A DNA stretch of 64,000 nucleotides from Dehalococcoidia bacterium (lineage in GTDB: Bacteria; Chloroflexota; Dehalococcoidia; Lucifugimonadales; UBA1127). The notes under the pieces are model-generated. The model worked only from the letters and a program-made list of their open reading frames with translations. It did not search any database and had not been told where the DNA came from. This document shows, in pieces, positions 1 to 64,000 of the stretch (within the stretch, counting starts at the first letter, position 1; every line of letters begins with the position of its first letter). Both the position numbers and the translations under genes were made by a program. The stretch lies in the NCBI GenBank assembly GCA_965249315.1, contig OZ252225.1, forward strand, positions 1,574,814 through 1,638,813, read 5' to 3'.

Positions 1-48
1 GGGTCCGCCCTCTCAGCCCGGCTCTCCGGACTCCCCCGTGGGGTTACC
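1..48 (-). ncRNA. TPP (THI-box) riboswitch, 5' half only; the element continues off the left window edge
   Basis: Minus strand reads CACGGGGGAGUCCGGAGAGCCGGGCUGAGAGGGCGGACCC. This matches the conserved 5' half of TPP riboswitches (GGGG.GC, P3 hairpin, GCUGAGA, ACCC). The ACCUGAUC/GGGA 3' half would lie beyond position 1. Confidence 0.5.
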
Positions 49-64
49 TTCAGTTGTTGGCGCA

Positions 65-94
65 AGCATACGGCGGCAGCGTCAGACGTGTCAA
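65..94 (-). promoter_or_regulatory. Candidate sigma-70-type promoter driving the TPP riboswitch leader
   Basis: Minus strand has TTGACA (89-94), an 18-nt spacer, then TATGCT (65-70), about 15-20 nt upstream of the riboswitch start. Confidence 0.4.
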
Positions 95-167
95 CTCGGA
101 GACTACCTTGCAACTCTAGCCCACGCTTCCGTCAGTGACCGAAGGTTCCGGCGCCCTCCCGGGCGGG

Positions 168-890
168 CTATTCTTCCACGACATTGTAAGCTTGGCGAAC
201 CATCGCGAGCGCCTTGGGAATCGACTGGTGGCTCCTCACGTCAATAAAAACGCCGCAGTTCCTGTGAGTCACATTCGGCAGAAACGTCCAGGCAGTGACA
301 TCGCTCGCCTTTCCCTCGGGATCGACAACTTCCTCAAAATCAATGGGCAAGAGAAGTCTTACATAGCCTGCCATGGGCAGGGTCTCCGCAAAGAATCTTG
401 CTGATTGGGCATCGTAGAAGCACAGCGATTTCCCCTCGACAATCTCGATAGAATCACCCAGTTCGCGTATTGCATCGCGAACCCCGTAAAGGAGCTCTGC
501 AACGGAGGCATCCACACTCATGCTATCTGGCTTGGTGCTGGCGGAGAGCATTCGCAGCTCTCGTAGACGATCCGCAAGAATGAGCCCTTCATCGGCGTTG
601 TGGTGGGGCCAGATGTCGAGGGCGCTATGCGCCAAACGTTGGCCCCTCTCCCTCATTTCAGAAGCGGTCCACTTAGGCTGTTGCCGCACATACTCGTTCA
701 AGCGCACGGCGCTTTGATGGAAACCGCCCGCTATTGTCTTCTTTTCGTCGAATGGCTTGTTCGAGTAGCTGCTGTTGTAGCCGGTCAGCGTCAGGTTACC
801 CAACTTGTGCAGCCACTCCCTATGAACGTCTTTCCAGGTATCACCGAGCATGCATTGCCATTCCTGAACGGCGTCGATGCTTTGCGGCAT
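168..890 (-). CDS. C-terminal DUF1524/HNH-like half of a GmrSD-type type IV restriction enzyme (frameshift fragment)
   Basis: The frame reads SIEHIMPQ...WLHKLGNLTLTGYNSSYSNKPF, the DUF1524 signature. It stays open upstream of the listed Met and carries DUF262-linker-like sequence (LYRLRICWHVLSQLENAGQNE). Confidence 0.75.
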   Translation of the reverse strand: MPQSIDAVQEWQCMLGDTWKDVHREWLHKLGNLTLTGYNSSYSNKPFDEKKTIAGGFHQSAVRLNEYVRQQPKWTASEMRERGQRLAHSALDIWPHHNADEGLILADRLRELRMLSASTKPDSMSVDASVAELLYGVRDAIRELGDSIEIVEGKSLCFYDAQSARFFAETLPMAGYVRLLLPIDFEEVVDPEGKASDVTAWTFLPNVTHRNCGVFIDVRSHQSIPKALAMVRQAYNVVEE

Positions 891-913
891 GATGTGCTCG
901 ATTGAATACTGGT

Positions 914-2251
914 CTACCGGACTAGGCTCGTTCTGTCCGGCATTTTCAAGCTGAGACAGGACGTGCCAACAGATGCGGAGCCTGTATAGGTCATTCTTTC
1001 CAACGCTGACACAAAATCGTCGTCGGTTGGAAACTCGTGTCTTGCTAGGGCGGCTTTGAAGCTCCCGAGGGGGTCTTCACTTCTTAGGGAGTTAGCTATT
1101 CGGGCAAAGACCGCCCAGTAGCCACGAGTCTGCCTCCCCAAAACCGCCCGACGGACGAGATAGCTGGAGATTAGATTTAGTGATTGAATGAAGTCGTCAT
1201 GTGTGAGCGCTCCCTCATCGTAGAGGTTGTGGAGGCGCATAATGAGCATCGCATGAACGGACCCTAGATTTCGAGCCTGTCTCATTGCGGTGCGGAGCGG
1301 CTTGGATTTGATTCGCTCGGGCTGTAAAAAGGATACGAAGTAGCGGGCGAACCGGACAATGTCTTCCAAGAGATCAGCTAGAGGCTCCGCTTCTGAGGGT
1401 TGCCAGAAGCCCTTGAATTCAGTGTAGATGCGGTCTACTCGGGCCTGCGTTGACGTTTTCTGCCTGATGGCAGTGTAATCTCGCAGGAAGGTATCCAGGT
1501 AGCTCTCTATGGAACGGAAGAGCGTCTCGACCTTACTCCAGTAGGCATCGTACATCCGGGTCTGTTCGGGTTCTGGCAACCCCATGAGCAGGTAGTTGCG
1601 AATCAGATCACTCTGCGTGAGGTCAACACCCGTCGAGTTCAGGCTCTCGAAGACTCGTTGAGGGTCATCCATGGGGCGCTCTAGGGTAACGTCAACTATG
1701 TTCAGGTGCCCTACGCCTCGATAAACAAGCTCAGGATTGGCCTCCGGGCGCTTCAGACACTCTCTGAAATAGCGATAGGCCTCGACGATGAACTCCGAGT
1801 AGTTCTCTATTTCGAAAGGGTCCTTGCCGTCTACTAGAGCCTTGAGCGTTGCGTCGTCGCGGCGCCTCAGGATAACCTTGTACCTTCTGTCACCTGGCTC
1901 GCGCTCATTAGTGAGGAAATAGGCGTCGATCTGGGCTACAGTCGGCTCTTGCCCGCTCCAGCCGGTCTCTCGGATGTGGTCGCGAAGCGCAATCGAGAGA
2001 AGGGTCAGGGTGGTCAGGCGCTGCTGTCCGTCGACTAACAGCCAACTGCTGAACACGGCAGCCGTATTCCCAGCTATATAGACGAATGATCCTATGAAGT
2101 GGTCGGTGCCGCTGGTGCCGGCCCGCAAAATGTCGTCCCACAACTGTTGGCACTGCTCTGTCGTCCAACTGTAGTCTCGTTGGAAGGCTGGAATTATGAA
2201 CTGTTTGGTGCCATTGATTAAAGCCACGAAAGGGTTGTGTATTGCTTTCAT
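914..2251 (-). CDS. N-terminal DUF262 (ParB-like NTPase) half of a GmrSD-type type IV restriction enzyme (frameshift fragment)
   Basis: N-terminus IIPAFQRDYSWT...LVDGQQRLTTL is the DUF262 hallmark. The ORF ends in 20 residues of out-of-frame-looking sequence just before the DUF1524 frame. Confidence 0.8.
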   Translation of the reverse strand: MKAIHNPFVALINGTKQFIIPAFQRDYSWTTEQCQQLWDDILRAGTSGTDHFIGSFVYIAGNTAAVFSSWLLVDGQQRLTTLTLLSIALRDHIRETGWSGQEPTVAQIDAYFLTNEREPGDRRYKVILRRRDDATLKALVDGKDPFEIENYSEFIVEAYRYFRECLKRPEANPELVYRGVGHLNIVDVTLERPMDDPQRVFESLNSTGVDLTQSDLIRNYLLMGLPEPEQTRMYDAYWSKVETLFRSIESYLDTFLRDYTAIRQKTSTQARVDRIYTEFKGFWQPSEAEPLADLLEDIVRFARYFVSFLQPERIKSKPLRTAMRQARNLGSVHAMLIMRLHNLYDEGALTHDDFIQSLNLISSYLVRRAVLGRQTRGYWAVFARIANSLRSEDPLGSFKAALARHEFPTDDDFVSALERMTYTGSASVGTSCLSLKMPDRTSLVR

Positions 2252-2355
2252 CGTTGCTCTCTATCGTCTCTTTCTAGTCATGGCAGAATGCTACCACGAC
2301 GGAGAAGCCCCCTCAACGGACAGATGGGACCAGCAGAGCAACAGTCCGGGGATTG

Positions 2356-3534
2356 CTACCCAGGGCAAAAGAAGAACTCCTGATCAACCGACTTTGCCAA
2401 TCGGAACTCTGCCGTCAGCTCGCTGTCTGCCGTGAAAACGGCGCGGTCTTCCCGCTCTAGCTCCATGACCCCAGCCAGGACCTCGAACCCTTCCTCTGGA
2501 GTGGGACTTGGCCATCCCGGAGGCGGCCCGCCTTCGCCATCATGGAGTGGCGGCTCCGCAGCCCAAAGCAGCCCGTGAAACCATGTATGCCATATTCCGC
2601 AATCGAAGACGAGAAGTTGATGGTCGTAGTGCTCGCCAACCACCCTCGCGTATGGTGGCGGCGGAAGAGCGGGCGGCGTATCGTCGCCAACCTCGTCGAA
2701 ATAGTCACCAAGCTTGAGGATGTCCATGACCGGCTTGGGAAAGCCCGCGTCGGGGGCTGTCTGCCCATCGGGCTGTGGAACGGCCTCTTGATACGCATCC
2801 TTCAATTCCTGGGTGAAGGCAGCTAGCTCTACCTCTATGGCGCCTCGGTTGGCCTCATAACGTGCGGGCTCCCGCTGCCAGTATTCCTGCAATGGATGGG
2901 CAGCGAAGACAGTGCCGTCTTCGCCCTTTTGGACATCCCAATACACGGTCCGCCACCACGTCTTGACCAGGATATTCGGTGATGGCGCAAGAAATATGAT
3001 GCTTTCTCTTCCGGCGTTTTCCAGGTGGACCCTGAGCTCGATGACCTCCTTTTCTAAGCCCCAATCAGGGTCAATGGCAATGACCGCTACGGTCACGGTA
3101 GGGGGCCCTGTTCCCAGGAGGTATTCGTTCACGCGCACGTCCATATAGCATTCAAGGGACGGTTTCTCGTTGTATGCCTGATACACTTCGGGTTTCGTGT
3201 CGAGCCAATAAGTGTGCAGCTTTCGATCAGCGAGGTTGCAGCGCGTCGTGCCCGGGATATACGTTCCGCGCAGCACAACGTGGGGGACATAGGCATTCCA
3301 TTCGTCTCGCGGGAACAATTCGCGTACCCCCGAGGGTCCATCGCCCAATTCCGGATCGGGGTGCCCAAGCCCCCAGTAGGGTTGCGGAAGATTGGGCTCG
3401 CACGGATCAACCTCCACCAGGGGCTCCGGTGTGCACGGCGGTATTGTTTCACCCAGGTACTCGTCCGGGTGCTCGCCCTGGTCGCACGCGACAAGAAGAG
3501 CCGCCACGATTGCAGTGAAAGCGAAGATACGCAC
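2356..3534 (-). CDS. Secreted lipoprotein of unknown function; paralogue of 32429..33778
   Basis: A GTG at 3534 gives MRIFAFTAIVAALLVAC, a lipobox signal peptide (the maximal ORF starts at 3618). Cys-containing motifs are shared with the 32.4-kb paralogue. Confidence 0.6.
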   Translation of the reverse strand: MRIFAFTAIVAALLVACDQGEHPDEYLGETIPPCTPEPLVEVDPCEPNLPQPYWGLGHPDPELGDGPSGVRELFPRDEWNAYVPHVVLRGTYIPGTTRCNLADRKLHTYWLDTKPEVYQAYNEKPSLECYMDVRVNEYLLGTGPPTVTVAVIAIDPDWGLEKEVIELRVHLENAGRESIIFLAPSPNILVKTWWRTVYWDVQKGEDGTVFAAHPLQEYWQREPARYEANRGAIEVELAAFTQELKDAYQEAVPQPDGQTAPDAGFPKPVMDILKLGDYFDEVGDDTPPALPPPPYARVVGEHYDHQLLVFDCGIWHTWFHGLLWAAEPPLHDGEGGPPPGWPSPTPEEGFEVLAGVMELEREDRAVFTADSELTAEFRLAKSVDQEFFFCPG

Positions 3535-3644
3535 AGCCGCGTATCCTTGCACATCAATCTTGGCGAAGGCAATGACCAGCCAAGAGGGCACGTGCCCCCA
3601 CCGCCCCCTCCCTTGCACCTCCGCCGCGCCGTGTGATACCGTTG

Positions 3645-5411
<1,767 letters not shown>

Positions 5412-5419
<8 letters not shown>

Positions 5420-6830
5420 GTCACTGCTCGTCCGAGGCGGCCGCATCGTCGACCCCTCGCAGGGCCTGGACGTCGTCGGCGACGTGCTGGTCAGCGATGG
5501 AGTTGTGGCCTGGTGCGCGCCCGCGGGCCACGGTCAGTCGGTTCCGGATGGCTGTCCGGTGCTGGACGCCACCGGCTTGGTGGTCTCCCCCGGCTTCATC
5601 GACCTCCACTGCCACCTGCGAGAGCCCGGCTTCGAGGACAAGGAGACGGTCGCCACGGGCGCGCTGGCGGCCGTCCGCGGCGGCTTCACCACCCTCTGCG
5701 TCATGCCCAACACCGAGCCGCCCGTGGACAGCGCCGCCGTGGTCCAGTTCCTCCTCCGTCGCGCGCAGGACGTTGGCCTGGCGCGGCTGCTCCCCATCGG
5801 CTGCATCACCCGGGGCCGCAAGGGTGCGGGCCTCGTGGAGATGGCCGAGATGGCCGACGCCGGCGCCGTCGCCTTCAGCGACGACGGAGACCCGGTCGAA
5901 GACTCCTACATCATGCGCATGGCCCTGACCTACGCCGCCCCGCTGGGGCTGCCGGTCATCGAGCACTGCGAGGAGCGCTCCCTGACCCGCAACGCCGAGG
6001 CCCACGAGGGATGGGTGGCCAGCCGCCTCGGTCTCACGGGCATGCCTGCCCAGGCCGAGGAGAGTATGGCCGCCAGGGACATCGAGCTGGCTGCCCTCAC
6101 CGGCGGACGACTCCACCTCGCGCACATCAGCACGGCAGGAACCCTGGGGCTGGTGCGGCGAGCGCGGGAGCGCGGGCTTCCCGTCACCGCCGAGGTGACT
6201 CCCCACCACCTGCTTCTGACCGAGGAGTGGCTGCTGGGCGCGCCGGAGGCCGGGAACGGTCGCTGGCAGCCGCCCGCGCCCTACGCGCCCCTGACCGCCC
6301 GCGCCTACGACACCGCCGCCAAGGTGAACCCTCCCCTGCGCACCGTCGCTGACGCCGCCGCCCTGGTCGGGGGCCTGCGGGCGGGGGAGATCGACGCCAT
6401 CGCGACGGATCACGCCCCCCACAACCTCGTGGACAAGGTATGCACCTTCTCCGAGGCCGCCTTCGGCATCAGCATCCTGGAGACTGCCCTTGGCATGCTC
6501 CTAGCCCTGGTGCACCGGGGCGACCTGGACCTGTCGACGGTGGTGGAGCGGCTCACCGTGGGCCCGGCGCGTGTCCTTGGTCCGCGATGCGCCCATTTGG
6601 GCAGCTTGGCCGCCGGCGCCGCTGGCGATGTGACCCTCTTCGACCCCGACGCCGAGTGGACCGTGGACACCGCTCGCTTCGCCTCCAGGGGCAGGAACAC
6701 GCCGCTCGCGGGGATGACGCTACGGGGGAAGGTCGTCGCCACAGTCGTCGGTGGCCGGGTGGTGCACGGCGGCGAGGAGAGCCGCCTCCCCGGCGCGGGA
6801 GCCGCCGCCGGCAAGGGAGCACAGGCATGA
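5412..6830 (+). CDS. pyrC: Dihydroorotase
   Basis: DLHCHLREPG and ATDHAPH metal-binding motifs. ATG 5412 follows GGGAGGTGGGG and overlaps the pyrB stop. Confidence 0.9.
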
Positions 6831-7921
6831 GGCGCTCCGCCCACCTCGTCCTGGACGACGGCACGGTCTACGAAGGGACGCCCTTCGGCGCGGAGGTCTC
6901 CGCAGTCGGCGAGGTGGTCTTCACCACCTCCATGACCGGCTACCAGGAGATGCTCACGGACCCCTCCTTCGCCGGTCAGATCGTCGTTCCCACGTACCCG
7001 CTCATCGGCAACTACGGCATCAATGCGGAGGACTTCGAGTCGTCCCGCATCCAGGTGGCGGGCTTCGTCGTGCGGAGCTGGAGCGATGCGCCCAGCCACG
7101 GCCTGAGCCGGGCCACGCTGCACGACTACCTCGTCTCCCAGGGCGTGCCGGGGCTCAGCGGCGTCGACACCCGCGCCATCACCCGACGGCTGCGCAGCCG
7201 CGGCGTGATGATGGGCGCGCTCGCCGTGGGCGCATCCCCCGATGAAGCCCTGGAGCGACTGCGAAACGCGCCCGGCTACGGCGCAACCGACTTCGTCCGC
7301 CAGATAAGCACGCCCCAGCCGTACCTCTGGAACGACCGCCCCGAGCCGCTCTCCGGCGACGGCAACCGTCGCATCGTCGTCACCGACTACGGTGTAAAGT
7401 ACAGTATCCTGCGCATCCTGCGAAACAGGGGGTACGAGCCGGTGGCCGTGCCCGCCACCATGGGCGCCGAGGAGGTCCTGGCCCTGAAGCCGCGGGGAGT
7501 CCTGCTCTCGCCCGGCCCCGGCGACCCCGCGCTCCTCGACTACGTGGTGACCACGGCGAAGGCGCTGGTCGGACGCGTCCCGATCATGGGCATCTGCCTG
7601 GGACACCAGGTGATGGCCCGGGCCTTTGGCGGAAGCACCTACAAGCTCAAGTTCGGCCACCGTGGGGCGAACCACCCCGTCATGGACCGGGCCGACGGCC
7701 GCGTCACCATGACCACCCAGAACCACGGCTACGCCGTCGACGCGGACAGCCTCCCCGCGGAGATGGAGGTCAGTCACTTCAACCTGAACGACTACACCGT
7801 CGAGGGCCTGCGACACCGCTCCCTGCCCGTCATGACCATTCAGTACCACTCGGAGGCCTCCCCCGGCCCCAGGGACAACGAGTACATCTTCGACCGCTTC
7901 CTGAAGATGGTGGAGGCGTGA
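6827..7921 (+). CDS. carA: Carbamoyl-phosphate synthase small (glutaminase) subunit
   Basis: MRRSAHLVLDDGTVYEGTPFG... and the GICLGHQ catalytic Cys motif. There is an ATGA overlap with the pyrC stop. Confidence 0.9.
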   Translation: MRRSAHLVLDDGTVYEGTPFGAEVSAVGEVVFTTSMTGYQEMLTDPSFAGQIVVPTYPLIGNYGINAEDFESSRIQVAGFVVRSWSDAPSHGLSRATLHDYLVSQGVPGLSGVDTRAITRRLRSRGVMMGALAVGASPDEALERLRNAPGYGATDFVRQISTPQPYLWNDRPEPLSGDGNRRIVVTDYGVKYSILRILRNRGYEPVAVPATMGAEEVLALKPRGVLLSPGPGDPALLDYVVTTAKALVGRVPIMGICLGHQVMARAFGGSTYKLKFGHRGANHPVMDRADGRVTMTTQNHGYAVDADSLPAEMEVSHFNLNDYTVEGLRHRSLPVMTIQYHSEASPGPRDNEYIFDRFLKMVEA

Positions 7922-8583
7922 GCGCGGCGGGCCGGACCAAGCTGTTCTTGGACATCGAGACCCTGCCGGGGGACGAGTCCACGCGGGAAGAGATCGCCCG
8001 GACGATGCAGCCTCCGGGCGGCAACCCCACGCCGGAGGCGCTGGAGCGGTGGGAGGAGGAGCAGAAGCCTTCGCAGGTGGAGCACGCCTACCGGAGGACG
8101 GCCCTGCGGGGCCACGCCGGCCGCATCCTCTGCATCGGCTACATCAAGGAGGCGCCGGGGCGCTGCGACGAGGACGTGCTCACGGGGGAGGAGCCGGCGA
8201 TCCTCAGGGACTTCTGGGACCTGGTGCGCGACGTTGACCTTTTCGTCGGCTTCAACGTCCTCGACTTCGATCTCAAGTTCATCCTTCAGCGGTCGATTGT
8301 GAACCGGGTCCCGCCATCGAGGCCCATCAGCTTCCGCCGCTACCAGCAGGAGCCCGTCTACGACGTCATGCGCGAGTGGGAGGCCTGGAGCACCCGGGAT
8401 TTCATCTCCCTGGACACCCTGTCCCGGGCCCTGGGCATGGAGTCGCCCAAGAGCGGCGGCGTGGACGGCAGCCAGGTGTACGACTTCTACCTGGCGGGCC
8501 GCCTCCAGGAGATATACGACTACTGCCTGCGGGACGTCCGCGTCACGCGGGACATCTACAGGAGGATGACCTTTGAGGAGTAG
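7918..8583 (+). CDS. Predicted 3'-5' exonuclease (PolB-exonuclease-like, RNase H fold)
   Basis: Exo motifs LFLDIETLP, FNVLDFDLKF and YCLRDV. The GTG start overlaps the carA stop (GTGA). Confidence 0.65.
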   Translation: MSAAGRTKLFLDIETLPGDESTREEIARTMQPPGGNPTPEALERWEEEQKPSQVEHAYRRTALRGHAGRILCIGYIKEAPGRCDEDVLTGEEPAILRDFWDLVRDVDLFVGFNVLDFDLKFILQRSIVNRVPPSRPISFRRYQQEPVYDVMREWEAWSTRDFISLDTLSRALGMESPKSGGVDGSQVYDFYLAGRLQEIYDYCLRDVRVTRDIYRRMTFEE

Positions 8584-8600
8584 ACCGCTGGGGCGCAGGC

Positions 8601-11924
<3,324 letters not shown>

Positions 11925-11963
11925 ACGCGACGGGCGAGGCGCGGAGACGGCGGTCGGGCGGGG

Positions 11964-12788
11964 CTAGGCCTTCAGCGCCACCACCGATAGCCAGTTCCGG
12001 GGCACCACTTCCAGCTTCAACTCCTTGAAGGTCTGCCGCACCGCCTCTTGGAGCACCTTGCTGGCCTGCTGCGTGGGCACTCCGGGCAGCGCTCCGGACA
12101 CGAAGTCCTCGAACCTGCTGATGTTCACCCAGCCTTCCAGGGGGACCTGTACGGTCTGCACGGCCTGGCACTGGATCGTGAAGCCCCGGTCTCGAAGAAG
12201 CTGGCTGTACTGCTCCGGCGTCAGCTGCCGGCGCGACTCCACCTTGTCCGGCTGAGGCCGCAGCTGGTACTCGGAGCGCAACAGGCGGATGGCCTTGAAC
12301 ATCCAGCGTCGGTAGAAGCCCTCCGTCTCCGGGAGGTGGGCGCCCTGGTAGAAGGAAGTGTTGAAGGCGAAGGTCCCGCCCACCTTCAGCGTCTGGCTGA
12401 TCTGGTCCAGCAGGCTGTCCTTGTCGGACACGTAGTGGATGCCGTTGCAGAAGATGACGCCGTCCACGTGCTCTCGCACGGTGGAGGAGAGTGCCTCCAC
12501 TCGGCCCTGGATGAACTGCAGCGCCACGTCCCGGGCGTTGCCAAGCTGCTGCATGGCCTCCCGGAGGGCGCTCGCCGAGGCGTCGATTCCGATGACAAGG
12601 CTCTCCCGCGCCCCCTCCAGCCGGTCCCGGATGAGCCGCGTGGCCGCGCCCGTGCCGCACGCCAGCTCCACGATCCGCTGGCCGGGGTGGATGTTGGCCA
12701 AGTCGACGAGATGGGCGTTAACCGCCTTGAAGAAGCCCTGCTCCGCGAACCACTTGAAGGAGTGGTCGTCCTGTTGTTCCAAGACCAT
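11964..12788 (-). CDS. Class I SAM-dependent methyltransferase
   Basis: Motif I is IVELACGTGAATRLI. Start chosen at MVLEQQDD; the maximal ORF reaches 12854. Confidence 0.7.
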   Translation of the reverse strand: MVLEQQDDHSFKWFAEQGFFKAVNAHLVDLANIHPGQRIVELACGTGAATRLIRDRLEGARESLVIGIDASASALREAMQQLGNARDVALQFIQGRVEALSSTVREHVDGVIFCNGIHYVSDKDSLLDQISQTLKVGGTFAFNTSFYQGAHLPETEGFYRRWMFKAIRLLRSEYQLRPQPDKVESRRQLTPEQYSQLLRDRGFTIQCQAVQTVQVPLEGWVNISRFEDFVSGALPGVPTQQASKVLQEAVRQTFKELKLEVVPRNWLSVVALKA

Positions 12789-12881
12789 CGCGTCCTGCCT
12801 ACGCGTAGGATGCGCGGATTGTAACAGCCCGCTACGGAGAAATCCAGATGTCAACCGTTTGCAGTTTCTTTGGACCGCGGC

Positions 12882-13358
12882 CTACTCCTGCTGCAGCTGG
12901 CGCAGTCCCAGGAGGATCTTCTGCTGGGAGGAGAGCGCGGAGGGGTCCACGCCGCGCCGGGGCGGCGCTCCCGCGGGCACGCGTTCCTGGGCCGCCTGCG
13001 TCTCCACCTGCCGCCGCACCCGCTCCGCCAGGGCCTTGGCGCGGCCGAATGACGCCTCCAGCTCCGCGACCGTGCTGCCCTGTACCAGCTCCGCCGGTAG
13101 CTCCGGCGCGCTGGCCAGGAGCGCCTTTCGACAGCTCTCCACGGCCGCTGCCAAATCGGCCTCCAGCTGCCCCCGAGTCGCCAACTCCTCCGCCAGCGCG
13201 CTGCGGGCCTCGGCGAGTTCGGCCTGCAGAGGCGCCCGCTCGCCAGCCTCCACCGTGACCGCCTCTTCGCCCTCCTCCACCTCGGCGTGCTGTTCGGTCG
13301 CTTCCGCGGTCCCTTGTGCCGTGCCCTCCGTGGTCTCCGTGTCCTTGTCCATAGCCAC
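12882..13358 (-). CDS. Hypothetical acidic coiled-coil protein
   Basis: 158-aa ORF with E/A-rich heptad-like sequence. No family recognised. Confidence 0.4.
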   Translation of the reverse strand: MAMDKDTETTEGTAQGTAEATEQHAEVEEGEEAVTVEAGERAPLQAELAEARSALAEELATRGQLEADLAAAVESCRKALLASAPELPAELVQGSTVAELEASFGRAKALAERVRRQVETQAAQERVPAGAPPRRGVDPSALSSQQKILLGLRQLQQE

Positions 13359-13509
13359 TCCTGCACACGTGCTTCCCGATTGGTGTGGGCATCATTAGAG
13401 CGTACGCCTCTGCCTACGGGCAACGGGCGAATGGCACGTCCGCGCGCTCTGTTGCAGCCCGCCGCGGGCGTGGATACAATGCACCCACGCCCGACGGAGG
13501 TCTTCAAGC

Positions 13510-15540
13510 ATGCAGACCTATGCGACAGACCAGCTTCGCAACCTCGTGCTGGTGTCCCACAGCGGCGCCGGCAAGACCACCCTGGGGGAGGCCCTTCTCT
13601 TCACCACCAAGGCCATATCCCGCTTGGGAAAGGTGGAGGACGGCAACACCACCGCCGACTACGAGCCGGAGGCCGTCAAGCGCGGCGGTAGCACCCAGCT
13701 TGCCATCCTCCCCTGCCCGTGGCGGGACCACAAGCTGACCATCATTGACACGCCAGGCTACTTCGACTTTCTGGGCGACTCCCTCTCCGCCCTTCGCGTG
13801 GCCGACGCCGCGGTCCTCGTCGTCGCCGCCAATGCGGGCGTGGAGGTCGGGACGGAGCAGATGTGGCGCCGTGTGCGCGATCGAGGGCTCCCCTGCTTCA
13901 TCTTCGTCAACAAGCTGGACCGCGACAACACCGACTTCTTTGAGGCCCTGTCGAACCTGACGAACGCGTTGGGCAAGGAGTGCGTACCCATCCAGGTCCC
14001 CCTCGGCGCTGCCCAGTACCTTCAGGGCGTGGTCAACCTGCTGGCCCCGTCTGACGACCTACCGGCGGAGGCCCAGGAGGCCCGGGAGCGTCTGCTCGAG
14101 GCCGTGGCCGAGAATGACGACGAGCTGGCGACCAAGTACCTGGAGGGGGAGGAGATCACCGCAGAAGAGCTCACGGACGGGCTGCGGCGGGCGGTGAGCG
14201 CCGGGCAGCTTGTCCCCGTGCTCGCCGGCTCGGCGACGCGCAGCGTCGGCATCACCGAGCTCATGGACGTGCTGGTGGACTACGCGCCTTCTCCCGCTGC
14301 CCGGCCGCCGGTCGCAGCGCGCGGCGCCGATGGCGCCGAGGAAGAGCTGGCCCCGGCCGGGGACGGCCCGCTGGCGGCCCTGGTCTTTAAGACCACCGCC
14401 GACCAGTACGTCGGCCGCCTCTCCTTCATCCGCGTCTACAGCGGGACGCTGACCAGCGACTCGGAGGTCTTCAACAGCCAGAAGGAGCAGACCGAGCGCG
14501 TGGGTCAGCTCTTCGTGCCCCAGGGCAAAGACCAGAACCAGGTGCCTCATCTCGTCGCCGGCGAGATCGGCGCCGTGGGCCGCCTCGCCGTGACCTCCAC
14601 CGGAGATACCCTCAGCCAGCGCGACCACCGCCTCACCCTGGACGGCGTCGACTTTCCCGCCCCGCTATACGCCATGGCCGTCTACCCCAAGGCCAAGGCC
14701 GATACGGACAAGCTGACAACGGCCCTCAACCGCTTGGTGGAGGAGGACCCGAGCCTGCAGTTCACCCGCGAGGCAGACACCAGCGAGGCTCTTCTGGTAG
14801 GCATAGGGGACAGCCACCTGGCCCTGGCCATCCAGCGCGCCCAGCGCAAGCTGGGGGCCAACCTGCTCCTCCAGGCGCCGAGGGTCCCCTACAAAGAGAC
14901 CCTGAGCGCGGTGGCCAGAGTGGAGCACCGCCACAAGCAGCAGTCGGGCGGGCACGGCCACTTCGCCCACGTGGTCATGCGCCTCGAGCCATTGGATCGG
15001 GGGGTCGGCGTCGTGTTCGCCACGGAGGTCGTGGGAGGTAGCGTGCCCAAGGACTTCATCCCCGCCGTGGAGAAGGGCGTTCGCCGCGCCTGTGCGGAGG
15101 GCGTCCTGGCCGGCTACCCCGTCGTGGATATCCGCGCCATCCTCTACGACGGCAGCTTCCACCCCGTCGACTCCGCGACGATGGACTTCGACATTGCGGG
15201 CTACTATGGGCTGAAGAAGGGCTTCCTCGATGGCTCTCCCGCTCTCGTGGAGCCTGTCATGCTGCTGCGCGTCAACACCCCGGACACCTACACCGGGGAC
15301 ATCATCGGTGACCTGAACAGCAAGCGGGGGCGGATCCTGGGCATGGTCCCCCAGGGCGACGGGAGCACCATAGTCGAGGGGCACGTGCCTCGTGCGGAGA
15401 TACAGCGCTACGCTCTGGACCTGCGGTCGCTGACCCAGGCCCGGGCCACCTTCACCGCCGAGTTCGACCACTACGAGGCGGTGCCCGCCCACATGGTGCA
15501 GCGCATCATCGGCGAGACGAAAGAGGCCGCCCGAGCCTAG
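13510..15540 (+). CDS. Elongation factor G paralogue (EF-G-like GTPase)
   Basis: G-motifs SHSGAGKTTL, DTPGYFDF and NKLD, with five-domain EF-G length (676 aa). Confidence 0.85.
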   Translation: MQTYATDQLRNLVLVSHSGAGKTTLGEALLFTTKAISRLGKVEDGNTTADYEPEAVKRGGSTQLAILPCPWRDHKLTIIDTPGYFDFLGDSLSALRVADAAVLVVAANAGVEVGTEQMWRRVRDRGLPCFIFVNKLDRDNTDFFEALSNLTNALGKECVPIQVPLGAAQYLQGVVNLLAPSDDLPAEAQEARERLLEAVAENDDELATKYLEGEEITAEELTDGLRRAVSAGQLVPVLAGSATRSVGITELMDVLVDYAPSPAARPPVAARGADGAEEELAPAGDGPLAALVFKTTADQYVGRLSFIRVYSGTLTSDSEVFNSQKEQTERVGQLFVPQGKDQNQVPHLVAGEIGAVGRLAVTSTGDTLSQRDHRLTLDGVDFPAPLYAMAVYPKAKADTDKLTTALNRLVEEDPSLQFTREADTSEALLVGIGDSHLALAIQRAQRKLGANLLLQAPRVPYKETLSAVARVEHRHKQQSGGHGHFAHVVMRLEPLDRGVGVVFATEVVGGSVPKDFIPAVEKGVRRACAEGVLAGYPVVDIRAILYDGSFHPVDSATMDFDIAGYYGLKKGFLDGSPALVEPVMLLRVNTPDTYTGDIIGDLNSKRGRILGMVPQGDGSTIVEGHVPRAEIQRYALDLRSLTQARATFTAEFDHYEAVPAHMVQRIIGETKEAARA

Positions 15541-15544
15541 GCTT

Positions 15545-15988
15545 CTACGGCCTGCGGGCCCACACCGTGTGGTAGTGCTCCCCGCAGATGACCGACGCGA
15601 TCTCGGCCCGCTCCAGCTGCTGGAGCTCGCGCAGCGCCTCTCTGCAGTCCTGCACGGCGCTCGGGTGTCCCGTGGTCGCCGTGCGCTCCAGCATCCGCTC
15701 GAACACGCCCAGGCGGACAAGGCTGTGGACGAACCGCGGCCAGAACAGCGCCGTCAGGTCTGCGGGCCGGGGAAGGCCGGACCGGGTCCGGCGCAGGTAG
15801 CGCAGCCGCTCCTCGGGCCCCCGCACGCTGTTCACCACCCGGATGAACGGCGGAATGCTAGCCGTGCAGCGCAGGTCCAGCAGCAGCGTCTTGCCCAGCA
15901 TGGGGAAATAGACGGTCAGGACCTCTGCGTCTTCGATTCTGCGTGCGTACTCCCCGAGGTCTACGGGGAAATCCATGTCCATCGCCAC
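15545..15988 (-). CDS. Hypothetical protein
   Basis: 147-aa ORF with non-repetitive composition, packed between the EF-G paralogue and etfA. No family recognised. Confidence 0.4.
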   Translation of the reverse strand: MAMDMDFPVDLGEYARRIEDAEVLTVYFPMLGKTLLLDLRCTASIPPFIRVVNSVRGPEERLRYLRRTRSGLPRPADLTALFWPRFVHSLVRLGVFERMLERTATTGHPSAVQDCREALRELQQLERAEIASVICGEHYHTVWARRP

Positions 15989-16013
15989 ACCTCCGCACTG
16001 GGCTTCAGGGGCG

Positions 16014-17012
16014 CTATCCGCCCACTAGCTCGCGCACCTTGTTGGTGAAGGCCGGGAGCACTTTCTCCCACTCCCCAACAATGCCGTAGCGGGCCTCCTT
16101 GAAGATGTTGGCGCTCTCGTCCTTGTTGACGGCAACGGTGTTCTTCACGCTGGACATGCCGGCAACGTGCTGGCTGGCGCCGGAGATTGCAAATGTGATG
16201 TACAGCTCCGCGGCAATGCTCTTGCCGGTGAGGCCGATCTGGTAGGAGTGGGACAGCCATCCCGCGTCGCACGCGGCCCGAGAGGCGCCCATTGCGCCGC
16301 CCAGGAGACGGGCCAGCTCCTCCAGCTGCTCGAAGGGCTCCGGCCCGCCCAGCCCGCGGCCCCCGGCCACGACGATGCGGGCGTCCTCCAGCCGCACTCC
16401 CGCAGCCTGTGCCCTCACCTGGTCCACCAGCTTGACCGCGCCGAGCTTGGGGTCCAGTTCCACGGGGAAGGCGACGACCTCGCCCTGGTGCGACGCGTCC
16501 GCCTCGACGGGGTCGAAGGTCTTCGGCCGCACCGTCGCCACTCGCGGCGACGTGGCCACCGTCACGCGGGCCAGGGACGCCCCGCCGTAGACCGGCCGGT
16601 CGCCCGTCAGGACTCCGCTTTCCGGGTCCAGGCTGAGCCGCACGCAGTCCTGCGCCAGCCCCGCTCCCAGGCGGACGGCCAGCCGAGGGCCCACGTCGCG
16701 TCCCAGTAAGGTACGTCCCATCAGGATCACGCTGGGGTCTACCGCCTTGGCCACGCCCTCCAGGACCGCCAGGTGCGCGTCGACGTGGAAGTACTCCTCC
16801 AGGAGCGGGTGCTCGGTCGCGTAGACCTTGTGCGCTCCCAGCGCCGCGGCCTCCTCTGCCAGGCCGCCCACCTGGGCGCCTCCAAGCGCCGCCACCACCT
16901 CGCCTCCCAGGGCCTGGGCCATGGGCGCCGCCGCAGCCACCAACTCGCCCGTTATGGGGGAGAGTTGGCCTCCTGTTATCTCGCCGACGATGAGGACCGA
17001 ATTGCCTGCCAT
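16014..17012 (-). CDS. etfA: Electron transfer flavoprotein alpha subunit
   Basis: The C-terminal FAD-binding region (VVAGGRGLG...ELYITFAISGASQH) is typical of EtfA. Confidence 0.9.
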   Translation of the reverse strand: MAGNSVLIVGEITGGQLSPITGELVAAAAPMAQALGGEVVAALGGAQVGGLAEEAAALGAHKVYATEHPLLEEYFHVDAHLAVLEGVAKAVDPSVILMGRTLLGRDVGPRLAVRLGAGLAQDCVRLSLDPESGVLTGDRPVYGGASLARVTVATSPRVATVRPKTFDPVEADASHQGEVVAFPVELDPKLGAVKLVDQVRAQAAGVRLEDARIVVAGGRGLGGPEPFEQLEELARLLGGAMGASRAACDAGWLSHSYQIGLTGKSIAAELYITFAISGASQHVAGMSSVKNTVAVNKDESANIFKEARYGIVGEWEKVLPAFTNKVRELVGG

Positions 17013-17034
17013 GGTCTCCTCGCAACCTGCGGTG

Positions 17035-17832
17035 TTAGATGAGTTTCGCCTCGTGCAGCTTCAGCGCCAGGTTGATGCCCTTCTCCTCGTCGCTGTCGCC
17101 CTCGATGTACTCGCAGTCCTGCTCCTGGGTCGGGACGTAGAGCTCCTGCGTCTCCACCCTGGGCCGCAGGCCGTCCGAGTCCACGCCCAGGTCCGCTGCC
17201 GACCAGACCGTGGGCTGCTTGCGGGAGGCCGCCATGATGCCCCGAAGGGTCGGGTAGCGGGCCTGTCCCAGCTCATTGCTCACGGTGACCATGGCCGGCA
17301 TTGGGACCTCCACTGTGTCGTGCCCGTCGGTCATGATCCGGTCCACCACCACCGCATCGCCCTGGACCTCCACTCGCTGGGCCACGGTGATACAGGGGAT
17401 GCCCAGGATCTCCGCGAGGGCGAGGGGCACCTGCGCCTGGTCGAAGTCCGAGGCCTGCCGGCCGCAGAGGACCAGGTCGTACTCCCCGATCTTCTGGATC
17501 GCGGCCGCCAGAACGTGCGCGGTCGCAGTCGGGTCCAGGTTCTCGAAGGCCGGGTCCTGGGCCAGCACCAGGTCGTCTGCGCCCATGGACAGCGTCTTCT
17601 TGATGACGTCCATCGCAAACCCTGCTCCCGCGCACAGCACCGTGATCTTGCCCTGCTCCTTCTCCCGGATGCGAAGCGCGGCCTCAACGGCGTTCTCGTC
17701 GAAGCCGTTGACCACGGGCGGAACATTGGGGGGAGGCTCCATCCGCTTCGTCTCGGGGTTGATGCGGAGGGCCGACGCGGGGGTCTCGGGGTCGATGACC
17801 TGCTTGGCCGTCACGATGATGTTCACTGCCAT
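17035..17832 (-). CDS. etfB: Electron transfer flavoprotein beta subunit
   Basis: MAVNIIVTAKQVIDPE...DLVLCGRQASD is an EtfB-type sequence, immediately upstream of etfA. Confidence 0.9.
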   Translation of the reverse strand: MAVNIIVTAKQVIDPETPASALRINPETKRMEPPPNVPPVVNGFDENAVEAALRIREKEQGKITVLCAGAGFAMDVIKKTLSMGADDLVLAQDPAFENLDPTATAHVLAAAIQKIGEYDLVLCGRQASDFDQAQVPLALAEILGIPCITVAQRVEVQGDAVVVDRIMTDGHDTVEVPMPAMVTVSNELGQARYPTLRGIMAASRKQPTVWSAADLGVDSDGLRPRVETQELYVPTQEQDCEYIEGDSDEEKGINLALKLHEAKLI

Positions 17833-17993
17833 GCCAAACTCCTACAAGAGGATGGGAGACGGCCTAATGTGCAATCTATCACAAGCGTCGGAGCGGTGTC
17901 AATCCAGTCTCCGGCACGCGGTCAAGTGTACAACCGCCGAAGAATGCCGTAAGGAAGCGCCTCGGGCCGTAGTGTTCCCGGGGTGCCTCTGCG

Positions 17994-18494
17994 CTACTGT
18001 CTGAGGCGCCACCAGCTACCGCCAGGGTCACGCTGGCAAACGCTGGCCTTGATGTCCTCCGGGAACACGGCGCAGAGGTTGTTGATAATAGTATCGTAGT
18101 AGAACCTTGAACGGTCCTCCACCTGCATCCTCAGCTCTTCTTCTAGGGTGGCGATGTCTTCCCCCATACTCTCGATGTCAGCCCTTAGGCGATTGATGAC
18201 ACCGTTGGTCCTTGTTTCGTAGTCCGCAAGGGCCAGACGCTGCTGCTCCAAGCGCTGAGATAGTTCCTCCTCGTTCCTCCTCGCGCTGAGTAGGCGGGTC
18301 TCAAGTACGTCGATTTGCTCAGGCAAAGGTGCTACCTGGGCTTCCAGTCCGCGGAAGCCGTCCTCTAGGCTGCTGGTGTCCTCCTCGAGACTGCCCAGCT
18401 CAGCGTCCACATACTCCCTGTCGACATTAGAGCCGGAGCACGCTGTGAGAGCTAGAGCTATCGAGAGCATGGCCACTAACAGGAACCATCTCAT
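17994..18494 (-). CDS. Hypothetical coiled-coil lipoprotein
   Basis: MRWFLLVAMLSIALALTAC lipobox at the internal Met; the maximal ORF reaches 18590. The region is more AT-rich than its flanks. Confidence 0.5.
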   Translation of the reverse strand: MRWFLLVAMLSIALALTACSGSNVDREYVDAELGSLEEDTSSLEDGFRGLEAQVAPLPEQIDVLETRLLSARRNEEELSQRLEQQRLALADYETRTNGVINRLRADIESMGEDIATLEEELRMQVEDRSRFYYDTIINNLCAVFPEDIKASVCQRDPGGSWWRLRQ

Positions 18495-18746
18495 GGTTCT
18501 CCTCCTGCACGAAAGTAGCCCCGGGGCAAAGGCGTGCCCCAGGGGTTGAGTTGCCGGGACGGACTGCTTACTTGCTGGCTGCTGCGGCATAGTTCACTCC
18601 CATGAATGCTGCATCTACCATCTTACACCCCGGCGCCCCGTCAACCACACTCTGAACGCCCTGTGGCTCGCGTCTGGGAGGCTACTTGCCCCCCGAGAAC
18701 GCGCTCTGCCGTGTGCTATCCTGGGCACACACCTGCGAGGAGGCGC

Positions 18747-19991
18747 ATGGACACCAACGCGACCGGGTGGCGAGGGTGGCTCCTCCGGGCCCTCCTGCTG
18801 GCCCTCTTCCTCGTCCTCCTCCGCACCGACGACCACCGCCTCTCCCCCGCGACGGACGCCGCCTCCGCGCACCTGTTCGCCGTGGAAGAGTGGATCGTCG
18901 AGAACATGGAGGACAAGTGGCGCCATAAGGCGCGCCGCCTCCTCCCCACGCAGGGCCTCTCCCGGGACGAGCAGATCGAGCGGATGGATGAGCTCTTTGA
19001 GGTCCAGGAGGACGTGCGCTCCATCCGGCGGAGCATCGCCCGTGCGGCCGCGACGGACACCGCCCTCGACCGGGAGACCATGGACAGCTTCGAACGCCGC
19101 CTCTCCTCGCTCCTGGAACGGCGGGAGGCCCTGCGAGACGACGTTGAGGCGCTACTGGAGAGCGAGTTGTCCGCCGTCATCGCAGAGGCCGGCCTCCGGC
19201 GTGGGACGGGCCTGTTCCAGGCTGTCTTCCCGCCCGTCGACTTCCGCCTGGACTCCGCCCCCATGGTCCTGACCGTCTCCCCCCGGGACCGCATCCGGCT
19301 CGCCGGGACGGTCCTCCTGGACGGCGATGGAGAGGTGGCGGACTGGGAGGCGATAGAGGTGGCCTTGGCCCAGGAGCACAGCCTCTCCGCGCTGGTCCTC
19401 CCCATCTCCGGTCTTGCGGCCTACCCCTCCATCGTCTCCGGCACGCGAGACCTGCGGCGCACCCTGGAGATCGTCGCCCACGAGTGGCTCCACCATTACT
19501 GGTTCTTCCACCCCCTGGGCTTCAATTACTTCGCCTCCGCCGAAATGACCACCCTCAACGAGACGGCGGCGGACATCGCCGGTCGGGAGCTGGGAGATCT
19601 GGCCTACCATCGCCTGATGGGGAGGCCCCCGCACGAGCCCATCGTCCCTTCGCGGGCCGACACCGGTGAGAGGGTCTTCGACTTCGGCGACGAAATGCGG
19701 GAGACCCGCCGCACCGTCGACGCCATGCTGTCCCAGGGCCGTGTGACTGAGGCCGAGCAGTACATGGAGGCCCGCCGCCGCGTCTTCGTCTCCAACGGCT
19801 ATGCGATCCGAAAGATCAACCAGGCGTACTTCGCCTTCCACGGCACCTACGCGGAGAGCCCCGCCTCCGTCAGCCCCATCGCCGGCCAGCTCCACGAGTT
19901 GCGCGAACGCACCGCCACCCTCGGCGAGTTCGTCCGCACCGTCGCCCGCTTCAACACCTACGACGCCTTCCTGGCCTACCTGGAAGAGTGA
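18747..19991 (+). CDS. Membrane-anchored putative HExxH metallopeptidase (called gene A in the findings)
   Basis: An N-terminal TM segment (WLLRALLLALFLVLL) and HEWLHHYWF. Its last 125 nt are repeated three more times downstream. Confidence 0.6.
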   Translation: MDTNATGWRGWLLRALLLALFLVLLRTDDHRLSPATDAASAHLFAVEEWIVENMEDKWRHKARRLLPTQGLSRDEQIERMDELFEVQEDVRSIRRSIARAAATDTALDRETMDSFERRLSSLLERREALRDDVEALLESELSAVIAEAGLRRGTGLFQAVFPPVDFRLDSAPMVLTVSPRDRIRLAGTVLLDGDGEVADWEAIEVALAQEHSLSALVLPISGLAAYPSIVSGTRDLRRTLEIVAHEWLHHYWFFHPLGFNYFASAEMTTLNETAADIAGRELGDLAYHRLMGRPPHEPIVPSRADTGERVFDFGDEMRETRRTVDAMLSQGRVTEAEQYMEARRRVFVSNGYAIRKINQAYFAFHGTYAESPASVSPIAGQLHELRERTATLGEFVRTVARFNTYDAFLAYLEE

Positions 19992-20007
19992 GGAAAGAAG
20001 GGAAGCT

Positions 20008-21717
20008 ATGTTCAGTGTGCTAGCGGCTATGGCAACCCTTGCCGCCATTGGCTTGATCTTCGCGCTGGACCCGGGCGGGGTCATCGCCGAAAGCGGCTTC
20101 CCCGACTTCCGGGAGATGGACTGGAAGCAGCTTGTGGCGTGGGGCTTCCGTACGATAGGCGTCGTTGTAGCGCAGCTGCTCATTGTCGTGCTGTGGCTGT
20201 GGACCAAATTCAGGGACCAGCACGGGACCGAAGCGCAGCGGCGCCCTTCGTACCCGGCGGACCCGCCCACCGGTTCACTGCCGGCGGCAGCGGTATCTGC
20301 CCTGCAGGACCACATGATATGGGGCCATACGCTGCTCGCTTCCATCATCGAGATGTGCCAGCGCGGCACACTCAAATTGGAGTGCGTCGGAACGAGGAGT
20401 GGCTTCCTGTACCGGCTTTCTCCGCAGGGCCCCGCACAGCATGACTGGGAGCAAACGATATGCGACAGCCTGCCGTCTCGCCCCACAACGATTGATGAGT
20501 TGGATGAAGCGATAAGCAAGCACAAAGATGCCATCGGCGACCAGATAGGCGACTACCTGCAGCACCGTGGTCTCTTCCATGACAACCCCGTACGTGACAG
20601 GAGGGAGAATCTCGGGAGTGGTGCCGGATGGGCCATTCTGGCCGGGGCCTTGATGGGCGTGGCTGGTGGGCTCTGGATGGCCCTATGGCTGTCCCAGTGG
20701 TGGGCGAACGCCCTGATCGGCGCGTTCATAGGCTTTGTCTATATGCTGATTGCTCCTATGGCGTCGTACGTGGCGCCGACAACGCCGAGGGGGGCTCACG
20801 AGATAGAACAGTGGCTTGGCTGGAAAGAGACCGCGGCCGGGTCCGCTCGTCCCGGCGCCCAGGACGAGGCCGACTCCATGTTGGCCTATGCCGTGGCCCT
20901 GGACGTGGCCCGGCCATGGCTCGACCTCTCCGTCCCGGCCCCGCCGTGGTTCCAGGCATCTTTCCTACGAGGTGCCGAACCGGACGCGGCCTATCACGCC
21001 TTTCTGCACGAATCGGTCTGGGGCCTGGCTGGACGGTCCCAGGACGCGGCGAAAGCGGCGGCAGAGACGGACGAGGCAACAGAGGCCGAACTGCTCGATC
21101 TGGAGTCGGCGGGTACCCGGAAGGCATCTGACCGCGAGATCGCCGACGAGATTGAAGAGATTGATCGTGAACTGGAGGCGCAGGGCAGTCCTCCGGCAGC
21201 CACCCCGAGGTCGGCGCCGATGGAGTATCAGCGGCACAGGCGGGATCGGGCGGTCAAGGAGGAGAAGGGCGGCGGCTGTCTCCCCGGCTGCCTCGTATGG
21301 GTCGTGGGCCTGCTGGGCATAGGGGCCCTTGCCCTGGTCGTCCTGTTCAGCCTCGACGTGCTCTCGCCTCGCGACAAGCCGTGTCCCCTGACCTCTCCCC
21401 CGATTCCGACGCCCGCGCTGATTGCGACAGCCGGTGATCTGTTCCGCAATGAGTGTGTGAGGGTCCGCGGCACGATAGTGTTCCAGGCCGCCGGCGAGCT
21501 GGTGGTGGAGATGGACCGGGGCGAGTACGTGCAGCGCGTGAACGTCAGCGACCCCGCTGAGGTACTCCAAGCAATCCCCCTGGGCCGCGTGGTGACCCTG
21601 GCTGGGTGGCTCAGAGTGGAGGAGGACGGGACATACTCAGTCCACTTCATACCGGACCATGGAGCAGACCGCGAGTGGTGGCGGAACCTCCTGGAGAACC
21701 TCGAAGGGCTGTTCTAG
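20008..21717 (+). CDS. Multi-pass membrane protein, DUF2207-like (cassette 1 cargo)
   Basis: ATG 20008 follows GGAAAGAAGGGAAG. Several TM segments, an acidic linker and a C-terminal soluble domain. Confidence 0.55.
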   Translation: MFSVLAAMATLAAIGLIFALDPGGVIAESGFPDFREMDWKQLVAWGFRTIGVVVAQLLIVVLWLWTKFRDQHGTEAQRRPSYPADPPTGSLPAAAVSALQDHMIWGHTLLASIIEMCQRGTLKLECVGTRSGFLYRLSPQGPAQHDWEQTICDSLPSRPTTIDELDEAISKHKDAIGDQIGDYLQHRGLFHDNPVRDRRENLGSGAGWAILAGALMGVAGGLWMALWLSQWWANALIGAFIGFVYMLIAPMASYVAPTTPRGAHEIEQWLGWKETAAGSARPGAQDEADSMLAYAVALDVARPWLDLSVPAPPWFQASFLRGAEPDAAYHAFLHESVWGLAGRSQDAAKAAAETDEATEAELLDLESAGTRKASDREIADEIEEIDRELEAQGSPPAATPRSAPMEYQRHRRDRAVKEEKGGGCLPGCLVWVVGLLGIGALALVVLFSLDVLSPRDKPCPLTSPPIPTPALIATAGDLFRNECVRVRGTIVFQAAGELVVEMDRGEYVQRVNVSDPAEVLQAIPLGRVVTLAGWLRVEEDGTYSVHFIPDHGADREWWRNLLENLEGLF

Positions 21718-21790
21718 GTGGCGCTCCACCACTGCCACCTCCGCTAGAGCCTGACCGTCAGTCACCGCCGAGGTCCTGCTGGCTCCCTGG

Positions 21791-21833
21791 TCACCACACG
21801 GCCTTGAGTCCGACCACTGCTGCCGTCAGCCCC
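21791..21833 (-). repeat. Scar of a crcB 3' end (last ~11 codons plus stop)
   Basis: Minus strand reads TAAVVGLKAVW*. Compare the intact crcB end ...GLTAVVVGLKVGQALKAVW* at 25949-26010. Confidence 0.7.
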
Positions 21834-21947
21834 ATCGCCGGCCAGCTCCACGACCTGCGACAGCGCACGGCCACCCTCGGCGAGTTCGTCCGCACCGTCG
21901 CCCGCTTTGACACCTACGACGCCTTCCTCGCCTACCTGGAACAGTAA
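21823..21947 (+). repeat. Copy b of the 3' end of gene A (125 nt, frame and stop preserved)
   Basis: Aligns to 19867-19991 with 11 mismatches by eye. It encodes VSPIAGQLHDLRQRTATLGEFVRTVARFDTYDAFLAYLEQ*. Confidence 0.9.
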
Positions 21948-22005
21948 GCCCGCAAGGGCCTGCCCCCAATGTGCTCCGTGGTACACTCAACCGCTCCGCC
22001 GAGCA

Positions 22006-22893
22006 TTGGAGGACCAACCCATAGCTCCTAGTGACGGTTTCTACTGGGCCTTTCTGGCTCTTCTAGGCTGGGGCTCCGCCGATTACCTGGCGCGGTCCGC
22101 GTCCGGTCGATTCGGAAGCGTGAGCGTCACGCTGCTTACCCTCACCATTGGACTGGCGGCGCCCCTTCCTTTTGTGCTCGTGGAAATCTCCCAGGCGTCG
22201 CTGGCAGTGGACTGGTCGGAGTTGGCAGTCTGGGGGCCGGTGACTGGAGGGTTCCTCGGAGTCGCCTACCTCGTCTACTACACTGGCCTGCAGCGGGGCT
22301 CCGTTACGGTGGTGTCCGCTACGGCCTCTGCCTGGCTGGCGGTCACTGTGGTGATTGCGGTTGTCGCCTTTGGAGAGAGCCTCTCGCTGGGCCAGGTGGG
22401 GCTAATGGCCGTCATTCTCCTGGGGATACTCATGCTGTCGGCCGGCCGGGTGACTGGGATGGGTGTGAGAACCGGCCTGGGTTGGGGGCTTGGGGCCATG
22501 CTAACGATCGGTGTCGCCTTGGGGTTGATTGACCAGGTGACTGAAGCGGCTGGCCCCATGTTGGCCGTGCTTGTCGTCCGGGCGGTCTCCATCGTCCCGA
22601 CCTACGCGTTTGTGAGGCTGAAGAGGGTGGACGTGCGGCGTCCTACCGACCTGAGGGGCTGGACGTTGCTCGTAGCCGTGGGTCTTCTCGACGCTGGAGC
22701 CTACGTGGCATACAACCTGGGCGTGGACAGCGCGCCCGTGGCTGTGATAGCTCCCATCGCCGCGGCCCATCCGGTGGCCACAATTGCGCTGGCCGTAGCG
22801 CTGAGTAGGGAGCGGCCCCATGCCCTCCACTGGGCGGGCGCCGCAGCCGCCATCGGGGCGACCGTCGGTCTCAGCATTTTGGTCGGCGCTTGA
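22006..22893 (+). CDS. EamA/DMT-family transporter (cassette 2 cargo)
   Basis: Ten predicted TM helices and a duplicated EamA-like pattern (GWGSADYLAR...). The start is uncertain: TTG 22006 is chosen, and the ORF is open from 21907 inside repeat b. Confidence 0.7.
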   Translation: MEDQPIAPSDGFYWAFLALLGWGSADYLARSASGRFGSVSVTLLTLTIGLAAPLPFVLVEISQASLAVDWSELAVWGPVTGGFLGVAYLVYYTGLQRGSVTVVSATASAWLAVTVVIAVVAFGESLSLGQVGLMAVILLGILMLSAGRVTGMGVRTGLGWGLGAMLTIGVALGLIDQVTEAAGPMLAVLVVRAVSIVPTYAFVRLKRVDVRRPTDLRGWTLLVAVGLLDAGAYVAYNLGVDSAPVAVIAPIAAAHPVATIALAVALSRERPHALHWAGAAAAIGATVGLSILVGA

Positions 22894-22907
22894 GGGGAGC
22901 GCCGGTG

Positions 22908-22991
22908 CGCACCGCCACCCTCGGCGAGTTCATCCGCACCGTCGCCCGCTTCAACACCTACGACGCCTTCCTCGCCTACCTGGAAGAGTGA
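22908..22991 (+). repeat. Copy c of the 3' end of gene A (84 nt)
   Basis: 2 mismatches against 19908-19991. It encodes TATLGEFIRTVARFNTYDAFLAYLEE* and begins 14 nt after the EamA stop. Confidence 0.9.
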
Positions 22992-23015
22992 AGACAGAGG
23001 CAGGCGCTTGCGGCC

Positions 23016-24464
23016 TTAGCTCCGTTGTGGCGGGGGTGGGGGAGTCTCGGAGTAGAGCCAGGCGTCGAAGAGTTCATCGAGCTCCTTGCCCGAGACGTCT
23101 TCCGCCACCTCTATGAAGTCGGCGGTCGACGCGTTGCCTCCTCCATGGCGAGATAGGAACTCGCGGAGAATAGCGAAGAAGTCCTCGTCGCCTACTTCCT
23201 CCCTCAGGGCGTGGACCACCAGGGCGCCCCTGTCATAGACCCAGGCAAATGGGGACTCCGGAAGGGGTTTCCCCGGCGGGCCCATCTCGTCCGTCCACAT
23301 CGCATCCCAAAACCGATCGAACGCATCGCTGTCGTGCCGGTGTTCATACCACAACCATTCCGAGTACGTCGCGAACCCCTCGTTCAGCCACAGGTCTTCC
23401 CACGTCGCGGGCGTCACCAGGTTGCCGAACCAGTGGTGGGCCAGTTCGTGGGCCACGACTATCTCGCCAAACCCACCTGAGAGCATGTTCGCGCCGTACA
23501 CCGGCCTAGTCTGTGTCTCCAGCGCCAGGAACTCCGTGTCAATGACGATTGCGCCGAATGCCTCAAAGGGGTACTCGCCGAAGGTATCGTTGAAGAACTC
23601 CAGCATCTCGAACACGTCGTCCAGGCCGAATACCGCCGACGGGTCCAGCGTCACTTCGATGTAGTCGACAATCGGTAGTCCCTTCGGGCCATCCGTGGTT
23701 CTTCTGTGAAACTGCCCAATCGCCATGCCCACTAGGTAGCTTGCCACCTCGTCACGCACTTCCCACGTGTACGTGCTCTTGTCCCCGTGATCGACGACAT
23801 CGACGAGCTCGCCTATCGCAGCAACCTCGTTGGGGTCCGGGACCGTCACCACGATCGTGTAGGTAGCCTTGTCCGAGGGATGTTCGTTGACCGGATGCCA
23901 GGTCGACGAACCCCACGGTTCGCCCGCCGCGAAGATGCCCGTCTCATACTTCACCCAACCCATCCGGTAGCCGAAGCCCGGAAGGATTTCGGTCAGGGGT
24001 TGCCCCTCGAATGCCACGTCCGCAGTGAAGGATGAACCGCGCGGAATGGCTTCCTGCGGTGTTACCGTCAGCTCGTTGCCATCGCGCGTGTGCGTTGCGG
24101 GCCGATCGGACACACGCGCCTCAATGACGTGCAGCCCGCGCAGATCCAGGTTGAACGCCGAAAGCGCTTGGGTCGCCTTGGCCTCGATACTGGCCTCGCC
24201 GCGAATGAAATTCGCGTCAACGTCGACATCCAGATTGAGTGTGTAGTGTGAGACTTCGTAGCCGCCGTTGCCCAAGCCTGGATACAGCGGGTCGCCCAAG
24301 CCTGCGGACCCCGGCGAGGGCCCCTCCACCGGGCGACAACCCACAAGCAGCAGCATCGCCAGAGCGAGTGTTGCGAGTGGTGGGACTGCTGGAATAACCT
24401 GGGGGCGCTTCACCGGACCTATCTCCATGGCAATCGGCGTTGAACACTCCAAGCGAATGTCCAC
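23016..24464 (-). CDS. M1-family zinc aminopeptidase, probable lipoprotein (cassette 3 cargo)
   Basis: HELAHHWFGNLVT...WLNEGFATY (HExxH-18-E), a GAMEN-like region, and N-terminal LLLVGC. Confidence 0.85.
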   Translation of the reverse strand: MDIRLECSTPIAMEIGPVKRPQVIPAVPPLATLALAMLLLVGCRPVEGPSPGSAGLGDPLYPGLGNGGYEVSHYTLNLDVDVDANFIRGEASIEAKATQALSAFNLDLRGLHVIEARVSDRPATHTRDGNELTVTPQEAIPRGSSFTADVAFEGQPLTEILPGFGYRMGWVKYETGIFAAGEPWGSSTWHPVNEHPSDKATYTIVVTVPDPNEVAAIGELVDVVDHGDKSTYTWEVRDEVASYLVGMAIGQFHRRTTDGPKGLPIVDYIEVTLDPSAVFGLDDVFEMLEFFNDTFGEYPFEAFGAIVIDTEFLALETQTRPVYGANMLSGGFGEIVVAHELAHHWFGNLVTPATWEDLWLNEGFATYSEWLWYEHRHDSDAFDRFWDAMWTDEMGPPGKPLPESPFAWVYDRGALVVHALREEVGDEDFFAILREFLSRHGGGNASTADFIEVAEDVSGKELDELFDAWLYSETPPPPPQRS

Positions 24465-24479
24465 TCCCTCGTCAGGGGC

Positions 24480-24833
24480 CTAGCAGTCGACCAACCCCTT
24501 TGCCCTTAGCTCAGCGTATACTCTCCGGTTGTAGGCGTAGTAGTCCTCCCTGGCCTGCCTCTCTGTCGCCTCATCGGCGTCACCTGGAATCACGTACCCG
24601 TCCCTCGGAGCCTCCAGACCTTCGACCCGCCCGTCAGCATAGATCCTCACGTGTCTTGGGTTGGTCATGCGGTGCTCGGCATAGTAGTCGAGATAGTCCT
24701 CCTCGAACACATACGAGATGGACCATCCAGCTTTGTTTATTCTGCCGGGCCGCCTTAGCGTAGTGGCGTCCAGGGGCAGCTGGATGTTCCAGCTAGCGAA
24801 CGACTCGGCGAAGATTCTATGGATGTTGTCCAT
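24480..24833 (-). CDS. Hypothetical protein (cassette 3 cargo)
   Basis: Start chosen at MDNIHRIF; the maximal ORF reaches 24893. No family recognised. Confidence 0.4.
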   Translation of the reverse strand: MDNIHRIFAESFASWNIQLPLDATTLRRPGRINKAGWSISYVFEEDYLDYYAEHRMTNPRHVRIYADGRVEGLEAPRDGYVIPGDADEATERQAREDYYAYNRRVYAELRAKGLVDC

Positions 24834-24902
24834 CTGCCCCCCTGCTGGCTCGTCGCAGCGCCTCGTCGACTCCCAGCGGAGGGGCCTGCGCATGAGGGCT
24901 CC

Positions 24903-24977
24903 TCACCCCTGCGCCAGCAGCCACCCCAGGAGCGCGTCCACGAACGTGTCGCCGTAGCCGGGCGCATGGCCGCTGCC
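24903..24977 (-). repeat. Copy e of the 3' end of an absent gene B (alpha/beta-hydrolase-like C-terminus)
   Basis: Minus strand encodes GSGHAPGYGDTFVDALLGWLLAQG*. It is homologous to 26466-26539. Confidence 0.8.
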
Positions 24978-25063
24978 AGCGTACGGCCACCCTCGGCGAG
25001 TTCGTCCGCACCGTCGCCCGCTTCAACACTTACGACGCCTTCCTCGCCTACCTGGAACAGTGA
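24978..25063 (+). repeat. Copy d of the 3' end of gene A (~86 nt)
   Basis: Encodes TATLGEFVRTVARFNTYDAFLAYLEQ* and abuts copy e with no spacer. Confidence 0.9.
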
Positions 25064-25099
25064 GGGCGCAGGATCTCACCCGTTGCAGACTCCGAACGA

Positions 25100-25885
25100 C
25101 TATCCCGTCTCCGCGTGGGCCTCCACGGTCACCTCTATTTCGGGCGGTTGAAGAACGACGGCAGATTTCTTCTGCAAAACCTCAAGGTCTATGGCGCGGA
25201 TCTTCTCATCCGCCGCCTCGGCAGCATGGAGGGCATCCTGCTTCGCGTTAGCCTGAGGCACGAAATGGCTGCCAAAAATCACCATTGGGGCGACCTCGCT
25301 CGCTACAGCGACAGTCAGGATAATGCATGCAGCTGGCCGATAGGCTAGCCCAACTGTAGAGTCCTTTGGTGAATCGTGGGGACGAGGTTCGATACTCGGA
25401 CCTGGATGAATGCCGTACTTGCTTAGCAGCTGATATGCGTCCTTTCTCATTCCAGGCTTGATATTCAGCCTCGCCAGCTTGAGTCTCACCTTCGAGGCGC
25501 TGTACCGATTCTTCCTGCCGCCCTCATCCCTTCGCCACTCCTTATAGTCCTCACTGGAACGCGCGAAGAGGTTCAACAGGTTCGCGGTCTCAGCTAACTG
25601 CCTGAACACCCCGAGGGCCTGATCCATGTAACCCCTCTTGAGCAAGAGAAGAGCGGCGGAGGCATTCGCTGAAGATCGACCCAAGAGATGCTGCTCCTCA
25701 TGATCTCCTCCCCTGCAACCCCATCTACATGAGGCGATACCGTCTAGCCACCACAGCAACTCTCCTAGGGCATCAAGGACTCCTCCCATCCCCAATTCCG
25801 AGACCCACGCGTCGAACAACTCTTCGCAGAATTCTTCCCGAATGTGAATGGCTTGCAACTGATAACGCTTCTTTCCAATTTCCAT
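25100..25885 (-). CDS. Hypothetical protein, AT-richer (cassette 4 cargo)
   Basis: 261-aa ORF. The segment AALLLLKRGYMDQALGVFRQLAETANLLNLF resembles the helical cores of DUF5677/AbiV-like proteins, from memory only. Confidence 0.45.
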   Translation of the reverse strand: MEIGKKRYQLQAIHIREEFCEELFDAWVSELGMGGVLDALGELLWWLDGIASCRWGCRGGDHEEQHLLGRSSANASAALLLLKRGYMDQALGVFRQLAETANLLNLFARSSEDYKEWRRDEGGRKNRYSASKVRLKLARLNIKPGMRKDAYQLLSKYGIHPGPSIEPRPHDSPKDSTVGLAYRPAACIILTVAVASEVAPMVIFGSHFVPQANAKQDALHAAEAADEKIRAIDLEVLQKKSAVVLQPPEIEVTVEAHAETG

Positions 25886-25948
25886 ATCAATTGGCTCCAG
25901 GCTAGATATGCTCCTACAGTTGGTACCCTATGGCGAGCGTCCCCCTGG

Positions 25949-26374
25949 CTACCACACGGCCTTGAGTGCCTGCCCGACCTTGAGCCCGACCACCACCGCG
26001 GTCAGCCCAACCGCCACCTGAAGCACCACGTTCGCCGAGCCGGCGAGGTAGGCCTGGTCTCTGAACAACCTGATCGTATCCATGCCGAACGCCGAGAACG
26101 TCGTAAACCCCCCGAGCACGCCTACGAGCAGGAATGCCTGGACCTCGGGGCTCAGCGGCTTATGCGTCTCCGCGAACCCCACAACCAGGCCGATGAGGAA
26201 ACAGCCCGCCGCGTTCACAGCCAGGGTCCCGTAGGGAAACCCCGAGCCGCTCAGCCCCCCATTCAGCCACACCACCACCAGGTAGCGCGCCATCGCCCCG
26301 ACCACACCCCCAGCCCCGACCCAAAGAATCAGCAAGCCTCGTCTATCCCCCCTTCCACAGTGCGCCGCCTCCAA
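25949..26374 (-). CDS. crcB: Fluoride ion channel CrcB/FluC (cassette 4 cargo)
   Basis: GGFTTFSAF motif and four TM helices. The protein is slightly long at the N-terminus, so the true start may be internal. Confidence 0.85.
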   Translation of the reverse strand: MEAAHCGRGDRRGLLILWVGAGGVVGAMARYLVVVWLNGGLSGSGFPYGTLAVNAAGCFLIGLVVGFAETHKPLSPEVQAFLLVGVLGGFTTFSAFGMDTIRLFRDQAYLAGSANVVLQVAVGLTAVVVGLKVGQALKAVW

Positions 26375-26465
26375 CCCAACTCATCGAAGCGCCCGTGGGA
26401 TATCGTCTCCCCAAACTTCGCCATGCACTCACGCTCTGGTCGCAATCATATCACCCGCCCCCCGC

Positions 26466-26539
26466 CACCCCTGCGCCAGCGGCCACCCCAGCAGCGCATC
26501 CACGAACGTATCGTCGTAACCGGGTGCGTGGCCGCTGCC
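26466..26539 (-). repeat. Copy f of the 3' end of absent gene B
   Basis: Minus strand encodes (VVWTGD)GSGHAPGYDDTFVDALLGWPLAQG, and the original stop is lost. Confidence 0.8.
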
Positions 26540-26610
26540 GTCGCCCGTCCAGACTACGCTCGTGCCGGAAGCCGGAGGCCTTCCACAACAACCCCCCTCG
26601 ACCGGCAGGG

Positions 26611-27060
26611 CTAGCGGACTGGGTCAGGTGGCGTCAGATTGTCCGCTTCGGTGACTAGCTCGGTCAGCACGACCAAGTCGAGGTCTTCAAGGCGTCGGAA
26701 CCCGATGCTTGCTGCGCCGAGCTTCACCTTTCCGAGGCGATCGGCGTAGCTGTGGGCGAGGTAGGCATTGTTGACCGCAGCGTTGACGTAGATGCTGTAG
26801 TTCCTCTTCTGCCGAGCGAGGCCGACGAGGAACCACTCGACGGTATCTCCCGTTGAGTTCCTCTGGTCGATGTGGCCGTACCCAATGATGGACTGTTGTG
26901 TGCCGCCCCAGAACACGCCCTCCCAGAGCACCCGTTGGCGGCTAGGCAGCGCACCGTGGATCGCTCTGTCAACCGATGTCAGGGTGTCGCGATGCTCGTC
27001 GGGAAGCGAAGCTAGGTAGGCGTCCGGGGCGGTGTCGACGATTCGCATCGACTGGCTCAT
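26611..27060 (-). CDS. DUF1801 (YdhG-like) domain protein
   Basis: Pattern LPDEHRDTLTSVDRAIHGALP...WGGTQQSIIGYG...YSIYVN is typical of DUF1801. Confidence 0.6.
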   Translation of the reverse strand: MSQSMRIVDTAPDAYLASLPDEHRDTLTSVDRAIHGALPSRQRVLWEGVFWGGTQQSIIGYGHIDQRNSTGDTVEWFLVGLARQKRNYSIYVNAAVNNAYLAHSYADRLGKVKLGAASIGFRRLEDLDLVVLTELVTEADNLTPPDPVR

Positions 27061-27318
27061 GTCCCTGCCTCCGCGTTGTCAGTGCGGTGCTTCTCAGTAG
27101 GGGTGATTGTAGCGCAGGATGCCACCAGATAAGAGCTTGGGCTATCCTGACGGGCATGGCGAGTGTGGAGCCTCGGCCTCTCAAGCCGTCTACTTCGCAG
27201 CCCACGCTTCCCATGGTGGACCCTTCGGCCGCCCGCCCGCAATCGCCACTCACCCGTCACGCTGCAGGCGACGCCCCCTCCCCTCCCCCCTCCTCTCGGC
27301 CATGGCCTTCGTTCTAGC

Positions 27319-27348
27319 TTGGCCCGTTTCGTCTCAGTCCGTTACAAT
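27319..27348 (+). promoter_or_regulatory. Candidate promoter for the DUF4258/DUF2283 pair
   Basis: TTGGCC (27319-27324), an 18-nt spacer, then TACAAT (27343-27348). Confidence 0.35.
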
Positions 27349-27432
27349 GGTTTCCCGAAATGAACGTGGACTCTCACTGCCACTGTCCCTGGGCCATACT
27401 CTCGATGCGATCAAGGATACTCGACAGACGTC

Positions 27433-27693
27433 ATGGGATCGTTGATTCTCGAGTACACTAGGCACGCCGTCCACGTCATGGAGGTACGCGTGATCTCCAA
27501 AGAGTGGGTTGAACTGGCGGTGACCGAACCGGCTCTCCGCACTCCGGACCCTAGTGATCCAGAGGTGGAGCGGTTCTTCCGCCGCATCCCGGAACGCGGA
27601 GGCCGCGTGCTGCGTGTCGCCGTCAACACTCGTGTTACACCTTGGCGCGTGGTGAGCGTATTCTTTGATAGAAGTATGAGAGGAGAGCCGTGA
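27433..27693 (+). CDS. DUF4258-family putative toxin
   Basis: YTRHAVHVMEVRVISKEWVE...VVSVFF is the DUF4258 pattern. It overlaps the next gene (GTGA). Confidence 0.65.
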   Translation: MGSLILEYTRHAVHVMEVRVISKEWVELAVTEPALRTPDPSDPEVERFFRRIPERGGRVLRVAVNTRVTPWRVVSVFFDRSMRGEP

Positions 27694-27890
27694 AGCTGAA
27701 CGTCGACAAGGAAGCTGATGCCCTCTACCTGCGCCTCGACGACTCCCCTATAGTCGAGTCCGAGGAGGTCTCGCCGGGCGTGGTGCTTGACTACAACGAG
27801 TCGAACGAGGTGGTGGGAGTGGAGATGCTGCACCTGTCAAAGCGCTCTTCTACCCTCAATCTCTCTGTGCTGCAGTTTGAGACGGCATGA
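27690..27890 (+). CDS. DUF2283-family putative antitoxin
   Basis: DKEADALYLRL...ESEEVSPGVVLDYNESNEVVGVEMLHLSKR is the canonical DUF2283 pattern. Confidence 0.7.
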   Translation: MKLNVDKEADALYLRLDDSPIVESEEVSPGVVLDYNESNEVVGVEMLHLSKRSSTLNLSVLQFETA

Positions 27891-27956
27891 CCGCCGCGGG
27901 GACGGCCGCCCGAGCGTAGCCCCGCCATACTGACCGCGGTCCCCACTCGACACGGC

Positions 27957-29006
27957 TCACGCCCCTTCCCCTCCCCCCTCCTCCCCGATGCGCGCCGCCT
28001 CCAGCGCCGGGTCCTCCACCCCCAGCGCGGTCATGGCCCGGTGGCGGCTGTGCAGCCCGCCCTGCACCAGCAGCAGCTCCTCCCGGACCAGGCGTCCCCG
28101 GTCCTGCGGCAGGATCGGGCCCCAGGCGACGTTCAGCCGCACGGGGCGGTACCGCTCCCCCGTGTACTTCTCCAGCAGGCGAAGGGCCATGTCGGCGCGG
28201 CGCTTGTAGGTCGTGCTGCGGATCAGCCGCTTGCGACGCACCCGCTGGAGGAGGGGGTGCAACTCCATCTCCAGCGCCACGCCCGAGAGGTTCCGCGCAT
28301 TGTCGCCAAAGGCCGTCCGCGGCGCTTCCGACAGGTCGTGCAGCGCCCGGTAGAGCAGGTCGATGAACTCCGTGTGCAGCCGCACGCCGCCCCCGTGGAG
28401 CAGGTCCAGCAGGTAGGCCCGCGCCCGCTCCGGCAGCTCCCAGACGGCCCCCGGCTGTACCGCGATGTCCCGCGCCTCCTCCACCCCCTCCAGCACGGCG
28501 ATGGGGTTGCCGGACAGCTCCAGGATCGTCGAGAGCTGCGAGAAGGCCCGGTTCAGCTCCCGCTGCGGCTCCACGAGCGGAGGAATGTCGGAGAGCCCCC
28601 AGAACTTCTTCGGCTCCCGAAGGTTCGGGAAGAGGACGAAGGGTATCGCCCCGTAGGGGTTCGCCCGCTCCTCCAGCAGCAGGTCGTCCAGCCACAGGCT
28701 GAAGGTCTGCTCCGTCCACACCTCCACCACGACGACCTCCGCCCCCTGGGGCGTCACGCCGTAGAGCGCTTCCGCCTCCTCCGACGTCAGTCGGTAGCGG
28801 CTGGCCACCCGCCACGTCCGAGAGAAGTCGTCGCCCACCCACCACGCGAACATCCCCTGCACGTCCGGCGCCGTGATGCGCACCGTCTCCGACTCCGGGT
28901 CCCAGGTGACCTTGTAGCAGCCGTCTCCGAGGATGGAGGCGTCCACCTCCGTCTCGTAGTCCATCTGCGCCAGCTGCTGGGGCACGGTGAGCCGTGTCGT
29001 GACCAT
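27957..29006 (-). CDS. Phage portal protein (short form)
   Basis: SPP1-Gp6-like portal core (FPNLREPKKFWGLSDI...LSGNPIAVLEGV...GVALEMELHPLL). It has its own AAGGGAGG RBS 6 nt before the ATG. Confidence 0.7.
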   Translation of the reverse strand: MVTTRLTVPQQLAQMDYETEVDASILGDGCYKVTWDPESETVRITAPDVQGMFAWWVGDDFSRTWRVASRYRLTSEEAEALYGVTPQGAEVVVVEVWTEQTFSLWLDDLLLEERANPYGAIPFVLFPNLREPKKFWGLSDIPPLVEPQRELNRAFSQLSTILELSGNPIAVLEGVEEARDIAVQPGAVWELPERARAYLLDLLHGGGVRLHTEFIDLLYRALHDLSEAPRTAFGDNARNLSGVALEMELHPLLQRVRRKRLIRSTTYKRRADMALRLLEKYTGERYRPVRLNVAWGPILPQDRGRLVREELLLVQGGLHSRHRAMTALGVEDPALEAARIGEEGGGEGA

Positions 29007-29035
29007 TGCATTCCTCCCTTGTTCCTAGTAGCCGC

Positions 29036-29067
29036 CCGCTCACCCTGAGCCTGTCGAAGGGTCGTCG
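29036..29067 (+). repeat. 32-bp perfect direct repeat, copy 1 (CCGCTCACCCTGAGCCTGTCGAAGGGTCGTCG)
   Basis: Identical to 31656-31687. Confidence 0.9.
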
Positions 29068-29081
29068 CCCCTCCCCCCAGC

Positions 29082-29429
29082 TTACGCGGCTGACCGCCCG
29101 CCGTTGGCCCGCTGCAGGGCCCGGAAGACCGTTCGCTTGCTCACCCCGAACCGGTCCGCCAGCTGCGTGACCGACAGCCCCTCTCGACTGCGAAGCCGGC
29201 AGATCGAGCGGTCACGCTGCGCCCGACGCTCGCGGTGGTACCACCCCGGCTCGTCGTGCTTGCACTGCGGCAGCGGGCATCGAAGGCAGGACGGCGCGAC
29301 GTTGCAGCCGTCGTCCCTGTAGGTGTAGTGCTCCGGGAGGGTGTCCAGGAGCAGCGGCCGCGGCCTGCGCCGGGGTGCGCCCAGTCCTCCGTGTCGAGCG
29401 TGCTCCGTTGCCACCGATATGAGTTCCAT
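29082..29429 (-). CDS. Small Cys-rich protein with a C-terminal helix-turn-helix
   Basis: C-terminal GLSVTQLADRFGVSKRTVFRAL is a resolvase/sigma-like HTH, and a CxxC cluster lies upstream. Confidence 0.55.
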   Translation of the reverse strand: MELISVATEHARHGGLGAPRRRPRPLLLDTLPEHYTYRDDGCNVAPSCLRCPLPQCKHDEPGWYHRERRAQRDRSICRLRSREGLSVTQLADRFGVSKRTVFRALQRANGGRSAA

Positions 29430-29489
29430 CTTCCCCCCTTGGACCGAGACCTTTTGCGAAAGGGCCTTCGCGCACAGAGAGCGCTTGCC

Positions 29490-30896
29490 CTAGGCCCGCA
29501 CGAGCAACGGATCGGTGCTCGCCTCCGCCCGGCCCCGGGCGATACGGGGCTGGCGCTCTCCCGCCTTCACCAGGAGTGCGGCGCTCACGAGGAAGTCGTC
29601 GTGTCCCTGGGAAGGCGAAACGAAGAAGTCCACCGTCTGATTGGGCCGGTAGCGCGCCTGGGCCATCTCCGCCTCCCGCCAGAACTCCTGGCACTCCGGC
29701 GAGCCGTCCGACGCGTACATCTGCAGTCGCCCCGTGTTGACCGCCGCCAGCAGCTCGAACGCCAGGCGCGACTTGCTGGCCTGGGTGAAGACGAAGGGCT
29801 CCACAGCACCCCCCAGGGCCTTGGTGAGGAGGCTCGCCACGCCGGCCCCCACGCCCGTCGCGTCCACCACGACGCGGCGGCAGCGCCACACCCGACGCAG
29901 CAGGTCCGCCAGTCGGGGCGCCAGCGCGTGGTGCGGCTCGCCCCGCCACCAGTACTGCTCCACGATTCGCAGGCGCGGTTCCGGCGCCAGGCCGGTGCTG
30001 TTGACGAAGTCCACCGCGCCGATGGTGAGCACCGTCGCGTCGCGCCTCTCCGCGCGCCCGTCGCCCTCGGGCCGGTCGCCCCACGGTTCGCCGGCCAGGT
30101 CCAGGCCTGCCACGTACGTCCGACCGGCCACGGGCGCCGGCAGACGGGCGTGGTCCCCCTGGAGCTGGGCGCGCTGGCCGGCGGTGAACAGGCCGTCGCC
30201 TCCCGCCACGGGCAGCAGCCGGTACTGCGTGCGGAACAGCGGGTGCTCCTCCCCCAGCCGCGCCCGCTCCGACTCCACGTACAGGCGGTACAGCGGGTTG
30301 TGCGCGGCCACCGTCTCCCAGTCGAAGCGGAAGTGCCGCCGCACCCCGTCTCGCGCCTCGAGCTCCCGGCCCTCCTCCGCCATCGCCTCCAGCAGCGTGT
30401 GACGGTCCCACGGCGTGCCGTACAGGACGGTCGTCGCGTTCGTCGACGCCCCCATGGGCCGGAACGCCTTGGCGAACCGGTCCGACTCCACGTCCTGCGC
30501 CTCGTCCACCTCCAGGAGGACGCTCGCCGTCGCCCCCACCACGTTCGCCGAGGGCTCCGCGCTGAGAAACAGCTGCTGGGCCCGCCCCAGCCGGATGCCG
30601 TTCGCCTGCTCCGGCGACCACACTCCGCCGTAGCCCGCGTCGTCCAATCGCTGCTTGAGGCGCTGCATGCTGATCACCGCCTGCGGGAGGAACGTCGGCG
30701 CGGCCTTCACCAGGCTTCCGCCGGAGGCCATGTGCAGCGTCAGCAGCAGCAGCTCCAGCTGCGCCGACAGCTCCTTCTTGCCTCCCTGCCGGGCCATCTC
30801 CACAGTGAACACGCGGCCGCGACGCCGGAGCACGCTCTCCATCACGGCGCGCCCCACCTCGGTCTGGTACGGTCGCAGGTGTTGAGTGATGGGCAT
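29490..30896 (-). CDS. Phage terminase large subunit
   Basis: Walker A-like ARQGGKKE, Walker B LLEVDEAQD, and a C-terminal RNase-H-like nuclease (VVVDATGVGAGV). ATG 30896 follows GGAGGAGG. Confidence 0.8.
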   Translation of the reverse strand: MPITQHLRPYQTEVGRAVMESVLRRRGRVFTVEMARQGGKKELSAQLELLLLTLHMASGGSLVKAAPTFLPQAVISMQRLKQRLDDAGYGGVWSPEQANGIRLGRAQQLFLSAEPSANVVGATASVLLEVDEAQDVESDRFAKAFRPMGASTNATTVLYGTPWDRHTLLEAMAEEGRELEARDGVRRHFRFDWETVAAHNPLYRLYVESERARLGEEHPLFRTQYRLLPVAGGDGLFTAGQRAQLQGDHARLPAPVAGRTYVAGLDLAGEPWGDRPEGDGRAERRDATVLTIGAVDFVNSTGLAPEPRLRIVEQYWWRGEPHHALAPRLADLLRRVWRCRRVVVDATGVGAGVASLLTKALGGAVEPFVFTQASKSRLAFELLAAVNTGRLQMYASDGSPECQEFWREAEMAQARYRPNQTVDFFVSPSQGHDDFLVSAALLVKAGERQPRIARGRAEASTDPLLVRA

Positions 30897-30919
30897 GGGA
30901 CACCTCCTCCTTCTGTTGT

Positions 30920-31159
30920 TCAGAGCACCAGGCGCAAGACCACCTGGACGAGCGCCGCGCCGACGACGAGGAAGATGAGGCCGTTCACTCGCTCCTTCAG
31001 TTCCCCCACCGCCGACTCCAGCGAGCACATGCGCTGGTCCAGCAGCGCCTCGAACGTGCTCCCCGGCCCCAGGTCGACCTCCCCTGGCAGCGCGGCCGTT
31101 AGGGGTTCCGCGCTCTTCCGAAACCGCCGCAGCGTCTGGTGAAGCCGCTCAGACGCCAT
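30920..31159 (-). CDS. Small phage-module protein with a C-terminal TM helix
   Basis: 79-aa ORF ending LIFLVVGAALVQVVLRLVL, translationally coupled to its neighbours. Confidence 0.4.
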   Translation of the reverse strand: MASERLHQTLRRFRKSAEPLTAALPGEVDLGPGSTFEALLDQRMCSLESAVGELKERVNGLIFLVVGAALVQVVLRLVL

Positions 31160-31499
31160 CGTCTCGCCCCTCCGCCCCGTAATCCCCCACGCCCATGCCC
31201 CGGCCCACGCCCTCCAGGACTCCGGCGATGTTCTCCATCAGGTCCTGCTGCGACTTGGGCGAAAGGCGATAGCGGACCGCCACCGCACGGGTCAGGAGTG
31301 CCACGCCCTGCATCAGCATCTCCAGCTTCTCCGGGTTCTTCTCGGCGTAGCCCAGCAGCCGCACCCGAAGCAGCGCGATCTCGTCGTCGATGCCCTTCAC
31401 GCCCTGCGCCCGGGGCAGGCGCAGCCGCTCCGCCTCGGTCAGCGCCTCCTCGTAGAAGCCTGCCGCCTTCGGCGCCGCCGTCTCACCGGGGGACGTCAT
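31149..31499 (-). CDS. Hypothetical phage-module protein (possible small terminase; speculative)
   Basis: 116-aa helical ORF positioned upstream of the large terminase. Confidence 0.4.
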   Translation of the reverse strand: MTSPGETAAPKAAGFYEEALTEAERLRLPRAQGVKGIDDEIALLRVRLLGYAEKNPEKLEMLMQGVALLTRAVAVRYRLSPKSQQDLMENIAGVLEGVGRGMGVGDYGAEGRDDGV

Positions 31500-31635
31500 T
31501 GCCGCCCTCCTCCAGCATCGCCAGGAGCTCCGCCAGCGTCTCCGGCGGGACCCGATCGGCCAGCTCCGCCGCGGCCACCAGCAGGCAGTACGCCGCCAGC
31601 TCCCACTCCCGCCGCTCGATCGCCGAACTCAACAT
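31483..31635 (-). CDS. Small hypothetical ORF (50 aa) at the head of the packaging module
   Basis: MLSSAIERREWELAAYCLLVAAAELADRVPPETLAELLAMLEEGGNDVPR. It is below the ORF-track cut-off and overlaps the next start. Confidence 0.3.
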   Translation of the reverse strand: MLSSAIERREWELAAYCLLVAAAELADRVPPETLAELLAMLEEGGNDVPR

Positions 31636-31655
31636 GCTCACCTCACACCTTGATT

Positions 31656-31687
31656 CCGCTCACCCTGAGCCTGTCGAAGGGTCGTCG
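31656..31687 (+). repeat. 32-bp perfect direct repeat, copy 2
   Basis: Identical to 29036-29067. Confidence 0.9.
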
Positions 31688-31756
31688 TTCCGGCGCAGGC
31701 AGAGGAACCTCGACGCCTCCCGCCTCCGACTGCCGCTGCAGCCCAACGCCGCCCCG

Positions 31757-31869
31757 CGTAGCCCTCGTGAAGGGGGAGTCCAGAGGGGAGCTCCCCCTCT
31801 GGCAAGGGGCTTGGGGGATGTGCCCCCAGTTTCCAAAAAACATCCGAGGGCGGGTGGGTGGGCCCAGCC
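31757..31869 (+). repeat. Dispersed ~110-bp GC-rich repeat, copy 1
   Basis: GTAGCC.TCG..A.GGGGAGTCCAGAGGGG....CCCCTCT.GCAAGGGG.TGGGGGATGT.CCCCCA...CCAAAAA..TCCGAGGG.GGGTGGGCCCA aligns with 39168-39272. Confidence 0.8.
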
Positions 31870-31894
31870 AAGGTGTACCGTAGGTGAAGTCTCG

Positions 31895-32356
31895 CTACGC
31901 CCGCCACATCCCTCGTAGCACCAGCACGCTCATCGCCGCCGACGCCACCAGCGCCGGCGCTCCCACCAGCAGCTGCACGTCCGAGTCCCCCACCGCCGGC
32001 CACCACCGCGCCGACACCGCCGGTATCACCGCCCCCAGCAGCAGCGCCGCGTTCACCAGCGTCAGCACCGCGCTCGCGATCCGACGCTCCGCCCGCCGCA
32101 CCCGGCCCCGCCTCCCGGCGCGCACCCACAGCAGCGCGAAGTGGACCGAGTTGAACCCGCTGCACAGCGCCGTACAGGCGCGCTCCAGGGCCAGCAGAGC
32201 TTCTGGAAGTTCCAACCATCGCCTCCCTCTCCCCACCGATCTCTTGGTGCCGAGAGAATAGAACATCCGTTCCCATTCAGTCAAGAGAGACCTGTCAACG
32301 GAGGGGGCAGAGTGAGGGGGAAAACCGGAAGCGGCACTAACCGCTTCAGGCGCCAC
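31895..32356 (-). CDS. Possible small membrane protein
   Basis: ORF with 2-3 hydrophobic segments, but it is Arg-rich and lies between repeats. It may be spurious. Confidence 0.3.
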   Translation of the reverse strand: MAPEAVSAASGFPPHSAPSVDRSLLTEWERMFYSLGTKRSVGRGRRWLELPEALLALERACTALCSGFNSVHFALLWVRAGRRGRVRRAERRIASAVLTLVNAALLLGAVIPAVSARWWPAVGDSDVQLLVGAPALVASAAMSVLVLRGMWRA

Positions 32357-32428
32357 TCAGAAGCTCAGGCAAGGCGTGACGTGAGGCTGTGACGCTAGTA
32401 GAATCGCCCTGGAGGTGAGGAGGAGGAC

Positions 32429-33778
32429 ATGACGACCCGTCCACTACACCTAGGCCTTCTGCTCGCCGTGCTCGCGCTCACGGCGGCGTGCAGCGACAAC
32501 GACGATGTGATCGGCGGGAGTGCCGCGTCCCGAGCATACCTCGCGGATGAGCCTCGACCTAACCTTACTGATGAGATACCGCCATGCACCCCCGCTGAAG
32601 GAGCGGAGGTTGACCCTTGCGCTCCCGGTGCTTCGCCTAGTATTGCCAATACCAATGCTTCCGACCGCATCCCGTTCGGCGAGCCTGTGGGCGTTCGTCA
32701 CTACCTGGACGGGGGTTCCCTTTCCGGCCACCTTGTCGTCCGGGCCACCTATCTGCCGGGAACTGTCAGATGTGTGACTCAGAATAGCCGACGCCCCCCC
32801 TATGCACCTCTCACGGGGGAAGCGTTTTTTGGGGAGGGACTTGGCGTTGTGACCTGCTACGCTGACATTCGGGTCAACGCCTATGTCCTGGGGTCTGGGC
32901 CGGCAACCTTGTCGGTGGTGGTCGAGCAGGCACGAGTCAACGACCGGGAAATGACTGACCCGGCTGACCAGGAACGGGAGCGGAGCACCGTGGAACGGGT
33001 GGTGGTCGAAGGCGGGATTCACTATCGGGGCTTGGGTCTGGAAGTTCCGGCGGGAGGGATAGGCGGCAGGGAAGAGATCATGTTCCTTGGCCCGGCCCAA
33101 GACCACTCCCTTGCGGCGTGGCAGGTCTTCTCGGTGTGGGACGTTGAGCGGCGCGAGGACGGCACGGTTATCGCCGTTCACCCCTACCGCGGGTGGTGGC
33201 TCTATCACCACGACGAGACTTACCAGGCCAGTGTCGAGATGTCTCTAAACACCTTCAAGACCAAGGTCGCCGAGGCCTACGCCGCAAGAGTGACGGAGTA
33301 CGGCGGCCGCATCAAGGCTGACCCCGACAGCCCCATGCTGATTACGAGGGTCGATGGACTGGCCGCATACCACACGGAGTCCGGCGCCGCCGCCCACCCC
33401 AGCGGTCTCCGGGAAACGCCGCCGCCCTGTGGCACGGCAGTGCCCAACTACCTTGACAACCATGGTCTCGTGCTCGACTGCGACACGCTGCTAGGTCTCA
33501 AGGACACGCTGCGTGGCACAGCCACCCTCAACTGGAGCGTGGACATCGCCATTGCGAAGTGGGAGGGCATCAGGACCGGGGGTATCGGACGCGTCACCGC
33601 CATCACCTTGGTGGAAAAGGGCCTCACCGGCACTGTCCCAGCGGAGCTTGCGGCGCTCCCGGACCTGACGACGCTCAAGCTGTCGGGGAACAGCCTCACC
33701 GGCTGCATCCCCGTCGCGCTCCAGGACGTGCCCACCAACGATCTGGACGACCTCGGCCTCCCGGACTGCGCCCAGTAG
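32429..33778 (+). CDS. Secreted lipoprotein with a C-terminal leucine-rich-repeat region; paralogue of 2356..3534
   Basis: Signal/lipobox LLLAVLALTAAC, shared N-domain motifs, and C-terminal LRRs (LTGTVPAELAALPDLTTLKLSGNSLTGCIP). Confidence 0.7.
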   Translation: MTTRPLHLGLLLAVLALTAACSDNDDVIGGSAASRAYLADEPRPNLTDEIPPCTPAEGAEVDPCAPGASPSIANTNASDRIPFGEPVGVRHYLDGGSLSGHLVVRATYLPGTVRCVTQNSRRPPYAPLTGEAFFGEGLGVVTCYADIRVNAYVLGSGPATLSVVVEQARVNDREMTDPADQERERSTVERVVVEGGIHYRGLGLEVPAGGIGGREEIMFLGPAQDHSLAAWQVFSVWDVERREDGTVIAVHPYRGWWLYHHDETYQASVEMSLNTFKTKVAEAYAARVTEYGGRIKADPDSPMLITRVDGLAAYHTESGAAAHPSGLRETPPPCGTAVPNYLDNHGLVLDCDTLLGLKDTLRGTATLNWSVDIAIAKWEGIRTGGIGRVTAITLVEKGLTGTVPAELAALPDLTTLKLSGNSLTGCIPVALQDVPTNDLDDLGLPDCAQ

Positions 33779-33800
33779 GACACCGCCGCCGTCCCCCAGC

Positions 33801-34400
33801 CTACGCGCCCGCCCGCCGCCGCAGCGCCGCCACCAGCTCGTTCCGCGCCTCCAGCGACGCCGGATGCAGCAGATGTCCCCCCCGAATCAGCCGCTGCAGC
33901 TCCCCCGACAGGAACGCCTCCAGCGCCCCGTCCAGGTCCTCCCCCGCCAGCGCCCGCACCGCCTCGATGAACGAGTACCGCGCCGACTTCGCCGGGTCCA
34001 GCTTGTCCGCCAGGAACACCACCTTCCCGATCGCGTGCAGCCCCGGCGCAGCCGTCGAGTGCCAGTGCACCGCCTCCACCACCTCCACGTCGTCCACGCC
34101 CATCTCCCCCCGCAGCCGCGCCGCCGCCACCGGCCCGTGGAGCAGCAGCGGCATCTGCTCCTCCACCTCGTTCACCGGAACGCCCCTGTGCCGCGCCTCC
34201 GCCAGCAGATCCTCGCCCTTCATCGACCGGCACAGGTCGTGGACCGCCGCCGCCATGTCCACCCGCCCCGCGTCCAGCGCCAGTGCGGCCGCCAGCGCCG
34301 ATGCCTCCACCCGCACCCGCTCGATGTGCGCCTGAAGCCCCCGGGGCAGCGCGTCCAGCGCCCCTTGGAGGTGGGCCGGCAGCGACACCACGCTACCCAA
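33801..34400 (-). CDS. yqeK: HD-domain phosphohydrolase, YqeK-type
   Basis: HIERV...AAAVHDLCR...HGPVAA...AVHWHST...FLADKLDP matches the YqeK HD pattern. Confidence 0.7.
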   Translation of the reverse strand: MGSVVSLPAHLQGALDALPRGLQAHIERVRVEASALAAALALDAGRVDMAAAVHDLCRSMKGEDLLAEARHRGVPVNEVEEQMPLLLHGPVAAARLRGEMGVDDVEVVEAVHWHSTAAPGLHAIGKVVFLADKLDPAKSARYSFIEAVRALAGEDLDGALEAFLSGELQRLIRGGHLLHPASLEARNELVAALRRRAGA

Positions 34401-34737
34401 CGGGTCCCAGCCGCGTGCCGCCCAGCAGGTGCACGTGCAGGTGGTCGATGTCCTGCCCCGCGTCCTCCCGCTGGTTGACCGCCAGCCGGTACCCCGTCTC
34501 GTCGACCCCCTCCCGGCGCGCCATCTGCTGCGCCACGAAGAGCAGGTGCCCCACCAGCGCCGACGTCTCCTCCGACATGTTCGTCAGGTGCGTGAAGTGC
34601 TCCACCGGCATCACCAGCAGGTGCACCGGCGCCCTGGGGTTGATGTCCCTGATGACGAAGGCCCTGTCGTCCCGATACAGGATCCCGCTCGGGATCTCCC
34701 CACCGGCGATGCGACAGAAGATGCAGTCCTCGGCCAT
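34393..34737 (-). CDS. HIT-family (histidine triad) nucleotide hydrolase
   Basis: CIFCRI...GQDIDHLHVHLLGG is the histidine triad. Confidence 0.85.
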   Translation of the reverse strand: MAEDCIFCRIAGGEIPSGILYRDDRAFVIRDINPRAPVHLLVMPVEHFTHLTNMSEETSALVGHLLFVAQQMARREGVDETGYRLAVNQREDAGQDIDHLHVHLLGGTRLGPVG

Positions 34738-35147
34738 GCCCCCTCCGAATGCGCGTCGTAGCTCCCGCAGCGCCCCATTCTAGCCCACGCCGCCCGAAGG
34801 GCGAAAGGACGGTAGGGATTCAGGAGAAGTACAAGGGATGAGATGGATGGTTACAATGGTGGCGTGATGTGTGCACTCCGAGTTTCCGCAGCCATGATAG
34901 AATGGGACTTGGGGGGGATTGACCGAGTTCCACTAAAGCCTTAAGAGATCCCTACTCTTCTCCCGCGGAGCCGCGGAACAGCATCTGCTGCTTGAGGTTG
35001 GCGGCGAACCAACGTTGTGTCCGGTCCAGAACCAGATCCGCCGCACGATCGACAGTGGCAGTCTGCGCGGGGCAGCCGCGGCCATCATCTAAGTGCCCAC
35101 ATCAGGCCTTGGTCCCCGCCTCTCAACTTGGGACTAAAGGAGGAGGC

Positions 35148-36164
35148 ATGCCGAGACACTCCTTCAACACTTTGATGCGGCGACTAGCTCACTCAGGATT
35201 CAGGAAGCAATTCGTATCGACTGCTCTGATGCCAGATTGGTGGGAGGAGTCGTATGCTCAGGATTCGACGGTGTTACCAGAGGTTGAGATTCGCATTGCC
35301 CGCTTCTTGAATGTTCCTCTTTCCGTAGTCAGAGACGCTGAAACAGAACTAGCACCTCCAGTCTATGGGGATGCCCAGTTGAGGAGAGTGCGTGATATCG
35401 ACCGAGGCAGATTGGGACCTGCGATCCACACTGCGATGCGAGTCGCTGAAGCCGTGATTCGAAACCTACGATGTACCCAATCGAAGCCATCTCAACTTCC
35501 CGACAACGCTCTCGAGTGGAGAAGGATCCTTAGATCAAGGAGTAGTGGCCCAGTACAGTTGGATGACATACTCTGTGCCCTCTGGGCGAATGGAATTCCA
35601 GTCATCCCCATCGACACGTTACCTGCACCTGGCTTTCAAGGGCTGGCCTGTATCGTCGACGGCCATCCCACGATCGTCCTCGGGCAAAAGTACGACGAGC
35701 CGAGTCACGTGGCGTTCATTGTGGCCCATGAAGCGGGGCACATTGCCTCTGGTCATTGCTCGCTTCGGATGCTGGTTGTAGACCAGGACAAAGACATTAG
35801 AGACGGTTCAGAGGTGGAGCGTGCAGCAGACTGTTTCGCGAAGCGTCTGCTGGTAGGAGACGAGACCGTGACGATCCCGGTCCAAGAACAATTGGATGCA
35901 AAGAGCCTTGCGGAACGAGCCGTTGACCTTGAGAGTGAGTATGGTGTAGATGCTGGATCTCTCATATTCACCTGGGCGGCGAGCACACTCAACTATCCCG
36001 CAGCCTCACTGGCGGTAAGAGCCTTATATCGGTCAACAGGTGCTCGTCGTCAAATGAGGCAGCTCTTTGACAGATACATCGACTCCGGTTCTGCTTCGGA
36101 GAGCGACAGAACTCTCTTGCGGTGTGTATATGGCGGAACAGAGCCTCCAGCGGCTACTGCTTGA
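35148..36164 (+). CDS. ImmA/IrrE-like (M78) zinc metallopeptidase with an N-terminal extension
   Basis: HEAGHIASGH (HExxH) in the context FIVAHEAGH, typical of COG2856. ATG 35148 follows AAAGGAGGAGG. Confidence 0.7.
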   Translation: MPRHSFNTLMRRLAHSGFRKQFVSTALMPDWWEESYAQDSTVLPEVEIRIARFLNVPLSVVRDAETELAPPVYGDAQLRRVRDIDRGRLGPAIHTAMRVAEAVIRNLRCTQSKPSQLPDNALEWRRILRSRSSGPVQLDDILCALWANGIPVIPIDTLPAPGFQGLACIVDGHPTIVLGQKYDEPSHVAFIVAHEAGHIASGHCSLRMLVVDQDKDIRDGSEVERAADCFAKRLLVGDETVTIPVQEQLDAKSLAERAVDLESEYGVDAGSLIFTWAASTLNYPAASLAVRALYRSTGARRQMRQLFDRYIDSGSASESDRTLLRCVYGGTEPPAATA

Positions 36165-36759
36165 TACTGACGCGTATTGCAAACTCGGCAGCGCTGGGCT
36201 CCTTGCCGATGCCATGGCAGTCCTTGACGTTCCTATTTGTACCTGCGGCAGGTTGGCCGCCCTTCCATATATGCTCAGACGGGGAGGTCTACGAAGGAAG
36301 TTCGGTGATTACACATCCGACCAACTTGCGCGTCTAGCCGAAACACTGCCTGTCGCTCTAGCACCTGGAGATGATTGGCTGGACCCGCTTGCCACCGTGC
36401 CTTCGATAGACCCAGGGGAGGCCCAACTTCTGGCAGCCTCAGCAGAGCATGGACTGTTGGTACTCACCGGAGACAAGAGGGGACTGATCGGCGTCAAGGA
36501 CATACCTGGCTACGCTCAAGCGTTGGACGGACACATCATCGTACTTGAAGCAATCCTGGCTGAACTGTGTATGCGATTAGGGGAAAGCACAATTCGCTCA
36601 CGAATCGGCCCTGTAATGGAAGTGGACATCGCTGTTAGGAACTGCTTCTCGGGTTCAGGTTCGTGCTCGACAGTCGCACTAATATCCTACTACCAACACC
36701 TTGCGGTCGACCTTCAACCTCTACGCTTGTGGAAACCACCATCTCTCGGAGCGAAATGA
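36130..36759 (+). CDS. PIN-like domain protein (putative nuclease)
   Basis: Acidic residues are spaced as in PIN folds: LLLDTDAY..., IDPGEAQLLAAS, LVLTGDKR. It overlaps the ImmA gene by 35 nt. Confidence 0.45.
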   Translation: MAEQSLQRLLLDTDAYCKLGSAGLLADAMAVLDVPICTCGRLAALPYMLRRGGLRRKFGDYTSDQLARLAETLPVALAPGDDWLDPLATVPSIDPGEAQLLAASAEHGLLVLTGDKRGLIGVKDIPGYAQALDGHIIVLEAILAELCMRLGESTIRSRIGPVMEVDIAVRNCFSGSGSCSTVALISYYQHLAVDLQPLRLWKPPSLGAK

Positions 36760-37847
36760 TTTTCGGCCAGGCACTATGTTCCGGTTCTGAAGGTCCCAGG
36801 CACTATGTTCCGGTTCTGAAGGCCAAGCGAGCAGAAAAGCGAGCCTTGTCGCTTCTCTCGCCCAATTTGCGACCGCACGTGGTGCCTTTGCTGGAGATTG
36901 TCGAAAGGACCGTAAAACCGACTGTTGATAAGCACCTTGACACGGTCTTCAGTAATCTAGCTGGAAGCCTGTATGGATACAGCCGCTGTCTGCTGGACCT
37001 CCGAGAAATAGCGCCTGACGGAGCGCAAGCTGCATCCAATGCGTTCATCCGAGCGGCGAATGCGGGCATTCCCTTTACGCCCGTGACTGGTATCTCCAGG
37101 ACGGTTGATGTGGCCTTAGCCGTCGCTATGAGCAGCACCAGGGGAGTCGGACTAAGGCTGACTCGCCAGGAACTTGAGAGCGGTGGTCTGGCCGGTAAGC
37201 TGAGCAGCTTCCTGATCAGCAATGGCCTTATGCCTGAATCTGTAGATCTAGTCATAGACCTTGGGCCCGTGGAAGAGTTGGTCACTGCTGGCGTAGCTGC
37301 CCTCGCAAGAGCTTTCCTCGCAGAAATCCCTCACAAGAGCCGATGGAGGACGTTCACCGTTGTAGGATGTTCCTTCCCCTTGAGCATGGGGGTCGTCAAC
37401 CGTAACTCATCAGCGAGAATCCAGCGATCGGAATGGCTGGCATGGAGAGAAAGCTTGTATAGGCAAAGGGCTTCACTGGAGCGCTTGCCAACGTTCAGTG
37501 ACTGCGTAATTCAACATCCTGCCGGAGTAGAAGGCTTTGATCCCCGCTTCATGCAAGCTAGTGCAACGATCCGATACGCCTCGGCCGATGACTGGCTTCT
37601 CGTAAAAGGAGAAGGCACCAAAAGCAATCCTTCACGTTTCCAGTTTCCTCAGCTCGCCACGCAACTAGTCTACGGGGCTCTGCAGAGTGCATTCGTCGGC
37701 TCGCCGCACTGTGCGGGGTGCAAAGCAGCGAAGAATGCGGCGGATGGTAAGGATGGCTACGGCTCACCAGAGGTCTGGAGATGGATAGGCACGGTGCATC
37801 ACGTCACGGCCGTGGTCCAAGACCTCTCTTCGCTCCGGTGGCCGTGA
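36756..37847 (+). CDS. Beta-protein / sce7725-like family protein (function unknown)
   Basis: The N-terminal YVPVLKAKRAEKRAL...VVPLLEIV motif matches my recollection of Pfam Beta_protein and sce7725-type proteins. There is an ATGA overlap with the upstream gene. Confidence 0.55.
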   Translation: MIFGQALCSGSEGPRHYVPVLKAKRAEKRALSLLSPNLRPHVVPLLEIVERTVKPTVDKHLDTVFSNLAGSLYGYSRCLLDLREIAPDGAQAASNAFIRAANAGIPFTPVTGISRTVDVALAVAMSSTRGVGLRLTRQELESGGLAGKLSSFLISNGLMPESVDLVIDLGPVEELVTAGVAALARAFLAEIPHKSRWRTFTVVGCSFPLSMGVVNRNSSARIQRSEWLAWRESLYRQRASLERLPTFSDCVIQHPAGVEGFDPRFMQASATIRYASADDWLLVKGEGTKSNPSRFQFPQLATQLVYGALQSAFVGSPHCAGCKAAKNAADGKDGYGSPEVWRWIGTVHHVTAVVQDLSSLRWP

Positions 37848-38421
37848 AGAGAGGACGAGTGGCCTTGAGATGAGCGCGCACGGCTACCGCCACCTCATCC
37901 GCCTTGAACAACTCACAGATGCTGTCCCACAGATGCGCTCGGGACTTGCCCCGCAACCCCCGGAGTGTGCGGCGTTTTGCTAAGAGCGCTATTGCTGCTT
38001 CACGCCAAAGGAGCTCTACAAGTGCTCGGACATCACGTTGTGGATTCCTTCGCCCACGTCTGGCGGTCCTAAACCCGGGCCCAGAAGCAGCGGAAGCTAT
38101 TCGCAGAACTTCCCACCAATGGGGGACCATTTTCAACGCTCGGGAGACATGCCGATCGTCGCATACTAGCGTGACGCGGTCGAACACCCTGCTGTACAAG
38201 TTAGCTTGAGATACGAGTCGCCGAAGGTCGTCGCGGCTTGTCTTGATTTCGTATCCGTGAAGATGGTCACCAACTACCACGAGGTCAATTCTTGCGTTCC
38301 CCTGGAGGAGTCCCAGCTCATCAATGAGAAGCGCGTCAGCCTCTTTGCCACCAGCGACCCTTTGGCGCAGAGCTGCTCGGACTGATTCTTCACTGAAGCT
38401 GGTATTTGGCCTATTCGCCAT
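37804..38421 (-). CDS. sce7726-like / MmcB-like PD-(D/E)xK family protein
   Basis: LLIDELGLLQGNARIDLVVVGDHLHGYEIKTSRDDLRRL...YSRVFDRVTLV carries D...ExK. Start chosen at MANRPN; the maximal ORF reaches 38652. Confidence 0.6.
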   Translation of the reverse strand: MANRPNTSFSEESVRAALRQRVAGGKEADALLIDELGLLQGNARIDLVVVGDHLHGYEIKTSRDDLRRLVSQANLYSRVFDRVTLVCDDRHVSRALKMVPHWWEVLRIASAASGPGFRTARRGRRNPQRDVRALVELLWREAAIALLAKRRTLRGLRGKSRAHLWDSICELFKADEVAVAVRAHLKATRPLFTATGAKRGLGPRP

Positions 38422-38689
38422 CTGCGTCAAAACAGCGACCTCAGGCAATCTAGGCGCAACTTCGCCTCGCCAGACCTGGCAAGAAAACCCCAAGTCGCTT
38501 GATCGGGCCGACCGCTTGCCGGACGGTCGCAGAGTTAAGTGAGACGAGTTTGCCGAACCGCTTCCACGGTAGTGGAGGTTCGGGGAGGCCATTAGCGTGC
38601 TACCTGGTAGCCGCCCGACACTGCCTGGTTCAGCATGGATCCCCTTGGTCATAGTGTGGGCAACCTGCTAGCTTGTCAAGGCCGTGGAA

Positions 38690-39120
38690 AAGCGTCCCCC
38701 CCTGCTGCCACCTCCCCCTATCCCGCACACCCCCCGTCCCCTACCCTACCCCCATGCACACACCCACACGCCCCTGGCCGCGCCCCACCTCCCACCCGCG
38801 CCGCAGCTCAACGCTGCCAAGGTGTGGGTGCAGGGCCCGCCCTGCCTTGTTTCCCTTTGTCGATTTCACGCCATCTTTCACCCAGGCCCTCGGCCTCCGT
38901 TCGGCTCGCGCCTTGGCAGATACGACTTGTTCCCCTTTGTCGACGTTTCCGACGCCCCCCAGCGGGGCCGTCCGACCACCGTCCGGCCAGTGCCTGGCAG
39001 ATACGACTTGTCTCCCTTTGTCGACTTGTCCGTCGCGCCTCAATCCCAAGCTGCGCCGCGTCGCCCCAGGCAGGACCAGCCGGAAAAAACGCAAAGCACA
39101 ATTCAAAGCAAGTCAATCCC
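38690..39120 (+). repeat. Left arm of a ~450-bp imperfect inverted repeat (composite GC-rich element)
   Basis: Identical or near-identical cores with the right arm: 38737-38761, 38826-38847, 39048-39072. It contains three ~80-bp tandem sub-repeats. Confidence 0.75.
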
Positions 39121-39167
39121 CCGGAGAGGGGTGGAATGAGGGCGACAGGGGTGAGCGGTCATGCCGC

Positions 39168-39272
39168 CGTAGCCTCGCTGAGGGGGAGTCCAGAGGGGGA
39201 AACCCCTCTTGCAAGGGGTCTGGGGGATGTTCCCCCATTACCAAAAACGTCCGAGGGTGGGTGGGCCCAACC
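39168..39272 (+). repeat. Dispersed ~110-bp GC-rich repeat, copy 2
   Basis: Aligns with 31757-31869. A partial third copy lies at 63793-63824. Confidence 0.8.
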
Positions 39273-39343
39273 AACGTCGCAATGCCGCTCTGCGAAGCCA
39301 ATGAACCAAGAAGCGCAAGCTGAGGGTGCAGGGCTTGCCCTGC

Positions 39344-40480
39344 CTACAGCCCGATGGCTCGGGCCAGCGCCTCCCGATGGAAGTCCGTGTCGCCGTACAG
39401 CAGCTCCCCCGCCTTCACTCGGCGGGTGAACAGCTGGAGGTCGTACTCGCTCGTGAAGCCTATCGCCCCGTGGCACTGGTGCGCCAGTGCGCAGACTCGC
39501 CGGGCGGCGTCGCTCACCCACGCCTTCGCCGCGGCCACCTCCCCCGCCCCGTTCTGCCCCGTCGACACGCTCCACGCAGCCTGGTGCGAGATGTACCGCG
39601 CCGACTCCACGTCCACGGCCATGTTCGCGCAGTGGTGCTGCACCGCCTGGAAGCTCCCCACCGGCCGCCCGAACTGCACCCGGTCCTTCACGTACGCCAC
39701 CGTCATCTCCAGCACCCGCTCGATGGCGCCCAGCATCTCGAAGCACTTCGCCACCGCCGCCCGCTGCAGCGCCCTCTCGACCAGCGCCCAGCCCTCGCCT
39801 TCCTCCCCCACCACGTCCTTCGACGTCACCTTGACGTTGCGGAAGCTCACCTCGCTCAGGCGCTCCGCCGACAGGTTCGGCAGCGGGGTCACGCTGACCC
39901 CCGGGGCGTCGGTGGGCACCAGCAGCAGGGTGATCCCCCGCTCCGGGTTGACGGCCTTGCGGGTCCGTGCCGCCACCACCAGCAGGTCCGACACGTGCGC
40001 GTTCTGCACGAACAGCTTGGTCCCGTTCAGCTGGTACTCGCCCCCTCGGCGAATGGCCCGCGCCGACTGCACTCCGCCCGCCGTCCAGTCCCCACTCGCC
40101 TCCGTCAACGCCAGCGTGGCGATCAGCTCTCCGCGGGCCAGCATCGGGAGGATGTCCCGACGCTGCTCCGGCGAGCCGCCTTCCAGCACGGTGAGCCCTG
40201 CGAGCACCAGAGTCGAGAAGAAGGGGCCTGGGAACAGCGCCCGGCCCATCTCTTCCACAATCAGGCACAGGTCGAAGAAGTCCCCGCCCGTCCCCTGCAA
40301 CTCCTCCGGCAGCGCCAGCCCCGTCCACCCCAGCGACGCGATCTTGCGCCACGCCTCCAGGGTGTACCCCCGGTCGTCGCCCTCCACCTGCCGAACGTAG
40401 GAGAGGGGGCACTCCCGCTCCAGGAACTCGCGGGCGCCCGTCTTGAGCATCTGCTGGGTTTCGGTCAGACCGCGGTCCAT
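39344..40480 (-). CDS. Acyl-CoA dehydrogenase family protein
   Basis: 378 aa with ACAD N, middle and C domain architecture and the typical C-terminal YEGT-like region (LYGDTD). Confidence 0.85.
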   Translation of the reverse strand: MDRGLTETQQMLKTGAREFLERECPLSYVRQVEGDDRGYTLEAWRKIASLGWTGLALPEELQGTGGDFFDLCLIVEEMGRALFPGPFFSTLVLAGLTVLEGGSPEQRRDILPMLARGELIATLALTEASGDWTAGGVQSARAIRRGGEYQLNGTKLFVQNAHVSDLLVVAARTRKAVNPERGITLLLVPTDAPGVSVTPLPNLSAERLSEVSFRNVKVTSKDVVGEEGEGWALVERALQRAAVAKCFEMLGAIERVLEMTVAYVKDRVQFGRPVGSFQAVQHHCANMAVDVESARYISHQAAWSVSTGQNGAGEVAAAKAWVSDAARRVCALAHQCHGAIGFTSEYDLQLFTRRVKAGELLYGDTDFHREALARAIGL

Positions 40481-40512
40481 CGCTAGACTCTACTCCGTTG
40501 GGATGCGCCCCC

Positions 40513-41706
40513 CTAGCCGCGGGGGAGGCCGAGGCCCCGGGTGGCAATGATGTTGCGCTGGATCTCCGAGGTGCCCGCGGCGATCGTCGCGCTGAAGGCG
40601 GAGAGCCAGTTGCGTGCGATGCTCCCCTGGCTTGGCGCCCAGGAAGAGCCCGGCAGGAGGAGCCCGTAGAGGCCCAGCATCTGCATCGCCAGGCCGTAGA
40701 GGTGCTGCATCATCTCCGTGCTGAACACCTTGACGATGGACGCCTCCTTGTTGGGCACCTGCCCCTGGCTCTGCATCCAGGCCACGTTGTAGCACATGTG
40801 GCGGCACGCCTCGATCTCCGCTGCCATGGCGCCCAGCCTGTTGCGGTACACGGGGTCCTGGGCCAGCGCCGCGCCGTTGGGGCGTCGTTCCTTGGCCAGC
40901 GCCACCAAGTCCTTCAGCACCCGGCGGGCCCGCGCGGGGCGTTGCACGCCCGACCGCTCGAAGTCCAGGAGCGTGGCGCCGTAGTACCAGCCGCGGTTCT
41001 CCTCGCCCACCAGGTTCCGGCGGGGCACGCGGACGTTCTCCAGCACCACCTCGTTGAAGCCCTGGATGCCGGCCATGTTGCGAATGGGGTGCACCGTTAT
41101 GCCCGCGCTCTTCATGTCCGCGAGCAGGAAGCTGATGCCCCGATGCTTGGGCGCCTCCGGGTCTGTGCGGGCCAGGAAGAAGATCCAGTCGGACCGCTGC
41201 GCGCCGGAGGTCCAGATCTTCGCACCGTTGACCAGGTAGTCGTCGCCGTCCTCCACGGCCCGGGTCTGCAGCGACGCCAAGTCGGAGCCGGAGCCCGGCT
41301 CCGAGTACCCCTGGCACCACTCCACCTCCGCCCGGGCGATGCGCGGCAGGTGTTCCCGCTTCTGCTCCTCCGAGCCGTAGAGCATCAGCGTGGGGCCCAG
41401 CATGGACACGCCCGCGCCGCCGCCTCCCGGCGCCCCCTGGTAGGCCATCTCCTCGTTGAAGATGAGCTGCTTCATGTGGCTGGCGCCGATGCCCCCGTAC
41501 TCCTGGGGCCAGGCGAGCGTCAGCCAGCCTTTCTCTGCGAGCCTGCGGCGCATCTTTTGGCCCAGGCTCTGCACTCCCGGCTTGTTCCGCTCCGCCTCCT
41601 CGTCGTACCAGTCGCCGCCGGCCCAGTTCCGCGGCAGCTCCCTCTTCAAGAAGGCGCGGACTTCCGCCTGAAAGGCCATCTCCTCCGCGCTGAACTGCAG
41701 GTCCAC
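40513..41706 (-). CDS. Acyl-CoA dehydrogenase family protein
   Basis: 397 aa. WCQGYSEPGSGSDLASL and GTSEIQRNIIA are ACAD hallmarks. Confidence 0.85.
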   Translation of the reverse strand: MDLQFSAEEMAFQAEVRAFLKRELPRNWAGGDWYDEEAERNKPGVQSLGQKMRRRLAEKGWLTLAWPQEYGGIGASHMKQLIFNEEMAYQGAPGGGGAGVSMLGPTLMLYGSEEQKREHLPRIARAEVEWCQGYSEPGSGSDLASLQTRAVEDGDDYLVNGAKIWTSGAQRSDWIFFLARTDPEAPKHRGISFLLADMKSAGITVHPIRNMAGIQGFNEVVLENVRVPRRNLVGEENRGWYYGATLLDFERSGVQRPARARRVLKDLVALAKERRPNGAALAQDPVYRNRLGAMAAEIEACRHMCYNVAWMQSQGQVPNKEASIVKVFSTEMMQHLYGLAMQMLGLYGLLLPGSSWAPSQGSIARNWLSAFSATIAAGTSEIQRNIIATRGLGLPRG

Positions 41707-41738
41707 GCTACCCCACCTCTCGCACCACTCAGACGGAG

Positions 41739-41978
41739 CTAGCTACGGCCGATGGCCAGGCAGGTTACGGTCCGCAGGACGCCGGTGATCGTGTGGACGT
41801 GGCTGGTCACCAGCTCACCGATAGAGTTCAGGTCCTCGGCCTCTATCACCGTGATGATGTCGTAGGGGCCGGTCACCATGTCCACTTCGGTCGTGCCGCT
41901 GATGCCCTGCAGGGCAGTGGCGACCTCCCGGTTCTTGCCCACCGCAGTCTCGATGAGAATGTACGCTCTGGTGGTCAT
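41739..41978 (-). CDS. Small Lrp/AsnC ligand-binding-domain (RAM) protein
   Basis: MTTRAYILIETAVGKNREVATAL...VDMVTGPYDIITVIEAEDL is the stand-alone AsnC_trans_reg pattern. The maximal ORF reaches 42050. Confidence 0.7.
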   Translation of the reverse strand: MTTRAYILIETAVGKNREVATALQGISGTTEVDMVTGPYDIITVIEAEDLNSIGELVTSHVHTITGVLRTVTCLAIGRS

Positions 41979-42127
41979 TCGTCCTCCTCCCCCGTCTGGC
42001 GGCGGGCCCGTCCGCACTCCCCGACACGAACGCGCAGACCCCCTCGTCAAGCCCTCGCCGGTGCGCAGAGTTTACGGGCCGCATCTTCACCCTGTCAAAC
42101 GGAACACATGGACAGGCGTCCTATAAT

Positions 42128-43438
42128 GTGCCGGTGCTCCCAACGGAGCAGTGGGAGGCGTTCGTGAGACAACCGCGCCGGCGTTCTCGAGCCTTTCCCC
42201 GCGTCTTCTACGGCTGGCGGGTCGTCGCCGCCGGGTTCATCGTCAACGCCACGAGCAACGGCATCTACGGCAGCGCCGCCACCATCTTCCTGCTGCCCCT
42301 GAGTCGGGAGCTAGCCGCCAGCCGCGGCGCCACCGCGCTGGTCTTCTCCCTGGCCCGTGCCCTGGGCACCGTGATTGGCCCCGTGGCCGGCTACCTGGTC
42401 GACCGATGGGGTCCGCGCCGCATGGTGGTGGCGGGAGCTCTGCTGGTGGGAGTGGGCTACCTGGTCCTCTCCCGGGTCGACAACTACACCGAGCTGCTCG
42501 TGGCCTATGTCGGCATCATCGCCCTGGGCCACAACCTCGGCTTCATGCACTCCGTCATGGCCGTGGTCAACAGCTGGTTCGTGCAGCGTCGGGCGATGGC
42601 CATGGCCGTCGTCGGCACCGCGTTCGGCGTTGGCGGGTCCGTGCTGGCCCCGCTGCTTGGCGTCGCCGTCGAATTCTGGGGCTGGCGTTGGGCCGCCATC
42701 CTGGCGGGGGCTATGGTGACCGCCTTGGTCCTGCCCGCCTCGGTGTTCCTGCACGCCTCCCCCGAGAGCATGGGCCTCAGCCCCGATGGCGACCGGCCGC
42801 CGCCGGACCCCTCCCGCACCTCCCCGTCGAGGCCCCGTGCCACCGACGTCGACTTCACGGCGCGGCAGGCCTACCGCACCGTCTCCTTCTGGGTCCTCCT
42901 CGTTGCGACCACCCTCCGTTTGGCCGTCAACACCACCGTCTCCCTCCACTTCATCCCAATAATGGTCTGGAAGGGTGCCAGCCCGGTGGAGGCCGCCTTC
43001 CTTCTCGGCGCCCTTGGCGCACTCAACATCCCCCTGCGGCTCATCCTGGGCCTCCTGGGCGACGTCTGGTCCATGTCCGCCGTCATGGCCACCAGCCTGG
43101 TGGTGGGAGCGGGAGCCCTGGTCTACCTCTCCACGGGAGGCGGCGGCTGGCAGCTCTGGCTCTTCCTCCTCCTCTACGCCCTTCCCGACGCCACGGGCAC
43201 GATGAACTGGGCCATCATTGGCGACTTCTACGGTCGAAGGAGCTTCGGCACCATTCGGGGCGCCATGAGCTTCTTCTACGGCTGGGGCGGCGTCGTGCTG
43301 CCCGTCGTCGCCGGGACCCTGTACGACCGCAGCGGCAGCTACGAGACGACCCTGCTGATCATGGCCGGCCTGTGGGCCTTCGGCGCAGTCGTCTTCGCCT
43401 TCCTCCGCAGGCCGGACGCCGCCGCAGCCGGCCGGTAA
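42128..43438 (+). CDS. MFS transporter
   Basis: 12 TM-like segments, a D-R-x-G-R-R-like loop (LVDRWGPRRM) and a GTG start. Confidence 0.8.
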   Translation: MPVLPTEQWEAFVRQPRRRSRAFPRVFYGWRVVAAGFIVNATSNGIYGSAATIFLLPLSRELAASRGATALVFSLARALGTVIGPVAGYLVDRWGPRRMVVAGALLVGVGYLVLSRVDNYTELLVAYVGIIALGHNLGFMHSVMAVVNSWFVQRRAMAMAVVGTAFGVGGSVLAPLLGVAVEFWGWRWAAILAGAMVTALVLPASVFLHASPESMGLSPDGDRPPPDPSRTSPSRPRATDVDFTARQAYRTVSFWVLLVATTLRLAVNTTVSLHFIPIMVWKGASPVEAAFLLGALGALNIPLRLILGLLGDVWSMSAVMATSLVVGAGALVYLSTGGGGWQLWLFLLLYALPDATGTMNWAIIGDFYGRRSFGTIRGAMSFFYGWGGVVLPVVAGTLYDRSGSYETTLLIMAGLWAFGAVVFAFLRRPDAAAAGR

Positions 43439-43449
43439 CCCTCGCCATC

Positions 43450-43930
43450 CCCGCCGCGGCGAGTCGATTCGATCCGTTTCGTTTTGCGCGTTTTCCCCCC
43501 CGCCTCGGTGCCTGGGGCGGCGCGGCGCAGCTACGGGACTGGAATCGCGCCAAAATCGGGGCAGCTTGGATTCGTCTGTTCGTGCGGCCATTGGAGTCGC
43601 GAGGCCAGCTTGGACGAATGCGACGGGTCGCGGGTTGGATTCGCGTGGCCCAGATAGGAAACGAACGCTGCGGAGGGGGAGCGCAAAACGAGTCGCAGAT
43701 AGGAGAGAAGGGCCCTGGAGGGGGTGTGCAAAACGAATTCCAGGCAGGGCAAGCCCTGCACCCTCAGGCGGCCAGCCGCGTAAGCCGACGACGCTTGGAC
43801 GACGGCAGCTGTTGGAGCGGAGGGGCGAGAGGTGTGGCGTGGTGGGGGGCGTATGGGTGTGCATGGGGGTAGGGTAGGGGATGGGGGAGGTGAGGGGACA
43901 GGGGGAGATGGCAGTGCGGCGTGGTTGACC
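43450..43930 (-). repeat. Right arm of the ~450-bp imperfect inverted repeat
   Basis: The reverse complement aligns with 38690-39120. Cores are 43857-43881, 43742-43763 and 43509-43532. Confidence 0.75.
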
Positions 43931-43941
43931 GGCTTCCAAGT

Positions 43942-43964
43942 CATGTGTATGTTACATACACATG
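43942..43964. promoter_or_regulatory. 23-bp perfect palindrome; candidate VapB operator
   Basis: CATGTGTATGT-T-ACATACACATG lies 10-25 nt upstream of the antitoxin start. Confidence 0.5.
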
Positions 43965-43974
43965 CTTATGACGA

Positions 43975-44265
43975 ATGGTGGAGGTCAGGATGGCCAGGGT
44001 CCAGCTTGTAATCCCCGATGAGGACCGAGATCGTTTTGTCCACCAGGCGCGTCGAGAGGGAATGACCTTGAGCGCGTGGCTGAGGACCGCTGCCCGCGAG
44101 CGCCTCGAGGCACGCCGGCGCGTCCAGATGTTCGAGTCCCCGGAAGACGTCGAGGAGTTCTTCCGGTCATGCGCCGCACTGGACGGTCCGGAGATGGAGC
44201 CCGACTGGAGCGAGCACCTGCGTGTCATGAGCGAGTCGCGCGCAAGAGGGCTGACTACAACATGA
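43975..44265 (+). CDS. vapB: Ribbon-helix-helix (CopG/VapB-type) antitoxin
   Basis: VQLVIPDEDRDRFVHQARREGMTLSAWLR is an RHH motif. There is an ATGA overlap with the toxin. The start may be ATG 43990. Confidence 0.75.
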   Translation: MVEVRMARVQLVIPDEDRDRFVHQARREGMTLSAWLRTAARERLEARRRVQMFESPEDVEEFFRSCAALDGPEMEPDWSEHLRVMSESRARGLTTT

Positions 44266-44645
44266 TCTTTGTCGACACCAACGTCTTCATGTACGCGGTA
44301 GGACGCCCTCACGAACTCCAGGAGCCCGCACAGCAGTTCTTCGTCGAAGCCAACCGAAGCGGTATGTCCCTGTGTACTTCGGCAGAGGTCATGCAGGAAC
44401 TGGCCCATGCATATCTGCCTACTGGAAGGCTGCAAACGTTTGACGCAGCGTTAGGCCTGATTACGAGGGCCGCAGTTGAGGTCTGGCCGTTGGAGGAGGC
44501 GGACGTGACCCTGGCCAGGCGTCTTCATGAGCACTATCCCACTTTGCAAGCCCGGGACCTTTGCCATCTCGCCAGCTGCCGCAGGCGCGGTGTACGCGAG
44601 ATCAAGACCTTCGACCACGCCCTCGGCGGAGCCGTCACGCGGTAG
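44262..44645 (+). CDS. vapC: PIN-domain toxin VapC
   Basis: MIFVDTNVFMYAV...TSAEVMQEL...ARDLCHLA carries the PIN acidic residues in canonical positions. Confidence 0.8.
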   Translation: MIFVDTNVFMYAVGRPHELQEPAQQFFVEANRSGMSLCTSAEVMQELAHAYLPTGRLQTFDAALGLITRAAVEVWPLEEADVTLARRLHEHYPTLQARDLCHLASCRRRGVREIKTFDHALGGAVTR

Positions 44646-44715
44646 AGGCGCGGCCCCAGACCTCCGCCTCCTCACTCATGCCCCCTCCCTTTGGGCGGCG
44701 AGCCGCCCGCCGGGT

Positions 44716-44744
44716 TTGAACTCGCCGTTGCGGGCCCCTATACT
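44716..44744 (+). promoter_or_regulatory. Candidate sigma-70-type promoter
   Basis: TTGAAC (44716-44721), a 17-nt spacer, then TATACT (44739-44744), about 30 nt upstream of the GTG 44776 start. Confidence 0.45.
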
Positions 44745-44775
44745 CCCTCACCATGCACGGTGACGTGAAGTCGCC

Positions 44776-46665
44776 GTGCGGGTAGGTGCGCTCCTGGCCC
44801 AGTCATACCTCGAACGACTCCTGGCCCCGCCCGTCCTCTGCGACGGCGCCATGGGTACCGAGCTCTACGCCCGCGGCGGCGTCTCCTTCGACCGCTGCCT
44901 GGACGAGCTCAACCTGGCCCGCCCCGAGCTGGTCCAGGAGGTCCACCTCGACTACATTCGCGCCGGCGCCGAGGTGCTGGAGACCAACACCTTTGGCGCC
45001 AACCGCATCCGCCTGGCGGCCCACCGGCTCGAGGACTCAGTGGACGAGATCAACCAGCGGGGCGTCGCCATCGCCCGGGAGGCCGTCCGACTCACGGGGC
45101 AGCAGGTGTGGGTCGCGGGCGCTGTCGGCCCCCTGGGACGGCCCATGGCCCCCCTGGGCCCCCTCTCCCGACGCCAGGTCAGGGACGCGTTCCAGGAGCA
45201 GACGGCCAGCCTTGCCGCCGCGGGCGCAGACCTCATCATCCTGGAGACCTTCGGCGACCTGGAGGAGCTGGCCCAGGCGGTCGAATCTGCCCGGGAGAGC
45301 TGCTCCCTTCCCCTCGTCGCGCAGGTGACCATCACGGAGGAGGGGCGCACCCCCGGGGGCGATACCCCGGCGGACATCGTCCGGACCCTGGAGGCCCTGG
45401 AAGTCGCCGTCATTGGCCTGAACTGCAGCGTCGGCCCCCAGACCATCCTGCGGGTCGTTCGAGAGATGGCCTCCCTCAGTCGGACCCCTCTCTCCGCGCT
45501 GCCCAACGCCGGCTTTCCGAGCTACGTCGGCGGGCGCTTCGCTTACCTCTCCTCGCCCGACTACATGGCCGAGTATGCCTGCAGCATGGTGGAGGCGGGG
45601 GTGGTCATGGTCGGGGGCTGCTGCGGCACCTCCCCGCTCCACGTCGAGCGCATGCGTGACGCCATCCGCCAGGTTTCGCCGCCGAGGGTCCGGGGCCGGC
45701 GGCGTCGGCCCGCTGTCGCGGCGCGCCCGGGGGCCCGCGAGCCCGCCGTGGTCCCTCCCACCTCCCTCCAACAGAAGCTGGGAAGCGGCTTCGCCGTGAC
45801 CGTGGAGGTCGCCCCTCCCCGGGGCTTCGACACCTCCCAGACCCTGGCTGCCCTCGCCAAGCTCCGCTCAGGCGGGCTGGTGGATGCGGTGAACGTCCCG
45901 GACAGCCCCATGGCCCGGGGCCGGCTCAGCGCCTTGGTCATGGCCACCCTGGTCCAGAGCCGCTTGGGCATGGAGACCGTGCTGCACCTGGCAACCCGAC
46001 ACCGCAATCTCGTGGCCCTCCACTCCGAGCTCCTGGGGGCCTACGCCCTCGGGGTCCGCAACGTCTTCGTGGTCATGGGCGACATGCCCGGCATCGGCGA
46101 CTACCCCGACGCTACCGCCGTCTCCGACATCACCACCTCGGGCCTCATCCGTCTCATGGACAGCTTCAACCAGGGCGTCGACCTGGCGGGCAGGCCGTTG
46201 GAGCAGTCCACCGCCTTCCACATTGGCTGCGCGCTCAACATGGCCGCGGTGGACCAGGACCGGGAGATGCGCGTGCTGGAGCGCAAGGTGAAGGCCGGCG
46301 CACACTTCCTGCTGACCCAAGCGGTCTACAGCCCTGAGCTCGTCGAGTCGTGGCGGCGAAGGTTGGGCGGGTTCCCCGTCCCCGTGCTCATGGGCGTCCT
46401 TCCGCTGCGCAGCCTGCGCCACGCCGAGTTCCTCCACAACGAGGTCCCGGGCATCGTCGTGCCCGACGAGGCCATGGCCCGCCTGCGAGAAGCCGGCGAC
46501 CGGGCCTCGGAGGTTGGCATCACCATGACGAAGGAGCTGCTGCAGGCGGTCCACAGCCAGGTCGCCGGCGTCTACATGATCCCCCCCGCCGGCCGCTACG
46601 ACCCTCTGGTGGAGGTGCTGGAGTGGCTCCGCACCGCGGTAGTGCCCGCCAGCGGGCCGGGGTGA
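44776..46665 (+). CDS. Bifunctional homocysteine S-methyltransferase / 5,10-methylenetetrahydrofolate reductase (YitJ-like)
   Basis: An N-terminal Hcy-binding domain (DGAMGTEL...GGCCGTSP) is fused to a MetF TIM barrel (NVPDSPMAR...). Confidence 0.85.
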   Translation: MRVGALLAQSYLERLLAPPVLCDGAMGTELYARGGVSFDRCLDELNLARPELVQEVHLDYIRAGAEVLETNTFGANRIRLAAHRLEDSVDEINQRGVAIAREAVRLTGQQVWVAGAVGPLGRPMAPLGPLSRRQVRDAFQEQTASLAAAGADLIILETFGDLEELAQAVESARESCSLPLVAQVTITEEGRTPGGDTPADIVRTLEALEVAVIGLNCSVGPQTILRVVREMASLSRTPLSALPNAGFPSYVGGRFAYLSSPDYMAEYACSMVEAGVVMVGGCCGTSPLHVERMRDAIRQVSPPRVRGRRRRPAVAARPGAREPAVVPPTSLQQKLGSGFAVTVEVAPPRGFDTSQTLAALAKLRSGGLVDAVNVPDSPMARGRLSALVMATLVQSRLGMETVLHLATRHRNLVALHSELLGAYALGVRNVFVVMGDMPGIGDYPDATAVSDITTSGLIRLMDSFNQGVDLAGRPLEQSTAFHIGCALNMAAVDQDREMRVLERKVKAGAHFLLTQAVYSPELVESWRRRLGGFPVPVLMGVLPLRSLRHAEFLHNEVPGIVVPDEAMARLREAGDRASEVGITMTKELLQAVHSQVAGVYMIPPAGRYDPLVEVLEWLRTAVVPASGPG

Positions 46666-46674
46666 GGGCTGCCT

Positions 46675-46947
46675 CTATCGCTTCTCGTACAGTCGGCCGG
46701 ACAGGTACTTGTGGATGACGCTCGATAGCAGCGTCTGGTAGGGGAGGCCTTCTTCCCTGGCCCGCGCATGAGCGAGATTGAAGTCGCGCTCGGTGACCCG
46801 TAGGTTTATCCGCTTGGTCTTGTTGAAGGTGTTGCGGGCTGCCTGGCGAGCCAGATGGGTCTCACGCTCAGCATCCGGGACTGTGCGTAGCTCTCCCCCG
46901 CTCGAACCGGTCCAGGATGTCGCGCTCTTCTCCGCTCCTCTCGTCCT

Positions 46948-46954
<7 letters not shown>
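46675..46954 (-). pseudogene. BrnA-type (CopG-like) antitoxin gene, frameshifted
   Basis: MVKDERSGEERDILDRFERG | ELRTVPDAERETHLARQAARNTFNKTKRINLRVTERDFNLAHARAREEGLPYQTLLSSVIHKYLSGRLYEKR* is split by one extra nucleotide in the C5 run at 46895-46899. Confidence 0.7.
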
Positions 46955-49237
<2,283 letters not shown>

Positions 49238-49518
49238 CTATTATAGCCCCGACCCATGCCTGCGACGGCGTTGTCGGAGGCTGCGGTCGGACACAGCCCG
49301 CCGGCGCACCGAGCACTGTTTCAGAACTGCGGGAATCTCCCGCCCGGAGGGCGCATCGTCCCCTCTCTACTTAGTAGAACGTTGGGATGACGGCTGAGGT
49401 TGGGATCACCCCTTGCGTTTGCAGCCTCCCACGCCCGCACGTATACTTACCGCACCTGCCGAGCACCCTTCCAGGCGGGCCGCCTCGCCCTCGAGACGCG
49501 GAGTCTAGGAGAGCCCCT

Positions 49519-51312
49519 GTGTGCGGAATCGTCGGCTACGTTGGCCCCGGGGAGGCCCGGACCGTCCTCCTCAACGCCCTCCACCGCGTCGAGTACCGCG
49601 GCTACGACTCCTGTGGGATCGCCATCCGCAACGGTGAAGGCTTCCACGTCTTCAAGGACACCGGCTTCGTGGAGGAGCTCCAGCGCAAGGTCCCGCCCCT
49701 GGAGGGCACCCTCGGCATCGGCCACACCCGCTGGGCCACCGTGGGCGCCCCCTCCGAGAGCAACGCCCACCCCCACCTGGACTGCAGCGGGGCCATCGCC
49801 ATCGTCCATAACGGGGACATCGACAACTACTACGAGCTTCGGCAGCAGCTTCAGGACCGGGGCCACCGGATGCGGTCGGAGACGGACAGCGAGGTCCTGG
49901 CCCACCTCATCGAGGCGCATTGCGACGGAGACCTCCGGGCCGCTGTCGTGCGGGCCCTGCGGGAGGTCCGGGGCTCCTACGCCCTCCTGGCGATGAGCTC
50001 CACCAGCGACGTCCTGGTGGCGGCCCGGCGGGAGAACCCCCTCGTGGTCGGCATGGGGTCTCGGGAGGGCGTCGTCGCCTCCGACGTTCCCGCCCTGCTC
50101 GAGACCACCGAGAGCGTGGCTTACCTGGAGGACGGCGACCTCGCGACCATCGGCGCGGACGGGCTGCAGGTGTGGCACGACGAGACGCCTGCCGTTCGCA
50201 GGGTGCACCAGGTGAGCTGGAGCCTTCAGGACCTGGACAAGGCGGGCTACGACCACTACTTCCTCAAGGAGGTCCACGAGCAACCCCACGTCATTCGAGA
50301 CACGCTGGCTGGGAAAGTGTTGGCCGATGAGCCCCGGGTCGACGTGGGCGTGCCCCTCCCCCCGGAGCCTCCCGAAAGCATCCTCTTCGCCGCCTGCGGG
50401 ACCGCCTACTATGCGGGCCTAGCGGGCGCGGACTTCCTGGCCGCCCTCGGCGGGTGCCCCACGACCGTCCGGGTGGCCTCCGAGTTGGAGGGCGTGCCGC
50501 CGCCTCCTGGGCGAAACGCGTGGGCCGTATTCATCACCCAGTCGGGCGAGACGGCCGACACCATCTCGGCGGCCCGGGCCGCCCGCGACGCCGGCTATCG
50601 GACCCTCGCGCTCACCAACAGCCCGGACAGCAGCATCACGCGGGTGGTCCAGCAGTCCCTGTACACGGAGGCGGGGCCGGAGGTCAGCGTGGCTGCCTCC
50701 AAGACCCTCATGGGCCAGCTCATCGCCCTGTACCTCCTCGGCCTCCAGCTGTACCCCCCTCCCGCGTCCGACCTCCAGCGTCTGCTGGCCGAGCTCCGCC
50801 TTCTGCCCGGCAAGGTACAGGGTGTCCTGGCCCTGGAGGAGCGGCTGTCGAGCGTTGCTCGGGGGATCGCCAGTCGAAACAGCGTCTTCCTCATCGCCAG
50901 GGGCGTGAGCCTGCCCGTCGCGATGGAAGGGGCGCTCAAGCTCAAGGAGCTGGCCTACGTCCACGCCGAGGCCTATCCCGCGGGCGAGCTCAAGCATGGC
51001 CCCTTCGCCCTGCTCAGCCAGGACGTGCCCGTCATCGCCCTCATGCCCCGGGACCGCACCTACGGGCGCCTGCTGAATACGATCAGGGAGATCAAGGCGA
51101 GGGGCTCACCAGTCATCGCCGTGACCGATGTCCAGGACCCGGAGGTCGCTGCCCTGGCGGACGATCTGGTAGAGCTCCCCTCCACCGAGGACGTATTCTC
51201 GCCCGTCCTCTCCACCGTGGCCCTCCAGCTGCTCGCCTACCACTGCGCCCGGGAGCGGGGCTGCCCCATCGACCGGCCCCGCCACCTGGCCAAGAGCGTC
51301 ACGGTCCACTAG
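49519..51312 (+). CDS. glmS: Glutamine--fructose-6-phosphate aminotransferase
   Basis: GTG 49519 after AGGAGA gives MCGIVGYVG (Ntn-Cys). Two SIS domains, C-terminal ...AKSVTVH. Confidence 0.95.
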   Translation: MCGIVGYVGPGEARTVLLNALHRVEYRGYDSCGIAIRNGEGFHVFKDTGFVEELQRKVPPLEGTLGIGHTRWATVGAPSESNAHPHLDCSGAIAIVHNGDIDNYYELRQQLQDRGHRMRSETDSEVLAHLIEAHCDGDLRAAVVRALREVRGSYALLAMSSTSDVLVAARRENPLVVGMGSREGVVASDVPALLETTESVAYLEDGDLATIGADGLQVWHDETPAVRRVHQVSWSLQDLDKAGYDHYFLKEVHEQPHVIRDTLAGKVLADEPRVDVGVPLPPEPPESILFAACGTAYYAGLAGADFLAALGGCPTTVRVASELEGVPPPPGRNAWAVFITQSGETADTISAARAARDAGYRTLALTNSPDSSITRVVQQSLYTEAGPEVSVAASKTLMGQLIALYLLGLQLYPPPASDLQRLLAELRLLPGKVQGVLALEERLSSVARGIASRNSVFLIARGVSLPVAMEGALKLKELAYVHAEAYPAGELKHGPFALLSQDVPVIALMPRDRTYGRLLNTIREIKARGSPVIAVTDVQDPEVAALADDLVELPSTEDVFSPVLSTVALQLLAYHCARERGCPIDRPRHLAKSVTVH

Positions 51313-51336
51313 GGCCGCTCCACCGGATATGACGAC

Positions 51337-52359
51337 GTGACCGCGACACAGTCCAACCTCCGGGTCGTCGTCATCGGGGGCGGAACGGGTTGCCCTGCGG
51401 TGATGCAGGGGCTGAGTCCGTACGCGTTCGACCTCTCGGCCGTTGTCACCGTCATGGACAGCGGCGGCAGCACGGGCCGGCTGCGGCAGGAGTTCGGCAT
51501 TCCCGCGCTGGGCGACATCAGGCGCTGCCTGAGCGCCCTGGCCGCCCCGGACGCCGCCACCGAGCTCTTCCGCGACCTCATGGAGTACCGCTTCCGCGGC
51601 GATGCCGCCCTGGGGGACCACAGCCTCGGCAATCTGCTCCTGGCTGCCTTGGTGGACAAGGTGGGCGGTTTGGAGGAGGGCATCCGGACTGCGGCGGGCC
51701 TCCTTGGTCTGCGCGCCAGGGTCCTGCCCGTTACCCTCGCGAGCACCCACCTCGTCGGCGTCCTTCAGGATGGCACCACCCTCGAGGGCGAGGCCGCCAT
51801 CGACCAGCGCGGCGCCCACGCCGTCGGCGTCCAGCGGGTCCTCCTCGACCCCCAGGTCGACGCCAACCCAGGGGCGGTCGAGGCCATCTGCCAGGCGGAC
51901 GTCGTCGTCCTGGGCCCCGGTGACCTCTACACCAGCGTCATTCCCAACCTGCTCGTCCGAGGCATCCCCGAGGCGCTGCGCTCCACCCAGGCGACCAGGG
52001 TCTTTATCGGCAACCTAGTCACCAAGCCCGGCGAGACCGAGGGCTACCGGCTCTCCGACTTCCTCCGAGAGACCCTGCGCTACGTCGACACGGCGGAGCC
52101 CTTCGACCTCGTCCTGGCCGACTCCGTCGGCGCCCCGGCGCCCGCCGACGCCGACCACCCCTCCGCCGGCAGCCCCGCCGTCGCGGTGGACGCCGAGGCC
52201 TGCGTCCCCTACGCGCGCCGGGTCATCGTGCGTTCCCTGGCCTCCAGCGACGCCCCCTGGCTCCACGACCCGCAGAAGATCGGCCACGCGCTGCGGGAGG
52301 CGTTGCAGGCCCTTGCGGAGACTCGCTTAGCTGCGTCGGAGCGGGGTTTTCCCTCATAG
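51337..52359 (+). CDS. YvcK/CofD-family (UPF0052) protein
   Basis: VVIGGGTGCPAVMQGL...VVTVMDSGGSTGRLR...GDIRRCL is the YvcK signature. Confidence 0.8.
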   Translation: MTATQSNLRVVVIGGGTGCPAVMQGLSPYAFDLSAVVTVMDSGGSTGRLRQEFGIPALGDIRRCLSALAAPDAATELFRDLMEYRFRGDAALGDHSLGNLLLAALVDKVGGLEEGIRTAAGLLGLRARVLPVTLASTHLVGVLQDGTTLEGEAAIDQRGAHAVGVQRVLLDPQVDANPGAVEAICQADVVVLGPGDLYTSVIPNLLVRGIPEALRSTQATRVFIGNLVTKPGETEGYRLSDFLRETLRYVDTAEPFDLVLADSVGAPAPADADHPSAGSPAVAVDAEACVPYARRVIVRSLASSDAPWLHDPQKIGHALREALQALAETRLAASERGFPS

Positions 52360-52385
52360 GACCGGAGCACTGTGAGGAGGAGCGT

Positions 52386-53309
52386 GTGGCGCGAGTGCTG
52401 GTGACGGGCGGCGCGGGGTTCGTCGGCTCCCACGTCGTGGATGGGCTGCTCGGAGCGGGCCATGACGTGCTGGTCGTCGACGACCTCTCCACGGGCACGG
52501 GCGCCAACCTGCCGCCCGACGTCCAACTGGCCGACGTGGACATTGCCGACGATGCGTTCGTCGACGTGGCGAAGTCCTTTCGGCCGGACGTCATCTCCCA
52601 CCTGGCCGCGCAGGCCTCCGTTCCGGTCTCCATGAGCGCCCCGGGATTGGATGCTCGGGTGAACATCCTGGGCGGCCTGAACGTCCTCCGCGCCGCGACC
52701 GAGACCGGATGCCGCCAGGTCGTCTACACGAACACCGGCGGCGCGCTGTACGGCGAGCCCGACTACCTGCCGTGCGACGAAGACCACCCCATCCGGCCCA
52801 TCAGCCCCTACGCCCTCAGCAAGTGGGTGTCGGAGTGCTACTTCCGGATGCTGTTGCCGGCCTCCATCCCGTTGAAGGTGCTGCGGGGCGCAAACATCTA
52901 CGGCCCCAGGCAGGACCCTCACGGAGAGTCGGGCGTCGTGGCCATCTTCCTGCGCCGCATGCTGGACGGCGACCCGGTGCGCATATTCGGCGACGGGGAG
53001 CACACGCGGGACTACGTCTACGTCGGCGATTTCGTTGAAGCGCACCGCCTGGCGATGGACTACGCCGGTTCGCTCGTCGTCAACGTTGGGACCGGCGAAG
53101 GGACCTCGGTGAACGAGATCTTCCGACACCTGCAGAGCGTGACCGGCGCCACTGCGCCCCCGATCTACGACGCCCCCCGGCCCGGCGACATCCGGCACAT
53201 CGTCCTTGACCCTTCCCGTGCGAAGCGGCTGCTCGGCTGGGCGCCCAGGGTCGGCCTCCTCGAGGGGCTCGCAAGGACGGCCGCATCCATGTGCACGGGC
53301 GAGCGGTGA
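52386..53309 (+). CDS. NAD-dependent epimerase/dehydratase (GalE-like SDR)
   Basis: VLVTGGAGFVGSHVV is the Rossmann motif, and YALSK is the catalytic YxxxK. Confidence 0.85.
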   Translation: MARVLVTGGAGFVGSHVVDGLLGAGHDVLVVDDLSTGTGANLPPDVQLADVDIADDAFVDVAKSFRPDVISHLAAQASVPVSMSAPGLDARVNILGGLNVLRAATETGCRQVVYTNTGGALYGEPDYLPCDEDHPIRPISPYALSKWVSECYFRMLLPASIPLKVLRGANIYGPRQDPHGESGVVAIFLRRMLDGDPVRIFGDGEHTRDYVYVGDFVEAHRLAMDYAGSLVVNVGTGEGTSVNEIFRHLQSVTGATAPPIYDAPRPGDIRHIVLDPSRAKRLLGWAPRVGLLEGLARTAASMCTGER

Positions 53310-53378
53310 ACGGGGTGCGCGCGCCCTGAAGTTGACGCCCTTTCGAAGCCCCCGCTATCATCGCTTGGGGACCCTCAC

Positions 53379-53455
53379 GCGTCCCAGTAGCTCAGAGGAT
53401 AGAGCGGCTGCCTTCTAAGCAGCGGGTCGGGGGTTCGAATCCCTCCTGGGACGCC
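53379..53455 (+). tRNA. tRNA-Arg (anticodon TCT)
   Basis: Acceptor GCGTCCC/GGGACGC, D-arm TAGCTCAGAGGATAGAGC, anticodon stem GCTGC/GCAGC with loop CTTCTAA, and T-arm GGGGGTTCGAATCCCTC. Confidence 0.9.
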
Positions 53456-53554
53456 ACGACCAGCAGAGCCGCGCGTAGGGCCTCGCTGTGACCTCCCGAA
53501 GGCCGGAGCGCGCCTCATAGTCCGCCACGGGGCGATTGAAGGAGACGATCGAGC

Positions 53555-54253
53555 ATGTCCACGCGAGCCGTGATCTTCGACCTGTATGGCACCCTGGTGA
53601 AGCAGCCGTCCATGGACGTGCGGCGCTCCCTCTTGGCGGAGATGGCCGCCGCCATGGACATCCCCGTCGATGACTTCGTCGGCGTCTGGATGGAGGGCTT
53701 CTGGGAGCGCCAGGTTGGCGTCTACGGCACGGAGGAGCGACACCTGGAGTACATCGCCGGGCGCGTCGTGGGCGTGGCCCCCGACCCCGAGCGCGTTGCC
53801 AGGGCCGCCGAGGTCGCCCTGACCTTCGACCGCGAGAGCCTGGAGGCGACGCGACCGGACGCGGTGGACACCTTGCGGGCGTTGAAGGACGCCGGCCTGC
53901 GGCTGGCCCTCCTCAGCAACTGCGGCGTCGGCATCCCGAAGGTCTGGGCTGAGTCCTCCATGGCGCCCTTCATCGACGTCCCGGTCTTCTCCTCCACTGC
54001 GGGTTTGAAGAAGCCGGACCCCCGCATCTACCAGCTTGCCCTGCGGGACCTCGGAGCCGCGCCCCAGGACACCCTCTACGTCGCCGACGGCATGGACGAC
54101 GAGCTCACCGGCGCCCGCAACGTCGGTATAGCCCCCATCCTGCTGCGCAGCCCCGACGAGGACGCCTACGACGAGCGCCGCGCCGAGGGCATGGCCTGGA
54201 CCGGAACGACCATCGAGTACCTGCGGGAGGTCCTCCAGCACGTCTCGTGCTAG
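53555..54253 (+). CDS. HAD-superfamily hydrolase
   Basis: Motif I is VIFDLYGTLV, motif II LLSNCG, and motif IV YVADGMDDEL. Confidence 0.75.
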   Translation: MSTRAVIFDLYGTLVKQPSMDVRRSLLAEMAAAMDIPVDDFVGVWMEGFWERQVGVYGTEERHLEYIAGRVVGVAPDPERVARAAEVALTFDRESLEATRPDAVDTLRALKDAGLRLALLSNCGVGIPKVWAESSMAPFIDVPVFSSTAGLKKPDPRIYQLALRDLGAAPQDTLYVADGMDDELTGARNVGIAPILLRSPDEDAYDERRAEGMAWTGTTIEYLREVLQHVSC

Positions 54254-54677
54254 CAGCTCCGCGATGCCCAGGGATTGATCAGCTCTATCCCGCTCCCCTC
54301 AAAGTCGTCCCTGTTCCTGGTCGCCACTGACGCTCCCCGGCTGCGGGCTATCGCTGCAATCTGGCAGTCGGCATGATTGATGGAACGCCCTTCGGCGCGG
54401 CGGGCTGCGGCTATCAGGGCGTAGGCTTGTGCGGCGGCGCTATCGAAAGGCAGGACGCGCCCGGCAAAGTCCTCCCTGAGCATCCCCTCCACCTCGGCGA
54501 GCAGTCTGTCCCGCCGCGCTCCTGCCGGCAGTATCTCGACGCCGTATCGCAGTTCGGCTTCACTCACAGTGGAGAGAACAGGTTGAGAGCTGCCTGCCCG
54601 CCAACCCAGTCCACAACGCTGGCGTCGGGAACGGGGCGCAGCAGTTCCGAGACGACGTTGGTGTCATCGTAGCTCCC
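54250..54677 (-). pseudogene. vapC: PIN-domain toxin (VapC/FitB-like), decayed: no start codon and a frameshift
   Basis: SYDDTNVVSELLRPVPDASVVDWVGGQAALNLF | STVSEAELRYGVEILPAGARRD... is split between two frames near 54571-54584. No ATG, GTG or TTG opens the first frame. Confidence 0.65.
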
Positions 54678-54923
54678 TCAGTCGAACCGAGGCGGTTTGC
54701 GCAGGGGTGAACGCGTAGGGATGTCCAGTTCGACCCCGCCAAGAGGTGCGAATCTGGCACGAATGGCGCTCGCCAGATTCTCCTGTTCCGGTTGCCGGTG
54801 ATGGAGCGCCATTCTCAGAATGTCCCGGGCCTCCTCCTCCATGGAGCGACCGTTTTCGGCTGCCCTGAGTCGCAGTTGACGTTTCAGTCCATCTTCGAGA
54901 TTGCGCACGGTGATACTGGCCAT
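54678..54923 (-). CDS. FitA/VapB-like (Arc/RHH) antitoxin, intact
   Basis: MASITVRNLEDGLKRQLRLRAAENGRSMEEEARDILR is a canonical plasmid-stability/FitA N-terminus. Confidence 0.75.
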   Translation of the reverse strand: MASITVRNLEDGLKRQLRLRAAENGRSMEEEARDILRMALHHRQPEQENLASAIRARFAPLGGVELDIPTRSPLRKPPRFD

Positions 54924-55048
54924 GAAGGCGCCCCCTGCCTACGATGTCACATCATCATATTATGATTGCGGTGCAATCAATAGTTGCACGTGCAGCCGCA
55001 CATGGGAATCTACGCTATAGTGGAAGGCCCAGCTCAGGAGGTAACCCC

Positions 55049-55522
55049 ATGACCCAGCAGGCCAACCCCCACACGCCGGCGCAGATCGTGCCTCGCCGTC
55101 TTGGCGACTACCTGGAGGTCATGAGCAAGGCCGTCTTCCAGTCCGGCATGTCCTGGCGCGTGGTCGACAAGAAGTGGCCCGGCATCCGCGAGGCCTTTCG
55201 GGGCTTCGACTCCGGGGCCGTCGCGGACCTGTCCCCGGACGATCTGGACGTCCTGGCTGCCGACACCCGCGTCATCCGTCACCGCCGCAAGCTGGAGGCC
55301 GTGGTCCACAACGCACAGCGGATGCTGGAGTTGGAGACGCAGCACGGTGGCTTCCAGGCCTACCTGCGCTCCCACGACGGCTTCGAGGCCACGGTGGCCG
55401 ACCTGCGCAAGCGCTTCCGCTTCCTCGGCGACACCGGCGCCTACTACTTCCTCTACGTCGTGAAGGAGGAGGTCCCCTCCTACGAGGACTGGTGCGAGTC
55501 CCGCGGCCGCCCGCACCATTGA
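55049..55522 (+). CDS. tag: DNA-3-methyladenine glycosylase I-like protein
   Basis: SKAVFQSGMSWRVVDKKW...IRHRRKLEAVVHNA...FLGDTGAYYFL parallels the E. coli Tag core. ATG 55049 follows AGGAGG. Confidence 0.6.
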   Translation: MTQQANPHTPAQIVPRRLGDYLEVMSKAVFQSGMSWRVVDKKWPGIREAFRGFDSGAVADLSPDDLDVLAADTRVIRHRRKLEAVVHNAQRMLELETQHGGFQAYLRSHDGFEATVADLRKRFRFLGDTGAYYFLYVVKEEVPSYEDWCESRGRPHH

Positions 55523-55526
55523 GCCG

Positions 55527-56105
55527 GTGAGCGGCGTGGCGACCCCCCGAAGACTCCTTCTCGTGCGGCACTGCAGCTCGTCAGGCCCGCGCCCCGACGA
55601 CCCCCTGTCCGAGACTGGCATCGCCGAATCCGAAGCCCTTGCCGATTTCCTGTCGGGTCGGGGGATAGACGCCGTGGTCTCCAGCGCATACAGGCGGGCG
55701 CAGCAGAGCATCGAGCCCTTCGCCGCCCGTGCGGGGCTGACGGTTCACGTCGACCCGCGCCTGAACGAGCGAACGCTCTTCAGCGGCCCCGCGGGCGCAT
55801 GGCGCTCGGCGGACAACTGGCGGGAGGTCGTCCGCGACTCCTTCGACAACCCTGACCTGCGAGCGCCCGGAGGGGAAACACCTCGGGAGGTCCTCCGCCG
55901 GGCGTGGGCCGCCCTGAACGAGATCCTCGACGGTGGCTACAGGCTTCCCGTGGCGGCCACCCATGGGCAGCTCATGGCCCTGGTGCTGAGCTCGCTGGAC
56001 CCCGGGTTCGGCTTCAGTGGGTGGGAGTCCCTGTCCAACCCGGACGTCTACCTGCTGCACGACGCGGGGGACGGCCGGATGGCCTTCGAGAGGCTGTGGG
56101 CCTGA
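55527..56105 (+). CDS. Histidine phosphatase (phosphoglycerate mutase) family protein
   Basis: LLLVRHCSS...LSETG, with a downstream ATHGQLM second His motif. Confidence 0.6.
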   Translation: MSGVATPRRLLLVRHCSSSGPRPDDPLSETGIAESEALADFLSGRGIDAVVSSAYRRAQQSIEPFAARAGLTVHVDPRLNERTLFSGPAGAWRSADNWREVVRDSFDNPDLRAPGGETPREVLRRAWAALNEILDGGYRLPVAATHGQLMALVLSSLDPGFGFSGWESLSNPDVYLLHDAGDGRMAFERLWA

Positions 56106-56111
56106 CGCCCT

Positions 56112-56858
56112 TTACGCCCTGGCGCCCTGCTGGGTCCCGGACGGCGGACGGCGCAGTCGCACACGGGGCGCCGCCTGGTACCCTATGGACCCTTCGCCCT
56201 TGTCGGTCTGAAAGGTCAGCACACCCCTGTAGTAGCCCGCGTCCACCACGGTGAGCTCCGCCCCCGGAAGGACGCCGCGCTCCACCAGGTACCGGAGCAG
56301 GATCGGGTCCTCCTCCGCGATGCGGTCCACCACGTAGGTGCGCTGCGGTCTGGCTTCTACCAGGCTCAGGGTTCCGCCGGGCGGCGGCTGGTACGCACTC
56401 CCCGGGATTGGGCCGCCGAAGGGGCAGGTGGTGGGCTTGCCCAGGCGCTCCCAGATGTGCTCCTCCAGCTTGGGAGAGATGGCGTGCTCCAGGCGGTGCC
56501 CTTCGATGCAGGCCAGATGAAGCTCCATGCCGAAGAGGTCCACGACCATGCGCTCGGCCAGGCGATGGCGGCGTATCGTCGTCTCGGCCTGCGCCCGCCC
56601 GGTAGGGGTGAGGTGTATCTGTTTCTGGGCGGACATCTCCACCAAGCCCTCCCGGGCCAACCGCCTCAGCATTCCCAGCACGGAGGGGAGCGTCGTTCCC
56701 AGCCCCTCCGCCTTGGGGAGCTGTCGGATGTACTCGGCCAGCTGCGCCGCCGCGGGCGTCACCCCCCACTCCTCCAGCTTGTAGATGGAGCTCAGGTAGT
56801 TCTCCGCGGTCCCGGAGAGTCGCTCTGCCTGCACATCCGGCCTCTTCGTCTTCATCAT
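56112..56858 (-). CDS. DtxR/MntR-family metal-dependent transcriptional regulator with a C-terminal FeoA/SH3-like domain
   Basis: AENYLSSIYKLEE..., RHRLAERMVVD and a metal-site H/E/C pattern. Confidence 0.8.
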   Translation of the reverse strand: MMKTKRPDVQAERLSGTAENYLSSIYKLEEWGVTPAAAQLAEYIRQLPKAEGLGTTLPSVLGMLRRLAREGLVEMSAQKQIHLTPTGRAQAETTIRRHRLAERMVVDLFGMELHLACIEGHRLEHAISPKLEEHIWERLGKPTTCPFGGPIPGSAYQPPPGGTLSLVEARPQRTYVVDRIAEEDPILLRYLVERGVLPGAELTVVDAGYYRGVLTFQTDKGEGSIGYQAAPRVRLRRPPSGTQQGARA

Positions 56859-57047
56859 TCGAAGGCTACCCGTCGAGTCGCCCCCACGTCAAGCTGTCTT
56901 CGCCGTGACGGTCTGCATGCACACCGGGTGACGTCTTGTCGTCTAACATTGGTGAAAGCGATGATGTTTATTACGAAACATCTATTGACTAATAGAAATA
57001 GTTAGTACACACTTTCCGCCATGACAAGTGCGGGAGGTGTAGTGGAA

Positions 57048-58061
57048 ATGCGACACTGGATGAGCGTGGTCCTTCTTGTGGTCGCCTTGGCGTCGGTTGG
57101 CGTGGCGACTGCGGCGTGCGGAGGAGATGACTCCCCCGCCAGCCTGATCGTCTACTCCGGCCGAAGCGAAAGCCTGGTCGATCCCATCATCCAACAGTTC
57201 AGCGAGGCCACGGGCATCGAGGTCTCAGTGAAGTACGCAAGCACCCCGGAGATGGCCGCCACGCTCCAGGAAGAGGGAGACAAGAGCCCTGCGGACGTCT
57301 TCTTCGCCCAGGACCCCGGTGGCCTGGGGGCTGTGGAGGAGATGCTGGCGACGTTGCCGAGCAGCATCCTCGACCGTGTCCCCGAGTGGGCCCGTTCGCC
57401 CCAGGGCCGGTGGGTTGGCATATCGGGCCGCGCCCGCGTCGTCGTCTACAACACGGACCGGCTGACTGAAGCGGACCTTCCCGACGACGTCCGGGGCTTC
57501 ACCGACCCGGCGTGGAAGGGTCGTATTGGCTGGCCTCCCACCAACTCCTCCTTCCAGACCATGGTAACCGGCATGCGCGTCCTGTGGGGCGAAGAGGCGA
57601 CGCGCCAGTGGCTCCTGGGCATCCAGGCCAACGAGCCCAGCATCTACCCCAAGAACACGCCCACCGTCGCCGCCGCGGCAGCGGGGGAGATCGACGTCGG
57701 CTTCGTCAACCACTACTACCTGTACCGGTTCCTCGCGGAGGAGGGGGACAGCTTCGCCGCCCGGAACTACCACCCACGCTCCGGAGGCCCCGAGGCCCTG
57801 GTCATGGTGGCCGGCGCGGGCATCCTGGAGTCCTCGGAGAACCGGGAGAACGCCGAGAAGTTCATGGAGTTCATGCTCTCCACCGTCGCCCAGCAGTACT
57901 TCGCCGGCCAGACCTTTGAGTATCCCCTCGTCGAGGGCGTGAATACGCAGCGCGGTCTGGTCCCCCTGGCCGACATCGCTCAGCCGAACATCCCCATGAA
58001 GGACCTGGTGGACCTGGAAGGCACCCAACAGCTTCTCCGAGAGACCGGCGTATTGCCCTAG
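57048..58061 (+). CDS. Fe(3+)-type ABC transporter substrate-binding lipoprotein
   Basis: MRHWMSVVLLVVALASVGVATAAC lipobox, then an FbpA/AfuA-like sequence (LIVYSGRSESLVDPII...VNHYYLYR). The maximal ORF starts at 57021. Confidence 0.75.
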   Translation: MRHWMSVVLLVVALASVGVATAACGGDDSPASLIVYSGRSESLVDPIIQQFSEATGIEVSVKYASTPEMAATLQEEGDKSPADVFFAQDPGGLGAVEEMLATLPSSILDRVPEWARSPQGRWVGISGRARVVVYNTDRLTEADLPDDVRGFTDPAWKGRIGWPPTNSSFQTMVTGMRVLWGEEATRQWLLGIQANEPSIYPKNTPTVAAAAAGEIDVGFVNHYYLYRFLAEEGDSFAARNYHPRSGGPEALVMVAGAGILESSENRENAEKFMEFMLSTVAQQYFAGQTFEYPLVEGVNTQRGLVPLADIAQPNIPMKDLVDLEGTQQLLRETGVLP

Positions 58062-58092
58062 GACTGTCGACGTTGCGACTTGGAGGTAGGCG

Positions 58093-58299
58093 ATGATCGT
58101 CTGCATCTGCTGGGAAGTGTCCGAAGACCGCATCAGGCAGGCCGTCAGCCGGGGCGCTCGCACCTCGGACGAGGTCGGCGACGCCTGCCTGGCGGGGACT
58201 GCCTGCGGGAGCTGCCGCCCCATGCTCTCCCACATGATCGAGTCGGCCTCAGTGGCGCCTCCCAAGGCGTCCGACCGGACGCTCTCTCCAACCCTGTGA
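58093..58299 (+). CDS. BFD-like [2Fe-2S]-binding domain protein
   Basis: CxC...CGSC cysteine pattern (MIVCICWEV...GTACGSC). Confidence 0.65.
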   Translation: MIVCICWEVSEDRIRQAVSRGARTSDEVGDACLAGTACGSCRPMLSHMIESASVAPPKASDRTLSPTL

Positions 58300-58360
58300 G
58301 ACGGGAGCGTTCCCGAAAGACATGGTAGGGGGAGCGTTGAGTCGTACGTAAGGAGTCGCC

Positions 58361-58588
58361 ATGGCGCCGTGTAGCTGTGTGGGAATGTCCCATCTGGAGA
58401 TACGCGAGGCCATATCCCTTGGCGTTGCCGGGATCCAGGAAATGAGCATGGCCTTGGGTCTGGACTGCTCTTCCTGCCACGGGTGGGCGCCAACGGACGA
58501 AGCGCCCCGACGGCCGAAGGACGCCTCGCCCGTCCCGACCCACGGACGAAACGGACACCTCCCCGCCATCCACCTGCGCCGGAACTAG
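58361..58588 (+). CDS. Second BFD-like [2Fe-2S]-binding domain protein
   Basis: CSC...CSSC pattern (MAPCSCVGMSHLEIREAI...LDCSSC). Confidence 0.55.
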   Translation: MAPCSCVGMSHLEIREAISLGVAGIQEMSMALGLDCSSCHGWAPTDEAPRRPKDASPVPTHGRNGHLPAIHLRRN

Positions 58589-58632
58589 CCCCCAGTGCGC
58601 CCCTGTGACCTATGGCGGAGGGCGCGTGCTGG

Positions 58633-59325
58633 CTACTCCCGCTCTCCGCGCAGCAGACCGTTGCCACCCTGGATCCATCGGTACAGGCACGCGCCAACGG
58701 CTGCGCCTACCAGGGGGCCCATCCAGTAGACCCAGTGGCTGGACCAGACTCCCCCCATGAGCGCCGGCCCCAGCGAGCGCGCCGGGTTCATCGAGGCCCC
58801 GGAGATGGGCCCCGCGAAGATCGCCTCCAGCCCCACCGTCGTGCCGATCGCGATGGCTGCCCCCTGCCCAACCGCCCGCTGGTCCGTCGCCACGGCCATG
58901 ATGACGAACATCAGGATGAAGGTCAGCGCCAGCTCAAGGCCTAACGACTGCCACGCGCTGCCCGCGGGCACCGTCGCTCCCATGTTCCCCGTCTGCCCGA
59001 AGAGCACCAGCAGCCCCGCACTCCCGATGGCTGCCCCGGCCAGCTGCGCTCCCCAGTAGAGGGGCACGTCGCGCCAGGGGAAGTGCTTTGCCAGAGCGAA
59101 CCCCAGCGTCACGGCGGGGTTGATGTGCGCCCCGGAGATGTGGCCCGTTGCGTAGATGACGGCGGCCACCGTCATACCGAAGGTCAGCCCGACGCCGAGG
59201 TGGGTGACCTGCCCGCCGGAAAGCTCGTCGATGATGATGGCCCCGGTCCCGGCGAAGATCAGGATCGCGGTCCCAAGGGCCTCCGTGATGCACCGCTTTG
59301 GTAGGGGCTTCGCCGTCTGCGGCAT
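58633..59325 (-). CDS. MIP-family channel (aquaporin/glycerol facilitator type)
   Basis: Two NPA boxes (HINPAVT, SMNPARS) and six TM segments. Confidence 0.9.
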   Translation of the reverse strand: MPQTAKPLPKRCITEALGTAILIFAGTGAIIIDELSGGQVTHLGVGLTFGMTVAAVIYATGHISGAHINPAVTLGFALAKHFPWRDVPLYWGAQLAGAAIGSAGLLVLFGQTGNMGATVPAGSAWQSLGLELALTFILMFVIMAVATDQRAVGQGAAIAIGTTVGLEAIFAGPISGASMNPARSLGPALMGGVWSSHWVYWMGPLVGAAVGACLYRWIQGGNGLLRGERE

Positions 59326-59337
59326 GGGCTGGCGAGC

Positions 59338-60000
59338 CTAGTACTTGGAGACGTTGATTTCGGTCATCTTCCCCGTCACCAGGTAGATGACCCGTTCGGC
59401 GATGTTCGTCGCCCGGTCCGCCACCCGTTCCAGGTCGTGGGTGACCCAGAGGAGGTACGTTGCCCGCTGGATGCACCTGGGGTCCTCGATCATGTACGTG
59501 AGCAGCTCCCGGTACACCTGGTCGTACAGGGCGTCAACGTAGTCGTCGGATTTGCACACCGCAAGGGCGCCCACGACGTCCCTGTTGAGCAGGGCGTCCA
59601 GGCTCTGCCGCAGCATCTCCGTCGCCTTCTCGGCCATCCGGGGGATGTCCACCAGGGGCTTCAGGGGCGGCTCGTCGCCCATCATCAGGCTGATCTTGGC
59701 GATCCCCTCCGCGTAGTCGCCCATGCGCTCCAGCTCCACGGCGATGTGGAGGAAGACGATGATCCTGCGCAGGTCCCGTGCCACCGGCTGCTGCGTCGCG
59801 ATGAGCTCGATGCACTGCTCCTCCAGTTGGAAACGCTGCTGGTCGATGGCGTCGTCTTCCTTGATCACCTGCCGTGAGGCCTCCAGGTCCCTTCGCTTCA
59901 GCGCGTCCATCGCCCGGGCGATGGCCTTCTCGACCATGCTCCCCAGTACCAGCAGGTTCTCCTGCAGCTCGCGCAGGTTGCGGTCCAGGTCTGTCTGCAT
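59338..60000 (-). CDS. phoU: Phosphate signalling complex protein PhoU
   Basis: Duplicated PhoU repeats (E..D..ID, ARDLERIGD-like: AVELERMGD / THDLERVAD). Confidence 0.9.
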   Translation of the reverse strand: MQTDLDRNLRELQENLLVLGSMVEKAIARAMDALKRRDLEASRQVIKEDDAIDQQRFQLEEQCIELIATQQPVARDLRRIIVFLHIAVELERMGDYAEGIAKISLMMGDEPPLKPLVDIPRMAEKATEMLRQSLDALLNRDVVGALAVCKSDDYVDALYDQVYRELLTYMIEDPRCIQRATYLLWVTHDLERVADRATNIAERVIYLVTGKMTEINVSKY

Positions 60001-60015
60001 CTGCTTTGCCTCCCC

Positions 60016-60789
60016 CTACCCGAAGCGTCCCGTGATGTAGGCTTCCGTCCGCTCCTCCCTGGGGTTGGTGAAGAGCTGGGGAGTCTCGCCGTACTCCACC
60101 AGCTCCCCTTCTCGTTCCTCCCCCATAGTGAAGAACCCCGTCATGTCCGACACCCGCGCCGCCTGCTGCATGTTGTGCGTCACGATGATAACCGTGTAGC
60201 GGTCTTTGAGCTCGCGGACCAGGTCCTCGATGCGGGCCGTCGCCACCGGGTCCAGGGCCGAGCACGGCTCGTCCATCAGGATCACCTCCGGCTCCACCGC
60301 CAGCGCCCGAGCGATGCACAGGCGCTGCTGCTGTCCGCCGGACAGTTCCAGCGCACTGCTCTTGAGCCGGTCCTTCACCTCGTCCCACAGCGCCGCCTGC
60401 CTCAGGGAGCGCTCCACCGCATCGTCCATGTTGCCCCGATAGCCGTTGACCCTCAGGCCGAAGGTCACGTTGTCGTAGATCGACTTTGGGAAGGGGTTGG
60501 GGCGCTGGAACACCATGCCGATGCGGGACCGGATCTCCGTGGCGTCCACGTCCGACGCGTACAGGTTGGACTCCTCGAACAGGATCTGCCCCTCGACACG
60601 GGCCGTGGGGATAAGGTCGTTCATCCGGTTGAAGCAGCGCAGCAGCGTGCTCTTGCCGCACCCGGAGGGGCCTATCAGCGCGGTGATGGCGTACCGCTTC
60701 ACATCCATGTTGATGTCCCTGAGCGCGCGGAAGGTGTCGTAGTACATGTGGAGCTCATTCACCCTGAAGATTGGCGCCGCAGAGCTCAC
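60016..60789 (-). CDS. pstB: Phosphate ABC transporter ATP-binding protein
   Basis: [24 protein letters not shown], and the PstB-specific C-terminus ([10 protein letters not shown]). Confidence 0.95.
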
Positions 60790-60790
60790 G

Positions 60791-61669
60791 TCAGTCCTCC
60801 GATCGCGTCTGGTACTTGTTGCGAAGCAATACGGCTACGGCGTTCATCGAGAGCAGCAGCACCAGCAGGACGATGATACCCGCGGCGGCCAGGGAGCGGA
60901 ACTCCTCTTGCGGGCGGCCAACCCAGGTGAAGATCTGCAGCGGCATCACGGTGAACCGGTCCAGGGGGCCGGGCACAAAGGTAACGTACACCAGCCCGCT
61001 GATCACCAGGATCGGCGCCGCCTCCCCGATCGCCCTGGACAGGGCCAGGATGGTCCCCGTCAGCATGCCCGGTATGGCCGATGGCAGCACCGTGCCCTTG
61101 ATCACCTGCCACTGGTCCGCCCCAAGGGCGAAGGCCCCCAGTCGGTAGTCGTTCGGGACCGCCCTGATCGCCTCTCTCGAGGCCAGAATGACGATGGGCA
61201 GCACCAAAAGGCCCAGCGTGAGCGCCCCTGCCAGCACCACCTTGCCCAGGGACATCAGCTGCACGAACACGCCCAGACCCAGCAGGCCGTACACCACCGA
61301 CGGCACCCCGGCCAGGTTCGAGATGTTGATCTCGATGAGCCGCGTGAGCCGGTTCTTCGGGGCGTACTCCTCCAGGTAGATCGCGGCGCCAATGCCCACG
61401 GGCACCGTGAACAGCGCCGTGAAGATGATGGTGATGATGGTGCCCATGAGGGCGGCCCTGATGCCCGCAATCTCCGGGTGCCTGGACATGTAGTTCCGCA
61501 GGAAGTCAAAGTCCAGCCACGGCAGCCCCTCCACGGCCGTCCGAATGAGCAGCACGAAGAGGCTCGCAATGCTCGCTAGCACGGCCGCCAGGAAGATGGC
61601 GTGGTATACCCCTCCCACCGTCTTGCGGCGGGACAGCCTGGGGTTGAAGTGCTGCGACAGCTGCGCCAT
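60791..61669 (-). CDS. pstA: Phosphate ABC transporter permease PstA
   Basis: Start MAQLSQHF in a TAATG overlap with the pstC stop, and an EAA-loop (SREAIRAVP). The maximal ORF reaches 61723. Confidence 0.9.
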
Positions 61670-62652
61670 TAGTATGCCTGCCTCCATCGGCGGACTACGT
61701 ACTGGCCCAGCAGGTTCAGGCACAGCGTCATGACGAACAGCAGCAGGCCCACCGCAAAGATGGTCTTGTACTCCACGGAGTCGTGGGACGCCTCACCCTG
61801 CGCCAGCTGGGCGATGTACGCCGTCATCGTCTGGATGCTCTCCAGCGGGTTGGCCGTGATCCGGGGCGTTGCCCCCGCCGCGATGGTCACCAGCATAGTC
61901 TCCCCGATCGCCCGGGAGATGGCCAGGATGAAGGACGCCACGATGCCCGACAGCGCCGCCGGGACCACCACTCGCAGGCTCGTCTCCAGCTTCGTCGCTC
62001 CCAGCGCGTAGGAGGCCTGCCGAAGCGACCTGGGCACGCTGATCATCGCATCCTCGCTCAGGGACGACACCATCGGGATGATCATGATCCCCATCACCAC
62101 GCCTGCGCTCAGCGCGTTGAACACGATCATGTTCGGGAAGAACGTCTGCAGCAGCGGCGTCACGAACGTCAGCGCAAAGTAGCCGTAGACCACGGTCGGG
62201 ATGCCGGCCAGGATCTCGATGAACGGCTTCAGCACCCGCCGCGCCCGGTCTGGCGCGTACTCCGCAAGGTAGATCGCCGTGGCCAGCCCCACGGGCAGCG
62301 CCACGATCGCCGCCAGTACCGTCACCAGCATCGTGCCGGCCACCAGCGGCAGCACCCCGAAGGACGTCGGCTTGAGGATCGGCGTCCAGCGCGTTCCCGT
62401 CAGGAAGTCCCAGACGGACACCTCTGCGAAGAAGCCCAGGGACTGCTCGATGAGAATGAAGACGATTCCGATGGTCGTGAAGATGGAGATCAGGGCGCAG
62501 GCGAAGAAGAGCCATCGGAAGATGAGCCCCTCCACGCGGGTGGACCGGCCCTTCCGGTGCCGTCCCTGGACTACTTTCGTCTCGCTTCCGGCGCCGACTC
62601 CGCTTGGCCGTGCCACTACGTCTCCAACAGCCTTCCCCTTGAGTCTGCCCAC
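61669..62652 (-). CDS. pstC: Phosphate ABC transporter permease PstC
   Basis: Six TM segments, an EAA-loop ([24 protein letters not shown]), and its position between pstS and pstA. Confidence 0.9.
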
Positions 62653-62666
62653 CCGTGCACGTGGTG

Positions 62667-63674
62667 TTAGTTGTCGGCTATCAGCGCCAGGTTGTCCTGG
62701 TACTCCTGCGCTGACAGGGGCACGTAGCCGACTTCCTCGGTCAGCTGGGCGGCGTTCAGCATGTAGAACTCCACGAAGTCCCGGATCTCCGGCCTCTGCA
62801 GGCTGGCCTTGCTCACGTAGATGAACAGCGGCCGGGACAGGGGAGCGTAGGTGCCGTCGGCGATGGAGGCCAAGGACGGCGTCACACAGCCGTCGCCGCT
62901 ATCGACGGCGACCAGCTTTAGCTTGTCGCTGTTCTGCGCGTAGTAGGCGAAGCCGAAGTAGCCCAGGGCGTTCCGGTCGCCGCTGATGCCCTGCACCAGG
63001 ACGTTGTCGTCCTCGGATCGAGTGTAGTCGGCCCGGGAGACCTTGGCCTCCCCCATGACCTCCTCGGTGAAGTAGTCGAACGTGCCGGAGTCGGTGCCCG
63101 GTCCGTAGAGGTTGATCTTCCGGTCGGGCCAGGAGGCGTCCAGATCGTTCCAGGAGTCAACGGAGCTCTCGGGCTCCCAGAGCGTCTTGAGCTGCTCCAC
63201 GGTCATGCAGGTGACGAAGTCATTCTGGAGGTTGACCATCACGGACAGCCCGTCCACGCCCACCAGCAGTCCGTAGTACTCGATGCCGTTCTCCGCCGCC
63301 GTCGCCGCCTCGGTGTCCCTGATGACCCGGGAGGCGTCGGAGATGTCGGTCTCGCCCGCGGTGAAGCGCTTGAACCCGCCGCCGCTGCCGGAGATGCCGA
63401 CGTTGACCAGGACGCTGTCCTGGAACTTGCGGTACTCCTCGGCCACGGCCTCGGTGACGGGCGCCACCGTGCTGGACCCGTCGATCTCGACCGTGCCCTC
63501 AAGGCTGTTCTCCGGCGCGGAGGCGGCCTTGTTCTCGGCCGTGCTCGTCGCTGCGGCGGACGAGGACCCATCGCCGCCCCCGCAGGCCGCCATGGCCATC
63601 GCCGCAACGAGCCCCACGAACAGAGCGCCAATCAGCCGCCGGGCTGTACGACGCCCAGATTTTGCCTGGACCAT
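62667..63674 (-). CDS. pstS: Phosphate ABC transporter substrate-binding protein PstS
   Basis: Lipoprotein-type signal (AMAMAAC), and GSSTVAP...SGSGGG...ASR motifs of the PstS family. Confidence 0.9.
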
Positions 63675-63715
63675 TTCGATCGGTCTCCCTTCCCTTTCAT
63701 GCTATGTCCCTCCCG

Positions 63716-63753
63716 TTAACGGGCTTTGAACCGGACGTTAACGTCCGGTTAAT
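63716..63753 (-). promoter_or_regulatory. Candidate Pho-box region upstream of pstS
   Basis: TTAAC at 63716 and 63738 and TTAAT at 63749 are spaced 22 and 11 bp apart, about one helical turn. The region embeds the perfect 22-bp palindrome AACCGGACGTTAACGTCCGGTT (63729-63750). Confidence 0.45.
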
Positions 63754-64000
63754 GCCCGCGGGGGTCATACTAGGGCGGCAGCGCCGCTGCAACCCCCCAA
63801 CAAAAAATATCAGGGTGGGTGGGCGGGAAATGCGGCGGCGGTGTGGGGTTGTGGGGAAAGGCAAGGCGGCACTGCCGCCGGGAAATGCGGCGGCGTGGGG
63901 TGGAGGTCGGGGAGCGGCGACCCCTCCGTTTGAACGTAGAGGCCCTCGTGGTTGCCCGTCGGAACTAACTCGCCGCGCGCAGTATGACCGACACCGTCGT

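Follow-up and report, generated by a model that had tools for sequence, protein, structure and literature searches.

Gene-end scars and stacked cargo between two convergent genes in Dehalococcoidia: a probable integrase-independent accretion hotspot

Displacement arrays and related systems

Sequential displacement was published for the T6SS effector-immunity arrays of Vibrio cholerae (Kirchberger et al. 2017, PMC5361080), and the displacement of Rhs C-terminal ends and orphan cdiA-CT/cdiI modules are cited in the same paper; the concept is therefore already published for toxin/immunity arrays. In these arrays, orphan 3' fragments lie downstream of an intact gene, in the same orientation as that gene, and cargo particular to each fragment follows it; simpler single-module forms occur in other strains. 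No recombinase is present, and homology-facilitated illegitimate recombination was proposed, with the conserved upstream part of the gene as the anchor (PMC5361080).

A similar organization was found in a 64-kb stretch of DNA from an uncultured Dehalococcoidia bacterium, analysed as a whole (the window) and containing no N. The region between two convergent core genes, designated as gene A and the esterase gene B, is probably an integrase-independent accretion hotspot that arose via one-anchor additive recombination. As in the T6SS arrays, an intact gene was followed by orphan copies of its 3' end with their own downstream cargo, simpler forms were present in relatives (gene A-DUF2207 in seven relatives and gene A-M1 peptidase in relative L082), and no recombinase was found. 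The orphan fragments came from other functional alleles and not from the resident copy, as is expected of displacement arrays. However, the displaced ends were conserved here, while they are variable toxin tips in the toxin arrays, and the cargo consisted of ordinary genes (transporter, peptidase, CrcB, DUF2207, toxin-antitoxin) in place of cognate immunity genes. Unlike in the toxin arrays, the scars came from both flanks of the convergent pair.

Homology-facilitated illegitimate recombination, or 'homologous recombination at the border', was described by de Vries & Wackernagel (2002), Prudhomme et al. (2002), and Meier & Wackernagel (2003), all as cited in PMC5361080. In that account, one homologous anchor is combined with an illegitimate join, as would be the case here, and the examples are laboratory transformations, mostly insertions with deletion. 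Unlike in the laboratory events, the join here would lie inside the anchor gene and would give an addition plus a scar, repeatedly and in nature.

The ssrA islands of Dehalococcoides are tandem, lie downstream of a single-copy gene, and are bounded by 3'-end direct repeats (McMurdie et al. 2011, PMC3146451). Their repeat is an exact one of 20 bp, each copy of it has a conserved 15-bp motif next to it, and 16 islands encode DsiB/DsiA serine recombinases; some have no integration module (PMC3146451). The locus studied here shares with them the bacterial class, the tandem blocks, and the direct repeats of a gene 3' end, but the exact repeat, the flanking motif, and the serine recombinases were all missing. 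Integrons also carry short cargo units between repeats (here 80–125 nt and at least 90% identical), with new units placed beside a fixed site; however, there was no intI, no attC-like fold, and mixed gene orientations here, and the repeats were true coding ends of a conserved gene. In contrast to transposon or IS insertion, no transposase, terminal inverted repeats, or short fixed target-site duplication was present.

The slot, its tail scars, and its cargo

Gene A (18747..19991, plus strand), the left anchor of the slot, is single-copy and conserved in Dehalococcoidia and encodes a membrane protein that has an HExxH motif. It had no match to a Pfam or NCBIfam family. At least 579 homologues in Dehalococcoidia genomes were confirmed by tblastn, and the identity to close relatives was 79–93%. 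The ancestral layout read from close relatives was gene A > [variable cargo] < gene B, adjoining a conserved terminase/portal remnant. The conserved right flank of the window (27957..31028, minus strand) comprised a portal, an HTH protein, and a large terminase, and was 87–92% identical in L084–L086, although the portal of the window was shorter than that of the relatives; the terminase/portal module also turned up near gene A in distant Dehalococcoidia. The right-hand filler (26611..27890) consisted of a DUF1801 gene (26611–27060, minus strand) and a DUF4258/DUF2283 pair (27433–27890, plus strand), as assigned by Pfam, with DUF2283 common to the window, L084, and L088.

The 3' end of gene A recurred in three further same-orientation copies. 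The tail of the intact gene (A1, 19867..19991, plus strand) was 100% identical to that of L081. The copies, all on the plus strand, were A2 (21823..21947, 125 nt), with an L083-like peptide; A3 (22908..22991, 83–84 nt), which was collinear, together with the M1 peptidase, with the L082 gene A tail; and A4 (24977..25063, 86–87 nt), fused head-to-head with a gene B tail. Self-BLAST of A1 gave an identity of 91.9% over 123 nt with A2 (19867–19989 vs 21823–21945, E=4e-43), 95.6% with A3 (22908–22998, E=2e-35), and 94.2% with A4 (24980–25065, E=6e-31). A degenerate 38-nt tail-peptide pattern had exactly four matches, with 0 expected from 100 shuffles. Relative to A1, mismatches numbered 11/125 in A2, 2/83 in A3, and 7/87 in the whole of A4 (3 in its last 80 nt). 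The frame and the stop codon were intact in every copy; the changes were mostly third-position and left 1–4 conservative residue changes per copy.

The 3' end of gene B was present in two copies, both on the minus strand. B1 (24903..24977, 75–78 nt) is the partner in the fusion with A4. B2 (26466..26553, about 88 nt) had lost its stop codon, and its gene body was replaced by DUF1801 and toxin-antitoxin-like genes. The two tails (24904–24977 and 26466–26539) were 89.2% identical (E=3e-19, self-BLAST). A tblastn search of the window with the full-length L085 homologue matched only these two tails. The full-length gene, which the preliminary description had proposed to look for, encodes a PHB-depolymerase-like esterase of 361–379 aa and was found in L082, L085, L087, and L088. 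The earlier account of three further gene A tails and two gene B tails, with its positions, mismatch counts, preserved frames and stop codons, and missing gene B body, was thus borne out; its B2, ended at 26539, had to be extended to about 26553, with loss of the stop codon.

A third type of scar in the window was the 3' end of CrcB (21785..21822, minus strand, about 37 nt), which comprised the last 10 or so codons plus the stop (..AVVGLKAVW*) and was fused to A2. The junction lay at an 8–9 nt microhomology, GTCAGCCC, common to CrcB and gene A. The same junction was present in L081, an independent assembly that was 98% identical; its contig ended inside A2, where a break is expected since A2 is a repeat.

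The scars separated four cargo blocks. The first was a DUF2207_C membrane protein gene (20008..21717, plus strand; Pfam), the usual gene A neighbour in relatives. The second was an EamA transporter block (21977..22907, plus strand; Pfam) with the gene at about 22009–22893; it was 88% identical to the EamA genes of relatives, which occupy other loci there, and the homology stopped 14 nt past the stop codon, at the exact start of A3. The third contained an M1 aminopeptidase (23016..24464, minus strand; Pfam Peptidase_M1), 91% identical to L082 11270–12682, and a small ORF (24480..24893, minus strand) with its true start probably at about 24833; the native place of this ORF in L088 is 9 nt past the stop codon of gene B. 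The fourth contained a 261-aa ORF (25100..25885, minus strand) with a weak Pfam match to DUF5677 and a CrcB fluoride channel gene (25949..26374, minus strand; Pfam), which is natively downstream of gene B and was 93% identical to the CrcB of L082, where it directly adjoins the small ORF. The 261-aa ORF, with a GC content of 0.54–0.59 compared with 0.66 for the whole window, was the only clearly foreign cargo by composition. The divergence of most cargo from relatives was similar to that of the core genome, which points to lineage-resident rather than foreign genes.

Alleles of the slot in relatives

Nine relatives (L081–L089) were compared, with slot domains taken from precomputed Pfam annotation. 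DUF2207 directly followed a complete gene A in seven of them, as called by Pfam in L081, L084, L086, L087, and L088 and by nucleotide collinearity or position in L083 and L089. In L084, L086, L087, and L088, differing genes followed this opening pair. With < marking the reverse orientation, the slot of L085 read geneA-610aa-<geneB, and that of L082 read geneA-<M1pep-DUF998-<small-<CrcB-VWA-DUF192-<205aa-<geneB. The upstream genes were the same in L082 and L084–L088, and the terminase/portal flank was the same in L084–L088. These orthologous loci agreed with the convergent slot of varying cargo that had been predicted from the window. The four cassettes had been described as unrelated; their annotations were supported by Pfam, but L082 has all of cargo 3 and some of cargo 4 (the M1 peptidase, the small ORF, and CrcB) in one slot, and thus the cassettes are not fully independent.

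Nucleotide comparison showed that window positions 8746–21868 were 98% identical to L081, and that A3 with the M1 peptidase was 91% identical to L082 11161–12682; matches to L082 extended to the small ORF, to CrcB, and to the B tails. Judged from these matches, the window as assembled appears to be a tandem combination of the alternative alleles of its relatives. Stepwise accretion predicts that geneA-EamA, geneA-ORF261-CrcB-geneB, and DUF2207-<CrcB exist as single alleles; none of the nine relatives had one, which counts against this reading. Relatives had scars of their own, which arose independently: B'(about 85–87 nt)|HicB-HicA-geneB in L088, SET|A'(about 72–77 nt)<LRR in L086, and a 36-nt A' in L084. 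Each relative had zero or one gene A tail scar, of varying length.

Junctions, alternative explanations, and a proposed mechanism

The nine scars of the window and the relatives differed in their end points. Gene A tails were truncated at -125, -87, and -83 before the stop, at -77 in L086, and at -36 in L084; gene B tails were truncated at -78 and -88, at -87 in L088, and at about -9 in L082. Microhomology was 1–4 nt at the B1|A4 and EamA|A3 junctions and 1–9 nt overall, and experimental homology-facilitated joins reportedly use GC-rich microhomologies of 3–10 nt.

Same-orientation 3'-end repeats around cargo are the classic signature of integrative elements. The tail copies could accordingly be attL/attR-type repeats of tandem small integrative or cis-mobilisable elements, comparable to the Dehalococcoides ssrA islands or to ICESt1/CIMEs at fda, with recombinases encoded elsewhere (phage, ICE, or another island) that target the 3' ends of genes A and B. 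The starts of A3, A4, and the L086 A' fell within about 10 nt of one another, a phage remnant lies next to the slot, and tandem ssrA islands, some without integrases, occur in the same class (PMC3146451). However, the repeat boundaries varied (-125 to -36 for A, -88 to about -9 for B) with no single crossover position. No shared arm motif was present left of the repeats, since the flanks (CrcB tail, EamA end, B tail, and SET end) were mutually unrelated, and the junctions lay on ad hoc microhomologies. No recombinase, integrase, or transposase domain was found in the major ORFs of the 64-kb window, which also excluded an intI next to an attI, and none was found by precomputed Pfam in the slots of the nine relatives, where rve and DDE transposase genes occurred only outside the slot. 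The blocks were 1–2 kb of ordinary genes, and scars came from CrcB as well as from genes A and B. Folding of the DNA gave no attC-like structure (z-scores -0.2 for A3, +1.1 for A2, -0.15 and +0.1 for B1); a z-score of -2.5 was obtained in the A1 context only, and the structure was not shared. No inverted repeats bounded the blocks in the window, the duplicated segments being of variable length (36–125 nt), and the region had no tRNA, the sole tRNA of the window being at 53381. Integrative elements are therefore considered unlikely, in line with the preliminary description, which had seen no integrase, transposase, attC-like site, or tRNA and had read the region as accreting independently of an integrase.

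An assembly chimera is considered equally unlikely. The slot alleles of co-occurring strains would have been threaded through the shared 84–125-nt tail, so that no genome would have all four tails. The repeats equal or exceed common k-mers, and the short-read contig of L081 ends inside A2. Against this, the CrcB|A2 junction recurred in L081, and similar scars were present in L084, L086, and L088, on contigs that range from 19 kb to 2.1 Mb and, judging by their record names, probably come from long-read assembly. The microhomology of at most 9 nt is far below assembly k-mers and the window has no N, which indicates that each junction between cargo and truncated tail came from real molecules, although the linkage of all units in one genome may still be due to strains threaded together.

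It was less probable still that the slot was duplicated in tandem in situ, or that an insertion created a long target duplication, and that the copies then diverged by mutation while the cargo turned over. The topology fits, since B-tail|A-tail and CrcB-tail|A-tail (q|p) are tandem duplication junctions. However, the sequences downstream of the A copies were unrelated, and thus there was no target-site duplication. Moreover, the differences from A1 matched states in the functional gene A of other lineages at 11/11 sites in A2 (binomial P=1.5e-11), 2/2 in A3 (P=1e-2), and 5/7 in A4 (P=3e-4). Changes private to A2 or A3 were absent, whereas random changes would be expected from neutral decay. 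The scars are thus displaced ends of once-functional alleles and not local duplicates, and the import of diverged alleles, favoured earlier over duplication, gained support. Silent gene-conversion cassettes varying the C-terminus of protein A, of the pilS/pilE antigenic variation type, are very improbable: the copies are in frame and intact with few residue differences, but they are nearly identical to one another and to alleles fixed elsewhere (1–4 conservative changes vs A1), relatives have at most one copy, which varies in length, and the gene B and CrcB tails behave alike.

For integrase-independent accretion, we infer a mechanism of one anchor plus an illegitimate join, as well as the order in which the events took place and the way in which the DNA entered. 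DNA of a diverged relative would pair with a conserved flanking gene, the anchor, by RecA-type homologous recombination. The non-homologous far end would join illegitimately within the resident copy of the anchor gene, at a point between a few dozen and about 125 nt ahead of the stop. The complete incoming gene and its cargo would thus be added, not exchanged, and the truncated resident 3' end with the resident cargo would shift one step downstream. Repeated events on the gene A side, and mirrored events on the gene B side, would give a stack of cargo with tail scars between. Circularisation of an [A-tail-cargo-(B-tail)] fragment and its integration through one crossover within the tail (Campbell-type), or unequal crossing-over between two alleles, would give an equivalent topology and cannot be distinguished from it. 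A point against this mechanism is that experiments seldom yield homology-facilitated illegitimate recombination (PMC5361080).

Six of the eight scars of at least 30 nt started 77–88 nt before the stop, across two unrelated genes. Such clustering is not predicted by random illegitimate joins and speaks against the mechanism, but detection bias against short scars and the recombinational loss of long repeats lessen its weight. It is quite doubtful that this length reflects a dedicated, length-measuring cassette exchange with the last 80–90 nt or so of core genes as recombination arms, maybe driven in trans. If true, such a system would give an integron-like outcome without attC or an adjacent integrase, and the terminase/portal module beside the slot might be the driver (packaging-linked lateral transfer). 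As for stepwise accretion by one-anchor addition, the process is known mainly from toxin loci, and here ordinary genes fill the array.

Gene tail repeats and their cargo

Self-BLAST of the window showed that the last part (A1, 19867–19991) of the HExxH membrane-protein gene A (18747–19991, plus strand) recurred in three plus-strand scars. A1 shared 91.9% identity over 123 nt with A2 (21823–21947; E=4e-43), 95.6% over 91 nt with A3 (22908–22991), and 94.2% over 86 nt with A4 (24977–25063). On the minus strand, two tails of the esterase gene B, B1 (24903–24977) and B2 (26466–26553), were 89.2% identical over 74 nt (E=3e-19). A degenerate pattern of the tail peptide gave 4 matches in the window against 0 expected. 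The tail repeats claimed in the preliminary description far exceed chance and are real. The reading frame and stop codon were intact in all A copies; B2 had lost its stop codon, carried a Leu-to-Pro change, and is an older scar. A tblastn search with full-length gene B returned the two tails only, as expected from the earlier statement that the body of this gene is missing from the window. The whole window held four A-tail copies, with no further copy (a far attR) beyond the phage remnant on the right flank.

Pfam analysis identified DUF2207_C, EamA, Peptidase_M1 and CrcB in the cargo, in line with the types first named, and gave a weak DUF5677 match for the AT-rich ORF. In addition to the scars already described, a CrcB 3'-end scar was found at 21785–21822, joined directly to A2. 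GC and GC3 from about 20 kb to 27.9 kb were below those of the flanks.

No recombinase or transposase domain was detected among the major ORFs of the window or in the slots (the variable content between genes A and B) of the relatives. The tails showed no attC-like fold or other structure, and the region contained no known RNA and no tRNA or tRNA fragment. The absence of integrase, transposase, attC-like site and tRNA, as first reported, was thus upheld for the window ORFs, the region and its folding. A sub-threshold TPP match inside ORF261, a low-GC ORF of 261 aa, was taken as chance, and for an apparent tRNA T-arm beside the scar of relative L084, ARAGORN and Rfam gave no tRNA fragment.

Slot alleles in close relatives

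The comparison of orthologous loci called for earlier was run on nine contigs of close relatives (L081–L089), found by protein search at 79–93% gene A identity. As far as each contig reached, the upstream order carbamoyl-phosphate synthase, EF-G, ETF alpha and beta, and gene A was common to all nine, and in L084–L088 the right flank likewise consisted of the portal, HTH-protein and large-terminase genes. The content between the flanks differed in cargo. With < marking opposite orientation, and A' and B' tail scars, the slots read geneA-610aa-<geneB in L085; geneA-<M1pep-DUF998-<small-<CrcB-VWA-DUF192-<205aa-<geneB in L082; geneA-DUF2207-SET-NUDIX-149aa-<geneB in L087; geneA-DUF2207-DUF998-<small-B'/<HicB<HicA-<geneB in L088; geneA-DUF2207-SET-A'<LRR in L086; and geneA-DUF2207-SET-permease-A'-<geneB pseudogene in L084. 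Gene B encoded a PHB-depolymerase-like esterase of 361–379 aa, whose C-terminus agreed with B1 and B2. In eighty GTDB Dehalococcoidia loci with gene A identity of 50% or less, the A tail was not duplicated, the B tail was absent and synteny on the right-hand side was not conserved; the degenerate A-tail pattern had 0 matches in JGI metagenomes, and an exact-sequence look-up of the window's gene A returned no record. In these comparisons, the phenomenon appears among close relatives only.

Judged by alignment, the window reads as a concatenation of slot alleles seen in the relatives. L081 was 98% identical to 8746–21868; this contig had the same junction of CrcB scar and A2 and stopped 46 nt into A2. 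A3 with the M1 peptidase was 91% identical to L082 11161–12682, where the peptidase directly followed the gene A tail. Identity to L082 was 88–93% for the small ORF, CrcB and both B tails; since this divergence was about that of the core genome (~90% identity), most cargo has long been resident in the slot of this lineage. Only ORF261 looked compositionally foreign. EamA matched copies that relatives carry at two other loci with 88% identity, and this homology ended 14 nt after the stop, precisely at the start of A3. A donor allele with EamA adjoining gene A was sought and not found, the relatives' copies lying at those two loci. EamA with ~30–60 nt upstream and 6–14 nt downstream occurred in three genomic contexts in close relatives (L090, L091 and L092), which suggests that a single-gene EamA block was relocated repeatedly.

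Several other features were observed around the slot. The large terminase/HTH protein/portal module (27957–31499), in which neither capsid nor tail genes followed the portal, lay beside the slot at 87–92% nucleotide identity in L084–L086 and by annotation in L087 and L088. The portal was 349 aa in the window versus 435 aa in relatives; in distant Dehalococcoidia (L001, L026, L030 and L035), where gene A was ~42–49% identical, a portal with 69–76% protein identity also lay near gene A. The module is possibly a remnant that has been domesticated or is still competent for packaging. A direct repeat of 32 nt with perfect identity (29036–29067 and 31656–31687) enclosed the genes for the HTH protein, the large terminase and a 116-aa product, and a copy was kept in L084 (100%) and L086 (87.5%). 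A 105-nt structured intergenic repeat with internal GC hairpins (31754–31858 and 39164–39265; 84% identical, 7.3 kb apart), which is not a gene tail, was also present in L084 and L086; it enclosed a stretch with a second low-GC3 island. A second island of atypical composition (34992–39300) encoded an IrrE/M78-like protein (34992–36164) and a PF14350 'Beta protein' (36663–37847), with inverted repeats pairing 38705–38818 with 43804–43914 and 39320–39345 with 43742–43767. GmrSD-type restriction endonuclease domains spanned two ORFs at 168–2251 (GmrSD_C, 168–890; GmrSD_N, 914–2251), with GC3 of ~0.65 versus ~0.9 for host genes. In L088, inverted DDE_Tnp_1_4 IS copies (31–1928 and 6946–8843; 99.9% identical) surrounded the segment from EF-G to ETF that immediately precedes gene A.

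Junctions and allelic origin of the scars

Counted back from the stop codon, the A tails were truncated at -125, -83 and -87 in the window, -77 in L086 and -36 in L084; the B tails were truncated at -78 and -88 in the window, -87 in L088 and about -9 in L082, this ~9-nt remnant being detected by alignment only. The junction partners (CrcB tail, EamA plus 14 nt, B tail and SET gene end) were mutually unrelated. The CrcB/A2 junction fell on GTCAGCCC, present in both CrcB and gene A, and the remaining junctions had 1–4 nt of microhomology. The B1/A4 junction (24960–24995) formed a quasi-palindrome (TGGCCGCTG..CAGCGTACGGCCA), because the coding strands of genes B and A both have CAGCG..CGGCCA near the break points. 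Each junction must be real DNA, and the linkage of the four tails in one genome rests on the assembly.

Across the two unrelated genes, 6 of the 8 scars of at least 30 nt began 77–88 nt before the stop. The probability of this clustering was ~2e-4, a rough estimate that assumes uniform joins over 0–130 nt and is weakened because BLAST misses short scars and recombination should remove longer repeats. No promoter or terminator signals were found in the tails as a cause of the ~80-nt length.

The 1.06-kb segment 24873–25940, flanked by CCCCC(C)TG(C)TGGCT, interrupted the small-ORF/CrcB adjacency of L082 and could be taken as a precise insertion with an 11–14-nt target duplication. The flanks are more probably CrcB downstream-region remnants of two former slot alleles.

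Scar states were compared with those of eight other functional gene A tails. All 11 differences of A2 from A1 (binomial P=1.5e-11), both differences of A3 and 5 of the 7 of A4 were states found in other lineages, and the A2 peptide was one residue away from that of L083. Because the differences match these states, the scars are displaced ends of once-functional alleles and not decayed local copies. A reading of the tails as silent cassettes for antigenic variation was rejected on comparison of the copies.

Mechanism and significance

This arrangement is consistent with recombination of an additive kind: incoming DNA would use the conserved flanking gene as its anchor, and the second join, an illegitimate one, would fall within the resident copy. 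Each event would add a complete donor gene with its cargo, and the resident truncated tail and cargo would be moved downstream. Mirror events from the gene B side would produce the B'/HicBA-geneB arrangement of L088 and the loss of the gene B body in the window. A1 and A2 were pure alleles from -94 to -2; therefore, any crossover must have lain 5' of -94. A long anchor upstream would naturally place it there, but it could also have fallen in the stretch of 30 identical bases from -125 to -95. Campbell-type integration of circularised fragments and unequal crossing-over between alleles are possible alternatives, as both yield the same topology. The integrase-independent accretion first proposed was supported.

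The same model has been proposed for T6SS effector-immunity arrays, Rhs and CDI orphans (PMC5361080). The site-specific counterpart within this class, the ssrA islands of Dehalococcoides, combines an exact 20-bp repeat with a conserved motif next to it and with DsiB/DsiA recombinases (PMC3146451); none of these three features was found here, and the defining features of integrons and transposons were likewise absent. The locus is a clear example from nature of a known process, in a new variant; it does not constitute a new class of system.

Most chromosomal gene-gain hotspots lack mobile-element genes, and how genes are gained rather than swapped is seldom visible. The junction scars keep a record of single additions, of the sequence in which they occurred and of the allele that each piece came from. 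The cargo consists of ordinary housekeeping-type genes in an uncultured Dehalococcoidia lineage without genetics. The finding extends the sequential-displacement model past toxin/immunity loci. Flanking core genes whose 3' ends recur truncated, in the same orientation and with foreign allelic states provide a simple, searchable signature for gauging the frequency of integrase-free accretion in metagenome-assembled genomes.

What the first reader, a model, noticed from the sequence alone, without database searches (positions are those of the whole stretch)
21791..21833. crcB tail fused to a gene-A tail through an 8-nt microhomology
**The scar.** On the minus strand, 21791-21833 encodes TAAVVGLKAVW*. 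These are the last codons and stop of a CrcB channel. Compare the intact crcB at 25949-26010: GLTAVVVGLKVGQALKAVW*. About 10 nt past the stop are also similar (ctggtcaccacacgg versus ctggctaccacacgg).

**The join.** The scar runs into repeat copy b through the octamer GTCAGCCC (21825-21832). That octamer is present in both parental sequences (crcB gcggtcagcccaac; gene A tccgtcagccccat).

**Interpretation.** This is the footprint expected of a microhomology-mediated illegitimate join. It also implies that a crcB-bearing cassette, like cassette 4, once occupied this position and was overwritten.
Basis: seen in the sequence. Interest (0 to 1): 0.6.

Follow-up and report, generated by a model that had tools for sequence, protein, structure and literature searches.

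The report
Dead crcB end fused to gene tail
A 42-base leftover of the end of a fluoride-channel gene (crcB) is welded through an 8-base overlap to a spare copy of the end of a neighbouring gene; it is a real, inherited scar of sloppy DNA joining in a fast-changing gene island of a Dehalococcoidia bacterium, and as a mechanism it is ordinary.

Summary
Window 21791-21832 (minus strand) is a relic of the last 14 codons and the stop of crcB. It matches the intact crcB end at 25943-26008 far better than chance (score 42; 5000 shuffles give 14.5 +/- 2.6, maximum 29). It carries one 18-nt deletion between CCTTGAG repeats. It abuts copy B of the gene-A tail exactly at GTCAGCCC.

The same junction occurs in two independent metagenome assemblies. 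In one of them (L036) it is pristine: crcB-type bases lie left of the octamer and gene-A-type bases lie right of it. So this is a genuine, inherited, microhomology-mediated illegitimate join.

The joint reads equally well as the border of a duplicative insertion whose partner is the crcB that still sits 4 kb downstream.

The region is a flexible island downstream of a conserved gene in one Dehalococcoidia clade. It also holds other tail relics (esterase, SET) and single-gene cassettes flanked by gene-A tails. The short tail copies all start within 0-4 nt of each other, and no recombinase was found. That is unexplained, and it is the more interesting lead.

The parts
18747..19991 (+). Gene A. 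It is 414 aa from Met48 of the ORF that starts at 18606. It has an N-terminal hydrophobic stretch and an HEWLH (HExxH) motif. It has no Pfam or NCBIfam family. Its last 125 nt (19867-19991) are the parent of the tail copies.
   Evidence: homologues are called at 414 aa
20008..21717 (+). DUF2207-family membrane protein. It is the usual downstream neighbour of gene A in relatives.
21719..21774 (.). Spacer of unknown origin between the DUF2207 stop and the crcB-derived sequence. It is shared with L028 and L036.
21775..21790 (-). Probable remnant of the native spacer 3' of crcB (CCTGCTGGCTCCCTGG). Compare 24841-24852 and 25943-25948.
   Evidence: read directly from the sequence; short, so tentative
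21791..21832 (-). crcB 3' relic (the scar). It consists of the stop plus 13 codons (GLTAAVVGLKAVW*) and carries an 18-nt deletion between CCTTGAG repeats.
   Evidence: also present in L028 and L036
21825..21832 (.). GTCAGCCC, the 8-nt microhomology at the crcB/gene-A joint.
21825..21947 (+). Gene-A tail copy B. It is 123-125 nt and runs through the stop TAA at 21945-21947. About 14 nt of gene-A-type downstream spacer follow it.
22006..22893 (+). EamA/DMT transporter ('cassette 2'). The segment 21977-22899 is 88.6% identical to an unrelated chromosomal locus (L038). In L036 this slot holds a leucine-rich-repeat lipoprotein gene instead.
22907..22991 (+). Gene-A tail copy C (85 nt). It is collinear with the gene-A tail plus M1 peptidase of L029.
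23016..24464 (-). M1-family peptidase.
24480..24833 (-). orf117-like gene of unknown function. In L029 and L036 it lies directly next to crcB.
24903..24975 (-). Relic of the 3' end of a PHB-depolymerase-like esterase gene, fused to tail copy D. An orthologous relic lies next to orf118 in L035.
   Evidence: (D2)
24976..25063 (+). Gene-A tail copy D (about 88 nt). It is part of a 1.0-kb insertion (24914-25936) that L036 and L029 lack.
25083..25120 (+). Remnant of the start of a SET-domain gene. SET follows DUF2207 in L001, L032 and L034.
25100..25885 (-). DUF5677-like gene (weak Pfam match).
25949..26335 (-). Intact crcB (128 aa). It is the parent or partner of the scar.
26466..26610 (-). Second esterase 3' relic. 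Its stop codon is lost.
   Evidence: (D2)

Best explanation
Window 21791-21832 is a non-functional copy of the last 60 nt of crcB, later shortened by an 18-nt slippage deletion. One illegitimate recombination event joined it, inside the shared octamer GTCAGCCC, to the last 125 nt of gene A.

The joint is the left border of a block of DNA that was added downstream of geneA-DUF2207. That block runs from the gene-A tail through M1 peptidase and orf117 to crcB. The joint arose in one of two ways. It may be the novel joint of a duplication running from the gene-A tail to the crcB tail. Or it may have formed during a one-sided-homology insertion, anchored in the body of crcB with the free end joined illegitimately. 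Either way, the intact crcB 4 kb downstream is the partner copy, and no separate crcB cassette had to be destroyed.

The joint is old. It is inherited by at least three strains and has since travelled between lineages by homologous recombination.

Shown: the crcB origin, the octamer crossover, the inheritance, and the absence of mobile-element ends.

Inferred: the order of events, and the choice between duplication and insertion.
For: - crcB origin and significance: (D15).
- Pristine junction in L036: crcB-type GCG lies left of the octamer and gene-A-type CAT lies right of it. Outside the 18-nt gap the scar is identical to L036's own crcB end.
- Same junction in L028 from a different sample and assembler, with the stop codon mutated there as expected of a pseudogene.
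- All 27 close CrcB homologues inspected keep VVGL[KR]xGxxL[KR]..., so the short VVGLKAVW end is a secondary deletion between CCTTGAG repeats.
- The first 40 nt of tail B are 100% identical to the gene-A allele of L029. L029 has the order geneA-M1pep-...-orf117-crcB, and window tail C-M1pep-orf117 and crcB are collinear with it at 89-93% nt identity.
- The joint has the polarity downstream sequence -> upstream sequence, which is what a duplicative event gives.
- No integrase, transposase, inverted repeats or target-site duplication lie around it.
- An 8-nt overlap is in the range seen at genuine bacterial rearrangement junctions (PMC3411829) and at homology-facilitated illegitimate recombination joints, which span 3-10 bp (PMC6382021). 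My own arithmetic from the base composition gives about 3e-5 for 8 matching bases at a fixed register.
- The joint is ancient. Between the window and L036, divergence is 0.6% up to 21784 and 8% from 21791 through tail B. A donor lineage therefore carried the same joint.
Against: - No relative shows an intermediate: neither DUF2207 next to a whole crcB, nor two identical duplicated units.
- The DNA between tail A and the scar (DUF2207) is unrelated to the DNA between tail B and crcB, so at least one further replacement must be assumed.
- The 50-nt spacer 21719-21768 has no identifiable source.
- The short tail copies C and D, and one in L034, start at nearly the same base. This hints at a site-specific process in this locus, which could in principle also have made joint B.
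- Parental sequences are inferred from present-day copies.
Confidence: 0.65

Rival explanations
1. A complete second crcB cassette, and with it a second complete gene A downstream, once lay after DUF2207. A later microhomology-mediated deletion from inside crcB to inside gene A 'overwrote' them, leaving only the two tails.
For: The junction itself cannot tell a deletion joint from a duplication joint. The island clearly gains and loses genes. The 16 nt left of the scar's stop resemble the native crcB 3' spacer, so the copied or retained piece extended beyond the gene.
Against: It needs an unobserved second full gene A plus a full crcB, and then a deletion. None of the genomes with 68-93% identical gene A shows a second full copy. 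A direct duplicative joint gives the same sequence in one step.
Confidence: 0.22
2. Joint B is an off-target product of an unidentified site-specific cassette system. That system uses the end of gene A as its recombination site, as in integrase-driven accretion of islands or an integron-like array.
For: The island holds single-gene units bounded by gene-A tails. Three or four short tails with different left flanks begin within 0-4 nt of one another. Between strains, cassette 2 is exchanged exactly between the stop codon of tail B and the start of tail C. Dehalococcoides is known for tandem islands bounded by repeats of the ssrA 3' end, some without an integrase (PMC3146451).
Against: Copy B starts 40 nt further left than the others, at a plain microhomology with crcB. 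No recombinase gene lies in 19.9-27.9 kb or in the relatives' islands. There is no attC-like hairpin and no conserved arm sequence left of the tails.
Confidence: 0.1
3. The similarity is chance in GC-rich DNA, or a chimeric assembly.
For: GC-rich sequence gives many short matches (one search lists dozens of 9-14-nt hits).
Against: The score lies far outside the shuffles and outside the rest of the window. The reading frame and stop are preserved. The junction was recovered in two other assemblies from other samples. An 8-nt overlap is too short to mislead an assembler.
Confidence: 0.01

Closest known systems
Microhomology-mediated illegitimate recombination joints (spontaneous duplications and deletions in bacterial chromosomes)
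   Same: Two unrelated parental sequences are joined inside a short shared run that is present once at the joint. There are no element ends. An 8-bp overlap falls in the range that separates real junctions from chimeras in Salmonella (PMC3411829).
   Different: Here the joint is fixed and old, and it is shared by diverged strains. It sits in an island where similar tail relics recur.
Homology-facilitated illegitimate recombination (HFIR) during uptake of foreign DNA
   Same: There is a one-sided homologous anchor plus a 3-10-bp microhomology join at the other end (PMC6382021, citing de Vries & Wackernagel 2002). It would explain a displaced 3' end beside a restored gene.
   Different: The anchor and the donor cannot be demonstrated here. 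Natural competence is not known for these uncultured Dehalococcoidia.
Dehalococcoides ssrA-specific genomic islands (tandem islands bounded by repeats of the 3' end of the target gene)
   Same: Same bacterial class. A conserved single-copy gene is followed by tandem strain-specific units, each bounded by a direct repeat of the gene's 3' end. Some units lack integration genes (PMC3146451).
   Different: There the repeat is 20 bp of a tmRNA gene, and 16 islands carry a serine-integrase module (DsiB) at their left edge. Here the repeats are 85-125 nt of a protein-coding gene, the units are single genes, and no integrase was found. Joint B itself is not at the common boundary.
Integron gene-cassette arrays
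   Same: Tightly trimmed, mostly single-gene units are separated by a repeated site of about 60-140 nt (my own knowledge of integrons).
   Different: There is no IntI. There are no R''/R' core sites (RYYYAAC / GTTRRRY) in the 85-nt repeat (read directly). There is no significant hairpin. The repeat is a genuine coding end, conserved at protein level across Dehalococcoidia.
Prophages that insert into the 3' end of a protein gene and supply a replacement end (phage 21 / e14 at icd; my own knowledge)
   Same: They leave a displaced, non-functional 3' end of the target gene beside a restored gene.
   Different: Those events are integrase-mediated at a fixed site. Here there is no integrase, and the displaced crcB end is joined at a microhomology.

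Membership tests
CrcB / fluoride channel (PF02537) - relic of | Sequence homology to the C-terminal helix and stop of a CrcB gene | tested here: met
   (score 42 against shuffles 14.5 +/- 2.6); the L036 scar is identical to its own crcB outside the 18-nt gap
CrcB / fluoride channel (PF02537) - functional member | Complete CRCB domain | tested here: not met
   The scar keeps only 13 codons plus the stop. The resident gene 25949-26374 matches 103/103 profile positions with E = 2.3e-27.
Microhomology-mediated illegitimate join | Both parental sequences are identifiable, and a short identity present in both occurs once at the joint | tested here: met
   GTCAGCCC in crcB (26001-26008), in gene A (19869-19876) and at the joint (21825-21832); flanking bases in L036 are parent-specific
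Microhomology-mediated illegitimate join | No transposon ends, target-site duplication or recombinase at the joint | tested here: met
   None was found; absence within the window only.
Microhomology-mediated illegitimate join | The joint is reproducible in independent data | tested here: met
   L028 and L036, from different samples and assemblers
Tandem-duplication joint | The joint links a downstream chromosomal point to an upstream one | tested here: met
   The crcB end (downstream of gene A in L029, L036 and the window) is joined to the gene-A tail.
Tandem-duplication joint | The two units on either side of the joint have the same content | tested here: not met
   Unit 1 is DUF2207. Unit 2 is EamA/LRR, M1pep and orf117. 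Later replacement has to be assumed.
Homology-facilitated illegitimate recombination | Homologous anchor on one side of the insert | not testable with these tools
   The recipient and donor genomes are not available. The resident crcB body would be the anchor.
Integrase-driven island accretion (ssrA-GI-like / cis-mobilizable elements) | Units bounded by direct repeats of the 3' end of the target gene, with a constant insertion point | tested here: inconclusive
   Repeats are present. There is a constant left end for copies C, D and L034, but copy B, the one in this finding, starts 40 nt further left.
Integrase-driven island accretion (ssrA-GI-like / cis-mobilizable elements) | Site-specific recombinase encoded in or beside the array | tested here: not met
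   and the gene tables show none within 10 kb
Integron cassette array | IntI integrase with attI next to the array; attC sites with core sites and a folded bottom strand | tested here: not met
   No integrase. Fold z-scores are -0.3 to -2.1. No RYYYAAC/GTTRRRY pair in the repeat (read directly).

The most novel reading that the evidence does not exclude
The end of gene A (about 85 nt plus about 15 nt of spacer) serves as the recombination site of a cassette system that has not been described and has no recombinase in the array. It would operate in a clade of uncultured Dehalococcoidia. Tightly trimmed single genes (EamA, an LRR lipoprotein, SET, DUF2207) would be inserted and exchanged exactly between the stop codon of one tail and a fixed start point of the next. 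The crcB scar would record one imprecise event of the same machinery.
Probability: 0.15. Interest if true: 0.75.

Novelty: new member of a known kind. Interest (0 to 1): 0.38.

Why it matters
By itself the scar is a clean, population-verified example of a microhomology joint that became fixed. One strain still shows the unmutated junction, which is useful as a dated marker of how this island was built.

Its larger value is as an entry point. It shows that the stretch downstream of gene A in these streamlined, uncultured Dehalococcoidia is assembled from pieces that keep the 3' ends of their former neighbours. It also shows that copies of the gene-A tail now act as portable homology, through which whole genes are swapped between strains that are otherwise 99-100% identical. 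If the coincident tail boundaries prove to be enzyme-made, this would be a cassette system without a known recombinase.

Tried and rejected
- Chance or artefact: rejected.
- A natural short CrcB C-terminus: rejected. All 27 close homologues I read carry the six extra residues.
- A relative with crcB next to DUF2207 or directly after gene A: not found. I checked 27 genome loci and the contexts of 8 close gene-A homologues. In the genome of L035, crcB lies about 340 kb away.
- Exact look-up of a window protein: not on record.
- Scan of JGI metagenomes and IMG/VR for the tail core: no match.
- Integron or attC reading: rejected.
- Promoter inside the tail as a reason for its spread: no sigma-70 match.
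- Known RNA families, including a fluoride riboswitch upstream of crcB: none; only a sub-threshold TPP hit.
- Source of the 50-nt spacer 21719-21768: not found.
- tRNA-type integration site: no tRNA in the island or in the relatives' islands.
- Extra tail copies in distant Dehalococcoidia: none.

Full report
**What is at the coordinates**

On the minus strand, 21791-21793 is a stop codon, and the preceding codons read (M)GLTAAVVGLKAVW. The intact crcB at 25949-26374 is a full match to Pfam CRCB (E = 2.3e-27). It is called at 128 aa in close relatives, and it ends VGLTAVVVGLKVGQALKAVW*.

At the DNA level, 21785-21832 aligns with 25943-26008 as 25 nt at 92%, then an 18-nt gap, then about 24 nt. 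The gap lies between two CCTTGAG repeats of the intact gene, which is the signature of a slippage deletion. All 27 close CrcB homologues I read keep the six extra residues, so the short ending is secondary and not a natural variant.

I scored only the 40 nt left of the octamer. The score against the crcB end is 42. In 5000 shuffles the mean is 14.5, sd 2.6 and maximum 29. The best unrelated tile of the whole window, on both strands, is 28.

**The joint**

GTCAGCCC lies at 21825-21832. From there to 21947 the sequence is a copy of the last 123-125 nt of gene A (native 19867-19991), including a stop codon. Both parents contain the octamer.

The decisive evidence comes from relatives. A protein search with gene A and context look-ups gave three contigs of near-identical strains.
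- L028 (another sample, short-read scaffold) has the same DUF2207-spacer-scar-tail B sequence at 98% identity. Its former stop codon is mutated, and the contig breaks inside the repeat.
- L036 (a long-read contig, 96.7% identical over 5.9 kb) has it too.
- In L036 the scar reads CCCTGGCTACCACACGGCCTTGAG[18-nt gap]TCCGACCACCACCGCG-GTCAGCCC-CATCGCC. Outside the gap the left part is identical to that strain's own crcB end, and the right part is identical to gene A.

The crossover is thus pinned inside the octamer. The window's own copy has since picked up four substitutions just left of it.

An 8-nt overlap matches what is seen at verified spontaneous rearrangement joints in Salmonella (cut-offs of 7-9 bp against chimeras; PMC3411829). 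It also matches the 3-10 bp reported at homology-facilitated illegitimate recombination joints (PMC6382021). No inverted repeats, target duplication, transposase or integrase surround it.

**The setting**

The window is from a Dehalococcoidia (Chloroflexota) chromosome. Gene A is a conserved 414-aa protein with an HExxH motif and no family assignment.

In relatives with 68-93% identical gene A, the left flank is syntenic: EF-G, ETF alpha/beta and a coiled-coil protein. To the right of a variable stretch lies a conserved esterase-portal-HTH-terminase block. The variable stretch differs from genome to genome:
- L001: DUF2207-SET-NUDIX-DUF1801
- L032: DUF2207-SET-permease
- L035: DUF2207-DUF998-orf118-HicB
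- L029: M1 peptidase-DUF998-orf117-crcB-vWA...

It is therefore a flexible island. crcB is cargo, not a fixed resident. In the genome of L035 it lies about 340 kb away, among amidohydrolase genes.

**How the window's island is built**

- Tail C plus M1 peptidase plus orf117, and then crcB, are collinear with L029 at 89-93% nt identity and with L036 at 95-97%.
- That block is interrupted, only in this strain, by a 1.0-kb insertion (24914-25936). The insertion carries an esterase 3' relic, tail D, the first ~40 nt of a SET gene, and a DUF5677-like gene.
- The slot between tail B and tail C holds EamA here and a leucine-rich-repeat lipoprotein gene in L036.
- Between these two strains, divergence is 0.6% up to 21784. 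It jumps to 8% from 21791 through tail B. It is total across the cassette and persists through the first ~45 nt of tail C.
- This is one homologous-recombination tract that swapped [scar-tail B-cassette-half of tail C]. The donor lineage therefore carried the same crcB|gene-A joint, so the joint is older than the strain-level divergence.
- Similar mosaic patches occur inside gene A (19062-19860) and DUF2207 (20860-21256).

**What made the joint**

The first 40 nt of tail B are identical to the gene-A allele of L029, the genome with the order geneA-M1pep-orf117-crcB. The joint links a point that lies downstream on the chromosome (the crcB end) to one that lies upstream (the gene-A tail). Two single-event routes give exactly this:

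(a) A tandem duplication of the segment from the gene-A tail to the crcB tail in an L029-like ancestor, with the novel joint at the microhomology.

(b) Insertion of an L029-type fragment into a chromosome that had crcB after DUF2207. It would be anchored by homology in the body of crcB, with its free end joined illegitimately 60 nt inside the resident crcB. That displaces the old 3' end and restores the gene.

Both routes need one more event to explain why DUF2207 plus a 50-nt spacer of unknown source now precedes the scar. The 16 nt left of the scar's stop resemble the orf117-crcB spacer. The copied crcB end had therefore once been next to orf117.

No sampled genome has a second full gene A. 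I cannot exclude it, because the joint sequence is the same under all three histories. I put about 0.9 on 'crcB relic joined once at the octamer', and about 0.65 on 'duplicative joint, no lost cassette'.

**The unexplained part**

Tail relics are a theme of this locus.
- Two esterase 3' ends are present (24903-24975 and 26466-26610), one of them shared with L035.
- Extra gene-A tails occur in L034, directly after the stop codon of SET, and in L032.
- Distant Dehalococcoidia have none.

Relics of 3' ends are what one-sided-homology insertions into convergent or tail-to-head gene pairs would leave.

Random joins do not explain one thing. Tail C in the window, tail C in L036 (which has a different gene on its left) and the L034 copy all begin at ...|GCGCAC(C/G)G.CACCCTCGGCGAG. 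Tail D begins 1-4 nt further left. The cassettes are also trimmed tightly. EamA matches its native locus (L038) only from 29 nt before the start to 6 nt after the stop. SET starts 17 nt after tail D and ends 1 nt before the L034 tail.

This looks like a defined recombination site. However:
- There is no recombinase in any of the islands.
- There is no attC-like fold.
- There is no conserved arm left of the tails.
- There is no promoter match.

The nearest precedent is the array of ssrA-bounded islands in Dehalococcoides. Those have 20-bp repeats and a serine integrase DsiB, and some units lack integration genes (PMC3146451). Copy B, the one in this finding, does not share the common boundary, so the scar itself is best read as an ordinary illegitimate join.

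**Verdict**

The 'overwritten cassette' inference is unproven and not needed.

The scar is a new instance of a known kind of event and is of modest interest on its own (0.38). The tail-flanked cassette architecture around it is the lead worth following. I give about 0.15 that it reflects an undescribed site-specific system.

Noticed in passing
window 22907, 24976; L036 (reverse complement) ~7164; L034 ~13553: The short gene-A tail copies begin within 0-4 nt of each other (...|GCGCAC...CACCCTCGGCGAG). Their left flanks are four different sequences: the EamA 3' end, an LRR-gene 3' UTR, the SET stop codon and an esterase relic. No recombinase was found.
   Followed up: partly
window 21949-22906 vs L036: The slot between tail B and tail C holds EamA in the window and a 347-aa leucine-rich-repeat lipoprotein gene in a strain that is 99-100% identical in the flanks. 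The exchange runs exactly from the stop codon of tail B to the start of tail C. Divergence is 8% from 21791 onward, which indicates a homologous-recombination tract.
   Followed up: yes
window 24903-24975 and 26466-26610; L035 14038-14109: These are relics of the 3' end of the esterase gene that bounds the island in relatives. The whole esterase is missing from the window. The first relic is fused to tail D with only about 3 nt of overlap, and it has an orthologue next to orf118 in L035.
   Followed up: partly
window 24914-25936: A strain-specific 1.0-kb insertion lies between the orf117-like gene and crcB, which are adjacent in L029 and L036. It carries the esterase relic, tail D, the SET start remnant and a DUF5677-like gene. 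Its left joint may use the 7-nt run CCCTGCG.
   Followed up: partly
window 25083-25120: The first ~40 nt of a SET-domain gene lie 17 nt after the stop of tail D. In L034 the 3' end of SET abuts a gene-A tail. SET therefore appears tail-flanked on both sides across genomes.
   Followed up: partly
window 21606-21947 (+): An open frame of 113 codons runs from inside the DUF2207 end through the spacer and the scar (antisense) into tail B. It ends with the last 41 residues of gene A and is intact in L036. Scar substitutions among the three strains fall mostly on third codon positions, which coincide in both frames. The sample is too small to call selection.
   Followed up: partly
window 19062-19860 and 20860-21256: Patches of 76-94% identity lie inside gene A and DUF2207, against strains that are 99-100% identical elsewhere (L028, L031, L036). 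This indicates frequent recombination with diverged lineages.
   Followed up: partly
window 26603-27156 vs L001 14070-14637: The DUF1801 gene and its upstream region are inverted relative to L001. The adjacent esterase relic is not inverted. The rearrangement was not reconstructed.
   Followed up: no
L038 5685-10888: The native locus of the EamA gene (91% aa identity) also carries DUF1801 and a xanthine/uracil permease. These are gene types that turn up as island cargo in L001, L032 and the window.
   Followed up: no
window 27856-31028 (-): A portal-HTH-terminase cluster is conserved at the right edge of the island in all close relatives. It looks like a prophage or GTA-like remnant, and no integrase was seen with it.
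   Followed up: partly
window 29036-29067 and 31656-31687: An exact 32-nt direct repeat (CCGCTCACCCTGAGCCTGTCGAAGGGTCGTCG) flanks the terminase region. One copy is also matched in L001.
   Followed up: no
window 1-3000 and 35000-38000: Two low-GC stretches (0.55-0.58 against about 0.68) were seen. The first carries GmrSD-type restriction domains (168-2251). The second carries an M78-like peptidase and a 'Beta protein' family gene. These are likely acquired defence islands.
   Followed up: no
window 25508-25623 (-): A sub-threshold TPP riboswitch match (30 bits against a gathering score of 54) lies inside the DUF5677-like gene and is probably chance. No fluoride riboswitch lies upstream of crcB.
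   Followed up: no

What the first reader, a model, noticed from the sequence alone, without database searches (positions are those of the whole stretch)
34750..38660. AT-richer four-gene island: ImmA-like peptidase, PIN-like protein and Beta-protein/sce7725-like protein, convergent with a sce7726-like PD-(D/E)xK protein. Candidate uncharacterised conflict/defence system
The island sits between the HIT gene and a large repeat, and the sequence is visibly less GC-rich than its flanks.

**Plus-strand genes.** Three genes are translationally coupled (a 35-nt overlap, then ATGA):
- a 338-aa protein with an M78/ImmA HExxH (FIVAHEAGHIASGH) and a long N-terminal extension that may hide a degenerate HTH (RIARFLNVPLSVV)
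- a 209-aa protein with PIN-like acidic residues (LLLDTD, GEAQLL, LTGDKR)
- a 363-aa protein starting YVPVLKAKRAEKRAL...PLLEIV, which I recognise as the Beta-protein/sce7725-type family of unknown function

**Minus-strand gene.** Convergent with these, and overlapping the last gene by 44 nt, is a ~205-aa protein with the sce7726/MmcB-like restriction-endonuclease-fold motif (RIDLVVV...LHGYEIKT).

**Interpretation.** As far as I recall, sce7725 and sce7726 family proteins are habitually neighbours and have no assigned function. Coupling to an ImmA protease (typically a sensor or derepressor in mobile-element immunity) and a PIN nuclease suggests a regulated nuclease-based defence or abortive-infection module.
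Basis: partly seen in the sequence, partly recalled or inferred. Interest (0 to 1): 0.8.

Follow-up and report, generated by a model that had tools for sequence, protein, structure and literature searches.

The report
Peptidase–PIN–Beta–cII phage-defence cassette variant
A horizontally acquired four-gene cassette joins a zinc-peptidase/PIN-nuclease pair to the Beta–cII gene pair of two validated but mechanistically unsolved anti-phage systems (satellite P4 Gop-β-cII, E. coli PD-λ-2), making it a conserved, undescribed variant of a known defence family rather than a new kind of system.

Summary

Family assignments:
- g1 is an HTH-less ImmA/IrrE/CapP-like Zn-peptidase with an invariant HExxH.
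- g2 is an unannotated PIN-fold protein (AF2 pLDDT 94, VapC/PAE2754 top hits) with a conserved acidic tetrad.
- g3 is a Pfam Beta_protein (1e-51) and matches PD-Lambda-2_C (2e-34).
- g4 is an sce7726/P4-cII family protein with a conserved PD-ExK motif.
- The 'sce7725' label is not supported.

The 'no assigned function' premise is outdated. Beta and cII, in the same convergent layout, belong to the validated P4 Gop-β-cII defence system, and Beta is the essential third gene of PD-λ-2.

The four genes recur in the same order and orientation in 49 of 68 genome loci from about 10 phyla, all MAGs. All four are under purifying selection. Each half also occurs alone or with other partners, so the cassette is a fixed fusion of two modules.

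My best reading is a protease-controlled PIN-nuclease abortive-infection or TA-like system that uses Beta–cII as a sensing or neutralising core. This mechanism is inferred, not shown.

Novelty: new variant of a known kind. Interest about 0.5.

The parts
34750..38500 (.). Low-GC island (about 0.55, against about 0.70 in the flanks) that holds the cassette. It lies between a HIT/HD gene pair on the left and acyl-CoA dehydrogenase genes on the right.
   Evidence: Composition profile; flank identities from Pfam. In 38 of 46 related loci the cassette GC is also below the flank GC.
34738..35147 (+). Upstream intergenic region, presumed to hold the promoter and regulatory region of g1-g2-g3.
   Evidence: 69% identical over 396 nt to the equivalent region of relative L073. 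The consensus scan found no sigma-70-like site, so the promoter is not located.
35148..36164 (+). g1: 338-aa ImmA/IrrE/CapP-like Zn-metallopeptidase. It has no detectable HTH. It carries conserved N-terminal (LPDWW) and C-terminal helical domains.
   Evidence: Pfam Peptidase_M78 20.7 bits. PADLOC capP 8.7e-7 and PD-Lambda-2_B 9e-6. Family of 363+ proteins. Invariant H194, E195, H198, C204, D219, E224. AF2 pLDDT 87. Foldseek top hit CapP 7t5t, E 7.5e-4. Profile versus PDB: CapP 1e-3.
36130..36759 (+). g2: 209-aa PIN-fold protein from an unannotated family, the presumed nuclease effector. It overlaps g1 by 35 nt.
   Evidence: No hit in Pfam, NCBIfam or PADLOC. 127 close homologues, none named. 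1624 clusters at E<=1e-3. AF2 pLDDT 93.7. Foldseek top 16 hits are all PIN/VapC proteins, probability 0.98-1.00. Invariant D12, D14, E97, D115, with D166 in more than 90% of members.
36756..37847 (+). g3: 363-aa Beta protein (P4 β / PD-λ-2C family). Its ATG overlaps the g2 stop codon (ATGA).
   Evidence: Pfam Beta_protein 1.1e-51. PADLOC PD-Lambda-2_C 1.8e-34 and 'beta' 1e-3. 21% identity over the full length to P4 beta, E 3e-6. Conserved polar residues across the wide family: E27, D81, R134, D168, D249, H254, R264, H349.
36767..36822 (+). 27-nt in-frame duplication (36767-36793 copies 36796-22). It adds 9 aa ahead of the conserved YVPVLK start of Beta.
   Evidence: Repeat finder and alignment to five relatives. 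An otherwise 100% identical 354-aa copy without the duplication exists in another public assembly.
37804..38421 (-). g4: 205-aa P4-cII / sce7726 family protein with a PD-(D/E)xK motif, convergent with g3.
   Evidence: NCBIfam sce7726_fam 5.7e-41, 140.5 bits against a cut-off of 70. PADLOC 'cll' 3.3e-27. 30% identity to P4 cII, E 1e-14. Invariant E35, D46, E58, K60.
37804..37847 (.). 44-nt convergent overlap of the 3' ends of g3 and g4.
   Evidence: An overlap is present in 39 of 39 intact related loci (23-119 nt, median 44). It is also present in the plasmid and E. coli Beta/sce7726 pairs.

Best explanation
The island is a horizontally acquired, self-contained anti-phage (abortive-infection or toxin-antitoxin-like) cassette of the Beta–cII family. 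That family includes P4 Gop-β-cII and E. coli PD-λ-2.

The cassette is a fixed fusion of two modules:
- Module A (g1+g2) is a protease-plus-nuclease pair. It consists of an ImmA/IrrE/CapP-type Zn-peptidase that lacks the usual HTH and a PIN-fold nuclease.
- Module B (g3+g4) is the convergent, 3'-overlapping Beta + cII (PD-ExK) pair.

Proposed mechanism (inferred, not shown):
1. In uninfected cells the PIN nuclease is kept inactive in a complex with its partners.
2. A phage product or infection cue is sensed through Beta. Beta is required for defence in PD-λ-2, and a phage protein triggers Gop-β-cII.
3. The peptidase then cleaves an inhibitory partner or segment.
4. This releases the nuclease activity of PIN, and possibly of cII, which stops the infected cell.

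Shown here: family memberships, conserved catalytic motifs, conserved gene order and coupling, foreign composition, purifying selection, and modularity.

Inferred: the defence phenotype, which protein is the toxin, and the peptidase substrate.
For: Family and fold assignments:
- Families.
- P4 has the identical beta→←cII layout, and its cII is annotated as sce7726 family. Homology of g3 to beta and g4 to cII is confirmed by BLASTP.
- Folds: g2 is PIN-like. g1 is CapP-like.
- Catalytic residues are invariant in all three enzyme-like proteins.

Conservation of the cassette:
- The four-gene order and orientation are conserved in 49 of 68 genome loci from about 10 phyla. It is also present in L002, L004, L073 and L075-L077.
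- Translational coupling and the convergent overlap are conserved.
- dN/dS is 0.10-0.34.
- The cassette sits at unrelated chromosomal sites and has a lower GC than its flanks.

Modularity:
- g1+g2 occur alone in L003 and L082-L085.
- Beta+cII occur alone in E. coli prophages.
- Beta+cII occur with PD-Lambda-2_B (6.7e-75) in Agrobacterium and with DUF6308 in Rhodococcus.

Literature:
- Gop-β-cII protects against λ and P1, and gop is toxic without β (PMC9122126).
- A phage gene, orf184, triggers Gop-β-cII cell death (bioRxiv 10.1101/2023.04.06.535777).
- PD-λ-2 consists of a HigB-like protein, an Xre-M78 protein and Beta, acts by abortive infection, and needs Beta for defence (PMC9519451).
- An HTH–DUF955(M78)–PIN architecture has been predicted as a three-component TA system (PMC5499597).
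Against: - No phenotype data exist for this variant. All carriers are uncultured MAGs.
- The cassette has no homologue of Gop or of PD-λ-2A, and g1 has no HTH. The regulatory logic of the known systems therefore cannot simply be transferred.
- In PD-λ-2 the peptidase protein itself, not the RNase-like partner, was toxic (PMC9519451). The assignment of PIN as the toxin could be wrong.
- The cassette is not clearly enriched next to known defence genes. In a census of 142 flanking genes, most were housekeeping and only a few were RM- or SNF2-like or transposase genes.
- The g2 family is absent from sequenced phages and plasmids.
- The biochemical function of Beta is unknown and it has no solved relative.
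Confidence: 0.6

Rival explanations
1. Two independent systems happen to sit side by side: a g1–g2 protease/PIN TA-like pair and a Beta–cII pair. Each works alone, with no functional integration between them.
For: Each pair occurs without the other. g1+g2 stand alone in L003, L044, L056, L060 and L082-L085. Beta+sce7726 stand alone in 93 E. coli genomes and on a plasmid.
Against: g2 and g3 are translationally coupled through ATGA. The same order, orientation and spacing are kept in 49 of 68 loci across about 10 phyla. Two gene calls fuse g2 with Beta_protein (P0041 and P0116). In P4 and PD-λ-2, Beta acts functionally with its upstream partner (PMC9122126, PMC9519451).
Confidence: 0.15
2. The cassette is a purely selfish addiction (toxin–antitoxin) element. 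It persists by post-segregational killing and gives no anti-phage benefit.
For: The architecture is TA-like. The cassettes are solitary insertions among housekeeping genes, with little defence-island association. Decayed copies exist in L012, L022, L037, L039, L054, L059 and L063.
Against: The two characterised relatives both protect against phage (PMC9122126, PMC9519451). Four conserved genes with three catalytic sites is more than addiction requires. No plasmid carriage was found, although plasmids are where addiction modules pay off.
Confidence: 0.15
3. The cassette is a stress or DNA-damage regulatory switch of the ImmA/ImmR, IrrE/DdrO or CapP/CapH type, controlling host or mobile-element genes.
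For: The closest structural relative of g1 is CapP, and IrrE is a weaker match.
Against: No XRE/HTH repressor substrate is encoded in or next to the cassette. The flanking genes differ at every locus, so there is no conserved regulon. No integrase or phage genes are adjacent in the window.
Confidence: 0.05
4. The island is a remnant of a P4-like satellite or prophage accessory region.
For: Beta–cII is carried by satellite P4 and by E. coli lambdoid prophages. One IMG/VR contig carries this subfamily.
Against: No integrase, tRNA, att-like flanking repeat or phage gene lies within or beside the island. The same compact four-gene unit recurs without phage genes in dozens of genomes.
Confidence: 0.03

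Closest known systems
Gop-β-cII anti-phage system of satellite phage P4 (Ghisotti 1990; Rousset 2022, PMC9122126)
   Same: Homologous Beta (g3) and cII/sce7726 (g4) genes in the same layout, beta→ ←cII convergent, with an upstream partner gene on the Beta strand. The character is TA-like or abortive-infection-like.
   Different: The 133-aa Gop toxin is absent. It is replaced by two genes, an M78 peptidase and a PIN-like protein. Identity is low: Beta 21%, cII 30%. In this family g3 and g4 overlap at their 3' ends, whereas P4 has a 28-nt gap with a terminator. The cassette is chromosomal and not on a satellite.
PD-λ-2 (Vassallo 2022, PMC9519451): HigB-like A + Xre-HTH–M78 peptidase B + Beta protein C
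   Same: It combines an ImmA/IrrE-type peptidase, an RNase-type toxin-like protein and a Beta protein on one strand. g3 scores 1.8e-34 on PD-Lambda-2_C, its best PADLOC match. A PD-λ-2B/C locus on an Agrobacterium plasmid also carries a convergent cII.
   Different: There is no HigB-like A. The nuclease-like partner is a PIN-fold protein and lies downstream, not upstream, of the peptidase. g1 matches PD-Lambda-2_B only over the peptidase core (9e-6), and no HTH is detected. A fourth gene, cII, is a fixed component.
Predicted three-component TA systems: HTH + DUF955/COG2856 (M78) protease + PIN-like nuclease (DUF4411, COG2405, PIN_14/20/26; Matelska 2017, PMC5499597; Makarova 2009, PMC2701414)
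   Same: An M78 peptidase gene lies immediately upstream of, and is co-transcribed with, a PIN-like gene. The g1–g2 pair also exists alone.
   Different: No HTH component is present. g2 matches no Pfam PIN-like family; only 3 of 61 members hit PIN weakly, and none hits DUF4411. Here the pair is fused to Beta–cII.
CapP/CapH (CBASS regulation), IrrE/DdrO and ImmA/ImmR protease–repressor switches
   Same: The Zn-metallopeptidase fold and HExxH motif are shared. CapP is the best structural and profile match.
   Different: Those proteases cleave a cognate XRE-family repressor that is encoded next to them. No such repressor is encoded here. g1 has extra, family-specific N- and C-terminal domains.
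VapBC-type PIN toxin–antitoxin systems
   Same: g2 has the PIN fold with a conserved acidic set: D12, E97, D115, D166.
   Different: There is no VapB-type antitoxin. g2 has an insertion of about 50 residues and a C-terminal helical extension of about 60 residues. Sequence similarity to PF01850 is below threshold.

Membership tests
Gop-β-cII (P4) defence system | Gop toxin homologue | tested here: not met
   No PADLOC 'gop' hit for any of the four proteins, while P4 Gop itself scores 4.8e-70. BLASTP of g2 against Gop gives no alignment.
Gop-β-cII (P4) defence system | Beta protein homologue | tested here: met
   Pfam Beta_protein 1.1e-51. Full-length BLASTP alignment to P4 beta, E 3e-6. PADLOC 'beta' matches only at 1e-3.
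Gop-β-cII (P4) defence system | cII homologue, convergent with beta | tested here: met
   PADLOC 'cll' 3.3e-27. BLASTP to P4 cII, E 1e-14. Layout compared.
Gop-β-cII (P4) defence system | Protection against phage; toxicity of the upstream gene neutralised by Beta | not testable with these tools
   Requires expression and phage challenge.
PD-λ-2 | Component A: HigB-like toxin upstream | tested here: not met
   No PD-Lambda-2_A or HigB hit. The 410 nt upstream of g1 hold no such ORF.
PD-λ-2 | Component B: Xre HTH fused to an M78 peptidase | tested here: not met
   The peptidase core matches weakly (PD-Lambda-2_B 9.2e-6, profile positions 245-342 only). No HTH is found by Pfam or by hhalign against two HTH-M78 proteins. 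A genuine PD-λ-2B homologue scores 6.7e-75.
PD-λ-2 | Component C: Beta protein | tested here: met
   PD-Lambda-2_C 1.8e-34 over the full length, comparable to the scores of the plasmid and E. coli members.
Peptidase_M78 / ImmA-IrrE (g1) | HExxH zinc site and M78 fold | tested here: met
   H194, E195 and H198 are invariant in 56 sequences. Foldseek top hit is CapP, probability 1.0. The Pfam score of 20.7 is just below the gathering score of 22, so membership rests on motif plus fold.
PIN domain-like superfamily (g2) | PIN fold with 3-4 conserved acidic residues | tested here: met
   AF2 pLDDT 93.7. PIN/VapC structures fill the top ranks, probability about 1.0 and target-normalised TM-score (TMt) 0.5-0.64, although E-values are only about 0.015. 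D12, E97 and D115 are invariant and D166 is in more than 90% of members. No Pfam PIN family reaches threshold.
sce7726 family / PD-(D/E)xK (g4) | NCBIfam NF033832 above its cut-off; D…ExK motif | tested here: met
   140.5 bits against a cut-off of 70. D46, E58 and K60 are invariant in 41 sequences. The nuclease fold itself was not modelled.
   No hit at E<=0.1 for g3. No hit at E<=10 for any of 43 homologues.
Defence-island resident | Enrichment next to known defence genes | tested here: inconclusive
   One locus lies in a clear defence island (L077: AbiU2 HEPN, HNH, HTH-M78). One lies next to a type III RM system (L003). In the census of 142 flanking genes, most are housekeeping, and no background control was run.

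The most novel reading that the evidence does not exclude
Beta–cII may be a portable two-gene core, acting as sensor, neutraliser or second nuclease, that plugs onto interchangeable toxin 'front ends'. Known or observed front ends are Gop, HigB-like + Xre-M78, DUF6932 + Xre-M78, DUF6308, and here an HTH-less M78 peptidase + PIN. On this reading the cassette is a proteolytically gated PIN-nuclease abortive-infection system. Dissecting it would reveal the still unknown general mechanism of the whole Beta family, including whether Beta is an enzyme.
Probability: 0.3. Interest if true: 0.65.

Novelty: new variant of a known kind. Interest (0 to 1): 0.5.

Why it matters
Gop-β-cII and PD-λ-2 are experimentally validated anti-phage systems whose mechanisms are unknown. 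This cassette links them. It carries the Beta–cII pair of the first and the peptidase-plus-RNase-like logic of the second.

The comparison also shows that Beta–cII recurs with at least five unrelated upstream partners. That points to Beta–cII as the common functional core and gives a comparative handle on what Beta does.

The work also defines two sizeable unannotated families:
- a PIN-fold family with 1624 50%-identity clusters and no Pfam model;
- an HTH-less M78 peptidase family of about 335 aa.

Current PADLOC models would not call this cassette as a complete system.

Tried and rejected
1. **CARD/death-fold in the g2 C-terminus.** A profile-versus-PDB search gave NLRP1 CARD at E 0.06. I rejected it for three reasons:
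   - the aligned stretch (110-200) includes PIN β-strands;
   - the C-terminal extension is only about 60 aa;
   - no Pfam CARD or Death hit appears in 61 members.
2. **Degenerate HTH in the g1 N-terminus.** Pfam does not detect one, and hhalign against HTH-M78 proteins from L077 and from Agrobacterium aligns only the peptidase core. This could not be excluded structurally.
3. **sce7725 membership of g3.** No hits.
4. **Mobility signatures in the window.** There is no flanking direct or inverted repeat beyond chance, no integrase and no adjacent tRNA.
5. **Promoter, terminator and Rfam scans.** Nothing rose above background.
6. **Carriage on sequenced plasmids or phages.** None for g2. Only one IMG/VR contig carries the Beta subfamily.
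7. **Solved-structure relatives of Beta and cII by sequence profile.** None.
9. **Literature searches for PF14350, Beta_protein and sce7725.** Nothing relevant was returned.

Full report
**1. Observation**

| Gene | Coordinates | Strand | Length |
|---|---|---|---|
| g1 | 35148-36164 | + | 338 aa |
| g2 | 36130-36759 | + | 209 aa |
| g3 | 36756-37847 | + | 363 aa |
| g4 | 37804-38421 | − | 205 aa |

- g1 and g2 overlap by 35 nt. g2 and g3 share ATGA. g3 and g4 overlap convergently by 44 nt.
- GC falls from 0.70-0.74 to 0.52-0.59 between about 34750 and 38500, then returns to about 0.70.
- The left flank holds an HD-domain gene and a HIT gene. The right flank holds acyl-CoA dehydrogenase genes.
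- There is no integrase, no adjacent tRNA and no convincing flanking repeat.

**2. The four proteins**

*g1: peptidase.*
- It matches Peptidase_M78 just below Pfam's threshold (20.7 bits against 22).
- In PADLOC it weakly matches capP (8.7e-7), RmrA models and PD-Lambda-2_B (9e-6, peptidase core only).
- It belongs to a family of more than 363 proteins of about 335 aa, conserved end to end. H194, E195, H198, C204, D219 and E224 are invariant.
- An AF2 model (pLDDT 87) has CapP (7t5t) as its only significant PDB neighbour (E 7.5e-4). The family profile also finds CapP (1e-3), and IrrE weakly.
- No HTH is detectable.

*g2: PIN-fold protein.*
- It has no hit in Pfam, NCBIfam or PADLOC.
- It belongs to a real family: 127 close homologues, none named, and 1624 50%-identity clusters at E<=1e-3.
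- Its AF2 model is confident (pLDDT 93.7).
- Its best PDB neighbours are all PIN/VapC proteins: PAE2754, VapC11, Shigella VapC and AF0591. Probability is about 1.0, but E-values are only about 0.015.
- D12, D14, E97 and D115 are invariant, and D166 is nearly so. This gives the D-E-D-D order of a PIN active site.

*g3: Beta protein.*
- It is a full-length Pfam Beta_protein (1.1e-51).
- It matches PD-Lambda-2_C at 1.8e-34.
- No member of its family matches NCBIfam sce7725.

*g4: cII / sce7726.*
- It exceeds the NCBIfam sce7726 cut-off (140.5 bits against 70).
- It matches PADLOC 'cll' at 3.3e-27.
- E35, D46, E58 and K60 are invariant, which is a PD-ExK motif.

**3. Link to known systems**

PADLOC's 'beta' and 'cll' models come from the satellite phage P4. 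In the P4 record:
- gop (133 aa, +), beta (355 aa, +) and cII (264 aa, −) occupy positions 247-2540.
- RefSeq annotates cII as 'sce7726 family protein'.
- The layout is beta→ ←cII, the same as here.
- g3 aligns with P4 beta over its full length (21% identity, E 3e-6).
- g4 aligns with P4 cII (30% identity, E 1e-14).
- g2 has no similarity to Gop.

What the literature shows:
- Gop-β-cII protects E. coli against λ and P1. Gop is toxic without β (PMC9122126).
- Its cell-death activity is triggered by a phage accessory gene, orf184 (bioRxiv 10.1101/2023.04.06.535777).
- PD-λ-2 consists of a HigB-like protein, an Xre-HTH–M78 peptidase and a Beta protein. The peptidase is toxic alone and is rescued by the HigB-like protein. 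Beta is required for defence (PMC9519451).

So the premise that these families 'have no assigned function' is outdated at the system level. Their biochemistry is still unknown.

**4. Conservation**

- A scan of one genome per species, using the g2 family as query, returned 68 loci. All are MAGs. They come from Chloroflexota (Dehalococcoidia), Acidobacteriota, Gemmatimonadota, Myxococcota, several proteobacterial classes, Planctomycetota, Thermodesulfobacteriota, Actinomycetota, Bacillota and others.
- 49 of the 68 carry all four genes in the same order and orientation. Gene-called contigs L002, L004, L073 and L075-L077 do too.
- Of the remaining loci, several are cut by contig ends, several are decayed or frameshifted, and a few carry g1+g2 only.
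- The convergent g3/g4 overlap is present in 39 of 39 intact loci, with a median of 44 nt.
- dN/dS against two relatives is 0.10-0.34 for all four genes.
- Cassette GC is below flank GC in 38 of 46 loci.
- The flanks differ from locus to locus.
- A close relative (L073) has the cassette next to the same HD/HIT genes, which are 91% identical at the nucleotide level. The cassette proteins are only 82-88% identical.

**5. Modularity**

Module A (g1+g2) occurs without Beta–cII:
- in L003;
- in distant relatives L082-L085;
- in L044, L056, L060 and L061, where the HExxH motif has degenerated to HQxxH or LQxxH.

An M78 peptidase followed by a PIN-like protein is a previously predicted three-component TA architecture (PMC5499597).

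Module B (Beta+sce7726) always appears as a 3'-overlapping convergent pair. It is found:
- alone in lambdoid prophage regions of 93 of 5426 complete E. coli genomes and on one plasmid;
- with DUF6932 plus a genuine PD-λ-2B homologue (6.7e-75) on an Agrobacterium plasmid;
- with DUF6308 in Rhodococcus;
- with Gop in P4.

The window's island is therefore a fixed, translationally coupled fusion of two modules, each of which is also found without the other. Beta–cII looks like a common core with interchangeable upstream partners.

**6. Mechanism (inferred)**

All three enzyme-like proteins keep their catalytic residues. Across the whole Beta family, from P4 to this cassette, a set of polar residues is retained: E27, D81, R134, D168, D249, H254, R264 and H349. 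To me this suggests an active or ligand-binding site rather than a passive antitoxin.

By analogy with PD-λ-2, Gop-β-cII and the CapP/IrrE/ImmA proteases, I propose:
1. The PIN nuclease is held inactive in uninfected cells.
2. An infection cue is sensed through Beta.
3. The peptidase cleaves an inhibitory partner or segment.
4. Nuclease activity from PIN, and perhaps from cII, then aborts the infection.

Confidence:
- About 0.75 that this is a Beta–cII-family conflict or defence cassette.
- About 0.3 for the specific order of events.
- In PD-λ-2 the peptidase protein was the toxic component, so the toxin assignment is uncertain.

**7. Rivals**

- *Two adjacent independent systems.* This is weakened by the coupling and by the fixed architecture across phyla.
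- *A purely selfish addiction module.* This is not excluded and is not mutually exclusive with defence.
- *A stress-response protease–repressor switch.* There is no repressor and no conserved regulon.
- *A prophage or satellite remnant.* There are no phage genes.

Defence-island association is inconclusive. One locus lies in a clear defence island and one lies next to a type III RM system. Most flanks are housekeeping genes.

**8. Verdict**

The families are correct except for sce7725 and the HTH. The defence idea is reasonable, but the system belongs to a known family.
- Novelty: a new variant of a known kind. It is not callable as a complete system with PADLOC v2 models, and two of its four families are unannotated.
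- Interest is about 0.5. It is useful as a comparative key to an unsolved defence family, but it is not categorically new.

Noticed in passing
window 36767-36822: A 27-nt in-frame duplication sits at the 5' end of the Beta gene and adds 9 aa (QALCSGSEG) before the conserved YVPVLK. Five relatives lack it. So does an otherwise 100% identical 354-aa copy in another public assembly (P0383). It is either a recent polymorphism or an assembly artefact.
   Followed up: yes
window 38818-39345: Three imperfect ~80-nt tandem units lie at 38822-39063, with the core CTTGTYYCCCTTTGTCGA. These are the only three copies in the window. They are preceded by a GC hairpin and bracketed by a 30-nt direct repeat (38818-38847 and 39316-39345). 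They sit in the intergenic region between g4 and the acyl-CoA dehydrogenase gene. There is no Rfam match and the function is unknown.
   Followed up: partly
L073 6017-8675: In the closest relative, a 2.6-kb insertion lies between the HIT gene and g1. It carries a 398-aa ORF with no Pfam hit and is flanked by a 41-bp direct repeat that matches window 34772-34812. It is probably a mobile element.
   Followed up: partly
L004 5236-9722: The four-gene cassette is bracketed by a 276-nt direct repeat (93% identical). The repeat is a duplicated 3' part of a rhomboid protease gene, and shorter matching segments lie upstream. This looks like an integration or recombination scar and may hint at how the cassette moves.
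   Followed up: partly
L044, L056, L060, L061 (g1-g2-only loci): A sub-lineage of the peptidase–PIN pair stands alone, without Beta–cII. Its HExxH motif has degenerated to HQxxH or LQxxH, so the peptidase is probably inactive, while the acidic residues of the PIN partner are kept.
   Followed up: no
L012, L022, L037, L039, L042, L054, L059, L063, L066-L072: Several cassettes are frameshifted, truncated or interrupted. In L063, for example, g2 is split by an insertion of about 1.7 kb. L066-L072 keep g1 plus only an N-terminal fragment of g2. Together these indicate frequent decay or remodelling.
   Followed up: no
L081 (E. coli O121 chromosome) and 92 other E. coli genomes; L078 plasmid: A Beta + sce7726 pair with no recognisable upstream partner sits in lambdoid prophage regions next to hokD, IS3 and doc. 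It is present in 93 of 5426 complete E. coli genomes and is nearly identical in all of them.
   Followed up: partly
window 32250-33800: A second stretch of moderately lowered GC (0.62-0.66) holds a 449-aa ORF (32429-33778, +) with a lipoprotein-like N-terminus, a leucine-rich-repeat-like C-terminus and no Pfam hit. The homologous region in L073 is only 65% identical, against 91% for the adjacent HD/HIT genes.
   Followed up: no
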